Shown here in pieces: positions 1 to 64,000 of a DNA stretch of 64,000 nt. The stretch is taken from positions 1 to 64,000 of the forward strand of contig NIVC01001022.1 of the NCBI GenBank assembly GCA_002269645.1, written 5' to 3'. The position numbers were made by a program, and so were the translations under genes. The DNA comes from Macrostomum lignano (taxonomy: Eukaryota). The notes beneath the pieces are model-generated. The model was not told the DNA's origin, did not search any database, and was given only the letters and a program-made list of their open reading frames with translations. Position 1 is the first letter of the stretch, and each line of letters opens with the position of its first letter.

Positions 1-113
1 AGTACCCTAAACAACACTCCGTAAAACCACTGCTAAACAACACCCTGAAACCATGCGAGACCACGCTCACACAGGGTGTACAGTGGCTCTTCAAAAATCG
101 GCAGGCATGTACA

Positions 114-194
114 CTGATTGATTGATAGATTGATTGATTGACTGATTGATTGATTGATTGACTGATTGATTGATTGATTGACTGATTGATTGAC

Positions 195-233
<39 letters not shown>

Positions 234-256
234 CTGATTGATTGATTGATTAATTA

Positions 257-325
<69 letters not shown>

Positions 326-350
326 CTGATTGATTGATTGATTGACTGAC

Positions 351-401
<51 letters not shown>

Positions 402-448
402 CTGATTGATTGATTGATTGACTGACTGATTGATTGATTGATTGATTA

Positions 449-527
<79 letters not shown>

Positions 528-536
528 CGTTGGTTG

Positions 537-570
<34 letters not shown>

Positions 571-576
571 CGTTGG

Positions 577-610
<34 letters not shown>

Positions 611-623
611 CGTTGGTTGATTG

Positions 624-689
<66 letters not shown>

Positions 690-690
690 A
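114..690. repeat. (GATT)n microsatellite in TRPA copy 1 intron; homologous (TCAA)n at 13455-13940 in copy 2
   Basis: Direct reading; same intron position in both paralogs. Confidence 0.98.
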
Positions 691-739
691 GTTTGTTTTT
701 TCATTAATCGACAGCCACCTCGTCCCCAAACGTCTCCAG

Positions 740-3700
740 ACGCCCTTCAGCACGGTGCCCTACGCCATACTGAAGACATTCGACATGACAGTCGGCGAGC
801 TGGAGTTCGTCACGTACTTTGTTACGGCTGATTACGGCAGCTTTCAGACTGCCGTACAATGCGTCTTCACTGCCTTTGTAGTCATCATGCCGATTGCGCT
901 GATGAACTTGTTGGTGAGATTTTTCCCACTAATTTTAACATACTAAATAGAAAAAGTAGTGTGTTTATGTATTCAAGATGGAAAAAACGTTACTCCCTCA
1001 TCACACTGCAGATCGGCATTGCAGTCGGCGACATTGAAGGCATCACTCGCGATGCAGAGCTGCAACTGTTGGCTATAAAAGTACTGCACTGATTTTTATT
1101 TGGGAGGCTTTTTTACTTTTATTTCTACTGTTAGTAGACAGTGGCAGAGCTTTGTGCGATAAATGCATGTGCTAGTTGAATGCTTCGTCTAACAAGGTGT
1201 TATGGGATTGCTTAAGGAGTTTATAGAGAGCGAGATGTCAAGCTGATAGGGGCGCCATGAGTAGCTTGTAGATGCGACATGAGTAGCTTGTAGATGCGCC
1301 ATGAGTAGCTTGTAGATGCGCCATGAGTAGCTTATAGATGCGCCATGAGTAGCTTGTAGATGCGCCATGAGTAGCTAATAGATGCGCCATGAGTAGCTTA
1401 TAGATGCGCCATGAGTAGCTTATAGATGCGCCATGAGTAGCTGATAGGCGCCATGAGCAGCTTATAGAGCGCCATGAGTAGCTTATAGAAGCCCCATGAG
1501 TAGCTTATAGAGGCGCCATGAGAAGCTTATAGGGGCACTAAAATGATTGTGAAGGGGCTACAAGCAGAGCAAAGCCAATTACCAAACTCATCAATCAACC
1601 CGCGCACACCTGTCGCTCAGATCAATCTAATCTACGAGGTGGAGACCAACTGTCCCAGGTATTTCCAGCGCCGGTTCCACCGCTCCCACATGGAGGTCTA
1701 TCCCAACCGCACCTACACCGGACTCAAAGCCGTGTTCAGGGGCAGCTTTGAGAAAGATTATCGAGCTTACAAAACTGCTCAGAGAGCCGAGGGGAGCGGA
1801 GAGAAATCTGAGACTGGAGATGAAGGCCTGAGGGAGGCTGTGCAGCAACAGAGCCGCAGGTGAGGAATTGAAAACTTTTTCAGCTGGTTGGATTGCAGCA
1901 TGCTGGTTTATCAGTTTAGCTCAGTTCTTCATTCTTGAGGGATGCCTTCAGGTCTGGTCAGACTCATTCAGGTCTGCTTTCCCTTCCCCTCAGACTCATT
2001 CAGGTCTGCTTTCCCTTCCCCTCAGACTCATTCAGGTCTGCTTTCCCTTCCCTCAGACTCATTCAGGTCTGCTTTCCTTCACCTCAGACCCATTCAGGTC
2101 TGGTTTCCCTTCCCCTCAGATTCCTTCAGGTCTGGTTTCCCTTCCCCTCAGACTCATTCAGGTCTGCTTTCCCTTCCCCTCAGACCCATTCAGGTCTGGT
2201 TTCCCTTCCCCTCAGATTCCTTCAGGTCTGGTTTCCCTTCCCCTCAGACCCATTCAGGTCTGGTTTCCCTTCCCCTCAGATTCCTTCAGGTCTGGTTTCC
2301 CTTCCCCTCAGACCCATTCAGGTCTGGTTTCCCTTCCCCTCAGATTCCTTCAGGTCTGGTTTCCCTTCCCCTCAGACCCATTCAGGTCTGGTTTCCCTTC
2401 CCCTCAGATTCCTTCAGGTCTGCTTTCCCTTCCCCTCAGACCCATTCAGGTCTGCTTTCCCTTCCCCTCAGACCCATTCAGGTCTGGTTTCCCTTCCCAT
2501 CAGATCCGTTCAGGCCTGGTCTCCCTTCCCCTCAGATTCCTTCAGGTCTGGTTTCCCTTCCCCTCAGACCCATTCAGGTCTGGTTTCCCTTCCCATCAGA
2601 TCCGTTCAGGCCTGGTCTCCCTTCCCCTCAGATTCCTTCAGGTCTGGTTTCCCTTCCCTCAGACCCATTCAGGTCTGGTTTCCCTTCCCATCAGATCCGT
2701 TCAGGTCTGCTTTCCTTTCCTCTCAGATCCATTCAGGTCTGGTTTCCCTTCCTCTCAGATTCCTTCAGGTCTGGTTTCCCTTCCCTCAGATTCCTTCAGG
2801 TCTGGTTTCCCTTCCCCTCAGACCCATTCAGGTCTGGTTTCCCTTCCCCTCAGATTCCTTCAGGTCTGGTTTCCCTTCCCCTCAGACCCATTCAGGTCTG
2901 GTTTCCCTTCCCCTCAGATTCCTTCAGGTCTGGTTTCCCTTCCCCTCAGACCCATTCAGGTCTGGTTTCCCTTCCCCTCAGATTCCTTCAGGTCTGGTTT
3001 CCCTTCCCCTCAGACCCATTCAGGTCTGGTTTCCCTTCCCATCAGATCCGTTCAGGTCTGCTTTCCTTTCCCCTCAGATTCCTTCAGGTCTGGTTTCCCT
3101 TCCCCTCAGACCCATTCAGGTCTGGTTTCCCTTCCCCTCAGATTCCTTCAGGTCTGGTTTCCCTTCCCCTCAGACCCATTCAGGTCTGCTTTCCCTTCCC
3201 CTCAGATTCCTTCATGTCTGGTTTCCCTTCCCCTCAGACCCATTCAGGTCTGGTTTCCCTTCCCCTCAGACTCATTCAGGTCTGGTTTCCCTTCCCATCA
3301 GATCCGTTCAGGCCTGGTCTCCCTTCCCCTCAGATTCCTTCAGGTCTGGTTTCCCTTCCCCTCAGACCCATTCAGGTCTGGTTTCCCTTCCCATCAGATC
3401 CGTTCAGGTCTGCTTTCCTTTCCTCTCAGATCCATTCAGGTCTGGTTTCCCTTCCTCTCAGATTCCTTCAGGTCTGGTTTCCCTTCCCCTCAGATTCCTT
3501 CAGGTCTGGTTTCCCTTCCCTCAGATCCATTCAGGTCTGGTTTCCTTTCCTTTCAGATCCATTCAGGTCTGGTTTCCCTTCCTCTCAGATTCCTTCAGGT
3601 CTGGTTTCCCTTCCTCTCAGATTCCTTCAGATCTGGTTTCCATTAAACTCTTTTAACAAGCCATTCTTGGAGGTGCCTGAGGCAAACAGGCTTACCACAT

Positions 3701-3793
3701 TCCACTTCTAATTGCAATTTCAGAGTCGCTGAGCTGGAAACAAGTGTCAAAGATCTCACAGCAAAGCTGGACGCCTTTATGCGCAATGCCTGA
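740..3793 (+). CDS. TRPA1: TRPA-family ankyrin cation channel, copy 1, last four exons only (pore/S6, TRP-like helix, C-terminal coiled coil); 5' part lies upstream of the window
   Basis: Exons 740-913, 1012-1080, 1621-1859, 3724-3793, all AG/GT flanked and phase-consistent. Joined translation TPFSTVPYAILKTFDMTVGELEF...IMPIALMNLL|IGIAVGDIEGITRDAELQLLAIK|INLIYEVE...QQQSR|RVAELETSVKDLTAKLDAFMRNA*. IALMNLLIGIAVGDI matches the TRPA1 S6 motif (human IVLMNLLIGLAVGDI). Symbol denotes family, not proven orthology. Confidence 0.9.
1250..1535. repeat. 22-bp minisatellite (atgagtagcttgtagatgcgcc)
   Basis: About 13 tandem units within intron 1081-1620. Confidence 0.95.
1957..3640. repeat. 32-bp minisatellite (ctcagactcattcaggtctgctttcccttccc), about 52 units
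   Basis: Period 32; the same family occurs in reverse complement at 10893-11870. Confidence 0.97.
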
Positions 3794-4287
3794 CAAACGA
3801 TTTTAGTTCGCGTCTAATCCGCGTCTTTTGTGGTTGATGAACTTATTAAACCTTCATACTGGCCTCATATTCTAATATTTTCTTTGACTAAGATCTGAAA
3901 CCATGTGAACTCATGCATCACTCTTGCATCAGCCACTTATTTGTTATTCTATCTGATTAGCGTTAGACAGAAACATATTTATTTTTGCCTACAAATATTT
4001 TGCTTGACTAAAAATACTCTCTGCATGTGGAGTCAAAACGACTGTGTGTGTTTTGTGACAGCGGGCCCTTAAAAGGCCGTTTTTTATTAATTGACAAGTT
4101 TCAAGTAATCGCGCAATTTTCTGACTACTCTACTATAAGTAAACGTCTACAAAAATGCTATGCAAATAAATGTTATTCTTTATGTCGCAGAAATTATCGA
4201 TCCTAAGGTAATTTATGATTTGGATCAAATAAAAGTCTTACTTACTAAATAAAACAGCGATTGTCCGGTCCTATGTAAACAAATCCA

Positions 4288-5460
4288 TTGGAGGAGCAAA
4301 GTACTTTGGTGACAGTCATTGATTTATTGAAAAACCAGTCGGAAGTTTTGGACAGCTTCAAAAATTTTCAAGTACTAGCTGTCACAAATCAAATAGGTAA
4401 ATCCATTTGGGTTATTAATGGTGGAGAGTATGCATCAGGCAAATTCAAAGTCTTCTGTGGCCAAAGCAGAATCATTCACCAAACTATGAATACTGTGCCG
4501 TATATGGAGTAGCGGAAAGGGTGAACAGACCCTCAACATCTGCGAGCATTCGAATGCACAGCCAGAGCACGTGTGTTGACAGAAAAGCGTCACAAAATTG
4601 ACTCAAAAGTCCAAGTAATATGATTTCAAGAGTCCTGTTTCAATGAGCAGGAATCGGATCACCGCGGACACACTTCAACTACATACAAATACAGAACAAT
4701 GGTGACTGAATCGCCTAAGTCTAAGTCAAGAATCGCCTAGTGGTTAGAGCGTCAAACTCACGACTGAAAGGTCGAGGGTTCGATTCTCGATCCACTCGGA
4801 ACAATTTATGTTTTTGAGCAAGATACTCAACTCTGCATTGCTTCAGTTCACCCAGCTGAAAAATGGGTGCCAGCGTTAGCTGGTGTAATTGAGGGTGTGT
4901 GGCGATGGCGACCCCCAGTCCTTGGACTGAACTGCCGTATGCAGTCTTCAGACGCGCCGCGCAATAGCTGCGGCTGAGCTGTCGGTTGCACATCTGCTCA
5001 TTGGGGCAGGTGTAATTAATTATTTTTATTTTTATGTTACATGCATCTGTGCCAACTCTCAAGAGGCAATTGGCGTATATGTGGATGATATGTTGCTAAC
5101 AGTATCAGACAGTAACTGCAACGCAAATTTAAAATTAAAGACATGGTGTGAGTTTCAGTACTTCCTTGAAGTACACGCTACCTGGATGGATGGCTTATTC
5201 CTTCTATGCCAAGAGAGATAATTGAACTGCAATGGACTTCAATGGTCCTAGCAGCTACGGAAGTCGAGTACATGGTCCTTTTTGCCGTACTCAAAAAGCT
5301 ATTTAGGTAAGACAACTACTACTGGAACTTCATCTAGAGCATATGGATTGCATCACCATCACGGCATACAATCAAGGTTGCATTGCCTTAGCTAAAAACC
5401 CATCTTAGTACAGTCGTTCGAAGCACATTTCGCGTCATCATTTCCTACGAGAGAAATTAG
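4288..5460 (+). pseudogene. Degraded Ty1/copia relic (integrase, RT and RNase H remnants), interrupted by a SINE
   Basis: LLKNQSEVLDSFKNF...NGGEYASGKFKVFC...IIHQT (copia rve); EKRHKIDSK near 4582; GVYVDDML near 5071 (RT YVDD); ATEVEYM near 5253; NQGCIALAKNP and RSKHISRHHFLRE at 5370-5455 (RNase H). Many stops and deletions. Confidence 0.75.
4730..5035 (+). mobile_element. tRNA-derived CORE-type SINE (family B)
   Basis: A box gcctagtggttag and B box gggttcgattc, then tgagcaagatactcaactctgcattgcttcagttcacccagctgaaaaatggg, which aligns by eye to the MIR/CORE domain; AT-rich tail. A second copy is split at 47170-48315. Confidence 0.7.
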
Positions 5461-5970
5461 AAATCCTAATGACAGCACTGTCACATTACTGTTTCGTAAT
5501 TTAAAAAATTGCAATTCAATACTCAGAGACAATAGCACTTGTAGACTACCACTGCCAATTATACACGACTGTAGTATTCCTTCAATAAATGTGTCTGTTT
5601 GCAATTCAGACCATTTGATACCCTAGACTATTCTAGAATACTTCACCATTTCGTGCAGTACTTGTCCATTTCTGTATCTCTGATTCTCTGTACCTGTCTG
5701 TATCTTAAAAAGTCAAGCTCTGAGCCTCCCTTTAACTCAAATCTGCGTATTTTTACCTGACCCTGACTCTCCCTTCCTGTCGCACTTTGTCCTTTCTCTC
5801 TGTCTCTGGATCTTTCATCGCCTTCTTATCTCTCGTCTCCATCTCTCTGCCTCCCGATATTCGCATCGATCCCGCATCCCATCTCTTCCTTTCATTTCAT
5901 TTGCTTTTCCTCTTCAGTATCCCTCTGCTGCCAACTGCCATCTCATTCAGCTTTACCCATTCAGTCTGTA

Positions 5971-6267
<297 letters not shown>

Positions 6268-6474
6268 ACTGCAATAACAAGAAGCAATAATTGAATAATG
6301 ATTGCAACTGCCTCCACCATTTATTCATTGAGGTCAAAATGCCTCAGCTCAGCTCCAGCTCAGCACATCCCCATCTCAGTGCATTTCAGTTAGAAGAGCC
6401 GATCAGCTGAAGGTCGGGTATCGGCGAAGTTCGCAGCGTCCAACGAAAGCCAACGCGGCAGTGGGCGATTCGCG

Positions 6475-7788
6475 TCAGGTGCAGCTGAAGGACAGCTGCG
6501 TTCTCTTCAGGCAGACAAAGTTCGCAGAAGTACCAGCTTTAGCTGCTGAGCAGAACTTCCAGCACTCGACCCCGTCATTGTCAGCAATCAAACTGTTTGG
6601 ATTTAGGTAATGCAGGATCTGAACCACCAACCGGCATTTTGTCCTTGAGATTTTGAGCATGAGCTACCGGAATTCTTGTCATTGTCATTATTGTAGGTGC
6701 TGAACTTTGACCCGTTGTGATACCCTGCTACATTACTATAGAGGTCGCCACCCGGTTCCTGATCACCGAGCATCAGCCTGTAACTCTCGTTTGCTCCGCG
6801 CACCTGAAAGCCCTTGAAAGTCGCCCGCATCAGTGAGCCCTGAACTTTAATACCTTCGAATGTCAAACTGCAGCTCCGGTCCTTCGTCATGGCTGACAGC
6901 TGCTCCAGACCTGCGGGATCGGTGAGTTCAGACTGACTCTGCAATTACTGGATAATCTGACATGAAACAGCACTTCTCCCGATGCAATTCGAGTCTCAGG
7001 ATTAAACTCGCATTCTCCTACTTGTCAAGCAGAGCTTTAAAACCGATTTCGGCGAATTTGGCAGCTTTATGGTCTTCTTGAAATCTTCAAAATTCCCTCT
7101 TCCCCTCCCTTGTTGACTCCTATCTTGAGCCAACTGACAGTCTGACTCCCTAAATGTTGTCTCTGCCTCTTGTCCTCACCAGTTCCTGCTCACTGCTTCT
7201 CACAAGACTCTTGAATTGCAAAGGGTCATCACTCAATTGGGCTGAGTCACCCAGGCCACTCACCCATCCAGTAGTTGCCACTGAGATCTCCGAATCCCGT
7301 AACGTAGGTGTCCCAGTTCTGTGCGAACGAGAGGCTGTTGTCCAGGTGTTGCTGGAAGACCACCTTAGGGCCGGCCTTAGGGCTGGGCACAGGGCTGGTT
7401 TTGGATCGGACAGTGTAGAACTGAGAGCCGCCGGGCGCGAATCGCACAGCCTTCTGGAGATAGGAAGGGTCCGCAGAGATTCTTCTCCTTATATTCAAAC
7501 AGCTTTTGAAGCTGTTGCACAGAAATACCAGCTGACCGGCTGTTCCATCGCTGGACACTCTACACATCATGATAGCACCGAAGTCTTTGCTCAGCATTCA
7601 GCATTCAGAAGCTGTTGGAATGAGTCAGTGATATTGAGGTCTAGTGAGAGCTCGAACTTATCATAGAATGAGTTGTACTTCAGGCTCGCAGGCTGCTTCA
7701 AGAAGTCCACCGAGAACTCAGAGGCGGAGGTCCTCTGTGCGACGGACAGCCAGAGAACAAGGAGAAGCAGCGCAGAGCGGAGTTTCAT
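6475..7788 (-). CDS. Secreted fibrinogen-related (FReD) protein with a Cys-containing N-terminal domain; two apparent 1-nt frameshifts (sequencing error or young pseudogene)
   Basis: Signal-peptide-like start MKLRSALLLLVLWLSVAQ. FReD motifs VVFQQHLDNSLSFAQNWDTYVTGFGDLSGNYWMG|GLEQLSAMT, HNGSKFSTYNNDND, GWWFRSC, LKRTQL. One GT-AG intron 7263-6911 (phase 1). Frame switches at about 7594 and about 6612, each repaired by adding one base. Confidence 0.8.
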
Positions 7789-8444
7789 GGCTGGCTACTG
7801 AAGATTTTCTGATTGGAATCGCTTTGGTCCTTAGAGATTGGATCATTTGAAGTGGCGAAAAGCGCTGCTGCTAATAAAGACTCGCCAGCTGTGTGCTTCT
7901 GGTCGATTGAATTCCAATAGTGTCTCTGCCACGTCATTGTACACGTTCGTAGGTCTAAATAACTAGAATATCTTCTTTTCGGCGGAATGAATTAAATTAA
8001 AAATTTCATTTTTTCTGAATTTATTTTTTCACGTAGACTCTGAAAATATGGTAGATTGTTTTTTTCTTTTATTTTCAGGAATTCGGTTATTAGCTCAGCA
8101 TTCTTGTCCAGTGCATTCCTGCGCAGCTGAAGTAGTTTTTTTGCATTTTAAGCATTGAAATTTCAACAGATAGGTTTAGGTGTGTAAACAGACCCAGAAA
8201 CTTTTGCATTTCTCTTCCTGTGAAACTGTTGCCGAGTCCAGCGGGACTTGTGTTCCGCATGTACATGTAACCCTCGCTGCTTTCACCCAAGCAAAGCGTA
8301 CGACACGGAATCAGCTGGAGTTGGGCTGCTGGATGAGTTCTGCACAAGATTGTGGGGGTTCGACAGAGCGTGCCGAGCTGCAGTTTCCATTTTTATCTAT
8401 CTAGATGGCTGAGCTGCCTCTCGCTAAGCCTCTAGGTAAGTTTC

Positions 8445-8605
8445 CAGCTAAACTTCCAGCTGAACCTCCAGCTGAACCTCCAGCTGAACCTCTAGCTGAA
8501 CCTCCGGCTGAACCTCCAGCTGAACCTCCAGCTGAACCTCCGGCTGAACCTCCAGCTGAACCTCCAGCTGAACCTCCAGCTCAACCTCCGGCTCGACCTC
8601 CAGCT
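8445..8605. repeat. 12-bp tandem repeat (gctgaacctcca)
   Basis: About 12 units; explains the PAEP ORF. Confidence 0.9.
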
Positions 8606-9177
8606 AAGCCTAAGGGCTGATGCACACCATAAAGGATCATTCACATCGACTGCAGTCAGAAGTTTAGAAGGCTCTGACAACACAAATATATTTATCTGAA
8701 TAGAGCTCTCTATACACCATATAAAGACTCTAAATACGAATGGTGGCATTAAATTGTAAAGCACTAATTTTCCTGGTGCTTAATCTGGTGGAAAATGTTG
8801 CTGCTAGTGACGTTGTTGGCGGGAGAGACCCCCCCAAAAAATTTTTTTGAGGATGTTTCAAGTGTCCAAGTTCAGTGTCCAATCAAAAAGCTCCGGAGGA
8901 CAACCGCGTGGAGCCGGGTACCAAGCTAACTGGAGCGAATGTTAGCCAGGATCCCAAATATTTATTTTTTTGTTAATGCAGGACATGAGGCACGAAAAGA
9001 GAAGAGATGCAAGAGCTCTGTCACAAACACAAGCTCCCGCGGGGAGAGCTGAGAGGAGAGAGAGGGGAGTTGAGAGAGAAGAGACGAGAGGAGGGGAGAG
9101 AGGGAGATGAAAGAGGAGAGGCGAGAGAAGAGGAGAGAGGAGGGGAGAGAAGGGAGATGAGAGAAGTGAGGCGAGAG

Positions 9178-9711
9178 GGGTACCTCTCATTTCGCAGAAT
9201 CTCATTCTGCCGATTCTCGTTTCGCCTAAATTAATTTCATAACCATCTGGATATTAGACCATAGACAACTACACTAATGAAAATGTGATTTAGATGTCTA
9301 TGGCTTGAAAAATAAAGTATTGTATTAGTAATATTGCGCGAGTATTTACCTACCAAAGCCTTTTTGCAGCTTAATTTCGTTAGCTTGCCAGCATTACGAG
9401 CGTAGTTTTAACTCATTCAGTTCAGAAGTCAATGCAATAAAACCACTTATTTATTTAACCAGAAAAGCCGCCAGAAACGATTTCAATCCGCATTTTTGTA
9501 TTTCACAACCTCCTAACATACATACATACCACTGGCTATAGACTTTTTACCATAGACTATGCAGAAGGAAGAATTCTTAATTTTAACTTTATTTTTCAAG
9601 CCATAGACATCTAAATCACATTTGCATTACTGTAGTTGTCTATGGTCTAATGTCCAGATGGTTATGAAATTAATTTCGGCGAAACCAGAATCGGCGAAAT
9701 GAGAGGTGCCC
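9178..9711. mobile_element. Foldback/MITE-like element with about 135-bp imperfect TIRs
   Basis: 9178-9316 pairs with 9587-9711 (gggtacctctcatttcg vs gggcacctctcatttcg in reverse complement; a shared 64-bp block taaccatctgg...gtctatgg has few mismatches). TSD not resolved. Confidence 0.75.
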
Positions 9712-10736
9712 AAGGTGAGAGCTGAGAGAAGAGAGGGGAGCTGATCGGAGAGAAGAGGCGAGAGCTGAGGGGAGAGTGGGGAGATATAGGAGAAAAGACG
9801 AGAGGCGGGGAGAGAGGGGATATGAGAGAGGAGAAAGTCTTTCAAATATTAAGTGACCCAATTTATAAAATCTGCTTTTAATATAATTCATATATTTTAG
9901 TAAATTACTTCATAAATATATATCGGTTCTAATCACGTGTTGCTGTTTGTTTCTGTCTAATGTTGACAAGACAATGAAGCTACCAAGGGGCGTATTGCCA
10001 TCGAAAATTTTTGTGCTGCTCCGGAAACTAGCAATGCAGGCACACGAAATTCGGGAACACGATGTTCCTTGTGGCAACTGTGTCGATCGTTCTCTAGATC
10101 GAAAAACTGGCTTACAACATGTACATCTACCTTTAGTGGGTTTGGTTTTCACATACTGTGGTTCCAATATCATTCAAATATAATAGTGACATACAATTAG
10201 AATAGAAGTATTTTCTTCGCTTGGGTCACTGATAATAGAATAACTAGATAGGCTACTAAGCTACTATCAGCTAAGTAGTAAGTTAAACTGAAGCATTTTA
10301 TCTACTTTAAGACAAGGCTAATTTATTGGCTCTAACCCTCTCCTCTAAGCTTAAACCCTCTCTAACTGCGTCTTTTTACACAAAATCTAGCCCCTACCTG
10401 CAATGTACATTTCAGTAGCGTTGGCTAGTGTACATTTTTATGGTTGAACCAATTAGAAAGCTGTTTACGCCTGCAAGCTTGGATTCCAAACTTTACGAGC
10501 TATCAAAGTCATTTCAGTCGCCTTTATTCTTTAAAAAAAGCTTATGTACTCTTTTTTACTACTGAACTGGAAGTGTATAACTGTTTTACTAATCACCAAG
10601 TGCCTAACTATATCTAATCTAAGTATATATCTCTGGCTGGAGCTAACACAATCTAGATTAAGTAGATTTATCTGTGCGTCAGTTGCGCTTTAAGTTTTAA
10701 CAACGGAAACTGAACAATTCAAACAAAAATCTTCTG

Positions 10737-13464
10737 TCAGGCATTGCGGATAAAGGCGTCCAACTTTGCTGTGAGATCTTTGACACTTGTTTCCAGCTCA
10801 GCGACTCTGAAATTGCAATTAGAATTGGAATTTGGTGAGCCTGTTTGCCTCAGGCACTTCCTAGAATGTCTGGTCAATAAAGCTGTAGATCGAAACCAGA
10901 CCTGAATGAATCTGAGAGGAAGGGAAACCAGACCTGAATGAATCTGAGGGGAAGGGAAAGCAGACCTGAATGAGTCTGGGGGGAAGGGAAACCAGACCTG
11001 AATGAGTCTCAGGGGAAGGGAAACCAGACCTGAATGGGTCTGAGGGGAAGGGAAACCAGACCTGAAGGAATCTGAGGGGAAGGGAAAGCAGACCTGAATG
11101 AGTCTGAGGGAAGGGAAACCAGACCTGAAGAAATCTGAGGGGAAGGGAAAGCAGACCTAAAGAAATCTGAGGGGAAGGGAAAGCAGACCTGAATGAGTCT
11201 GAGGGGAAGGGAAAGCAGACCTGAATGAGTCTGAGGGGAAGGGAAACCAGACCTGAATGAGTCTCAGGGGAAGGGAAAGTAGACCTGAATGAGTCTGAGG
11301 GGAAGGGAAACCAGACCTGAAGGAGTCTCAGGGGAAGGGAAAGCAGACCTTAATGGGTCTGAGGGGAAGGGAAACCAGACCTGAAGGAGTCTCAGGGGAA
11401 GGGAAACCAGACCTGAAGGAATCTGAGGGGAAGGGAAACCAGACCTGAATGAGTCTGAGGGGAAGGGAAAGCAGACCTGAATGAGTCTGAGGGGAAGGGA
11501 AAGCAGACCTGAATGAGTCTGAGGGAAGGGAAACCAGACCTGAATGAGTCTGAGGGGAAGGGAAAGCAGACCTGAATGAGTCTGAGGGGAAGGGAAACCA
11601 GACCTGAATGAGTCTGAGGGAAGGGAAAGCAGACCTGAATGAGTCTGAGGGGAAGGGAAAGCAGACCTTAATGGGTCTGAGGGGAAGGGAAACCAGACCT
11701 GAATGAGTCTGAGGGAAGGGAAACCAGACCTGAATGAGTCTGAGGGGAAGGGAAACCAGACCTTAATGGGTCTGAGGGGAAGGGAAACCAGACCTGAAGG
11801 AGTCTCAGGGGAAGGGAAACCAGACCTGAAGGAATCTGAGGGGAAGGGAAACCAGACCTGAAGAAAGCTGAGGAGAGTCAACCTAAACCTAACCAGACCT
11901 GAAGGCATCCCTCAAGAAGGATGAACTGAGCTAAACTGATAAACCAGCATGCTGCAATCCAACCAGCTGAAAAAGTTTTCAATTCCTCACCTGCGGCTCT
12001 GCTGCTGCACAGCTTCCTCCAGACCTTCATCTCCAGTCTCAGACTTCTCTCCGCTCCCCTCGGCTCTCTGAGCAGTCTTGTAAGCTCGATAATCTTTCTC
12101 AAAGCTGCCCCTGAACACGGCCTTGAGTCCGGTGTAGGTGCGGTTAGGATAGACCTCCATGTGGGAGCGGTGGAACCGGCGCTGGAAATACCTGGGACAG
12201 TTGGTCTCCACCTCGTAGATTAGATTGATCTGAGCGACAGGTGCGAGACGAGGTTTTCGTGCTAGTCAGCAGTCAATCGAAGTATTTGGAAAATATTTTC
12301 AAAATTCTCATGCCGATATATCTACAGTCTACGTGATGTCAATCGGCGCCAATCCTACAGTCCTCATGGCGCCAATCCTACAGTCCTCATGGCGCCAATC
12401 CTACAGTCCTCATGGCGCCAATCCTACAGTCCTCATGGCGCCAATCCTACAGTCCTCATGGCGCCAATCCTACAGTCCTCATGGCGCCAATCCTACAGTC
12501 CTCATGGCGCCAATCCTACAGTCCTCATGGCGCCAATCCTACAGTCCTCATGGCGCCAATCCTACAGTGCTCATGGCGCCAATCCTACAGTCCTCATGGC
12601 GCCAATCCTACAGTCCTCATGGCGCCAATCCTACAGTGCTCATGGCGCCAATCCTACAGTCCTCATGGCGCCAATCCTACAGTCCTCATGGCGCCAATCC
12701 TACAGTCCTCATGGCGCCAATCCTACAGTCCTCATGGCGCCAATCCTACAGTCCTCATGGCGCCAATCCTACAGTCCTCATGGCGCCAATCCTACAGTCC
12801 TCATGGCGCCAATCCTACAGTCCTCATGGCGCCAATCCTACAGTCCTCATGGCGCCAATCCTACAGTCCTCATGGCGCCAATCCTACAGTCCTCATGGCG
12901 CCAATCCTACAGTCCTCATGGCGCCAATCCTACAGTCTACGTGACGCCAACTTTGCTCTCTGGAGCGCACCACAGTGTAGTCCACTGAAAGCGAGAAGCG
13001 TTGAAAATAAAAAGTTATGAATTTTCCCAAATTCGCCATTTCGACTCACCCTTAATGCCAGCAGCTGTAGCTCGGCTTCTCGCGTGATGCCCTCGATGTC
13101 GCCAACAGCAATGCCAATCTGGGCAAGAGGAGGCAATATCGGATTTTGTTACGTTTATTTGTGACAAGCCTACATGTGAGTACATTTCACTCTGCCTATC
13201 GAAGCCATTGAAGAAACGCCAGAAAAACTCACCAACAAGTTCATCAGCGCAATCGGCATAATGATAACGAAGGCAACGAACAAGCATTGTACAGCAGTCT
13301 GGAATCTGCCATAGTCTGCCGATACAAAGTACGTGACGAATTCCAGCTCGCCGACTGTCATGTCGAATGCCTTCAGTATGGCGTAGGGCACCGTGCTGAA
13401 GGGCGTCTGAAGACGTTTGGGGACAAGGCGGCTGTCGATTAATTAAGAAACAAACCAATCAATT

Positions 13465-13538
<74 letters not shown>

Positions 13539-13671
13539 CCAATCAACCAATCAGTCAATCAATCAATCAAGAAATCAGTCAATCAATCAATCAATCAATC
13601 AATCGATCAACCAATCAGTCAATCAATCAATCAACCAATCAGTCAATCAATTAATCAATTAACCAACCAAC

Positions 13672-13703
<32 letters not shown>

Positions 13704-13779
13704 GAACCAATCAATCAATCAATCAATCAACAAACGAACCAATCAATCAATCAATTAATTAATCAATCAATCAAGCAAG

Positions 13780-13810
<31 letters not shown>

Positions 13811-13850
13811 CCAACTAATCAGTAAATCAATCAATCAATCAATCAATCAG

Positions 13851-13899
<49 letters not shown>

Positions 13900-16800
13900 G
13901 AACCAATCAATCAATCAATCAATCAAGAAATCAATCAATCATTTAAAGGGTTTGCCGTAGCCCAGTGGTCCAGCGCGGCGCTCTGATGTGCCGGGTGGCC
14001 CAGGCTCGATTCCAGGTGCAGTCACATTAATTAATTTGGAATCTGGGCTTGGCTCTGCTCGTGCAATTAAGGCCCAACCCCCCCCCCCCCCAAGGCACAG
14101 TGAAGTGTACATGCCTAACGATAAATAAAGATAGGGCCGCTGTACACTCCTGTGTGAGTGTGTGCCTGTGCGTATGGCTGAGTTTGCCTGCTCAGGGAAG
14201 TCGGCGGAATGGGCAGCAATGCCTCTCGCCGGTTGTGCGACAATTATTCAATTAAATAATGCAACTAAGCACTTGAAATTTCAATCAATAATGGACCAAT
14301 GAAACAATCAATCAAGGAGTCAACTAATTTAATTAAGTATATCATCGAGTAATAATGAAGCAATTTATTCACTACACTTCCATTCATCAATTTTACTCAT
14401 CTTGCGAATGTTAGTGTTGAAAACTCACTGAAGATCTCATACTCGAGTAGAAAGCCATCGCAAAAGCCATCAAAAAGAAGCCAAAGATGAGCAGCACTTT
14501 CACAAGAGACACCAACACTCTTTGAAACATCAGCGAGTACAGGCCGGTGGAGGGTATGCTGCGGGTTGAGCAATGAATGCATGAAATTTATTGAAATTCT
14601 TCGTAATAAACATAGACACTTAAAAAAACTATTGTAGATGAGCCACTCAGGAATATATACTTAGTAGTAAAACAGCTTTCTACTTTCAGTTCAGTAGCAT
14701 AGAAGAATACATAAGCTATTTTATAAAAGTAAAGCCAGCTTTGATAAGTTTAGAAGCCCAAGCTTGCAGGCGTAAACAACTTGCTAATTGGTTCAGCAGT
14801 AATGTACATTGGCCAGTCCACTGAAATGTACATGGCAGCTTTAGGCTGGAATTCCGAGAAAGGCAATAAAAATTGGGGCGGGCGAGGGGGGGTAGTGGGA
14901 AAGGCGCGGTTGGAGGGTTTAGGCTGAGGTGGGGGTTTAAGAGCCAATAAATGACCCTTTGCTGTAATTCTGAAATGCTTCTGTTTAACTCACTACTGAA
15001 CTGAAAGTAGCTTACATGCAAATTTTCCGAGTGGCCCATCTAGCCGGATTATAGTTATTCTAGTATCGATGGTAATTAATAACAATTTTTATGATTTTAT
15101 GACTCGATTTGCCTCTCACCACTCGATCTGGAACAGCACCAGAGACCAGGCCAGCACGATGGACACCAGCCCGAACATCCAGTTCCACATGCACGGCTCC
15201 GAGTCCGGCGGGTACATGAACAGGAAGGTCGAGAAGTACAGGCTCAGGTAGAAGTACACCTCGATGCTCATGAAGTACGACAGGCGCTGAAGAAGTTTTT
15301 CGGGTAATCGAGGAGTCATTTGCATCTGATCTCAACTTGTCTCATTACATCTAATCTCCCCTCATCTCATTACATCTCATCTCATCACATCTCATCTCAT
15401 CACATCTCATCTCATCTCATCTCATCTTATCTCATCTCATCTCATCTTATCTCAACTTAACTCATCTCATCTAATCAAATCTCACCTCTATTTTAACTAA
15501 TCTAATCTCATTATGTTTTCTCATATCTCATCTTGTTGTATCTAATCTCATCCATTCCATTTTAATTCATCTTATCTCATTTTATCTCATCTAGACCCAT
15601 CTTATCTCATCAACTCTTAACAAACCTAATCAAATCTGATCTACTTCTGGTCAAATCTCAAATCTTCAACTAATCTCATCTCATGTAACCCGATTTTTAT
15701 CCTAACTCAGAGCAGGAATTACTTTGTGCAGAAATTTCAGCAGCTCAAGCAGAACTCGAATAATTAGAAAGCAAGTGATGACGGACTTCTCAGCGATAAT
15801 TCTCCAGTTAGTGAGTTTCGGTCGCTGTAATTTACAAATTTCTTTCAGAGTAAATAAAATATCAAAATTGTACTACTAAACTTTTTTCAATTACTATAAG
15901 TAGCAATGCAAGAATATTTTACCCCGGAACCGGAGCCCAAGCTCCTGGTTGAGTTAACTGGAGGCTTCTGGAATGGTTACAATTCTGAAATTATAAACAG
16001 AATGAAAAAAATGCTAAAAATTTTTAATCAATCTAAGTTCATTTAGGTTAAGTTTAAGTCTAAAAGTTAAGTTTAGCACCAAGTCAATCAAGTTTGGCGC
16101 CCCAGTCAATCAAGTTTTGCGCCCCTGTCAATCAAGTTTGGTGCCCCCAGTCAATCAAGTTTGGCGCCCCAGTCAATCAAGTTTGGCGCCCCTGTCAATC
16201 AAGTTTGGCGCCCAAGTCAATCAAGTTTGGCGCCCCAGTCAATCAAGTTTGGCGCCCAAGTCAATCAAGTTTGGTGCCCCTGTCAATGAAGTTTGGCGCC
16301 CTGCAGTCTTTCATGTTTGGCGCCCTGCAGTCTTTCAAGTTTGGCGCCCTGCAGTCTTTCATGTTTGGCGCCCTGCAGTCTTTCAAGTTTGGCGCCCTGC
16401 AGTCTTTCATGTTTGGCGCCCTGCAGTCTTTCAAGTTTGGCGCCCTGCAGTCTTTCATGTTTGGCGCCCTGCAGTCTTTCAAGTTTGGCGCCCTGCAGTC
16501 TTTCATGTTTGGCGCCCTGCAGTCTTTCATGTTTGGCGCCCTGCAGTCTTTCATGTTTGACGCTCTGCAGTCTTTCATGTTTGGCGCTCTGCAGTCTTTC
16601 ATTTCGGCGCTCTGCAGTCTTTCATGAGTGGCGCCCTGTCTTTAATGTGTGGCGCCCTGTCTTTAATGTGTGGCGCCCTGTCTTTAATGTGTGGCGCCCC
16701 TGTCTTTAACGTGTGGCGCCCCTGTCTTTAATGTGTGGCGCCCCTGTCAAGCAAATTTAACGCATATTTCTTTCAAAATGGCGCAATTTTATTTCAGTTG

Positions 16801-17186
16801 GACACCCTGCAGGTGCAGATAAAACTGTTTGGCGCACATCCAAGCTAAAAAGTGAATATCAAAAGTGGCAGACCAGGCCAGCCGTGGTGTTTCTGCAGCC
16901 GTACTCGTCCATCTGGTTGGGCAGCAGCGGTCCCTGGTCCACCACGAACACCGTCAGGCAGGCGACAAACAGGGCGTAGAAAACTATGTCAATCCACAGG
17001 GACATGCTGGCGAACTTCTGCCTGCAGTTCGTGGTAGAATTTTTTCCTGTAGCAGGCGGACAGATAAACAGAGACACCAAGACAGACTCTAAGACAGGCA
17101 CTGAGACAGGCACTGAGACAGGCACTGAGACAGGCACTGAGACAGGCACTGAGACAGGCACTGAGACAGGCACTAAGACATGTACT

Positions 17187-17252
<66 letters not shown>

Positions 17253-17255
17253 CTA

Positions 17256-17306
<51 letters not shown>

Positions 17307-20300
17307 AAGGCAAACAGACAGCCAGAAAAACAGACAGAAACCCGCACCACTTCTCCTGCATGACAGCAGAAGACAGTGGATGCTTGAGCAAGTCCAGCTG
17401 CTTGAACCGAGCCATAGTCATCAGAGCCAGGTAGCGATGAGGCTGAGAGGCTGGATAATCTGGTCCAGGATCGATTAGGGAGTAGTTGTAGATTACCTGA
17501 AGATAGAAATTTTGCACAAAATTTTGCAGTACAGATGTACCTTATACAAGGCAAAAATCGAGTCACTAAAGAGAACCAACCGCAAAGTTTTTGTCCATGG
17601 GGTCGTGAACCGTTGTGTCAATTCCGTAGTCCAGAACTTTCTACGAAACAATATATTATGAAAATTGCATTTTAGTAAGTTGCAAAGTTGGCTACTGTTA
17701 GTATAGTGCACAGTGCAAATGAAATTAGTTCCCGTCTGAGACTTTAAAAGCAACAATTTTTTACCTTGGCAAATTCAGGCGAATACTGAACCAGCTTGTC
17801 CATGTGCGTCCTGCCATTCTCCCGTCGGTATGTCATGATCCACGACCAGCTGCGGTTATGTTGGAATTCGTGGAAAGTCTTTAGTGTACCTGGGGCCGCT
17901 TGCAGTCTTTTGAGAGAGAGAGAGAGAGAGGGGTTTGAGAGAGAGGAGGGAGAGAGGGAGAGAGGAAGAGGGAAATGGAAAGAGAGGGAGAGGTTAAAAG
18001 TACGTACAATTAGGTTGCAACCCAAAATGACAAGTAAAGTCAGCACTGTTTCAATTGCAATTGCTCAACTATTCAAATCAACTACTCAACTTGAGAATCA
18101 TGAGAATCTACACTGCTCAACTTGAGAATCATGAGAAGCTACACTACTCAACTTGAGAATAATGAGAAGCATCGCTACTCAACTTGAGAATCATGAGAAG
18201 CTACACTACTCAACTTGAGAATCATGATAATCTACACTACTCAACTTGAGAATCATGAGAAGCTACGCTACTCAACTTGAGAATCATGATAATCTACGCT
18301 ACTCAACTTGATAATCATGAGAAGCTACACTACTCAACTTGAGAATCATGAGAAGCTACGCTACTCAACTTGAGAATCATGAGCAGCTACGCTACTCAAC
18401 TTGAGAATCATGAGCAGCTACGCTACTCAACTTGAGAATCATGAGCAGCTACGCTACTCAACTTGAGAATCATGAGCAGCTACGCTACTCAACTTGAGAA
18501 CCATGAGAAGCTACACTAATCAACTTGAGAATCATGAGAAGCTACGCTACTCAACTTGAGAACCATGAGCAGCTATGCTACTCAACTTGAGAATCATGAG
18601 AAGCTACGCTACTCAACTTGAGAACCATGAGCAGCTATGCTACTCAACTTGAGAATCATGAGAAGCTATGCTACTCAACTTGAAAACCATGAGCAGCTAT
18701 GCTACTCAACTTGAGAACCATGAGCAGCTATGCTACTCAACTTGAGAATCATGAGAAGTTATGCTACTAAACTCCAATACCGTAACATTGAACGCCAAGC
18801 ATATAATAAATGTCACTAAAATGCGCCACATACTACTGCTCGCTGAAGAAAATCTCCAACGCCTCTCGATTGCTGACGAAAATAGCGAAGTCCACAGCCG
18901 TCTCGCTGCTGTTGTTCTCGCTGATCGGTGCTGAGTACTCCAGCAGCAGCCTCACGCACCGGCCAGTTGAGTCCTCCTTGGCTGCATAGTGCAGCGCCGT
19001 GTTCTGCAAATATTCAGAGACACCTTCAGACATTTGCACTTTTAATATTAGTACGCGTGCACTAAAAATGGCAACCTTGTTGACATCGGTGGCGTTGATA
19101 TCGATGTCCCTGTCCAGGAGGAACTTGGCGATCTCGTAGTGGGACTTGGCGACCGCCAGCATCAGCGAGTTGCGGCCCACATCGTCCCTGGGGTCATTGG
19201 GTGCAAATGGGTCACTGATTTTGTTGAGCTGCTGGGTGAGTGAGTCTCTGAGGTCATTGGGTGCAAATGGGTCACTGATTTTGTTGAGCTGCTGGGTGAG
19301 TGAGTCTCTGGGGTCATTGGGTGCAAATGGGTCACTGATTTTGTTGAGCTGCTGGGTGAGTGAGTCTCTGAGGTTATTGGGTGCAAATGGGTCACTGATT
19401 TTGTTGACCTGCTGGGTCATTGAGTCTCTGGGGTTATTGAGTCACTTTGGGGCATTGAGTCACTCTGGGGCACTGAGTCACTCTAGGGCATTGAGTTATT
19501 CTTGGGTGATTGGGTCACTCTGGGTTGTTGTGTTAGTGGGTCATTGGGTCACTGGGTCACTGGGTGATTGAGTCACTAAATGCTAATCTCAGATCGCTCA
19601 GCCTCACTTGGCGCTGAAGTCCGCTCCGCACTCAACGCACAGGAAGTTGAAAACGTCAAAGCGGCCCTCCTCAGCCACCAGCAGCACCATTGTCCGCTCG
19701 TCCAGGTCGCGATGATGAACTGACAGGCCGGCCGTCGACTCGATGAGCAGCCGCAGGCAGTCTAGGTGGCCCGCCTTGGCCGCCACGTGGGCGGGACGGC
19801 GCTCGTCTCCGTCAAGGACGGTGCAGTCGGCGCCGCTGCCCACCAGGCGCCAGGCGAGCTGAAGGTAGTGGTTTCATCTCAGAAAGATCCCAGATCCCGA
19901 TCCCAGATCCCGATCCCAGATCCCGATCCCAGATCCCGATCCCAGATCCCGATCCCAGATCCCGATCCCAGATCCCGATCCCAGATCCCGATCCCAGATC
20001 CCGATCCCAGATCCCGATCCCAGATCCCGATCCCAGATCCCGATCCCAGATCCCGATCCCAGATCCCGATCCCAGATCCCGATCCCAGATCCCGATCCCA
20101 GATCCCGATCCCAGATCCCGATCCCAGATCCCGATCCCAGATCCCGATCCCAGATCCCGATCCCAGATCCCGATCCCAGATCCCGATCCCAGATCCCGAT
20201 CCCAGATCCCGATCCCAGATCCCGATCCCAGATCCCGATCCCAGATCCCGATCCCAGATCCCGATCCCAGATCCCGATCCCAGATCCCGATCCCAGATCC

Positions 20301-23300
20301 CGATCCCAGATCCCGATCCCAGATCCCGATCCCAGATCCCGATCCCAGATCCCGATCCCAGATCCCGATCCCAGATCCCGATCCCAGATCCCGATCCCAG
20401 ATCCCGATCCCAGATCCCGATCCCAGATCCCGATCCCAGATCCCGATCCCAGATCCCGATCCCAGATCCCGATCCCAGATCCCGATCCCAGATCCCGATC
20501 CCAGATCCCGATCCCAGATCCCGATCCCAGATCCCGATCCCAGATCCCGATCCCAGATCCCGATCCCAGATCCCGATCCCAGATCCCGATCCCAGATCCC
20601 GATCCCAGATCCCTATCCCAGTGCTCACCCCGGTGCAGCCCCTCTCGGCGGCGTAGTGCAGCGGAGTCTTGTCGAACATGTCTTGCTTGTTGAGCACTGT
20701 ATCAACTCCCGGCGCCTCTAGCAGCCGCTCAACAATCCCGTCGTTGTCCTCGATGACCGCCCAGTGCAGCGGCGTCCGCATGCCGACATCGTGGCCGTCC
20801 AGTCTGGCGCGAAATTCCAGCAAGACGTCGGCGACCGGACGGTGGCCCCGCTTGCAGGCCCAGTGCAGCGGCGACATGAAGTCTGCGTCTGAGGCGTCCA
20901 CGGCAGCGCCCTGGAGGAGTTCGGAGCTTGCATCAAGATTTAACAAGACCTCTCGCTAACATAACAAACACCCGGTTGCTGGCGCCCCTGGTGCTGGCGC
21001 CCCTGGTGCTGGCGCCCCTGGTGCTGGCGCCCCTGGTGCTGGCGCCCCTGGTGCTAAAGCCCCTGGTGCTAAAGCCCCTGGTGCTAAAGCCCCTGGTGCT
21101 GGCGCCCCTGGTGCTGGCGCCCCTGGTGCTGGCGCCCCTGGTGCTGGCGCCCCTGGTGCTGGCGCCCCTGGTGCTGGCGCCCCTGGTGCTGGCGCCCCTG
21201 GTGCTGGCGCCCCTGGTGCTGGCGCCCCTGGTGCTGGCGCCCCTGGTGCTGGCGCCCCTGGTGCTGGCGCCCCTGGTGCTGGCGCCCCTGGTGCTGGCGC
21301 CCCTGGTGCTGGCGCCCCTGGTGCTGGCGCCCCTGGTGCTGGCGCCCCTGGTGCTGGCGCCCCTGGTGCTGGCGCCCCTGGTGCTGGCGCCCCTGGTGCT
21401 GGCGCCCCTGGTGCTGGCGCCCCTGGTGCTGGCGCCCCTGGTGCTGGCGCCCCTGGTGCTGGCGCCCCTGGTGCTAAAGCCCCTGGTGCTGGCGCCCCTG
21501 GTGCTGGCGCCCCTGGTGCTGGCGCCCCTGGTGCTGGCGCCCCTGGTGCTGGCGCCCCTGGTGCTGGCGCCCCTGGTGCTAAAGCCCCTGGTGCTAAAGC
21601 CCCTGGTGCTAAAGCCCCTGGTGCTAAAGCCCCTGGTGCTAAAGCCCCTGGTGCTAAAGCCCCTGGTGCTAAAGCCCCTGGTGCTAAAGCCCCTGGTGCT
21701 AAAGCCCCTGGTGCTAAAGCCCCTGGTGCTAAAGCCCCTGGTGCTAAAGCCCCTGGTGCTAAAGCCCCTGGTGCTAAAGCCCCTGGTGCTAAAGGCGTTT
21801 TTGCAAGTTATTTAGCTTCAAATGCGCATAGACTACTACTGATGAGAACTTAGTAAGTAGTTGAAATAAAGCAACTTCTGTTCATGTAAACCTGAGATCA
21901 AAAGAACTTAGTATTAAGTTTTGTATATGAAATGTGGCACACAGTTCTCAGTAGCCTGTACTTGTAGCTCCTGGGATTTTATTCCCACAAATCTCAAACA
22001 TTATTTGAGCACCTGGTGGCATGGCACTGTTGTAGCTGAAATTCCAATCGATCTGAATTCTGACTCTGAATTTGAAGCGATCGCAAGCATATATAAGTCG
22101 TGGGGTGTTGAATCCGGAACAGGTGTTTAAGCAAGAAATGATTGCTGCCACCAGCGCCAAAGAAGCAGCCAAAGAAGGAAGGTTGGATAAAATTATGTAA
22201 ATAATATAAAACTTAATCCACTATGCTAAACTTACTTTTATGATAAGCTGTCTAGCAATGTCAGGTTGGTTATTGAGTCCGCATCTGACAAAAAAGTGTT
22301 GTGAATTAGCAATTTGAATTGCGTTGAAACAATTTTTTGTTGGACTTCAAAACACTGGTCAACTCACTCATGCAACGGAGTTCGTCTCTTCTTGTCCAGA
22401 CAACCCGGATCTGCGCCATTCGACAGGAGAATCTCCGCCACGTCCTGATAGCCCAGCGATGCGGCTATGTGCAGTGGCGTGTTGCCGTCATTCTGTTGAA
22501 TAATCATGTACCAGGACGTGCGTGAGGAAACCGATCACTACTCAAGTAGAAGTAGAAGGGCATAAAATTACGTAGGATGCAGGTTTTACCAAAGAAATGC
22601 TTACATTACAGATAAGTAATAAGAATTATATGTTAATTTTATATCCTACGTACATGTACTCGTACATGTCATGTGCTTAAAAATCATGAAAAATAGCTCA
22701 ACTCGATTCATTCGATTTATTAATTCATTTTATCATTCTGTTATACATTTTGTCATATAGTTCGTCTGTCGTCTGTAGTTTGAAACTTAAACCCAGGAGC
22801 GTCGCCATGGATTTTATGGTAGGGGGGGGGACAAAGCCAAGAACTCAACATGTACATGACTAAATTCCTACAATTACATTAGTTTGAGAATCGTGTTGTC
22901 AGCGCTCATTCTGGCGCCACAGGCACTCATTTTAGCGCCGCAGGCACTCATTCTGGCGCCGAAGGCGCTTTTTTGGCGCCCTGAAGAAAAATTATTGATT
23001 AACACGAATCACAAGGTAGGGAGGGGGCCGTAGCCCAGCGGTAGCGCAGCTGCTCTGGTGTGCCAGCGACCCAGGCTCGATTCCAAGTGCAGTCACATTA
23101 ATTTGGGGCTGAATTGGAATCTCGGCTTGGCTCTGCTCGTGCAATTAACGGCCTTGAGAGCCAACCCTCCAAGGCACAGTGAAGTGTACATGCCTAACGA
23201 TAAAATAAAGTTAGGGCCACTGTACACTCCTGTGTGAGTGTGTGCCTGCGTACGTATCCGCGCGCTTGTATGCCTGCTCAGGGGAGTCGGCGGAATGGGC

Positions 23301-26300
23301 AGTAATGCCTCTCGCCGGTTGTGTGCCTATGTCGCTTAAAGTGCGCCAGGATGCACACAACCCCCCTGCCTCTAATTAAAAAAAATCACAAGGTGGGGTG
23401 GGGGCACAAAGCATTGGCATGTCCCCCCCATAGCTTTTACTGGGGGGACATGTCCCCCTGTCCCGCCGGTGGCGACGCGCCTGCTTAAACCAAAAAATTT
23501 CCTGTTCAAATTTAATCAAGGACGCAGCACTATAAAAGTTCCAACCACCCTTAATTAGGAAGTGAAGTTTACTCTCTACCCCAACATGGCACTTTGGGGC
23601 AGGTCCTGTACTCTCATCGTAATGCATCCATGGTCTCGCGGTCCTCAAATTGTTTTGCAGACCAGCTTGTGGTTTGTTAATCTAAACTGTGACAGGTTGC
23701 ACTTTAATTCTGGGTTGGAAATTTCTAGGACATACTTTGTTGGTTGAGTAATGAGTATGTACCATTTGAAGCTGTGTAGTAAAGCTGACTTTTTAGCTTT
23801 GCAAAGGTCTTTACTCTTGGTCTCCAGAGTCTCATTAAATTATGGTTCAAAACTAGCTTTCCGCGTTCTGATTGGGATTAAATCAAGTTTAAGGTCATTT
23901 AAAATCACGCTATACATCGTAAAAAATCAGCATAGGTTTTGGAGGTTGACTGGTCAGACTGGATCTATATCCATGCGACAAATGCGTGATGCTTTTTGTA
24001 TGACCTTGGGGGAATCCCCGACGGATAAACCCAGCCCTCCTTCACTACAAGTGCAAAACAAAACAAATTTACAGATACACTAGGCTATTTCTTTACTAAA
24101 TCAATAGCAGAGAACTCAGCTATACTCACTCGTTTGGCGTTGATGTTTGAACCAGCTTCAACTAGACAGTTGAGAATCTAAAATATTTTAAATTTAGTTA
24201 AATTATAACTGCTTGTGAACTTTAGTCCAATGTGAATCAACCAAAGTCTCTAAATAGCATTTTTATCACCTCAATCTGACGATTTTGCGTGGCATGATGC
24301 AGCGCAGTCGATCCATCATTGTCCTGACGCTCTAGCAGCAGCTGCTTGCTTTGCGAGCTGGCTGTATTGCCTGCTGAAAACGACGGTTTTTAGCAGATAA
24401 ACCATACATATTTTTTAAAGACAAAAGCAGCAGATCAAAAAGCCGCATTCTGAACGTCTTTCCTTACGCATTTTCATTGCATGGCGAAGAAGCTCCTTCA
24501 GAACAGTTAAGCAACCCTCGATGCAGGCAACCATGATTGGGTTGAGGCCGTTATTGTCAGCCACATTCAAGTTGGCTCCGTTTGAGAGCTTCAATTATAA
24601 AATAAATTCACACAATGCACGCAGTACTTATGCTTAACTCTTCAAAACGCTAGGTTGAGTACTATAAATTTGCTCACTAGAAGTTCGCACAGCTCTAAGC
24701 TGCCATTCCGAGACGGCTGGTGCAGCGCAGACACGCCATCCTTCTCCTGTTTGAGCACATCGGCACCCGACTGGATTAAAAGCTGCAGAATCAGTAAAGT
24801 TGATTTGAGTTAGTTGAATTAAGCTGAGAATGCACTATGGGTTGTTCGAGCGTAGATTTTATTGGAGAGTTAATTTCGAGTATGCTTGAGACGTATAAGA
24901 GAGAATTCTAGGTTTTAGGGTTATCAGGGTGTCGCAGGGCTGAGGGGGCGTCAGGGCTGAGGGTGTCAGGGTTGAGGGTTTCAGGGCTGAGAGGGTCTGG
25001 GCTGAGGGTGTCAGGGCTGAGGGTGTCAGGGCTGAGGGTGTCAGGGCTGAGGGTGTCAGGGCTGAAGGGTGTCAGGGCTGAAGGGTGTCAGGGCTGAAGG
25101 GTGTCAGAGACGGTAGTGTCAGGGTTGAAGGGTGTCAGTGCTGAGGGGTCTCATGGCTGAGGGTGTCAGGGCTGAAGGCTGTTAGTGTTGAGGGGTGCCA
25201 GGGCTGAAGGGTGTCAGGGCTGAGGGTGTCAGGGCTGAGGGTGTCAGGGCTGAAGGGTGTCAGGGCTGAAGGGTGTCAGGGCTGAAGGGTGTCAGAGACG
25301 GTAGTGTCAGGGTTGAAGGGTGTCAGTGCTGAGGGGTCTCATGGCTGAGGGTGTCAGGGCTGAAGGCTGTTAGTGTTGAGGGGTGCCAGGGCTGAAGGGT
25401 GTCAGGGCTGAGGGGTGTCATAGCTGAGGGTGTCAGAGCTGAAGGGTGTCAGGGCTGAGGATGTCATGGCTGAGGGTGTCAGGGCTGAAGGCTGTTAGTG
25501 TTGAGGGGTGCCAGGGCTGAAGGGTGTCAGGGCTGAGGGGTGTCATAGCTGAGGGTGTCAGAGCTGAAGGGTGTCAGGGCTGAGGATGTCATGGCTGAGG
25601 GTGTCAGGGCTGAGAGGGTCTAGGCTGTGGGTGTCATGGCTGAGGGTGTCAGGGCTGAAGGGTGTCAGGGCTGAGGGGTCTGGGCTGAAGGGTGTCAGGG
25701 CTGAGGATGTCATGGCTGAGGGTGTCAGGGCTGAGAGGGTCTGGGCTGTGGGTGTCATGGCTGAGGGTGTCAGGGCTGAGGGGGTCTGGGCTGAAGGGTG
25801 TCAGGGCTGATAGTGTCAGGGCTGAGGGTGTCAGGACTGAGGGTGTCAGCGCTGAGAGGTGTCAGGGCTGAGGGTGTCAGGGCTAAAAGGTGTCAGGGCT
25901 GAGGGGTGTCAGGTCTGAGGGGTGTCAGTGCTATGCGTCAGGGTTGAGGGTGTCAGGGCTGAGGGTGTCAGGGCTGAAGGATGTCAGGGCTGAGGGTGTC
26001 AGGACTGAGGGTGTCAGGACTGAGGGTGTCAGCGCTGAGGGTGTCAGGGTTGAGGGTGTCAGCGGTGAGAGGTGTCAGGGCTGAGGGTGTCAGGGCTGAG
26101 AGGTGTCAGGGCTGAGGGGTGTCAGGGCTACAGGTCATCAGCAACCCCTCACTCTGGCGATCTGCACGTGGCTCCTCCGGCACGCCACATGCAGGGCCGT
26201 CTGCCCCTTGTCGTCAGTAACGTCAATTTTGATGCCCTTCTGCCGCAGCAGCAGCTGCATCGCCTCCTCGACGTTGAAGGTTGCAGCCGCGTGGATCGGC

Positions 26301-26680
26301 CGGGTGCCCTCTTGGCCGCGAAGGTTCAGCGCAGCGCCTTTCCGAATGAGCAGCTGCAGAACCTCCAGACGGCGGTACTTGATGGCGTAGCTCAGGGCGC
26401 ATGTGAGCCGCTCGTCCAAGCTGTCGATCAGCGACGGCTTGGCGAGGACGGCCGCCCGGACGAACTGCGCGTCGCCTTCGCGAACCGCGTGGTGAAACTG
26501 CGGGGGGGAGAGGGGCGGCTTTGAGTTCAGAGAGGGTTTGAAATCCAACGGTGTGACTGCAGATTAGTCAGTTTGAAAGGGCCTTCAGACGCTGGATGAA
26601 AATCAAAGAAGACAGTCGCAAGCAGTCACGTCCATTCTGCTGGACAGCTGAGCGCTGTGCAGCAGCTCTGACTCTCTCAT
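10737..26680 (-). CDS. TRPA1: TRPA-family ankyrin-repeat cation channel, copy 2, 24 exons, about 1066 aa
   Basis: Hand-built exons, high to low: 26680-26630 (tentative first exon), 26497-26153, 24782-24678, 24588-24468, 24373-24270, 24177-24130, 22492-22368, 22284-22236, 20910-20629, 19858-19608, 19187-19076, 19003-18834, 17849-17765, 17640-17581, 17496-17348, 17021-16874, 15967-15923, 15824-15723, 15286-15120, 14558-14429, 13406-13233, 13118-13050, 12229-11991, 10806-10737. All junctions GT-AG, phases match, no internal stop. At least 12 ankyrin repeats (TALH/TPLH motifs), pre-S1 LLKHP...QEKWQKF, six hydrophobic segments, pore VGE, S6 MNLLIGIAVGDI. Confidence 0.9.
10893..11870. repeat. 32-bp minisatellite in the last intron of TRPA copy 2, about 30 units
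   Basis: Reverse complement of the 1957-3640 unit. Confidence 0.97.
12345..12935. repeat. 23-bp minisatellite (ggcgccaatcctacagtcctcat)
   Basis: About 25 near-identical units. Confidence 0.97.
13954..14240 (+). mobile_element. Family A SINE copy
   Basis: Colinear with 23022-23383 (gccgtagcccag...ggctcgattcc...gaagtgtacatgcctaacgata...cctctcgccggttgtg). Confidence 0.85.
15335..15700. repeat. Degenerate (ATCTC)n repeat
   Basis: Direct reading. Confidence 0.85.
16075..16750. repeat. Compound 21-24-bp minisatellite with a TTTGGCGCCC core
   Basis: Three successive unit types sharing the core. Confidence 0.95.
17090..17305. repeat. 12-bp (gagacaggcact)n followed by (GACA)n
   Basis: Direct reading. 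Confidence 0.95.
18065..18770. repeat. 31-bp minisatellite (actcaacttgagaatcatgagaagctacgct)
   Basis: About 22 units. Confidence 0.95.
19190..19440. repeat. 60-bp tandem repeat, about 4 units, abutting a TRPA acceptor site
   Basis: Near-identical 60-nt lines at 19201, 19261, 19321 and 19381. Confidence 0.95.
19885..20618. repeat. Near-perfect 13-bp minisatellite (cccagatcccgat), about 56 units
   Basis: Fills almost the whole intron 20628-19859. Confidence 0.98.
20975..21793. repeat. 15-bp minisatellite (gctggcgcccctggt and gctaaagcccctggt variants)
   Basis: About 54 units, two variants arranged in blocks. Confidence 0.98.
22794..23483. mobile_element. hAT-type MITE (same family as 47263-48218) carrying a SINE insertion
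   Basis: TIRs caggagcgtcgcca and tggcgacgcgcctg. Perfect 8-bp TSD cttaaacc at 22786-22793 and 23484-23491. Confidence 0.85.
23022..23383 (+). mobile_element. tRNA-derived SINE (family A), full length
   Basis: A box tagcccagcgg, B box ggctcgattcc, A-rich tail; TSD aatcacaaggt at 23007-23017 and 23384-23394. Confidence 0.85.
24925..26125. repeat. 15-17-bp G-rich minisatellite (agggctgagggtgtc)
   Basis: Fills TRPA intron 2; duplicated higher-order blocks visible. Confidence 0.95.
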
Positions 26681-27017
26681 CGTGAGGTGTGTACACTCTC
26701 TTCTGCTAGTGCAGGATGCACTCTATATCGCCACTTGAGGAAAGTATACTTTTGCTATGTGAATAATGTGAAATTCACATTGAACAGAAAGTGACGATAA
26801 CCGAACGTTTCTGCATACGAAAGATCAAATAGAGGGTATTCAGTATTTACGCTGCTAATGAAGCATGAATCCGAACTGCACTATCTATACATGTCGCTTA
26901 TAACCAAGTGTTAAACAAGAGGTGGCTCATGTTAAGTACAATCGCAGGGAATGGCCAATTTGGAAGATAAGCGCAATCGCATTTAATGCGACTTTCACAT
27001 TGCGCGCGCAAGAAGTC

Positions 27018-27024
27018 TATAAAT
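27018..27024 (+). promoter_or_regulatory. Candidate TATA box of ferritin
   Basis: TATAAAT about 85 nt upstream of an ATG in strong Kozak-like context (gccgccgcaccATG). AATAAA at 27920-27925 is a candidate poly(A) signal. Confidence 0.5.
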
Positions 27025-27109
27025 ATTCCAGACGCCGAATCTTGTGAGAGTCCAAAAGCAATCTAATCCAGCAGACGTTGATCAGCAGAGTTAATTAAGC
27101 CGCCGCACC

Positions 27110-27624
27110 ATGAGCAGCAGCAGGATCAGGCAGAACTTCCACGAAGAGAGCGAGGCCGCCTTGAACCGGCAGGTGAACATGGAGCTGTTCGCGTCGTACA
27201 CCTACCAGAGCATGAGCTTCCATTTCGCCAGGGATGACGTCGCCCTGCCGGGCATCGCCGCCAACTTCGCAAAAGAGTCCGTCGAGGAGCGCGGGCACGC
27301 CGAGAAGCTGATGAAGCTGATCAACCAGCGAGGCGGCACCATCGTGCTGGACAACATCAGCAAGCCGCAGAAGCAGGCCTGGGCTCCATGCTGGAAGCGA
27401 TGCAGGACGCCCTGCAGCTGGAGAGAGACGTCAACCAGAGCCTGCTGGACCTGCACAAGGTCGCATCGAAGCACGAGGATGCGCACCTCACCGACTATCT
27501 GGAGGGCGAGTTCCTCACCGAGCAGGTGGATGCCATCGAGAAGATCTCAGGTTACATCACGCAGCTCAAGAGGGTCGGCACTGGACTTGGAGAGTACATC
27601 TTCGACCACGAGGCTTTCAGTTGA
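27110..27624 (+). CDS. FTH1: Ferritin, H-type (ferroxidase centre intact), intronless; 1-nt frameshift at GGG 27381-27383
   Basis: [40 protein letters not shown]...RGG, then in the next frame [23 protein letters not shown]...EQVDAI...GLGEYIFD. Ferroxidase-equivalent Glu/Tyr/Glu-Glu/His/Glu/Gln residues present. Adding one G gives QAWGSMLE. Confidence 0.92.
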
Positions 27625-28001
27625 ACACAGGAGCTTCAGTGCGTCCTGCAGTTTAATTGACTCGCCTAAGCTGACTAAAGAGAAAAACTGATTTACTCAT
27701 AGAATTTGTCGGTATAAACATTAAGCGCTTTCATTGCAGTAAAATCATGTAGTCATTGCTACTCATATCTGTGATTCACGTTTTTGAACAATCGTTTCCT
27801 TGTGCCACATGAAAATCAATTACACTCACAGAACATATCGTATGCTATATTTATTCAGAATGTTCTCGAAGTAAAATATTTGCTATGGTTACCATAGGTT
27901 ATTGTTGATTCTAAACTGCAATAAAAGCAGCAAGTTGAAGAAAGAAAATTTGGCTATTAAAATGCTTGAAGTAGCATTGATGTGTTTTCGGATACTATTT
28001 T

Positions 28002-29703
28002 TTACTTGCTAGGGCTTAAGACAGTAGCGTGTGCAGAAAGGACACAGAGATAATATGACAGGAACTCAGCTTTGCCACCTCTTGGACGTGGCATCCATCG
28101 GAACTGGGAGAAACTGGGGCCGCCCACTAAGAGACAGGGGTGTCTACCAAGAGACAGGGGCGCCCACCAAGAAACAGGGCCGCCCACCAAGAGACAGGGG
28201 CGCCCACCAAGTGACAGGGGCACCCACCAAGAGACAGGGGCGCCCACCAAGAGACAGGGCCGCCCACCAAGAGACAGGGCCGCCCACCAAGAGACAGGGG
28301 CGCCCACCAAGTGACAGGGGCATCTGCCAAGAGACAGGGGCGCCCACCAAGAGACAGAGACACCCACCAAGAGACAGGGCGCCCACCAAGAGACAGATGC
28401 GCCCACCAAGTGACAGGGGCATCTGCCAAGAAACAGGGGCGCCCACCAAGAGACAGAGACACCCACCAAGAGACAGGGGCACCCACCAAGAGACAGGGGC
28501 GCCCACCAAGAGACAGGGCCGCCCACCAAGAGACAGGGCCGCCCACCAAGAGACAGGGGCGCCCACCAAGTGACAGGGGCATCTGCCAAGAGACAGGGGC
28601 GCCCACCAAGAGACAGGGCGCCCACCAAGAGACAGATGCGCCCACCAAGAGACAGGGGCACCTACCAAGAGACAGGGGCACCCACTAAGAGACAGGGGCG
28701 CACACCAAGAGACAGGGGCGCCCACCAAAAGACAAGGGCGCCCACCAAGAAACGGGGGCGCCCACCAAGAGACAGAGACACCCACCAAGAGACAGGGGCA
28801 CCCACCAAGAGACAGGGGCGCCCACCAAGTGACAGGGGCATCTGCCAAGAAACAGGGGCGCCCACCAAGAGACAGAGACACCCACCAAGAGACAGGGGCA
28901 CCCACCAAGAGACAGGGGCGCCCACCAAGAGACAGGGCGCCCACCAAGAGACAGGGCCGCCCACCAAGAGACAGGGGCGCCACCAAGTGACAGGGGCATC
29001 TGCCAAGAGACAGGGGCGCCCACCAAGAGACAGAGACACCCACCAAGAGACAGGGCGCCCACCAAGAGACAGATGCGCCCACCAAGAGACAGGGGCACCT
29101 ACCAAGAGACAGGGGCACCCACTAAGAGACAGGGGCGCACACCAAGAGACAGGGGCGCCCACCAAAAGACAAGGGCGCCCACCAAGAAACGGGGGCGCCC
29201 ACCAAGAGACAGAGACACCCACCAAGAGACAGGGCGCCCACCAAGAGACAGATGCGCCCACCAAGAGACAGGGGCACCCACCAAGAGACAGGGGCGCCCA
29301 CCAAGAGACAGGGGCGCCCACCAAGAGACAGGGGCGCCCATCAAGAGACAGATGCGCCCACAAGAGACAGGGGCACCCACCAAGAGACAGGGGCGCCCAC
29401 CAAGAGACAGAGGCGCCCACCAAGAGACAGGGGCGCCCATCAAGAGACAGGGGCGCCCATCAAGAGACTTGTTTAAAAAAATCTTACATGTTTAGTCATC
29501 TCCCACGGGTACAAGTCGGCAATCAACGTTTGCACTTCAGTGGCAACGTTCCGATTGTTGGCTGCGAGACTAGTTCCTCCAAGCGACGTCTTGGACAAAC
29601 TAAACAAAGCTGGCGATGGCTGAACAATGTCCAGCTGATGCTGCATGTCATAGTCTGACGGACGGACACGACTACTGAAGCCACTGGACGATTTTCTTGT
29701 CAT
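28002..29703 (-). CDS. Putative two-exon small protein (105 aa), unknown function; may be the 3' end of a longer gene
   Basis: Exon 29703-29488 ends CAT|gtaaga; exon 28103-28002 follows tttctcccag. Phase 0 join, intron filled by a 20-bp satellite. Translation MTRKSSSG...LYPWEMTKH|FRWMPRPRGGKAEFLSYYLCVLSAHATVLSPSK*. No recognised domain. Confidence 0.4.
28105..29465. repeat. 20-bp minisatellite (ccaccaagagacaggggcgc) with higher-order variants
   Basis: Direct reading. Confidence 0.96.
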
Positions 29704-30344
29704 TTCGAGCTCAATATCAATCTATTTATTGACAGAAGCTACTATAAAATTGAAGCTAGTATAAATTAACGAAATTAATGTCCTCAAAATTCTTATTTTT
29801 ATACTTTACTTTCAACGCACCGTTGCAGCAGTATAGAGCCAATCAGACTGCTTTTCTGTGCGTACAATTTCCGTTCGTCGACTAGAAATTACTATGAGGT
29901 TTAACGTCAAACTAAAGTTCTTAGAATATCGTAGAGTCCAAAATGTCTCAAATGTACAAAAGAGACGTCTGCATACATTGTAGCCCATGTCCGGTTTGGT
30001 ACACACACAGACACGTTGTTGCCATTGGTAACAGAAATAAAACAAGCTGAACACAATTCTCAAGCTGCATGCAAGTCTTGCAAGCATACTACTATATTGT
30101 TGTGAGTGTATGTGTGCATAAGCACTCAAGTTGATTAGCTATTCCTTAAGTTAACACATGAAATTGATTTTTTTGCTAAAAGAAACCTGAGCTAACGCAC
30201 AATACTTTTAGACAGATGCAGGGGTTGTAATTGTGTTTTTCGTAAAGTATTGCATGCGTCACAACTCAGTGTTTATTTTTAAACTGCATGGTGCTTTGAA
30301 ACCTCATTTTATACGAGGTACATGTTAACTGTTTGATGGTTCTG

Positions 30345-30775
30345 TCACTCTACCCGATACTTATGTGCCACTCTCCCGGATACTTATGTGTCACTCTCCC
30401 CCATACTCATGTGTCACTCTCCCCCATACTCATGTGTCACTCTCCCCATACTCATGTGTCACTCTCCCCCATACTCATGTGTCACTCTCCCCCATACTCA
30501 TGTGTCACTCTCCCCCATACTCATGTGTCACTCTCCCCCATACTCATGTGTCACTCTCCCCATACTCATGTGTCACTCTCCCCATACTCATGTGTCATTC
30601 TCCCCCATACTCATGTGTCACTCTCCCCCATACTCATGTGTCACTCTCCCCCATACTCATGTGTCACTCTCCCCCATACTCATGTGTCACTCTCCCCATA
30701 CTCATGTGTCACTCTCCCCCATACTCATGTGTCACTCTCCCCCATACTCATGTGTCACTCTCCCCCATACTCATG
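30345..30775. repeat. 23-24-bp minisatellite (ccccatactcatgtgtcactctc)
   Basis: Direct reading. Confidence 0.96.
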
Positions 30776-31127
30776 CATGGAACCTCCAACCTTGAGACAA
30801 ATCTTGATTCCAAGGACCATGCAGCCGCTGCTGACCTTAGATTACTGACCATAGACAACAGCATTTTTGCTTTGATAGCTTTTGAAAATCTTCTGCAGCG
30901 TAACTTTTTTAACTATATGCGAAGACCGATGTAAAGAGCTATTCCTAAAAGAGATTCGAATAGAAGACTGCGTTCGACAAAGAAACAAAGAAAGAGACAA
31001 TTAACAATGCCGGAAGCAACTGTCGAGCCAGTCTCCAACGATCAGGCGTCGTTGTTGTCTCGGCTTCCTGCTTCACTCCGCCGCCATTGCGCAGCAAATC
31101 CAGCAGGAGCAGCAGCAGAAGCCGATC

Positions 31128-31667
31128 ATGCACGATCTAGTAACTACGCCATCCGCCTCAGTAGCCGTGCTCGAACGAAACTGGGACATATCGGACGATG
31201 CGTCCATCGAGACGGGCCTCGACCAGCAACAGCCGCAGCGTCAACTGGACGAAGCTTCAAGCACAGCCGATGATTTATTAGACGTGCTAACGGTCGGAGC
31301 CGATCAAGACAATGGAAACTCTAATGCTGGTATCCTTGATAATGATACTGATATCGAAAATGATCAAGGATGCACCAATACCGATGCAGAGGAAGACAAC
31401 ACTAGCAAAAGCAGCGACAGCGGCAGCAGCAGCAGCAACAACAGCAGCGAAAGCGAAACCGAAGATGGCGAAGATAGTCGAGACGAAGACGCGGATGACT
31501 TTAACAAGAACAACGACATTGATGAGAATGAGGACGACAGTTTAACCGCAGAATTTTACTCGAACGCCAACGCGTCCGACGATCCGTCGGCCAAGAAGCA
31601 AAAGGAGCAGAAGCAACAGGCAAAGGATGCAAGCAGACGCAGGAGAAAATCACCGTGGAGTCATTGA
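31128..31667 (+). CDS. Acidic/Ser-rich low-complexity ORF with basic C-terminus, probably the terminal exon of an unidentified gene
   Basis: 179-aa non-repeat ORF rich in D/E/S/N, ending KKQKEQK...RRRRKSPWSH. The frame stays open upstream to about 31005 (SAAIAQQIQQEQQQKP). A plausible acceptor (ttctgcag, 30898) opens a protein-like segment in a different frame. Structure unresolved. Confidence 0.45.
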   Translation: MHDLVTTPSASVAVLERNWDISDDASIETGLDQQQPQRQLDEASSTADDLLDVLTVGADQDNGNSNAGILDNDTDIENDQGCTNTDAEEDNTSKSSDSGSSSSNNSSESETEDGEDSRDEDADDFNKNNDIDENEDDSLTAEFYSNANASDDPSAKKQKEQKQQAKDASRRRRKSPWSH

Positions 31668-32079
31668 ACGCATTCGAAGTATTGAAATATTATGAAATTC
31701 TCAACTAGACAAAGGAAAGCATTTTAACTCAGTTGCATCCCTTTAAGTGTTTGTCCTGCATGTGTACGAGTGTTAATTATCATAATTTTTGTGAAAGCAA
31801 ACAACTTCCAGCCAAGAGCGGCCCACTATTAATATAGCAGCACAATACCATATATTCAATTAAGAGCTTAAAGTCCACACTACTCAAAACATCGTACCTT
31901 CAGCTAATAGAAAAACAAAAAATCAGCAATGATTTCGATGCTGGTGGTATTTGTTAAACTGCGTAAAAATTTACATAAGTTAAGTAGTTCAAGGCGCACC
32001 ATTATTTTTTGGTTCTCTCGTTGAACTCTAGAAAACTAACATTATTGAAACATAACCAATGCTTTTGTAGCCACTATCC

Positions 32080-33705
32080 CATGCAGATCCTCAGTTGTTG
32101 GGTTAGCCTCCCAGATCCTCAGTTCTGGGCCAGTCTCCCAGATCCTCAGTTGTTGGTTATCCTCCCAGATCCTCAGTTGTTGGGTTAGCCTCCCAGATCT
32201 CAGTTGCTGGGCCAGCCTTTCAGATCCTCAGTTGCGGGCAGCTCCCAGATCCTCAGTGCTGGCAGTACTCCAGATCCTCAGTTGCTGGGTCAGCCCGTCC
32301 CAGATCTCAGTTGCTGGCCAGATCCTCAGTTGCTGCGGTCACCGTCCCAGATCCTCAGTTGCTGGGTCACCGTCCCAGATCCTTCAGTTGCTGGGTCACC
32401 GTCCCAGATCCTCAGTTGCTGGGTCACCGTCCCAGATCCTCAGTTGCTGGGTCAACGTCCCAGATCCTCAGTTGCTGGGTTAGCCTCCCAGATCCTTAGT
32501 TACTGGGTTAGCCTCCCAGATCCTCAGTTGCTGTGCCAGCCTCACAGATCCTCAGTTGCTGGGTCACCCTCTCGATCCTCAGTTGCTGGGTCACCCTCTC
32601 GATCCTCAGTTGCTGGGTCAGGGTCACCCTTCCAGATCCTCAGTTGCTGGGTCATCCTTCCAGATCCTCAGTTGCTGGATCACCCTCTCGATGCTCAGTT
32701 CCTGGGTCACCCTCTCGATTCTCAGTTGCTGGGCCAGCCTCCTAGTTCCTCAGTTGCTGGGCCAGCCTCCTAGTTCCTCAGTTGCTGGGCCAGCCTCCCA
32801 GATCCTCAGTTGCTGGGTCACGGTCCAAGATCCTTAGTTGCTGGGCCAGCCTCCCAGAACCTCAGTTGCTGGGCCAGCCTCCGAGATCCTCAGTTGCTGG
32901 GCCAGCCTCCCAGATCCTCAGTTGCTGGGTCACCCTCTCGATCCTCAGTTGCTGGATCACCCTCTCGATCCTCAGCTGCTGGATCACCCTCTCGATGCTC
33001 AGTTCCTGGGTCACCCTCTCGATTCTCAGTTGCTGGGCCAGCCTCCTAGATCCTCAGTTGCTGGGCCAGCCTCCTAGTTCCTCAGTTGCTGGGCCAGCCT
33101 CCCAGATCCTCAGTTGCTGGGCCAGCCTCCCAGACCCTCAGTTGCTGGGCCAGCCTCCCAGATCCTCAGTTGCTGGGCCAGCCTCCCAGACCCTCAGTTG
33201 CTGGGTTACCATCTCAATATTCAGTTGCTGGGTCACCCTCTTGATGCTCAGTTGCTGGGTCACTCTCTCGATTCTCAGTTGCTGGGCCAGCCTTCCAGAT
33301 CCTCAGTTGCTAGGCCAGCCTCCCAGAGTGTCAGTTGCTGGGCCAGCCTCCCAGATCCTCAGTTACTGGGTCACCGTCCAAGATCCTCAGTTGCTGGGTC
33401 ACCGTCCAAGATCCTCAGTTGCTGGGTCACCGTCCAAGATCCTCAGTTGCTGGGTCACCGTCCAAGATCCTCAGTTACTGGGTCACCGTCCAAGATCCTC
33501 AGTTGCTGGGTCACCGTCCAAGATCATCAGTTGCTGGGTTACCGTCCAAGATCCTCAGTTGCTGGGTCACCGTCCAAGATCCTCAGTTGCTGGGTTACCG
33601 TCCAAGATCCTCAGTTGCTGGGTCACCGTCCAAGATCCTCAGTTGCTGGGTTACCGTCCAAGATCCTCAGTTGCTGGGTCACCGTTCCAGATCCTCAGTT
33701 GCTGG
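32080..33705. repeat. 28-bp minisatellite (cagatcctcagttgctgggtcaccgtcc and variants)
   Basis: Direct reading. Confidence 0.95.
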
Positions 33706-35234
33706 CTGTTTTAAGCACTCCAACTAGCCTACTGAGTTAGTAGAAAGTCAAGCGCCAACACAACGATTCTTAGAAGACACCTTCGCGACTCTTATTACTA
33801 CAGTTGGGCCAGCCTCCCAGACTATCAAACAATAAAAAAGCAACAAGACACATATGCGGATATTTATTTTCTTTTAACTGAGCTTTTCAAACAAAAAATG
33901 AAACAATGACTTATATATTAATAATAGGCTAGGTAGTTGGGAAGCAACTTATCACCTCAGCTTTTATCAAGTTATTCAAGGCGAAATAATATTTATGAAT
34001 AATTATTTAAATCTTTCTCTTCTGAGCACGCTAAATATGACAAACAAAACACAATACATTTTGGCTTGTTATTAACGATAAATATCTGTATGTGCTTGCA
34101 AAATACAGCAAAACTTTTCCAACCATGCCAGTAAGTTGCATGCGTTAGACAAGGATAGCCGGGAAAAGAAAATTGAACAAAATATGGTGAAGGTTATTAA
34201 GCATTTCTCGACAAATAAATACGAATAAAAAAATAACAAACAAACAATTGACAAACAATTTCGGCTAACACAGACAAGCAGGCACGTTAACAAACATCGC
34301 GGGCTGTTTATAACAAACAATGGCTAGGCCTACAAAAAAAGAAAATTGACGAATCAGGGCAGTGCAATTTAAGTTGAGAAGTGCTAGCAGAACCTTTCAA
34401 CAAACTATATAAATTATTAAATTACATATGTATATGTCTATCAGTGACTAATTACATGCAAGGCTCACGCAAATAATAAACAAGTTAATAAATCCAAATA
34501 TTAATCTAAGAAAAAGCAGAAAGATAAACAAGGAAACAATTTTTCTTGAATTTGAATACTATTTCATTTGCTAATCTGGGCAACGATTTAGACTTCATGT
34601 ATTTCATTACATTCAATTATTGAAGGTGTGTTGAGACACGCAATAATTTAATTAATAATAATGTAAATTAATTAGCAAAGCAATTGAATAATCGACAATA
34701 ATTACTACTGTAAGTACCAACCAGAATGCAAACTCGAATTAGGTTGGTTTTCGCCGAGAAATACACTACAGAGATAGGAACTTTTCATTCACTTTTTCAT
34801 TTTAAAATTGTTATTGCTTTCGATAGGAGACAGACCCAATGTTTATCTTTTGATAGGTTGTGCCTTTCTAATAGCTCTATTGATATTCATAAAGGTTGTC
34901 GTTCAGAAAATTACGATAGTAGTCCTTGATCAAAGCTTGCTTGAAACAAAAAAAAACACAAATGAATCAATTAATTACTAATCAATAAGGTAACCTAATC
35001 AGGTAATCAAGAACCAATTTAGCAGCAATTAGCAGGTCATTTAGTCGGATTTTTATACCAATTACTTTATAAAGCTTCAAAACCCTTTCTGTTAAATAAA
35101 TTCTTTTAAAGAAAATTGTTTATTTAATCAGCGCGCTTCTGTCAGGCTGTCAATCAATGAGTCGCGATCGCACCAGACCGTGTCAAGACAAAACAGAAAA
35201 AATTCAGCTAGAGGCAGTTGCACAACGGTCAGCA

Positions 35235-36915
35235 CTACAAAACGTAGGTACTCTTGGCCATGCTGGAGCTCTTCTGCTCCTGATCCGTGTGAGTCTGGTA
35301 GGCAATCTGGATATTGTCAGGTATCTTCAGCGCCTCCTTCAGCCTCTGCCCGATGTTCACGCACGAGTCGCGCTTATCGGCTGTCCGAGTCCACACAGAC
35401 AGTTTGTCCTGTTTGGCTCGGATTTGAACAATCGCTCCACAGACTTCGTCAGAATCTTCGTCGAAACCTTCGCCGATAAGCAGCAGCAGAGTCTCAATCC
35501 AGAAGCTGTCCATGCTGTGATTGCGCTTGTTCTTATCCAGGGTGATCAGCCAACGGCCGCCGTTCACGTTGCCGGGATCCTCCCACATGGGGTTGATGCC
35601 GTGCTTGAACAGGGAGTAGTCACAGCCAACTGGCAGCTTACTGGCTGGCTGAATGTGATTAAACAGAGCCCAGAAGTCTTCTACAAAACTGAAGCTGGTC
35701 ACTTCTTTTTGATTTTCGTTCCACGATTTCTGGCGATCGTTTTTGAAGAACCAGAGAGTCCAGCTGCGAGTTGATTAGGGGATTATGACTGTCAGAAACA
35801 TAATAAAATGGTTTCCAGGGCCATCTAAAGGGTTGTCAAGGATACTTAAACTGTTGTCAGGGGCATCAAAATAGTTGCTAACGTCACCAATACGGTTGCC
35901 AGGGACATCAAAATAGTTGCTAACGTCACCAATACGGTTGTCAGGGACATCAAAATGGTTGCTGAGGTCCCAAATACGGTTTTCAGGGCCATCAAAATGG
36001 TTGCTAAGGCAACTCATACGGTTGTCAGGGACATCAAAATAGCTACTTTAGCAACTATTTTTACTAAATATATGCTGCTGTTATTCGAAAAAATTACAAT
36101 TTTTTTACACCTTTTCTTAGCTAGAATATAAATTGCCTTGAAGAACTTAGAAAAGAAAAAGAAACCAGGAAAAGATGATAGGGAAACAGAAGCATTTTGC
36201 ATTGGTTTATCCGCCAGACAGACAATATTCAAGGCAGCAGGCATTAGCGCGCATACTTCACTCCCTCACCTCTGGATTCTAAGGCATGCAGAAGCCGCCT
36301 ACAAATCTGATTTGACCTTTTCATTCATTCAGGAATTCGGATTTGCACTTTTATTTTAGCCGGTAAAGAAGAGAGAAACAACGCTAAAATCTTTCTCTCT
36401 CTCTCTCTCTCTGCACCAGAAGGGGCCAAAGATGGTAAACCTGATATTTCTGCGAGTGAAGAAAAAACACACAACAGAATTGTCAAGATTGTTCGGTTGC
36501 TAAATTAATTAATTAATTTGATGCTAAATTAAAGTGGAAATCAAATAAAATAGCTAACATCTCTACCCTATCCTTTTCACTGCTGAGCCTCTTAGACCCA
36601 CAGAAGTTGCAGAAATCTGCAGACTCCATGCTTCTAATTTGACAACTAATAGAAGTTTTAAAATCCTTCCTAAGAATACTAACAATGCGGCCCAGGCTCG
36701 ATTCCAAGTGCAGTCACATTAATTTGGAGTTGATGAGACACACTATAATAGTTATTATATTACACTAACCGGTTATGAAGTGGGTGCTTCTGCGGGTTGC
36801 CAATAGCAACGGCAGATTCTTCGTCATTCATCTCAACTTCAGCAGCGGCGGCGGCTGCAGAAGATTCCATAGGCATTCGCGGTGCCAGTTCGGATAGTCC
36901 AGCTGCAGATGTCAT
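35235..36915 (-). CDS. EIF4E: Eukaryotic translation initiation factor 4E, class I, 224 aa, 2 coding exons
   Basis: Exons 36915-36770 and 35763-35235 (phase 2). KHPLHNR|WTLWFF, SWNEN, VEDFWALFNHI, PMWED, GGRW, FWIETLLLLIGE, LSVW. All eight conserved Trp present, with Trp at the 43 and 56 equivalents. Confidence 0.95.
35810..36045. repeat. 42-bp degenerate tandem repeat in the eIF4E intron
   Basis: gttgtcagggacatcaaaatagttgctaacgtcaccaatacg, about 5-6 units. Confidence 0.85.
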
Positions 36916-37409
36916 TCTGGTTATACAGTAGCAATGCAGTAGAATTAGACAAAATCGAGCTGAAAGATGAAAAGCAGGAAGCTATTTACTAAAATATCTC
37001 TAAGGAAAGAACAAACAATACCACCTTGAAAGTTCATGTCTTACCTAATGAAGCATTTTAAAAAAGCATTGTTAAGATGGCACTTTGATTAAGTACAAAA
37101 GTACAAAACTTATAAGTATGCTATTAACTGATACTAGCACCTTAGATTTTGTTGGTAATAAATCACTACATTTTCACATTGACTGACTCTTAAGATATGC
37201 CTTGCCATGCTGATATATTTATCAACTGAAAAGTAATAGCATATATAGATATTATTGATTTTGTTATTGCATGATACATAGGTTTATTCAAAATTTTAAG
37301 CATATTGTTACTATTTATTTTTGACATGCTTAATTAGTTTCTACTAGCAATCTACGCCCCCCGTTGGGGAGCCAAAGAAATGCAATACACGTTTTTTTAA
37401 TAAGCTACA

Positions 37410-38165
37410 TGTATCCTTGAAATCTCCTGTCAAACCTTGTAAGCCTTGACATGTCAGTAATTCCCCCCCACAAGCTTTAACATATCAACTTCCCCCCTTG
37501 ACATCTCAGCAATGCCCCCAATAAGCCTTGGAAATCTAAAAATATCTGTCAACCTTCTAACCCTAGCCTAACCCTAACCCTAACCCTAGCCCTAACCCTA
37601 ACCTAACATTGAAATTTCTGTAATTCTCTTTAAGAGTAATTATAGCACTACTACAGCATTATAGCGATTCCCTGCAAGCCTCGACATCGTAGGGATTCCC
37701 AAATGAATCTCTTAACTTCGACATGAAGCTTCTTTTATTTTTTTACATTACGCTTTTTATCAGCGATCCCTCCCCTGAGGAGGCATCAAATAATGTAATA
37801 AAAAGTTTTCAATAAACTACATGTAGCTTCTGACTTTAGCCTTGAAATCTCATTTATACCCCCGTGAGCCTTGACATCTCAGCTATTCCCCCCGTAAGCC
37901 TTAACATGTCAGCGATGGCCGCCATAAACCTTGAAATCTAAAAAATCCCCTGTTATTCTGTTAACCTTGAAACCCGATAAAATATAACCCTCAACCCACA
38001 CCTGACCTAAACCTAACTTTAACCCAAGCTAAAGCCTTGAAATCTATAACGATTTCCACCAAGCTTTGACATCGTAGCAATTCCCAAATGAATCTTTTAA
38101 CTTCGACATGACTTTTATTTTATGTATACGTAGTGATACTTTTATTTTTTACATGACTTTTCTAC
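37410..38165. repeat. About 400-bp tandem duplication with internal sub-repeats and a short (TAACCC)n tract at 37555-37605
   Basis: ctacatgta...ccttgaaatctc...aatgaatct(c/t)ttaacttcgacatga occurs twice. Confidence 0.7.
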
Positions 38166-41100
38166 AGAGCTTCCCTGTGTGCGAAGTTCTGGGAAGAGTA
38201 CATTGCGACGTAGTAGGCCCTATTGCCCAGAAGAACAAGAGTGGGAACCGCTACATCTTGACGCTATGCGACTCGACGTCGAAGTACCCGTTCGCCTATC
38301 CGATGAGGAACCAGAAAGCCAAGACGGTCATCAAGATCCTGCAGGAGCGCTTGATCCCTGACTTTGGTGTACCATGCTGGATACACACTGATCAAGGAAC
38401 CAATTTCACTGGCTCAGCTTTCAAGAAGTTCTGCGACCTGTTTGGCATCCGGCATACTACGACAACACCGTACAATCCAGCTTCAAATGGGCAAGTCAAG
38501 AACCTCAACAAGCAGCTGAAGAGTGTCCTCACCTGCCTCCTCGAGCGCAACCATAACGACTGGGACACCTTTCTCCCAGCCTGTCTGATGGCTCTCCGCT
38601 CTAGTGTACACCCGGTGACAGGCTTCACGCCACACTACCTGGTGTTTGGTCGATATTTTCGACTACCAATCGACAACGCGATCAAGAAGCTGCCGGAGTA
38701 TGCCGATCTGCCTGACTATGTCAAGGACTTCCAGCGCCGATTAGACGAAGCGACTGAGCTAGCTAAAGAACGCCTGCATCTGCATCAGCAACTGCGCGAC
38801 GAGCACTATTCAAACCTGCCCGCCGCCAAGAAGCTCCAACCTGGTGACCTGGTTTTCCTCAACAACCCGGTGCTCGAACCGGATGAAGCGGCGAAGTTCC
38901 ATCGACCTCGCAAAGCGCTGTACGAGGTAGTCGAACCCAAGGGCGAGGTCGTCTACAAGATTCGCCGTAGAGTGCCAAACCCGCGGGCCAGACGCGACGA
39001 GCTAGTAGTCCATCGCCGGAATCTGCTGCTCGTACCTGATGCCGACTACCAGCTGACTTCGGATCCAGAAGTCGACAAGGCCAAGAAGCGCCGCAGGTCG
39101 ACTGATACCCCGGACGGTGCAGGACCCGCGACCCTGACACCGATCCCGGAGGACGATCCCGATGACGATGAGGATGACGATGACGCATGGCCGGCCTTCC
39201 GGTGGCACTTCCGGCCGTTGGCGATCCCGGATGTGCGGCCAGGAGGTGGACCGGTCACGACACCAGCGAACCAGGCAAGTGCATTTCGGCGTGAGCCACT
39301 GCCGTATGGTGATCGCCATGATGGTGTGCCTGGTTTGAATGCGTCTGCACCTGCTGCTTCTTTTTCACCTGTCAATGCGTCCCCTCTTCCTGAACCTTTT
39401 TCTGCGGTGCAGTCTCCTGCGCCACCTTCTTGCACCACTCAGGTGGAAGCGTCTCCCATACCAGTAGTGGTAGGTAGGCCAGTTAGGGATCGGAGGCCGC
39501 CCGAGAGGCTTCTGATTAGCGATCCTAGGGCTAAAACGTACGTTAGTCGCACCGCCCGCATGCGTGTGCACAAATCAAAACATTTCAGCGCAGCAATGCA
39601 CAAGCGCCCTTATCAGGCGAGCTCAAACTCATCCTCTGAGGCTGAGCAGGGCCGGCCTAGTCGGAGCCGCCAAAGGCAGGGAACCCCGTCCTCCCCGGAG
39701 GTCATGGGTATCCCGCGCCGACCCTTAGCTGCGCGGCAATTGGTGCAGCCTGACGGCCAGGAGCGCCCGGTGCGCCCACCCCGACGTGGGAGGGAGCGAA
39801 ATTGTCCGATGACTCCTCATCACCCGAGCCGCGACCACTCGCCACCGCACGCCGTCGCCCGAGCCCAGAACCTGCGAATGGCGCCTACCGAGGTCATCGG
39901 CGCCCAGGCGGAGTCCACCGCCAGACCAAGGAAGCCGTCGGTCGCAACACCGCCCGCGGCATCTCCGAGACAGCCCCGAGGTTGTTGACCTCACAGTTGA
40001 CTCGCCTCCGCCGGAAGCGGAAGTACGGCGCATGACCGCGGAGAGGCTCACGGCGGCTCTGGCCTATGCACAGCTCGAGCAGCAAGTGCTAAGGGGCCTG
40101 GCGGAGGTCCGCATCCAAATCCGTAATTCATTTGTAGGTGCCACTGCAACCAGCCCCGGCCCAAATGAGCAAGGTCAGCAGGTACGCCAGGGCGACCCGA
40201 CGGCGGCACCTATGAGCTTCGGAGGGCTCGAACACCAACCGCCACAAGTAGCGGCGCCGTCGCCCATGTCCCTGGCCGACGACCCACAAGTGCCAGCTGA
40301 TTGTTTCGCAACGGCCGAGCCCGCAGCTACCTGGAACAACCTGGCGGCCACCCAGCATCGCGAGCTCCCCCGGGCTCCGCCGCCCACGCCAGATAGGCCG
40401 CCGCAGCGAGCTGATGCCAGCACCCAGACCGAGGCATCAGAGCCACCACTGTCCTTGAGCGAGGCTAGGGCCGCTTTAATCTTCGCTGGTGCCAACCTGG
40501 CGCGCGCTGTCATTGTAAACGCGGCCAGACACGGCGATTGGCCCCCTGCCTTTCAGGGCCCGATCTGGAGCGAGCTCCGACACGCCACGGCGGAAGAGAG
40601 GTGCCGACTCCTAGGAGAAGCCGTCCGTCTAGCTGGCTCGGAGCTGGAGCACCCCGGCCAGCCATACGCCATGCACCTGGCGGCCATCTGCGTCGCCCAG
40701 CATCTTGGTGGCGGCGAGGAAGACTTACTGGCAGTCCTGAGCAATCCCCAGGCACGGTATTTTTGATGGCCTGGCCAGCCATAGGCATTAGGGCCTGATG
40801 TACTGAAATCAATAATACTGTTGCATGCATGTCATTTTGTTCAGGCCTTGTGGCCGAGCCCATGCCCGAGGGCACCGTTTCACTCCCCATTGGTAGCGCT
40901 AGTTGAACGCCATTTAATCAGAACCTTGCTATGCATACTCAAGCCCCTTTTATCCCGGTCGAGCGCACTGTCTAAGTGCTCAGAAATTGTGTGTGCCCGT
41001 ATGCTCAGGATTTGGTGTGACTCGAAACCCATTTTGGCGCCATTTCTCCTATGGGCCGGCGCCCCCACCTTCTATTTAGGCGTCATTTCTTCTGTGGGCC

Positions 41101-41360
41101 GGCGCCCCCACCTTCTATTTAGGGGCCCTTTAGTAGCAGGCCAGCGCCCCTGCGGTATAGGGCAACTATCTTTACGGCCCGCCCAGCCATGCAGTTAAGC
41201 GACAGCATTTCGAATTTTGTCAAGTGTCTTCCCTCGTTATTAAACCTGCATTTGATTTTAAATAAATCACGCGCCACTTCACTCCGCCTCTTTATTTGAA
41301 CAGGGAGAGTGTAGTGAGTTGCTAGTTTAGTTAGGCACCGCACTAGTCAGCTGTTTAGAT
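38165..41360 (+). mobile_element. Ty3/Gypsy LTR retrotransposon, 5'-truncated: integrase, long low-complexity extension, extra ORF, PPT and truncated 3' LTR
   Basis: rve core HCDVVGP...YPFAYP...IHTDQGTNF...TTPYNPASNGQVK, degenerate GPY/F region and RRPPERL. Polypurine tract aacagggagag 41299-41309 is followed directly by TGTAGTGAG at 41310. No gag, RT or 5' LTR visible. Confidence 0.85.
40032..40766 (+). CDS. Accessory ORF (244 aa) of the Gypsy element, in the env position, no env features
   Basis: Non-repeat GC-rich ORF between integrase and PPT. Helical N- and C-terminal segments flank a Pro-rich middle. No clear signal peptide or transmembrane anchor. Confidence 0.6.
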   Translation: MTAERLTAALAYAQLEQQVLRGLAEVRIQIRNSFVGATATSPGPNEQGQQVRQGDPTAAPMSFGGLEHQPPQVAAPSPMSLADDPQVPADCFATAEPAATWNNLAATQHRELPRAPPPTPDRPPQRADASTQTEASEPPLSLSEARAALIFAGANLARAVIVNAARHGDWPPAFQGPIWSELRHATAEERCRLLGEAVRLAGSELEHPGQPYAMHLAAICVAQHLGGGEEDLLAVLSNPQARYF

Positions 41361-41364
41361 TGTT

Positions 41365-41650
41365 TACATGACGCTTCTATGATTGTTTACATGACGCTTC
41401 TATGATTTTTTAAATGACACTTCTATTATTGTTTACATGAGGCTTCTATGATTTTTTAAATGACGCATCTATGATTTTTATATGATGCTTCTATGATTTT
41501 TTAAATGATGCTTCTATGATTGTTTACATGACGCTTCTATGATTTTTTTAAATGAAGCATCTATGATTTTTATATGACGCTTCTATGATTTTTTAAATGA
41601 CACTTTTACAATTTTTTTATATGACGCTTCTATGATTTTTACATGACGCT
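41365..41650. repeat. 22-23-bp AT-rich minisatellite (tgacgcttctatgattttttaca)
   Basis: Begins where the Gypsy LTR sequence breaks off. Confidence 0.9.
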
Positions 41651-42859
41651 TCTTTTAAAAAGTCTTTTAGTTTTCCTGATGTTGAAAAGCTTTAATTAAA
41701 AAATTATACTCTATGAAAATTCGAACCATTGTTGCTGCATTTAGCAGTTCAGTTTGTTCACCTCTAGACTAGCTCTCATCATTTTGATAACATCAAATTT
41801 TGCACTTATATAATTTAACACTTTAAAATCCAAGCATAGAGTAAATCACACAAAGCAGTTATGACATAATCAGTTTCTTAGTCAGTCAGTATCAGTTAAC
41901 AATATGGTTACGCAATTTAAATCAAGTCTGGTGCTACACTTCCACACTGCATTTTCAATTCAAGTCGGAGTTACAATTCAGTTATGATGCAATCTATTTC
42001 AGAATCAGAATTCAACCAGTCAGTTTTTTCTCTAGCATTCTTACAATGCATTTCAAGTTGAAAAGTTTGCTTGACCTTTGCAAAAAAGCATGTTTTTCGA
42101 ATATTTAATGCCTTTAGCATCGAGCAATTTCTTAGCCACGATGCATGTACAGTCACGGGAAAATTTCTGATCGAACAGTGCAAGTTTGAACAATATCGGT
42201 CTAGCAATTTTTTATCTAATCGATCATATAGACACAGACAGACCATTTTTATTAGTTTCTATTAGTTTGTTTAAAGATAATTAATATAGCAAGTAAGAAA
42301 CAAACCCAACTTTGATAGACTTTTTTTAGTCAATGTAGCCCAAAACAATATAAAAAAAATCCTTATGAAATTCTTGGTTTTCCTAGGGCACAAAAAGAAT
42401 ATGCAATGAATATAATTTTTATTTTATTTCTTAGTAGAATGCGGTTACCAATATCAATTACAAAATTGACAAGATAAAATATAAACCTTTTAAATAGCTT
42501 AAACTTTCAAGATATTCATCACAGCTTCTATAATTTTTTCTCTCTTAAGTTGTTTATGCTCTTAAAAGACCTAATCTATAGAAAGGATAAAATAAAAATT
42601 GGGATATGGCCAATTGCAATTAGGGTTATTTTACATAGCTGGCTGATAAGACTTAGTTTCCCTAAAAATTGCATCTGTTTATAACTTAGCTGCCTTTGCT
42701 TGCAACTTAGTTGCCTCTAGCTACAACATGGTCTCTGTTTTATATTTTTTTTTCATATATTTGTTTTTTTTCATTTTTAATTAGCATTTTTGTATCTTAT
42801 CTTGGCTAGATCTCTTGCCACCTAGCTAAATTGGCCATAGGTATAGGAATATTTCAAAA

Positions 42860-43320
42860 AGTAGGGGGCCAGGTTTAGAGACGGATTTAAGGGGGGGGGA
42901 GGCACAGGGCAGATACCCCTGTTGAGTTAGATTTTTTAGGGCCTATATGGAAAATGCACATTATTATAATTATGTATTAATTATTTTTCAAATCTATCTT
43001 CTTAGCACTTATTTTATAAAGCACCGCAGGCACTCATTTTAGTGCTGCAGGCACTCATTTATGGTGCTATAGGCACCCATTTTAGCACTGCAGGCACTTA
43101 TTGTAGTGCCACAAGCACTCATTTTGGTGCCACAAGCACTTATTAGGCCCTATGGCACTGTAGGCACTGTTTGGTCACCCTGCAATGAAATGCAGTCATG
43201 CAAAGTAGAAAAAACCAAAAATAAGCAAGAAGTCTACATTTTACATTTAAAATGTGGAGGGGCCAGATACCATTACTGCCCCCCCCATTTTAAAAAGTAG
43301 GAGGGCCATGGCCCCACGGT
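42860..43320. mobile_element. Degenerate MITE-like element sharing the GCAGGCACTCATTTT repeat
   Basis: Five to six degenerate gcaggcactcattt units at 43022-43145, flanked by aaaaagtagg(g/a)ggg blocks. Ends not defined. Confidence 0.4.
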
Positions 43321-46300
43321 ATAAGACCAAGATGGCCACAACATTGAATATTTATTATATCTACTCTCTTTCTATTTATCATTAATTAGCAATATAATAA
43401 TATATTAAATTATTTTTGCTTAATTAATTATATTTATAAATACTGATACAATAATAGATTTGAAACTAATTAGGCCTACTTATAATACAAAACCTTCAAT
43501 TTTTTTTAGTTTTTGTGCCAATTTATTCTGTATCATCACATCTATCAAATCTATCACAATTAGATTATTAAGAAACTATTGCTAATGCCATGGTAATGCT
43601 AGCTATGTAAATAATTAGGATAAATATGTAAATGTCATAGGGTATTTATTTTGTGCTAGGTTAGGCCTACTTGCTTCATTTAGGCCTAGTGGATAAAAAG
43701 ATAGGCCCCTATAGGTCAGGCTACAATAAAAGCTAGGCCTAAGAGTAAGACCTAAGTCTAAAGGGAATGATTATAATACAATTTCTATTATAACATCTAT
43801 TTTCCTAATTAGTAAAAAAGGAAAGGAGTTAAATATATGTACCTAGTCTTATTTATTTATTGTTATTCTTATTATTATCTATTTAGACATTTAGAGCTGT
43901 GGCCATCTTGGACTTGGTATGTGGCCATCTTGGTCATGTCATGCGCCAGCCCCACTAGCCCCCCTCCCATTCCTATGAAATTGGCTAGGTTGGCTAGGTG
44001 TTAGGCATGTATAGGCCTAGTGCTAATTATGCCAAAAAGATAATCATAGACAAGCATAAATATTATAATTATAGTACAGTTAGAAAATGATCTATTTCGG
44101 TATAGCCTACATGAATTGTGCGCGTTTTACTTGGGTACATCTAAAGATACGATAATACATACATGTACAAATCATTGGGAGGGATTGTAGACTAAGCTCT
44201 GTATTTAGAGTTTTGAGTGCTACAACTTAATACTGTATGTATCTTGAATTTTAGGCCTACGCCTGAGAATTTTCATTGTAGACGAAACGACTCCATGAAT
44301 AGCAGACGTCAGACGAAAGGGTAGCAGACGAAATCACTGTCAACCATTAGGTAAGACGATATATATTCATTTGATGTATTCATTTAATCTTGAAGAAATT
44401 TTGAAATAAAATTTTCTGACGTGTGCTCTTGGCCAAAAAACACAATAATTTGAAGCCCGGGCAATAATGATTTATATTTCGAATAAAATGCAAATTTTGC
44501 AAAATTTAAAAAAAATTAGTAAATTTAATTGGGAATCTTTTTAACGAAACAATATAAAAATATGTATACAAATATGTTCGAATTTAAATATGTAAGCATG
44601 AGATTTTGTTTCTTAAAATTTTATTAACTATTTCATTGTCTGTCTCGTTATTTTATTCCTTATATTTTTGTAGTTCTGAATATTTTTCTGGCCACGAATT
44701 TGACACGATTGGTTTTAAAACATTTTTAATTTTAACATTTTTAAATAAATTCTCTTTCAGTATTTTTTGTCACATCAGTAACTTTTCATCCTTGTGAGTC
44801 AAAGTCAAAAGTTGGGATAAATAGGCCCTAATATAATTCACTAATATTAAATCCGTATTTATAATATTTATTATATTATACTGACGTCTGAATGAAACTC
44901 TACCTTATTTTTATAATCAATGTAGCCTGTAGGCTGTAGGTAGTAGTAGGGGCTAGGCCTAGGGGTAGGGCTAGGTGAGAAGTCTATTATACCTTCTCTA
45001 TAATTATATCTCTATCTAATTTCTATGCCCAATGCCCTACGGACTGGTTGACCTAATTCATAGGCAGTCATTCGAGGGGCTGCTAGAGGAGAGGCAGTCA
45101 AAGGCTAGAGGGGACAAAATGGGTAACCACCCCACATTTGGCAGAGACATTGAAAAAATGAAAGGCAAGATGCCAGGGTCTAATCTAAGTGCATGTGTTG
45201 CCAAGGTACAGGCCCATCTGTCCATCCCATTTACCCAAAAATTCCAGAATATGCCAATGGCTTATCCTTTGTTTGATGAATTTCTAGCTACACTACTATC
45301 AGTCTTGGCATAAAAAGACTACAAGCTGCTACTGCTAAGGCTATGGCTAAATCACTCCTTATACCACTAACAAATAAAACATTTTTTATAGTCATTCATT
45401 TGTACTGATTTATGTCACTGTGTAGGGCCTAGTGCCTATATCAAATAAAAATTGATAATAATAGGATATAAAAATATCTTATTTTTTTAACTAAGCTACA
45501 ACTACAACTAAATTTTAACTTTAAACTTAGCTTTGTGCCTTTTTATATTATAAATTACTATTTTTTACAGTTCATTAGGCCTAGCCTGATTAGGCTATTT
45601 AATATAGCATAGGCCCCCAAATTAATCAAATTATTTAGATCAGGCTGAAGCAATTAGACATCTGTATATTTATTTGTATTTGTGTATATTTATTTGTGTA
45701 CATATATTTGTATATATGTATTATAACATATATAGTATAGTATGTATATATGCAACTATATTATTTATGTCTAATGTTCAAAACTAATTATATGATAGGT
45801 TAGAAATTAAATGCTATATTTTTTCTTATAAATTATAAAATCAAACTAAGTCACTAGCTATATAATTATAAACATTATTTTATTAACTTTTAATTTGTAT
45901 TTATCCCTCCTATAATTAGCATACAATAAACTATTGTAGAAGTGGTTAATAGTTTCTAGGAATATAACAGTTTGAATCTGTGCTAATAATTTGTTTTACT
46001 CTGCAAAATATTCTATATATTCAAAATATTCTATATATTCTATATATTCTCAATATTTGATGTTTGTTAAAAATACACACGTTCAAATAGTATAAATAGG
46101 AGCAGGCTGAGAGGAAGAAGAGATAACTCGTTCGTTAGCTATAAGCTCAAAACATGTTCGATAAACATTCTCAGATCTTTGCTCATTTTAGAAGTATTGA
46201 AAGACAGACTTGGGAATTCATGCAAAGAGAGTACTAAGAGTGATCACTGTGACCCTCTAATCTCGGTAACGCCCAGACTGGAGAGAGAAAGTACATATAC

Positions 46301-46910
46301 CAGTAAGACCGCTCAGGCCATGTACTAAGAACGCTACCAGACTAATATACTAAGAACGCTACCAGATTAATACATAAGACGCTACCAGTATATTTAAATG
46401 AAATTCTAAGAAACAGTTAGAGATACCAAAGGCAGAATTTAGTATCAGCAGAGGAAATTGAAAACCTGTAACAACTTGGTGGCAGCTTATAGGATATTTA
46501 ATAAACACTAGCATCAATAGTTAGAAATTTAGAAAGACAGAGCCAGAAGGCCTATCACAGCTAGTGTCAGCAGTGGGATTGTTCATAAAGACAGAGGAAT
46601 AACACCTGTCACACTATAATAAAGATCATTATTTTTGTTTTGTACTTTTCAAATAAATATTGATTATAATCATATAGGACCTAGTAAATCCTACATGATA
46701 CTAAATATTTATTCTTTATATTGTTAGATAATATAAATCTTGGATCCATTTAAAGACTAATTAATTGGCTCATTTTTCTCCTAGCTAGTAGTTCATTTAC
46801 AAAAAAATTAAGACTAAGTATATAGCATATTTGATTAGGCCTATATTCTAGGCCTATATAAATGATCTAAATATAATAGTCTTTACAATAACTCTTTTGC
46901 CTTTCATGAG

Positions 46911-48658
46911 CTAAACATCCTAATATCAAAGTACCAAAGATGATGAGCAAGGTGTTAAGCATATTGTCACTGCCAATATTCTTTACTCTTATCTATCTGA
47001 TTTCTAATGGTAGCAGGTGAGTTATTGTACAATATATAATATATTGTATAATTTCTAAGGCTCCCAGTATATATATATTTTTATTAGACATTTTCTCTTG
47101 AACTTACCCTAATAGGCAGATTTGCAAACAATAGCTCAGCCGTAGCTATTATACAATATATCTGAAGGCTGTGTACAGCTGTTCAGTCCAAGGACTAGGA
47201 GGGGTCACCACACCCAACCCCATTACCCCAACTTATGATGGTACCCATTTTACAGCTGGGTATAGGGGCATTGCCATGGGTTTTATGATAGAAGGACAAA
47301 GGCAAGAATTCAACATGTATACTATTTTTAGAATCAGTGTTGTCAGCACTCATTTTTGCGCTGCAGGCACTCATTTGGTACCACAGGCATTCATTTTAGC
47401 ACTGCAGGCTCTTTTTGGCGCCGCAGGCACTCATTTTAGCACTGCAGGCTCTTTTTGGCGCCGCAGGGCACTCATTTTGGTACCACAGGCATTCATTTTA
47501 GCACTGCAGGCTCTTTTTGGCGCCGCAGGCACTCATTTTAGCACTGCAGGCTCTTTTTGGCGCCGCAGGGCACTCATTTTGGTACCACAGGCATTCATTT
47601 TAGCACTGCAGGCTCTTTTTGGCGCCGCAGGCACTCATTTTAGCACTGCAGGCTCTTTTTGGCGCCGCAGGGCACTCATTTTGGTACCACAGGCATTCAT
47701 TTTAGCACTGCAGGCTCTTTTTGGCGCCGCAGGCACTCATTTTAGCACTGCAGGCTCTTTTTGGCGCCGCAGGGCACTCATTTTGGTACCACAGGCATTC
47801 ATTTTAGCACTGCAGGCTCTTTTTGGCGCCGCAGGCACTCATTTTAGCACTGCAGGCTCTTTTTGGCGCCGCAGGCACTCATTTTAGCACTGCAGGCTCT
47901 TTTTGGCGCCGCAGGCACTCATTTTAGCACTGCAGGCTCTTTTTGGCGCCGCAGGCACTCATTTTAGCACTGCAGGCTCTTTTTGGCGCCGCAGGCACTC
48001 ATTTTAGCACTGCAGGTTCTTTTTGGCGCCGCAGGCACTCATTTTGGTGCCACAGGCTTTCATTTTGGTGCCACAGGCACTATATTTTGTTTCCCTGAAG
48101 CAAATTTATTGATTTCCATAACGGGTCACTAGGTTGGGTAGTGGGACAAAGCATTGGCATGTCCCCCATAGCTTTTACTTGAGGGGAGGGATATGTTCCC
48201 CTGGTGGCAACGCCCCTGGCTGAGTGACCTGAAGAAATACAGAGTTAAATGAGTTGCTCAAGGACACAAATTGCTTCAAGTGACTAGAGAATCGAACCCC
48301 CAACCTTTCAGACTGCGAACCCCTATTAGTCTATTAATCATGCATGTCTGTTGTGGCCCGAAGGAATAGTGAAAAACCTTAGTGTCTACAAGTATAAAAT
48401 GTAAACCCTGTCACATGTCAAAGTTTCACTAAAATTTTACTGTTTCCTACTTACAGGTACTTTCTGACGTCGGACATATCGCAGGTGTCCCAGCTAGTTA
48501 AAGTAATCTTAATTGGTTTTGTTGCCATGCCAATCGCCGCCTTTCTAATTGGCTATTTTCCTGAAAATCTGCGACCAAGTTTCTACCTGGATATCTGGCG
48601 CTACGAGAAGCGCAATGCTGGTAAATGGGACGCTAAAGAGAAGACTAAGGCCAGCTGA
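46911..48658 (+). CDS. Last two exons of an unidentified multi-pass membrane protein with C-terminal KxKxx ER-retrieval motif
   Basis: Exon 46911-47016 ends AG|gtgagt; exon 48457-48658 follows cctacttacag. Phase 2 join gives KHPNIKVPKMMSKVLSILSLPIFFTLIYLISNGSR|YFLTSDISQVSQLVKVILIGFVAMPIAAFLIGYFPENLRPSFYLDIWRYEKRNAGKWDAKEKTKAS*. Two hydrophobic helices. Absent from the ORF track; upstream exons not located. Confidence 0.65.
47170..48315 (-). mobile_element. Family B CORE-type SINE split in two (47170-47262 and 48219-48315) by a MITE insertion
   Basis: Reverse complement has gggttcgattctc...gtgtccttgagcaa at 48250-48305 and acccagctgtaaaatgggtacc...agtccttggactgaac at 47185-47262, matching the 4730-5035 copy. 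Confidence 0.7.
47263..48218. mobile_element. hAT-type MITE with expanded internal GCAGGCACTCATTTT/GGCGCC repeats
   Basis: TIRs taggggcattgcca and tggcaacgcccctg. 8-bp TSD gctgggta/gctgagtg duplicates the SINE target gctgggtg. Subterminal sequence is shared with 22794-23483. Confidence 0.75.
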
Positions 48659-49284
48659 TCTGACTGACCTGAAAGCGTTAATGTACCTTTGGCTGTCTCA
48701 GAAAAAATATGATATAAACCTTTAGTTATAATGTACTGTTAACTTCCTTGCTTGTATGTTTTTATATTGTTTTTAGACATTCTGCAGCTCGTTTTTTATT
48801 TATTACCCTATTGCTAGAATTGTTGGAATGATCCACAAGAGACAAATGAATTTTTAACTTAAAGGTCAAGGACTTACTCCTAATGACCGCAATTTAATTC
48901 TGTTAAAGTCTATTACGACCAGTCGATGCAGCACTTGACTTGAATGTATTGGTACCTCTAAGATATGTAGTAGGACTTAATGGCCTTCAAGATTCCACTT
49001 CTGACTAAATAGCCATGGGCAGCAAAGACGACAAATTTTTGATTTGGTAAAATGGTCGCATGTTTTTATTTGTACTCGCAAGAAAGTAACTAGAAAAGTT
49101 TAATCGTTTTATTTGTAATTTTTCTGATTTAAAAAATAGAAATTACCAGTTCTTTTCGACAGCTTTGTAATAATAGATTAATTGAAGTAAAATGTTTGTG
49201 TTTATTCATAACAGCCGATTTGATGCACCAATGCATAAAAACACTTTAAGAGACAGGGTCCTGGCGGTATTCAAGCGTTACTCT

Positions 49285-49505
49285 ACACAACCGGTGAGAG
49301 GCATTACTGCCCATTCCGCAGAATCCCCTGAGCAGGCACACACACAGGAGTGTACAGCGGCCCTGACTTTATTTATCGTTAGGCATGTACACTTCACTGC
49401 GCATTGGGGGTTGGCCCTAATTGCACGAGCAGAGTTTCCAATTTAGCGCCAAATTAACGTGACTGCACTTGGAATCGAGCCTGGACCGCTGGCACACCAG
49501 AACAC
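49285..49505 (-). mobile_element. Family A SINE copy, internally deleted
   Basis: Reverse complement matches the family A head, body and 3' end. Further fragments at 36688-36727 (+) and about 55-115 (-). Confidence 0.8.
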
Positions 49506-49720
49506 CGCAGAGTTAGTTTAGAAATGCATTGAGAGGCTCGAATTAATTTCCAGATCGAGTTTCATAAAGCAATTGTACTAAAAATTATTGTAAAAGATAA
49601 AACACCCACTCTTAGTAGGTTTGACTTGTGCATATCGCGTCTTACTTTTTTAAACTGACAGGAGGGTAGATGCACTTTTAACAAGTGACACTTCTAGTAT
49701 CTATGCAGAAAACAGCTATA

Positions 49721-50410
49721 CTGTCCGTCAAAAGTTCCGGAACCCTTGCTACGATGTCTTCTAGCGGACATAATTTCAGTCCGTTTCAATTGTAACTTGA
49801 TTCAAATGAAAACTGCGGATCTCAGCTCCATGATGTGGTCAAGAAAAAGTTTATTCGAAGGAGCGCGTGTGAACAGGCCAGTGTTATGTACATAAAGGTT
49901 AGAGAAAAAAGTGAGGAAAAGACAAACAAGCAATTGTCTATGGTTGCTGAGTCTATGGAGCAAACACACAGGGCTATTTACACACTTGCTGCCGGCACAC
50001 AAAAACAGATGGCGTCCTGAATTTAAACGGAAGAGTAATTCTCAATAGCGAGTCGCGCCGCCCTGTGCACGAATTACAGCTTCGCAGCTTACAGCTTACA
50101 GTTTTGGCCATAGACTAATGTTAGCCAGGCTGAACACTGCGCGCAAACCGATTCCTTCCCATGTGTGTTTGCTCCATAGACTCAGCAGCCATAGATAATT
50201 GCTTGTTTGTCTTTTCCTCACTTTTCTCTAACCTTATGTACATAACACTGGCCTGTTCACACGCGCTCCTTCGAATAAACTTTTTCTTGACCACATCATG
50301 GAGCTGAGATCCGCAGTTTTCATTTGAATCAAGTTACAATTGAGAAACGGACTGAAATTATGTCCGCTAGAAGACATCGTAGCAAGGGTTCCGGAACTTT
50401 TGACGGACAG
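49721..50410. mobile_element. Tc1/mariner-type MITE with about 250-bp near-perfect TIRs
   Basis: 49721-49970 is the reverse complement of 50162-50410 with only a few indels or mismatches. Ends ctgtccgtcaaaagttccgg and ccggaacttttgacggacag; TA on both flanks. Confidence 0.9.
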
Positions 50411-51339
50411 TATATAATAAAGCAGTTAAGAGTGCTACGCAGCAAATCTTTTCTAAAATCTGTTTATGTATGTTTATAAACTTGAATTGCCAAACAGCCC
50501 AACTCAAATATACTTGTACAATATAGAACTAAAACAAACTGGCAAAAAAGAACTCATAAAATTGAATCCACTCGTATATGGATATCCCCAAGGCATTAAA
50601 AGCATTTGGGAAAGATTAGCGTTTAGCTAAAGGAAAACATGCACTTTCATAGTGATTTTATATTTCGCCTTCATTTCAGAGATGTTTAATTAAAGCTTAA
50701 CTAAAGCTTAACAACACAAATTAATAACATACATAAGTAAAGTTAATGCAGAGCTAAAGAAAGCTTTAGATGTGGGAAGCATGTAATATCACTTGAAAAA
50801 AATACAGTTTTCAGTCTCAGATTCAGAACAAAACTGTTAATTTAGGGATCACGCAACTAAGTAAAGAGAAATTTATAAATTAAAAGTGACAAAATAGGAG
50901 TAGGCAGTGGTTGAAAAGAAAACAGATTCTGCGGGATAAAAATGCAAAACGGGTTAAATAATAATTCAATTTTATAACTCTCCCATGGCCCGTTAGACTG
51001 AGAAGAACTCAAAATTCGACAGGTAATTCTTATTCGACCTGAATACAATAAGCTGTGCACTACACGTATGTACTGTATCTTAGATAAGTGAAGGAAAACC
51101 GCATAGATTATAGAGAGGAAAATTCTTAAACCAGCGGTTACACGTACAATGGACAATAATTTAATTTTCAGTAAGGTAGCTCTAAGTAGTATGACAAGAT
51201 TATTCTAACTAAAACACTATAAAAAACAAACAAAATTGCCTTAATTTTTTGGATTTCACATAAGCTAACTACTATAAGTAACCAGATGAGGATTAAAATT
51301 AGTTAGTATCTCTTTTTGGTAGTAGCAAAGCAAGTTAGG

Positions 51340-54300
51340 CTAAAATTGTTGATTATTATTGATTAGTTCAGCTGGATAGGCAGACCACGGGTTCTGAAAA
51401 CAAAACGGCAACAATAAAATCGTATTTATTAGCCGAAGAGACCTGCTATAATTTTAAATAATAAAAACTTACTTAATGCATTGCCGCGACTTATAGAGAC
51501 AAGAATGGTTTAGTTACGAAGCTGAAATTAATTAAGAGAAGAATAGCAAATGACTTTCACGGGGCACTGTGAAGGGGGTCGCAGATTCTTGCCATTCTCA
51601 AAACTCACGCTACCTGCCTAACCGCTACCAAATCAGCTTAACTAGGATTTACTTAGGCTCGCAACCTTAAAAAATTCATCCAAGAAATTCAGGTAAAAAT
51701 TTCAAAAGGACCCCCCCCCCTGTCTGCTTTCAACGCTTCAGCTTGATTTGCGAACTTAAAAAGGGAGTTATTTTTAGTGCAGAAAAAATTCTTTTTACCT
51801 GCCCAATAACTCGTTCGTCCTCGTCTTCCTCCATGTCATCCTCGTCCCCATCTTCGCCCTGTTAAATTAAAAGAAAGTTCAAGTAGTATTTCCAACCTTA
51901 ATTAGGACTAAAGTAAGACGAATCGCCAAGACTAAAGTTTATGATTTATCTAAACATGGTTCCTTAGTAATTTCGATACGCGTTTTAAAACCTCTCCCTG
52001 TCTGAACGGGATCAGGTTGAATCATCTCCCGAGATATTCTCGTAGATATTCTTTTAGCAAAGAGCGAGATTCCTATTCCTAACTGAACGTGCAGCAAAAA
52101 CAGCTGTCTATAGTCTATGGTTTGACTGTACTGTGTGGTACAGTTTAGTGTTGATTTGTAATTAATAAAGAATGCGTGTTAAGGAGTAAATGCGTATGTT
52201 GCAATATGCATGTAGAAACTTTATCTATTTGTCCCTCATCAGGTTCATAGGCGGAGTTTTAAATCTATCCGATAAGAGGGAGTGTCACAACATACATTTA
52301 TCTTGGCCTCTTTTTATTGAGACAACCCGTTATATAATCCTTGATTCTAGACGGCACAGTCAACAGAGTTGACCATAGACTATAGACTAGACTGCCAATT
52401 TAACATTTCGCTATGCAAAACAACACACATGCGCAACACCCGGCCGACCCGGCCAGCTGGCGAGGGGCCCAGCCAAGGTAAGTCGCAAAAATGCCCACCC
52501 GAAAAAATAGACATAGTACTAATTAGATGACGAGGCATTTGGCCCTTATAAGACAGTCATTTACTCCTGCCGTTTACTCAAAATTGCGTTAATTTTTGCT
52601 TTGGGTTTCTTTCGCAGGCAAGTCGCAGTTTTGGTAAAAAAAAATTAAGTAGCACGGTCAGTGTAAATCAGAGGGGGTTGCGCATGTATGCAAAACAATA
52701 TGCGACGGTTATGTCTATATTACTTTTAAGCCGCTATAATTTACTGCTGCAAGAAGTCTAAAAAAAGCATGTCAATAGAAAGCTATAATATTCAAGACAT
52801 GATGTACGCTCGCATTATTTGATAAATTATTTTTCCTTATTCTACTGTCGAAGATTGAGATTCAGGCTGACGCTTGACTGGAGTTTGAAGAGTCAGGAAT
52901 CAATAAGCCTATGATAAATATCAGAATAGATAGAAATCACGCAGTGTCAGATGCAGGATCAATCAAGCATTCAGTGCTTATCAATTTTTCATTGGGTTTC
53001 ATACATAGTCAAAGGAGCCAGCTTCATCCGTTGCAACTTATCAAGCAGCTTAATTCCCCACGGCCTGGCTTACTGAATTTCTCTCCTTTCCATCAAACGA
53101 CTCCGGAAAGCTCTCTATCTGTAGCTTAAATTCCATTTCCCAGCGAAACAGCACGTAAAAATAGAAGGAATCGATCGATGAAACATTTAAGAGACTATGA
53201 ACGTCATTCAAACTTCTATTTAATGCAGCAATTCTGCCAATATTTCATACCTTTAAAAAAGGATTCTATTTTAACTGGGGCAATTTAAGTACTGCAAACT
53301 AAAGCTGGCACTCACCTCGTCATCCTCGCTTTCGTACTGCAATGAAAAATATAAAGTTCTTATTAGTGCTTCATAATTAAAATACTTTTATACATAATTA
53401 CTTAAGACCCAAAATTCTCTAGTACATAGTACATTAGTACTTTAGTGCAGACTCGCAGAAAGTAAGACGTACTTCACTCCATTTCTAATATCAGTTCCAT
53501 AGCTGGATAAAACGCTTATATTCAACGTGTTTATTTGAGGTAGTCAAAAAATAATAAACAGTAATCGATGCAATTGAACTGGGTAAATGCAAGAGCATCA
53601 ACACAGACAAAACCACAGAGAAAAAAAAAACAGCAAATTAAAAACTGAAGTGCATCGTCTAATGACAAAATTAAAACACGGGTGCCTAAACAACTCAATT
53701 ATTTGTTGATCAAAATTATACACAAAACTGACAACCGAAAACTAATCAGCTAACGAACTATAATAAAAAACGGCCTTTAAATTACACTACTAAATTTATT
53801 AATCACGATAAAACTGAAGAGCTGATCAAGTAACAAGGAGCAAAGTGAACGATTACTTATTAGAGGTAGCGAATGGAATATCTACATTTAATAATGATGA
53901 TTTGCTAGATGAAATACATATAAACATAAAATTCAATTAACTATTCATACTATTAAACTAGTTAGTTTAGCTCATGATCATGCTACAGTCTCTTTGTAGT
54001 AGAACACAGTTCGACCACCGCTGCGACCGCGATCGCCGGCACTGCCGCTTCCACCTTCGCCACCATTGCGTCGCTCGGGCAGCCGGCCCAAGCTGGCATG
54101 CCTATCAAACTCAGCCGCTCCTTCGCCACCAACTGGATAGTCAAAATCGTCGTCGACATCATCATTATCCTCGTCGTTATACCCGACAGCGTCTGCTACC
54201 GTCGAATCAACTACCTGACCGCGTCGTCTACGGTGGTGACGCCTTCGACGCGACGAACCGTAGCAGTTAAGCGAGAAGCGCAACTCGCTAGACATCTCCG

Positions 54301-57300
54301 ACCACAGCGAGCGACCTTCGTCAGCGGCGGCTTCTGCATTTTTTCGCGTATTCCAAACAAACTCAACAACGGCTACAAAGACTGCTAGCAGCAGGCCGCA
54401 GACAAGCACTACAAAAATACCGCCAACGTTGTGCATGCCCAGCTCAGAGGCCGTTGTCTCCTGCGGATCTTTGCCTCGGCAAGTGCCAGTCTCTTTCCAC
54501 CATTTATTTTTAAGCGCCTGCAACTGCTGGTCGCGCTGTAGTTCGAGAATTTTTAGGGTCAGTTCGTCGCGAAGCTCCTCACGATTCGGCCTGATCCCGA
54601 GGCCGTAGCCTTTGCTATCGATTAGGCCGCCAATCTGCACTAAGTTGCACTGACGTTCAATGTGATATTCGATCATTGCCGATTCCATTAGGAAAGCATA
54701 TCCACCCCTTTTCACTCTTTCAATGGCTTCCATTGTGGTGGCCGTTTTCAAATGTTTCCGTGATCTCATATACTTGGCCATCCTAGCGTAGGTTTCTATA
54801 TGAGAAGTTTCGAAGAATGTCTCAGTCGATCCGCCAGCTAGAACACCATATTCTATAGCGGTCTGTTTCGATAGATCGTCTGCGCTCTCTATTGGCGATA
54901 CCATGCGTTCAACAGTAAGAAAAGCGGCCAGGTTAGCTGTATACGAGCTTATTATAATTAGCGTGAAAAACCACCAAATGCCAGCAACGATACGCGTGCT
55001 GACAGCTCGGGGATTTATATTCGAACCTTGTTGCATAAGCGTGCCAACTGTGAACCAGAAAGAGTTGGATAATGAGAAACTGTTCACTAAATAGCCGATA
55101 TCTTCGTCGCAAGGATGCGGCGAAACCCACTCGTAGGGCGAAAATCTTGCTAGAGCGTAGATCATTAGCGTCACCAACAAGTAAGCCGCAACAACGTACA
55201 ACCAGATTTCCACAGCTAACGGATTAAGAAAACTAAACAGACCGGGCTTTTCACCTTTCGGCTTCTTGAAAAGAATGCTAATGCCTAAATTCATAAACGG
55301 TTTAGTGAAATCGATCGCCTTCTCTCGTTCGTAAGTGATAGTAAAGGAGCCTAGGGCAATGTCAGCCCTGCCGTCAATAAGTTCGCGAACCATGCCGTTC
55401 CACTCGCAGTTACAACCGCTACTCTCGGTGGCTACTGACCCCGATGCCTGATCCATAGAAGCAGAAGACGATTCCAACTGCTTTGTTTGCTTATTTTTAT
55501 CGCAAGGCAGTTCAACACAGATTCCGTATTTGTCGTCAGGAGATCGATAGATAACCCAGTCCATGCCGGTTCGATTGGCTATTAGCTCCATCATGTCGAT
55601 GCAAAAGCCTTCCAGGTGTTGGCGGTGAAATTCTACATCTGGTCGAATGTGACCATTAATTAAATAGCGATTATGATATTCGCGCTTGACCCAGATAAAC
55701 GGCTGAGCAGCCAATGCTACAACGCGAAGCACTTTGTTCTTCAATGGATAGACAACTGCCAAATCGTAGGGCTCGCTAAAGACTTGCAATCCATGTCTGG
55801 GAGTCCAGTTGGCGAAACGTACCGGACCATTTGCTTTCAGATGATAAAGATCAAAGCTAACTGCCTGTCTAGACTTCTTGCTGTCGAATCTTAACCGGCC
55901 AGTAAGACCATTGCGCAAGTCCACCGAGTGCAGATAATTCATCAGACTACCACCAAACGGCGACCGCAACGCGTTGTTGTGCTCTCCAGCAGTGCCGTTG
56001 AATGACATCAAAGCATCGCAGCTCGGACCAAGCGGTGGCTTTATATGCCTACTGAGACTGAGACTGTCAAGAGCGCTGGCCAGCACCTGAACAGCATCGT
56101 AGATTAACGCCGCGCCAAGTGTCATTTGCCCGCCGCGTGTTAGCAAGACTCCATCCGGATTAACTAATCGTTGCTTGTTAGACCAATCGCGCATATCAGC
56201 CAACACGGAATTGTAGTGCGTCCAATTGCCAGGTACAACACGAAATGCAGTTAGATTAACGTGATTATGCCTGTAATCTTCAAGGTCAAGCGTCATAGCG
56301 TCCAAGTTAGCCAATATGTAATGATAGCGTCGGTTCATTAATCCGCGATTAGTAGCGGCGCGTAAAAAATGAGCAGTGGCTTCTAAACTGAGGTCTAGAA
56401 CCATGGTGCACCAGCCGGATGAGTCGATCTCAGAGAGTAGACTGTATACTTGACTAGCCACGTAGCGTTTAATCCGAAAATATAGCGCCCTGGTCTCGTG
56501 ACGATTGCGCAAAATGCTCTCTAGACGGAATAGACTTTCGTCATTCTCATAAACTATAAGAACATCCTGCCATTTAAAATAGTCGATAGCGGCTATAACA
56601 CTCAGACTGATATGATCAAGCGACGGATAGAGATTGAGCACAAAACCGTGGGCGGCATTTGAAGCGGATTCTTGAGCAGAAATCATCGGACGCAAATCCA
56701 ACTGCGGCGTTTGGGTAGCCGTCGCCATAGAAGCGAAATACTCGCTAGTTGCGCAGGCATGATGCGGACCGATCAGTGCCAGGGCGCCGCCTTCAAGCAT
56801 CCGGCAAACGGCTTGATTAGCTTGAAAACTGTCCTCGTCTTCGGCTAGCATAGTTACTATTGGCAACAGGTCGTGACGACAAAATATTGTCGAATCATTA
56901 TTCGAGTATCGTCGGCTCATACTAGCCAAAGCGTAATGGAGCGCGTTACGTTTGCGTAATTCTTCAATGCCAGAGCCGAATATGGCTCCGAATCTTAGCT
57001 TAGTCTTGTGCACGGGACAGGAGGCCGCTGCTGCAGCAGTTGCAGTCAAGTGCGCAGCCACAACCAACGCCAGCAGAGTGGGCGATAGCCAATTCATTTT
57101 ACGTTATTTATTAAGCTGAGCTTTTTTGATCAACAAGTTAGTTATCCTTAGCTACAGATTGACAGTTGGTTGACTTTGAAACAGGGCTTCGTTCTTGCTG
57201 TATGGTCTGATATTTTTATTTTAAAAAAAGCACACAAACAGAAAGCCGCAGATATATTAATAACAATAATAATAATAATAATGAATTCGGCTTAGCCGAG

Positions 57301-60300
57301 AGGAGAGGCAACTTAGCAGTCGGATAGGCCACACCGGGAAGAGCCGAGGCTGATATAAGTGAAAGCGGTGGAAAAAGAGAAGAGAGGAGAGGAGGAGAGA
57401 GGAGGACAGTGGAGAGAAGGAGGGTCGAGGTGGCAGCAAGGGACGGTGACTGGCTGGAAAGTTCAGGAGGAGGCCGAGCTAAGGGGAATCTCCAAAAAGA
57501 GAGCGAGTGAAATAAAAATACGGTGTGAGGTAGGTGCAGGGGAAACCGAGGGGATTATACAGTATATTGCGGGCAGGAGGGGGGAAATGAGCTAAACGAG
57601 AAATGGGAGGACAGATGGGCGGGAAATCCGAGCCAGAGAGGGTCGAAAACACCCTGGGATATTTCAGAGAAAAGCAAAAGAGGAATCGGAGGATGTTGAG
57701 ACTTGGCAACGTAGAGAGGATTTGGGGAGTTGTAAAAAGGAAACAGGGAGAAACCGAGGAGGCAGTATAATACGGTAGATCAGTGCCAATTCTGCAGGAT
57801 ATTCTCATGAGGACAATTTACGACAAGGGAGAGAATTAGCTGCAGAAAGAATGAAGCGAGTCGGTGAAGAGGGTTGGCTGGTTTTGGGATAGAGTTCACA
57901 AGCTGGCGTAGTTTGTATTGAGAAACTGCAATATTGGCTGTGTTGAATAAACATAATTATGGATTTTTTCTCTATTTGACAGTTATATCCCAAATTGCCT
58001 TAAGGGATACCACACCTTTAAAATACTGTAAGTAGGTACTGTAGGATACTGTAAGAAGTGCTGTAGGATACTGTAAGAAGTGCTGTAGGATACTGTAAGA
58101 AGCACTGTAGGATACCTGTAAGAAGTGCTGTAGGATATTGTAAGAAGTGCTGTAGGATATTGTAGGAAGTGCTGTAGGATGCTGTAAGAAGTGCTGTAGG
58201 ATACTGTAAGAAGTGCTGTAGGATACTGTAAGAAGTGCTGTAGGATACTGTAAGAAGCACTGTAGGATACTGTAAGAAGTGCTGTAGGCTACTGTAAGAA
58301 GTACTGTAGGCTACTGTAAGAAGTACTGTAGGATACTGTAATAAGAGGTGCTGTAGGATATTTTAGGAAGTGCTGTAGGATACTGTAATATGAGGTGCTG
58401 TAGGATATTTTAGGAAGTGCTGTAGGATACTGTAAGAAGTGCTGTAGGATACTGTAAGAAGTGCTGTAGGATACTGTAAGAAGTGCTGTAGGATACTGTA
58501 AGAAGTGCTGTAGGATATTGTAAGAAGTGCTGTAGGATACTGTAAGAAGTGCTGTAGGATACTGTAAGAAGTGCTGTAGGATACTGTAAGAAGTACTGTA
58601 GGATACTGTAAGAAGTGCTGTAGGATACTGTAAGAAGTACTGTAGGATACTGTAAGAAGTGCTGTAGGATACTGTAAGAAGTGCTGTAGGATACTATAAG
58701 AAGTGCTGTAGGATACTGTAAGAAGTGCTGTAGGATACTGTAAGAAGTGCTGTAGGATACTGTAAGAAGTGCTGTAGGATACTGTAAGAAGTGCTGTAGG
58801 ATACTGTAAGAAGTGCTGTAGGATACTGTAAGAAGTGCTGTAGGATACTGTGTTGTAGGAAGTTTTGTAGACTAGTATATAGATTTTAAGAGCAGCTTAA
58901 GGTTGGGATTCTTAGCAGATTTACCAGCTGGACTCAAACCCAGATTAAATATTTTTACGTCTAAAAGTTACTCTTTGGGGCATTTAAATCCATTTGCTTA
59001 AGCTTCTTAACTAAAAACCTCTTTACTAAGGATCAGTTAAATTCTAAGTAAAAAAATCTGTAGCACTTACGTCTTCATCTTCGAGTCCTTCGCCAGTGAA
59101 GTACAGGACCGCACGGGGTATGACTCTTTCGCGAAGAAAGTGCCCGATTTCGAAGTCAGATTGAAGCAGGTCTTCGATCTCTTCGTCCTGTAATTTTATT
59201 GAGTATATAATTGAGCATTTTAAATTGTAATCCCGATCGAGTGCTTAGCTGTCACCCAAAGTGCAGCTTGAATATGAAACAAATACTGCACCATTATCTA
59301 CCACACGCTAATTTAAAAGACATTCACTGTACCAATGAAAAGTGCAAGCAACCTAACCTAGTATTATAAAAATCATATATCAATGCCCCTTAGGAAACAG
59401 GGTTTTTACCTCACGATTCTGCAAAAAATAATAATGTTAAAGCTTTATGAATTTAATGTAATTACCTAGAATTACATTAGCACTGAACTGCCAAATGGAA
59501 GCTGTTGTTGAAGGACAAATGACCCTATCTAACACCCGGAACTGACTGACCATATCTAACACCCCGAACAGAATGAACCTATCTAACACCCCAAACAGAC
59601 TGACTCTATCTAACACTCCAAACAGACTGACCCTATCTAACACCCCAAACAGACTGACCCTATCTAACATCCCGAACAGACTGACCTATCTAACACCTCA
59701 AACAGACTGACTCTATCTAACACCTCAGACTAACTCTATCTAACACCCCAAAAAGACTGACCCTATGTAACACTCCAAACAGACTGACCCTATCTAACAC
59801 CTCAAACAGACTGACCCTATATAACATCTCAAACAGACTGACCCTATGTAACACCTCAAACAGACTGACCCTATCTAACACCCCAAACAGACTGACCCTA
59901 TCTAACATCCCAAACAGACTGACCCATCTAACACCTCAAACAGACTGACCCTATCTAGAATATTAAACCAGCTAGAAATTCTAACAATTTGATTAATGAC
60001 GAAAAAAGAGTAAACATCAGAACCCATATCACTGTCTTATTTTAATTATCGAAATGGAAAAAAAGTTAATCTGATTTAATCTACCTATCTATCCAAGAAC
60101 TGCCGGTACAAACTTATAGGAAATTAATTATATTCAAAGTCCCGGCCTTGATCGCATTAGCACTCGCACATCTTGACAGGAAATATCCCTAGCTCCCATT
60201 ATTACACATAGGAAATCAATCAATATTGTATACAATCTGCAGAAACTGCAGAAACTGAATTTATTTATCTACATCTATCTATATGTCATTAGAATATATC

Positions 60301-63300
60301 AACTATACTTAAATTCAATCATCATAGCCAACATCAATCAATCTATCTATCTATCAATCAAGAAAATTTATCGAGAAGGGAGACAGACATAATGAGAGAC
60401 ACAGCGGACCCAAACAAGGATAGGAGCTCTACAAAACTGACTTATATACGTAGATATGATTATTACACGCTAGCCAGTATATTAGCAGGGTACTCGTAGC
60501 GTGCAGGCATGGCCTCAGGGGGGTACGCGTGAAAGAGCGAGACGGAGGCACTCGAACAAACGAGATAAGAAACAGAATCAGCCAGGGAGCACAGCATCAA
60601 CACATCTGGCTATGATAGGAAACAAGAAATGCAAGAGTAAAACAAGAATCAACACGATTAGGTAGAATCAGTGCTTGTTTATATGAGAGAGGAGGGTAAG
60701 AAAACAGAAGGGGGGCAGAGGAGAGGAAGAGAGGAGAGACAAAGAGGGAGAGCGAGGAGAGAATAGAGAACCATACAGTAGAGTTAGAGGAGAACCAAGA
60801 GAAGAGAGAGGAGAACCACAGAGGAGAGAGAGAACCACAGAGGAGAGAGAACCAAGAGGAGAGAGAGGAGAACCAAGAGGAGAGAGAGAACCACAGAGGA
60901 GAGAGAACCAAGAGGAGAGAGAGGAGAACCAAGAGGAGAGAGGAGAACCACAGAGGAGAGAGGAGAACGACAGAGGAGAGAGAGGAGAACCACACGGGAG
61001 AGAGGAGAACCACAGAGGAGAGAGGAGAACGACAGAGGAGAGAGGAGAACCACACGGGAGAGAGGAGAACCACAGAGGAGAGAGGAGAACCACAGAGGAG
61101 AGAGGAGAACGACAGAGGAGAGAGGAGAACCACACGGGAGAGAGGAGAACCACAGAGGAGAGAGGAGAACCACAGAGGAGAGAGGAGAACGACAGAGGAG
61201 AGAGGAGAACGACAGAGGAGAGAGAGGAGAACCACACGGGAGAGAGGAGAACCACAGAGGAGAGAGGAGAACCACAGAGGAGAGAGAACCAAGAGGAGAG
61301 AGAGGAGAACCACAGAGGAGAGAGGAGAACGACAGAGGAGAGAGAGGAGAACCACACGGGAGAGAGGAGAACCACAGAGGAGAGAGGAGAACCACAGAGG
61401 AGAGAGGAGAACCACAGAGGAGAGAGGAGAACCACAGAGGAGAGAGGAGAACGACAGAGGAGAGAGGAGAACGACAGAGGAGAGAGAGGAGAACCACACG
61501 GGAGAGAGGAGAACCACAGAGGAGAGAGGAGAACCACAGAGGAGAGAGAACCACAGAGGAGAGAGGAGAACCACAGAGGAGAGGAGAACCACAGAGGAGA
61601 TAGAACTACACAGTAAACACAGGAGAGAAAAGATAGCATTTTCAGGCCCAAGGCATCCAAAAAGGCATCAAAGTGTGTCCACTTAGATAAGATTAGGACC
61701 CATATAATCTACAGCACGATATCAGATATCACCAAGTCTTCGATAACAAACAGGAGAAACACGCACAAATAATTTCCATTCCAGGCGTGAATTTCCAGAA
61801 GTCCTTGCGGCCCAATATATAGCCCAGCAGCATGCAGAGGCAACAGGGCATATAAAACACTCAAGCAAGCGCACACAGTACCTTCCGACCTCGATGATGA
61901 GAGAAAGGAAGGAAGAACCGCGTTAATTGCATTAGAATGCAGCTCAGCTCAGGCCACCCCTAGCCCCCCTCGCCTCAGTCCAACAAGAAAAAGCCGACGA
62001 GGCTGAGAGCGTTAAATTGAATTAGTGAGGCCGAGTGCATCCTATTAGACAAGAGTTCGAAGCGAAAAAATGTGCGAGTCCATCAATACTTTGGTGGAAA
62101 ATTGAAGTTTACCTGCTTAGCCTAGCCTACTCAGATTACTTCCTGCTAGAGAAACTTCTCAGAGAAAGACTATTGACCCAAAGCTGTTTAAGTGTGTCCA
62201 TGTGTCTTAACTAATTAACTAAGCCAGTTTTAACGGTTCAGGGGTCACTGCTCAGTGAAATCGGCTTGCCCAAGACTCTGGGTCCGTGCTAGATTTAATG
62301 TAGAGTCTCTGAATCATGTTTGAAGTGCCCCAACTAGCCTACTGAGTTAGTAGAAAGTACCTCAATTAAACAAGAAAAGAAAATTTATAAGTCTAAAAAA
62401 ATTATAAACAGAAAAAAATTAACAAGCTAATAAGCACTTACATCTGATCCCAACTCGTCAATAGCTGAAACAGTCAAACGGGATAAGGTAAGAAAAACAA
62501 AAATAATTAATTAATTTACAAAATCTTAGTTGCAAACACGCGATGCCCATGAGACAATTATTGCGACAGGATAAAATAGCATACAAAAAGCTTATATTGC
62601 TACTAACAACCGATTTTGAGTAGAAATATACGAATTTTACTTCTAGTTTTACTCTCAACAATTTAATTCTTTCGCAAATCACGATAATTACATCCCAAAC
62701 TTTCTCATTAAAGTCAGTCCATCAAATCAACAAGTCAATCTATCAAATCAACAAGTCAATCTATCAAATCAACAAGTCAATCTATCAAATCAACAAGTCA
62801 ATCTATCAGAAATCAACAAGTCAATCTATCAGAAATCAACAAGTCAATCTATCAGAAATCAACAAGTCAATCTATCAGAAATCAACAAGTCAATCTATTA
62901 GAAATCAACAAGTCAATCCATCAGAAATCAACAAGTCAATCTATCAAAAATCAACAAGTCAATCTATCAGAAATCAACAAGTCAATCTATCAGAAATCAA
63001 CAAGTCAATCTATCAAATCAACAAGTCAATCTATCAGAAATCAACAAGTCAATCTATCAGAAATCAACAAGTCAATCTATCAGAAATCAACAAGTCAATC
63101 TATCAGAAATCAACAAGTCAATCTATCAGAAATCAACAAGTCAATCTATCAGAAATCAACAAGTCAATCTATCAGAAATCAACAAGTCAATCTATCAGAA
63201 ATCAACAAGTCAATCTATCAGAAATCAACAAGTCAATCTATCAGAAATCAACAAGTCAATCTATCAGAAATCAACAAGTCAATCTATCAGAAATCAACAA

Positions 63301-63946
63301 GTCAATCTATCAGAAATCAACAAGTCAATCTATCAGAAATCAACAAGTCAATCTATCAAATCAACAAGTCAATCTATCAGAAATCAACAAGTCAATCTAT
63401 TAAACCTACAATCTAATAGTAAAACAAGCCAATAAGCCACTCACTCTGCGTTGGCGGATTGAAGAAGTTGAAGAACGAATCAGCCTCGACAGTCTTCGTG
63501 ACAGTTCGCTTCTGCCCGCTGCCCCGGTGCTTCTGCACTTTGCGCACCACTTTAACCGTGGCATTTTTGCCAGCCTTCCACAGGATCTCGCAGCCGCTGC
63601 AGCGAACAATCTCGGGGCCCTCATAGTCCCACGGGTGCTCAGGATCCGGCACCATTCTCAAATAATAATGCTTAGTAAGCATACTATTAGAGAAGTATTC
63701 GTTTGGCGAGAAATGAAACTCCAATACGAAACCGCTCTGCTCTCCGCTGAACGTGATCACCTTGATGTCGGTCAGGTGGCGCAGTATCGGCTCGTCTTGA
63801 TCGCGAATCATCTGGCTCAGCAGGTCGACGTTCTTGAGCGCCGTCAGCCAGAACCCCGGCACGCCTGGGCCTGCGGGCTGCTGCAGCTGCTGCTCCGACT
63901 GAGGTGCGTCACCGGCCTGACCTCCGGCTCCGTTGGTCAGAGCCGT
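51340..63946 (-). CDS. NAP1L1: Nucleosome assembly protein 1 (NAP1/NAP1L family), 3' portion; 5' exons lie beyond the window end
   Basis: Exons 63946-63445, 62464-62442 (23 nt), 59187-59071, 53336-53316 (21 nt), 51858-51799 and a tentative last exon 51393-51340. Motifs GVPGFWLTALKN, DEPILRHLTDI, FVLEFHFSPNEYFSNSMLTKHY, SFFNFFNPP, DFEIGHFLRERVIPRAVLYFTGE and an acidic tail. Phases consistent. Confidence 0.9.
53978..57097 (-). CDS. GRIK: Ionotropic glutamate receptor, kainate-type (GRIK-like), single-exon ORF of 1039 aa, nested in a NAP1 intron
   Basis: Signal peptide, ATD, S1 (EGFCIDMM...WNGMVRELI...[25 protein letters not shown]), M2 LMQQG, M3 [15 protein letters not shown], S2 ([25 protein letters not shown]), M4 after [9 protein letters not shown], C-terminus KETVA. 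Uninterrupted 3120-nt ORF. Confidence 0.95.
   Translation of the reverse strand: [1039 protein letters not shown]
58025..58850. repeat. 22-bp minisatellite (ctgtaggatactgtaagaagtg)
   Basis: NAP1 intron, upstream of the iGluR start. Confidence 0.96.
59520..59958. repeat. About 27-bp minisatellite (cccaaacagactgaccctatctaacac)
   Basis: Direct reading. Confidence 0.93.
60780..61600. repeat. 20-22-bp GA-rich minisatellite (agaggagaaccacagaggag)
   Basis: Direct reading. Confidence 0.95.
62720..63402. repeat. 21-23-bp minisatellite (aatcaacaagtcaatctatcaga)
   Basis: Starts about 40 nt inside the NAP1 donor at 63444. Confidence 0.96.
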
Positions 63947-64000
63947 CTGGCGAGGGAAGGGGTGATAATGGCTCTAATTGGGATATCTGATTGGGATTTC

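Follow-up and report, generated by a model that had tools for sequence, protein, structure and literature searches.

An intronless kainate-type iGluR gene nested in sense orientation in an intron of a NAP1-family gene of Macrostomum lignano

We analyzed a window of 64,000 nt from the genome of M. lignano and found that an intron of a NAP1-family gene contains a complete iGluR gene without introns, with host and guest on one strand. The receptor reading frame is intact, and the splicing pattern of the host on either side of it is conserved in homologues. Taken as a whole, the guest is probably an anciently intronless, functional kainate iGluR, which would form a transcription unit of its own; the phase-0 intron that holds it is conserved and lies toward the 3' end of a divergent NAP1 paralog. 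This layout is real, but as nested genes go it is of an ordinary kind and not a new type of system. The parts of the host gene are as follows.

63445..63946, minus strand: NAP1 exon a (TALTNG...FFNFFNPPTQ plus 1 nt); the gene extends in the 5' direction past the end of the window
62442..62464, minus strand: NAP1 microexon b, 23 nt (..TIDELGSD)
59071..59187, minus strand: NAP1 exon c, encoding DEEIEDLLQSDFEIGHFLRERVIPRAVLYFTGEGLEDED
53337..59070, minus strand: NAP1 host intron holding the receptor gene, 5,734 nt, GT..AG, phase 0
53316..53336, minus strand: NAP1 microexon d, 21 nt (YESEDDE)
51799..51858, minus strand: NAP1 exon e (GEDGDEDDMEEDEDERVIGQ), followed by gtaaaa, which is a donor or read-through to a TGA near 51730

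The five exons joined in the correct order as an open frame of 241 codons with canonical splice sites, those of exons c and d being ..cag acceptors and gtaagt and gtgagt donors. The initial annotation had placed NAP1 exons at 59187-59071 and 53336-53316 on the minus strand, on either side of the receptor, and these positions were borne out by splice sites and frame. On homology, we assign the host to the NAP1 family with an acidic C-terminal tail. Exon a matched NAP1L1 in a tblastn search (3e-55), and splicing of exons c, d, and e yields the acidic tail ..EDEDYESEDDEGEDGDEDDMEEDEDE.. after the NAP domain region; the NAP domain itself (PF00956) was seen in homologues. A spliced cDNA from a related Macrostomum (orthologue contig L002, Logan SRR28338165) reads ...GLEDED, YEDEDDE, and GDEGDEDDMEED... 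in succession. Because this cDNA joins c to d to e, the exons on either side of the receptor belong to one mRNA. The gene of a NAP1 paralog, L003, has the same exon c, a 21-nt microexon (FDEDDED), and the same exon layout, so that the microexon size is kept in the host, the paralog, and the orthologue cDNA. The equivalent intron of this paralog is 1,174 nt long and receptor-free (an "empty site"), and together the two genes provide a clean filled/empty pair of 5.7 kb and 1.17 kb. The nested, same-strand layout is supported by in-frame exons and by the homologues L002 and L003, not by M. lignano RNA of the locus.

The host had been described as a housekeeping gene. This description is not supported: the host is a divergent NAP1 paralog with the tail ..ERVIGQ (the orthologue ends in ...INQHRH), and the canonical paralog ending in ..ECKQQ is located elsewhere. 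The 3' terminal piece corresponding to the ..HRH end of the orthologue cDNA was not found in the window by short-word BLAST. The claim that every other large gene in the window is intron-rich stood in part: several exons make up NAP1 and a TRPA-like ankyrin/ion-channel gene, but a single ORF (35774..35238) contains the entire eIF4E domain.

The guest gene lies within the host intron.

53978..57097, minus strand: kainate-type iGluR single-exon CDS, with signal peptide MNWLSPTLLALVVAAHLTATAAAAA and C-terminal end ..KETVA

This ORF (57097..53978) comprises 3,120 nt including the stop codon and encodes 1039 aa without interruption, which agrees with the complete single-exon iGluR ORF of about 3.1 kb noticed at the outset. 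Three Pfam domains were detected in order, ANF_receptor (PF01094, 60-421), Lig_chan-Glu_bd (PF10613, 548-614), and Lig_chan (PF00060, 629-902), and all three matches exceeded the curated cut-offs. Comparison with GluK2 structures gave E=9e-186 and comparison with AMPA receptors (GluA) gave about 1e-138; in a search of 1.8 billion proteins, the closest named relatives were all "kainate 2/5-like". By E-values and nearest named relatives, the predicted protein is nearer to the kainate type than to the AMPA or NMDA type. In the alignment to GluK2 (5kuf_A), ..TITYEREK.., ..GGSTETFF.., ..LMESAMIE.., SYTANLAAF, and MQQG were all kept. The glutamate-contacting residues are conserved, namely the Arg of TITYEREK in S1 and the Ser/Thr of GGST and the Glu of LMES in S2, and the pore Q/R site is Q (MQQG), with SYTANLAAF as the gate. 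Domain order, binding residues, pore Q, gate, and C-terminal ETVA are common to this protein and the known kainate iGluRs (GluK1-3 and invertebrate kainate-like receptors); we take the ETVA end to resemble the ETVA-type PDZ ligand of GluK1. In contrast to those receptors, to which it is about 38-40% identical overall, it carries some 30 aa of low-complexity sequence inserted in S1, its C-terminal tail is long and acidic/basic, and its gene has no introns. From the intact ORF, we predict with reasonable confidence that the nested gene encodes a functional kainate-type iGluR.

The nearest M. lignano paralog, BOX15_Mlig020012g1/g2, is 59% identical to the receptor and is also a single exon; the first search used a strict E-value of 1e-50, which may have hidden short fragments. 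This paralog is not nested (no NAP1 exons within +-10 kb), and synonymous sites between the two genes are saturated (pS 0.78). Since the only close paralog found is intronless, un-nested, and saturated at synonymous sites, the loss of introns probably long predates nesting and is independent of it. We therefore favor the view that the receptor was already intronless before it became nested, having inherited this old state from an intronless ancestor that it shares with the non-nested paralog Mlig020012. In the LBD/TMD region, pN was 0.11 and pS was 0.79, a ratio that reads as purifying selection on the receptor relative to its paralog. One lineage of Macrostomum kainate-type receptors would thus have lost all its introns long ago. 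Another relative, P0132 (Logan ERR14224704), which is 48% identical, was left out of these comparisons because its origin and molecule type were not established.

The initial annotation had instead proposed a retrocopy. A recent processed copy, possibly silent or decaying, that was inserted into the NAP1 intron would account for a receptor without introns whose relatives in other phyla have many, and introns are a common landing site. The expectation that related iGluR genes are intron-rich did hold in two relatives, with at least 8 coding exons over 27 kb in Haliotis and at least 14 over 36 kb in Plutella. However, no A-run follows the AATAAA at 53800 or that at 53535, and no direct repeat of at least 12 nt brackets the ORF. 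The lack of a poly(A) relic and of a target-site duplication argues against a recent retrocopy, as do the intact 1039-codon frame and its conserved functional residues. The suggested search for an intron-containing parent led only to the 59% identical, intronless paralog, so no such parent is in sight, although these searches cannot list all M. lignano iGluR genes. We consider a recent retrocopy very unlikely. Outside the CDS, the flanks of the receptor and of Mlig020012 showed no DNA similarity and were therefore uninformative as to how the gene moved. Just upstream of the ATG, inspection by eye gave no convincing match to an SL remnant, the trace that a retro-copied SL-bearing mRNA would be expected to leave.

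The sequences on both sides of the ORF contain the following elements.

58023..58851, no strand: tandem array of a 22-bp unit (37 copies), located in the host intron on the 5' side of the receptor
57787..57845, minus strand: two matches to the SL-acceptor motif [T/C]TNCAG, with G at 57840 and 57792; candidate 5' ends
57250..57900, minus strand: pyrimidine-rich tract, 71% purine on the plus strand, overlapping the ATG-free leader; 5' UTR or outron
57098..57805, minus strand: putative long 5' leader, 708 nt of unique sequence with zero ATG; in-frame TAA located 9 nt 5' of the start codon
53530..53892, minus strand: candidate poly(A) signals of the receptor gene (ATTAAA at 53892..53887, AATAAA at 53800..53795, and AATAAA at 53535..53530)

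In the 708 nt before the receptor ATG, no ATG was found against about 6.3 expected (P(0) = 0.0002-0.0016, noticed after the fact), and ATG is the sole one of the 64 trinucleotides that is absent from this stretch. This suggests a long leader that starts near 57.8 kb, in which case the 5' UTR would take in much of the pyrimidine tract. The skewed tract at 57250-57900 reported earlier does exist. Its proposed role as a promoter, together with capture at the AG at 57153-57152, is weakened by the ATG-free stretch (P of about 0.001), which points to a transcribed leader from about 57.8 kb and not to a 5' end beside the start codon. [T/C]TNCAG is the SL-acceptor motif of M. lignano (PMC8629364). The matches at 57840 and 57792 lie at the upstream edge of the ATG-free stretch, where about 1-2 would be expected by chance, and the 4 matches in the 925 nt upstream of the receptor are at about the chance level. 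AATTGGC occurs after the 57792 acceptor and again after the start codon, possibly by coincidence. An Rfam search of the 64,000-nt window returned nothing, with no SL RNA gene and no SL sequence.

All candidate poly(A) signals lie after the stop codon and upstream of microexon d, consistent with the earlier statement that the receptor's own AATAAA signals precede the next NAP1 exon; no AATAAA or ATTAAA was found between exon c and 57220. It is plausible that a putative poly(A) site of the receptor could conflict with the host by truncating NAP1, and conflict of this type is an already known phenomenon (PMC13309782, PMC3192792).

On the preferred reading, the 5' end of the mature receptor mRNA would lie near 57.8 kb, some 0.7 kb before the start codon, and would be formed either by a transcription start of the receptor gene or by an SL acceptor at that place; the mRNA would carry a long AUG-free leader and would end at its own AATAAA (53800 or 53535) before microexon d. 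The host would normally splice out the entire receptor unit as an intron. The signal peptide of the receptor and the TAA 9 nt upstream of its ATG both count in favor of an own transcription unit. When assemblies and transcriptomes were queried for the exact receptor protein, no record and no transcript came back, so we infer its expression, 5' end, and poly(A) site. No NCBI accession (BOX15, transcript-based) turned up among the proteins of its cluster at 90% identity or more, which could mean low expression or absence from that annotation.

A database gene model, UPI0007A3255E (P0128), from another allele or copy, joins NAP1 exons to the receptor ORF. In this independent, slightly different copy, exons a and c immediately precede the ORF and share its strand. 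It can be asked whether such a fusion is genuine, with the donor of exon c cis-spliced into the receptor ORF, since a model of this kind is present in public protein sets. However, P0128 enters the ORF at ..K/LRFGAIF and so loses the signal peptide that a membrane receptor needs. It also leaves out microexon b and conserved NAP1 sequence and places spurious small gaps in the ORF, and the orthologue cDNA L002 joins exon c to microexon d. The chance of a true NAP1-iGluR transcript or protein appears close to negligible. Because the signal peptide is dropped, the model looks like a gene-prediction artefact, and the cis-spliced capture from NAP1 envisaged in the initial annotation is likewise disfavored by the upstream in-frame stop and the receptor's own signal peptide. 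The same copy bears on whether the receptor truly lies between these exons. Tandem arrays abound in the host introns, and PMC10468722 describes the M. lignano genome as repeat-rich and a hidden polyploid, which would favor an assembly mis-join in a highly repetitive region. Nevertheless, the flanks of the ORF (57098-58022 and 53337-53977) are unique sequence, the NAP1 exons are in the right order and frame, and, as P0128 is from another allele or copy, the upstream NAP1-receptor adjacency appears at least twice; the adjacency of the iGluR to microexon d comes from this one assembly. We regard a mis-join as a slight risk.

Another explanation is that the receptor has no promoter and that its mRNA is cut from NAP1 pre-mRNA by intronic SL trans-splicing and its own polyadenylation signal. 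Such an arrangement would be an operon-like unit inside an intron, competing with cis-splicing of exon c to microexon d. Host and receptor share a strand, the receptor is preceded by [T/C]TNCAG motifs and a long stretch rich in pyrimidines, and each unit of the 22-bp array contains ..CCTACAG.. and ..CTTACAG.. on the minus strand, offering dozens of acceptor-like motifs. Moreover, repeat-rich spacers are typical of SL-resolved operons in M. lignano, and, for the other NAP1 paralog, the orthologue undergoes SL trans-splicing. On the other hand, the SL motif matches are no more frequent than by chance, no SL-bearing receptor transcript was obtained, and exon c is followed by no AATAAA or ATTAAA before the leader, whereas in M. 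lignano operons a gene comes about 100 bp (repeat-adjusted) after an upstream gene that is polyadenylated. A neuronal receptor and a histone chaperone would also be expected to differ in expression pattern. Dependence on the host in this general form seems fairly unlikely. The specific scheme, in which SL trans-splicing at about 57.8 kb or in the 22-bp array and poly(A) cleavage compete with c-to-d cis-splicing, is in our judgment improbable. If it were true, each primary transcript would be processed in one of two mutually exclusive ways, to a receptor mRNA or to a full-length NAP1 mRNA with its acidic tail, as an "operon inside an intron", and if the receptor is expressed by SL trans-splicing of host pre-mRNA, the locus would be useful for studying competition among cis-splicing, trans-splicing, and polyadenylation in a transgenic flatworm.

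Several known systems resemble this locus. At the cholinergic locus, VAChT/unc-17, a neuronal gene that is intronless in vertebrates, lies inside the first intron of ChAT/cha-1 on the same strand, and host and guest are functionally linked and share 5' exons or a promoter. Here, in contrast, a histone-chaperone gene serves as host, and the guest sits in an intron close to the 3' end. As in other metazoan nested pairs, a whole protein-coding gene lies in an intron of another gene, with a guest that is single-exon and probably tissue-specific; for human nested genes, figures quoted in PMC3192792 put the share on the host strand at about 37% and the single-exon share at about 41%. The present guest differs in being a large receptor (3.1 kb CDS) rather than a small gene, and M. 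lignano, with SL trans-splicing and operons, has an expression route that mammals lack. At mouse H13/Mcts2, a host intron harbors an intronless sense-strand gene whose activity is tied to intronic polyadenylation and truncated host transcripts (PMC13309782), which matches the idea of mutually exclusive outputs put forward in the initial annotation. However, Mcts2 is a recent, recognizable retrogene with an imprinted CpG-island promoter, whereas the NAP1 locus shows no retrocopy hallmarks and no poly(A) signal upstream of the guest between exon c and 57220. The SL-resolved operons of M. lignano (PMC8629364) share same-strand neighbors, repeat-rich DNA between them, and acceptor-like motifs upstream of the downstream gene. 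In this case, the "upstream gene" NAP1 is unfinished, with at least 2 coding exons downstream of the receptor, and a poly(A) signal between exon c and the receptor leader is lacking.

The locus is also of value for annotation. Public sets hold a truncated receptor model (A0A1I8I3N7) and the chimeric NAP1-receptor model UPI0007A3255E. In the window, these are two separate genes: one encodes the full 1039-aa receptor, signal peptide included, and the other, NAP1, has two microexons.

The host exons were located by tblastn with NAP1 proteins, which identified five on the minus strand, all with canonical AG/GT borders.

Exons of the NAP1-family host gene (window positions)
63946..63445, minus strand, exon a, the main NAP-domain exon within the window
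62464..62442, minus strand, exon b, 23 nt
59187..59071, minus strand, exon c
53336..53316, minus strand, exon d, a 21 nt microexon encoding YESEDDE
51858..51799, minus strand, exon e

When spliced, exons a to e formed an open frame of 241 codons ending ..GEGLEDED YESEDDE GEDGDEDDMEEDEDERVIGQ; the 5' part of the gene lies outside the window, and the five-exon chain is a partial gene. In L002, a 1,390 nt Logan contig (SRR28338165) encoding a NAP1 85% identical to the host, exons a-b-c-d-e were contiguous, with exons c, d, and e reading ..GLEDED/YEDEDDE/GDEGDEDD... In BOX15_Mlig001367g3 (L003), the M. lignano gene encoding the NAP1 paralog, the exons are arranged as in the host, with a 21 nt microexon (FDEDDED) among them; the intron that separates this microexon from exon c is only 1,174 nt long and contains no receptor, which provides an "empty site" comparison. 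Because L002 and L003 indicate that the flanking exons belong to one mRNA, the receptor lies in a conserved phase-0 NAP1 intron (59070..53337, 5,734 nt), and the same-strand nesting reported in the initial annotation was borne out at the coordinates given there.

Contigs from the same run series as L002 that carry the orthologue of the canonical NAP1 paralog in a related Macrostomum (L007, 1-15, and L008, 1-24; Logan SRR28338164 and SRR28338163, respectively) open with ..TGCGAAGACTCAATTTATTGCATG, corresponding to the 3' portion of the M. lignano spliced leader (SL) as published, and are therefore cDNA from a close relative; CGGTCTCTTACTGCGAAGACTCAATTTATTGCATG is the sequence to be trimmed from SL-containing M. 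lignano reads. These starts indicate that the canonical NAP1 orthologue is SL trans-spliced and that the leader is conserved between species. The NAP1 in the window is a divergent paralog that shares 64-65% identity with the other M. lignano NAP1 and ends in ..ERVIGQ (..INQHRH in its orthologue) rather than in the canonical ..ECKQQ of the other paralog, so the description of the host as a housekeeping gene is not clearly justified. Three more tandem arrays were found in other NAP1 introns, at 59520-59957 (27-bp), 60786-61600 (20-bp, 41 copies), and 62724-63400 (23-bp, 30 copies); they yield long spurious ORFs in several frames.

The receptor ORF (57097..53978, minus strand) encodes an uninterrupted protein of 1039 aa with full iGluR architecture: ANF_receptor (60-421), Lig_chan-Glu_bd, and Lig_chan (629-902). 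It matched solved GluK2 structures at E=9e-186, clearly more strongly than AMPA receptors (approximately 1e-138), and when 1.8 billion representatives were searched, the nearest relatives with a name were all "kainate 2/5-like". Residue-level alignment with GluK2 showed that the Arg that binds glutamate (TITYEREK), both the GGST and the LMES motif, the cysteines of the S2 disulfide, and the SYTANLAAF gate were all retained, and that the pore Q/R site is Q (MQQG). The N terminus is a typical signal peptide, and the C terminus reads ..KETVA, the PDZ-ligand type of GluK1.

An assembly mis-join seems unlikely, as both flanks adjoining the ORF are unique sequence. The 90% cluster of the receptor includes a 1222-aa UniParc model, P0128 (UPI0007A3255E), which joins NAP1 exons a and c to the receptor ORF and carries a few substitutions relative to the window, indicating that another allele or copy shares the upstream NAP1-receptor adjacency. 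P0128 itself is very likely a gene-prediction artefact, because it enters the ORF at ..K/LRFGAIF and thereby loses the signal peptide, omits microexon b as well as a portion of exon a, and invents gaps within the ORF. This chimeric model explains why a NAP1 fragment clustered with the receptor. The public models of the locus (P0128; P0129, A0A1I8HV33; and P0001, A0A1I8I3N7) are either NAP1-receptor chimeras or truncated, the UniRef entry A0A1I8I3N7 being 99% identical to the receptor ORF over 91% of its length, and the practical value of the locus is that it mends them.

The single exon of the receptor stands out because related genes are intron-rich (at least 8 coding exons over 27 kb in Haliotis and at least 14 over 36 kb in Plutella) and M. 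lignano genes contain a mean of 4.9 introns (PMC5730564). The sole close paralog found, BOX15_Mlig020012g1/g2, is 59% identical and also consists of one exon (3,030 nt); it is on a different scaffold, where no NAP1 exon occurs within 10 kb of it. Synonymous sites between the two were saturated (pS 0.78), and pN was 0.25 overall, falling to 0.11 for the ligand-binding/channel part. No A-tract followed either receptor AATAAA, and no direct repeats flanking the receptor were found. Of the proposed retrocopy or intron-purged gene, the intronless state thus stands, but a recent retrocopy or pseudogene is unlikely given the old, equally intronless paralog and the lack of an A-tract or flanking repeat. 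Intron loss, through old retroposition or otherwise, would instead date to the common ancestor of the receptor and BOX15_Mlig020012, and entry into the NAP1 intron would be a separate, later event.

Look-ups returned no transcript of the receptor, and all readings of its expression were drawn from the sequence. An in-frame TAA 9 nt upstream of the receptor ATG excludes read-in translation from NAP1. The 708 nt 5' of the start codon (57805..57098, minus strand) are unique, pyrimidine-rich sequence rather than a tandem array and contain no ATG, whereas all 63 other trinucleotides are present (a feature noticed after the fact). Shuffling predicted approximately 6.3 ATGs, and the probability of none was 0.0005 with dinucleotide-preserving shuffles and 0.0002-0.0016 with local block shuffles; the remaining long ATG-free stretches in the vicinity fall in tandem arrays, which makes the lack of ATG trivial. 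This post hoc signal suggests selection against upstream AUGs, which would imply that the mature mRNA begins near 57.8 kb with a long leader, that is, an AUG-free 5' leader of approximately 0.7 kb, the one testable clue from the locus. On this reading, 5' UTR would make up much of the tract proposed as a promoter candidate, and the receptor 5' end is unlikely to lie at the weak AG at 57153. At the upstream edge of the ATG-free stretch, the published SL-acceptor motif [T/C]TNCAG is matched twice (G at 57840 and at 57792), a count close to chance, and either an own transcription start or SL trans-splicing near 57792-57840 would fit. That the same-strand receptor is cut out of the NAP1 pre-mRNA, as could happen in principle, seems improbable.

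The 7 nt AATTGGC that follow the acceptor-like ..tcctgcag (57785-57791, minus strand) recur directly after the start codon (57088-57094, minus strand; ATG/AATTGGC), and an ATG-ending spliced leader joined at 57792 would read ATG AAT TGG CAC TGA; this repeat may be a coincidence or a relic. A 22-bp unit repeated in tandem 37 times also occurs in the host intron (58023-58851); on the gene strand, each unit holds CCTACAG and CTTACAG, both fitting [T/C]TNCAG, giving approximately 74 acceptor-like sites just upstream of the receptor.

Candidate poly(A) signals of the receptor (ATTAAA at 53892 and AATAAA at 53800 and 53535) lie after its stop codon and before microexon d. From exon c to 57220, neither AATAAA nor ATTAAA was present, which leaves a short NAP1 isoform without an obvious site ahead of the receptor. 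At H13/Mcts2, interference between two sense-oriented genes, involving intronic polyadenylation of the host, has been documented (PMC13309782); the suggestion that receptor and full-length NAP1 are mutually exclusive outputs therefore invokes a known mechanism, and is a proposal at this locus. Intron-nested genes are common, and in human approximately 37% are on the host strand and approximately 41% are single-exon, according to figures quoted in PMC3192792. The locus adds one more case to a known class, the sense-nested single-exon gene; its only unusual ingredient is the organism, whose SL trans-splicing and operons could in principle let a same-strand nested gene be cut out of the host pre-mRNA. 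The initial observation was thus confirmed and its interpretation partly supported.

Several other features were detected in the window. A complete eIF4E domain lies in one ORF (35238-35774, minus strand; Pfam IF4E 4-158/158, E=2e-59), so the coding region of this gene, too, is largely uninterrupted. At 27110-27688 (plus strand), a ferritin-like ORF of 193 aa matched Pfam Ferritin over the first half of the domain only; the other half may lie on another exon or be frameshifted or divergent. A GC-rich (62%) ORF at 38108-39988 (plus strand), continuing to 40766, encodes a retroviral-type integrase core (rve, E=3e-16) and is an LTR retroelement fragment. Ankyrin-repeat exons and an Ion_trans piece on the minus strand (13173-13442, 19607-20955, and 26141-26563), with GC-rich tandem arrays between them, probably form one multi-exon TRPA-like channel gene spanning approximately 13-26.5 kb. 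A large inverted duplication (approximately 1-3700 versus 10700-13900) mirrors an Ion_trans-like piece (692-943, plus; 13173-13442, minus), a QSIN repeat (2-746; 13400-13898), and a PSDSFRS repeat (1832-3708, plus; 10740-11911, minus).
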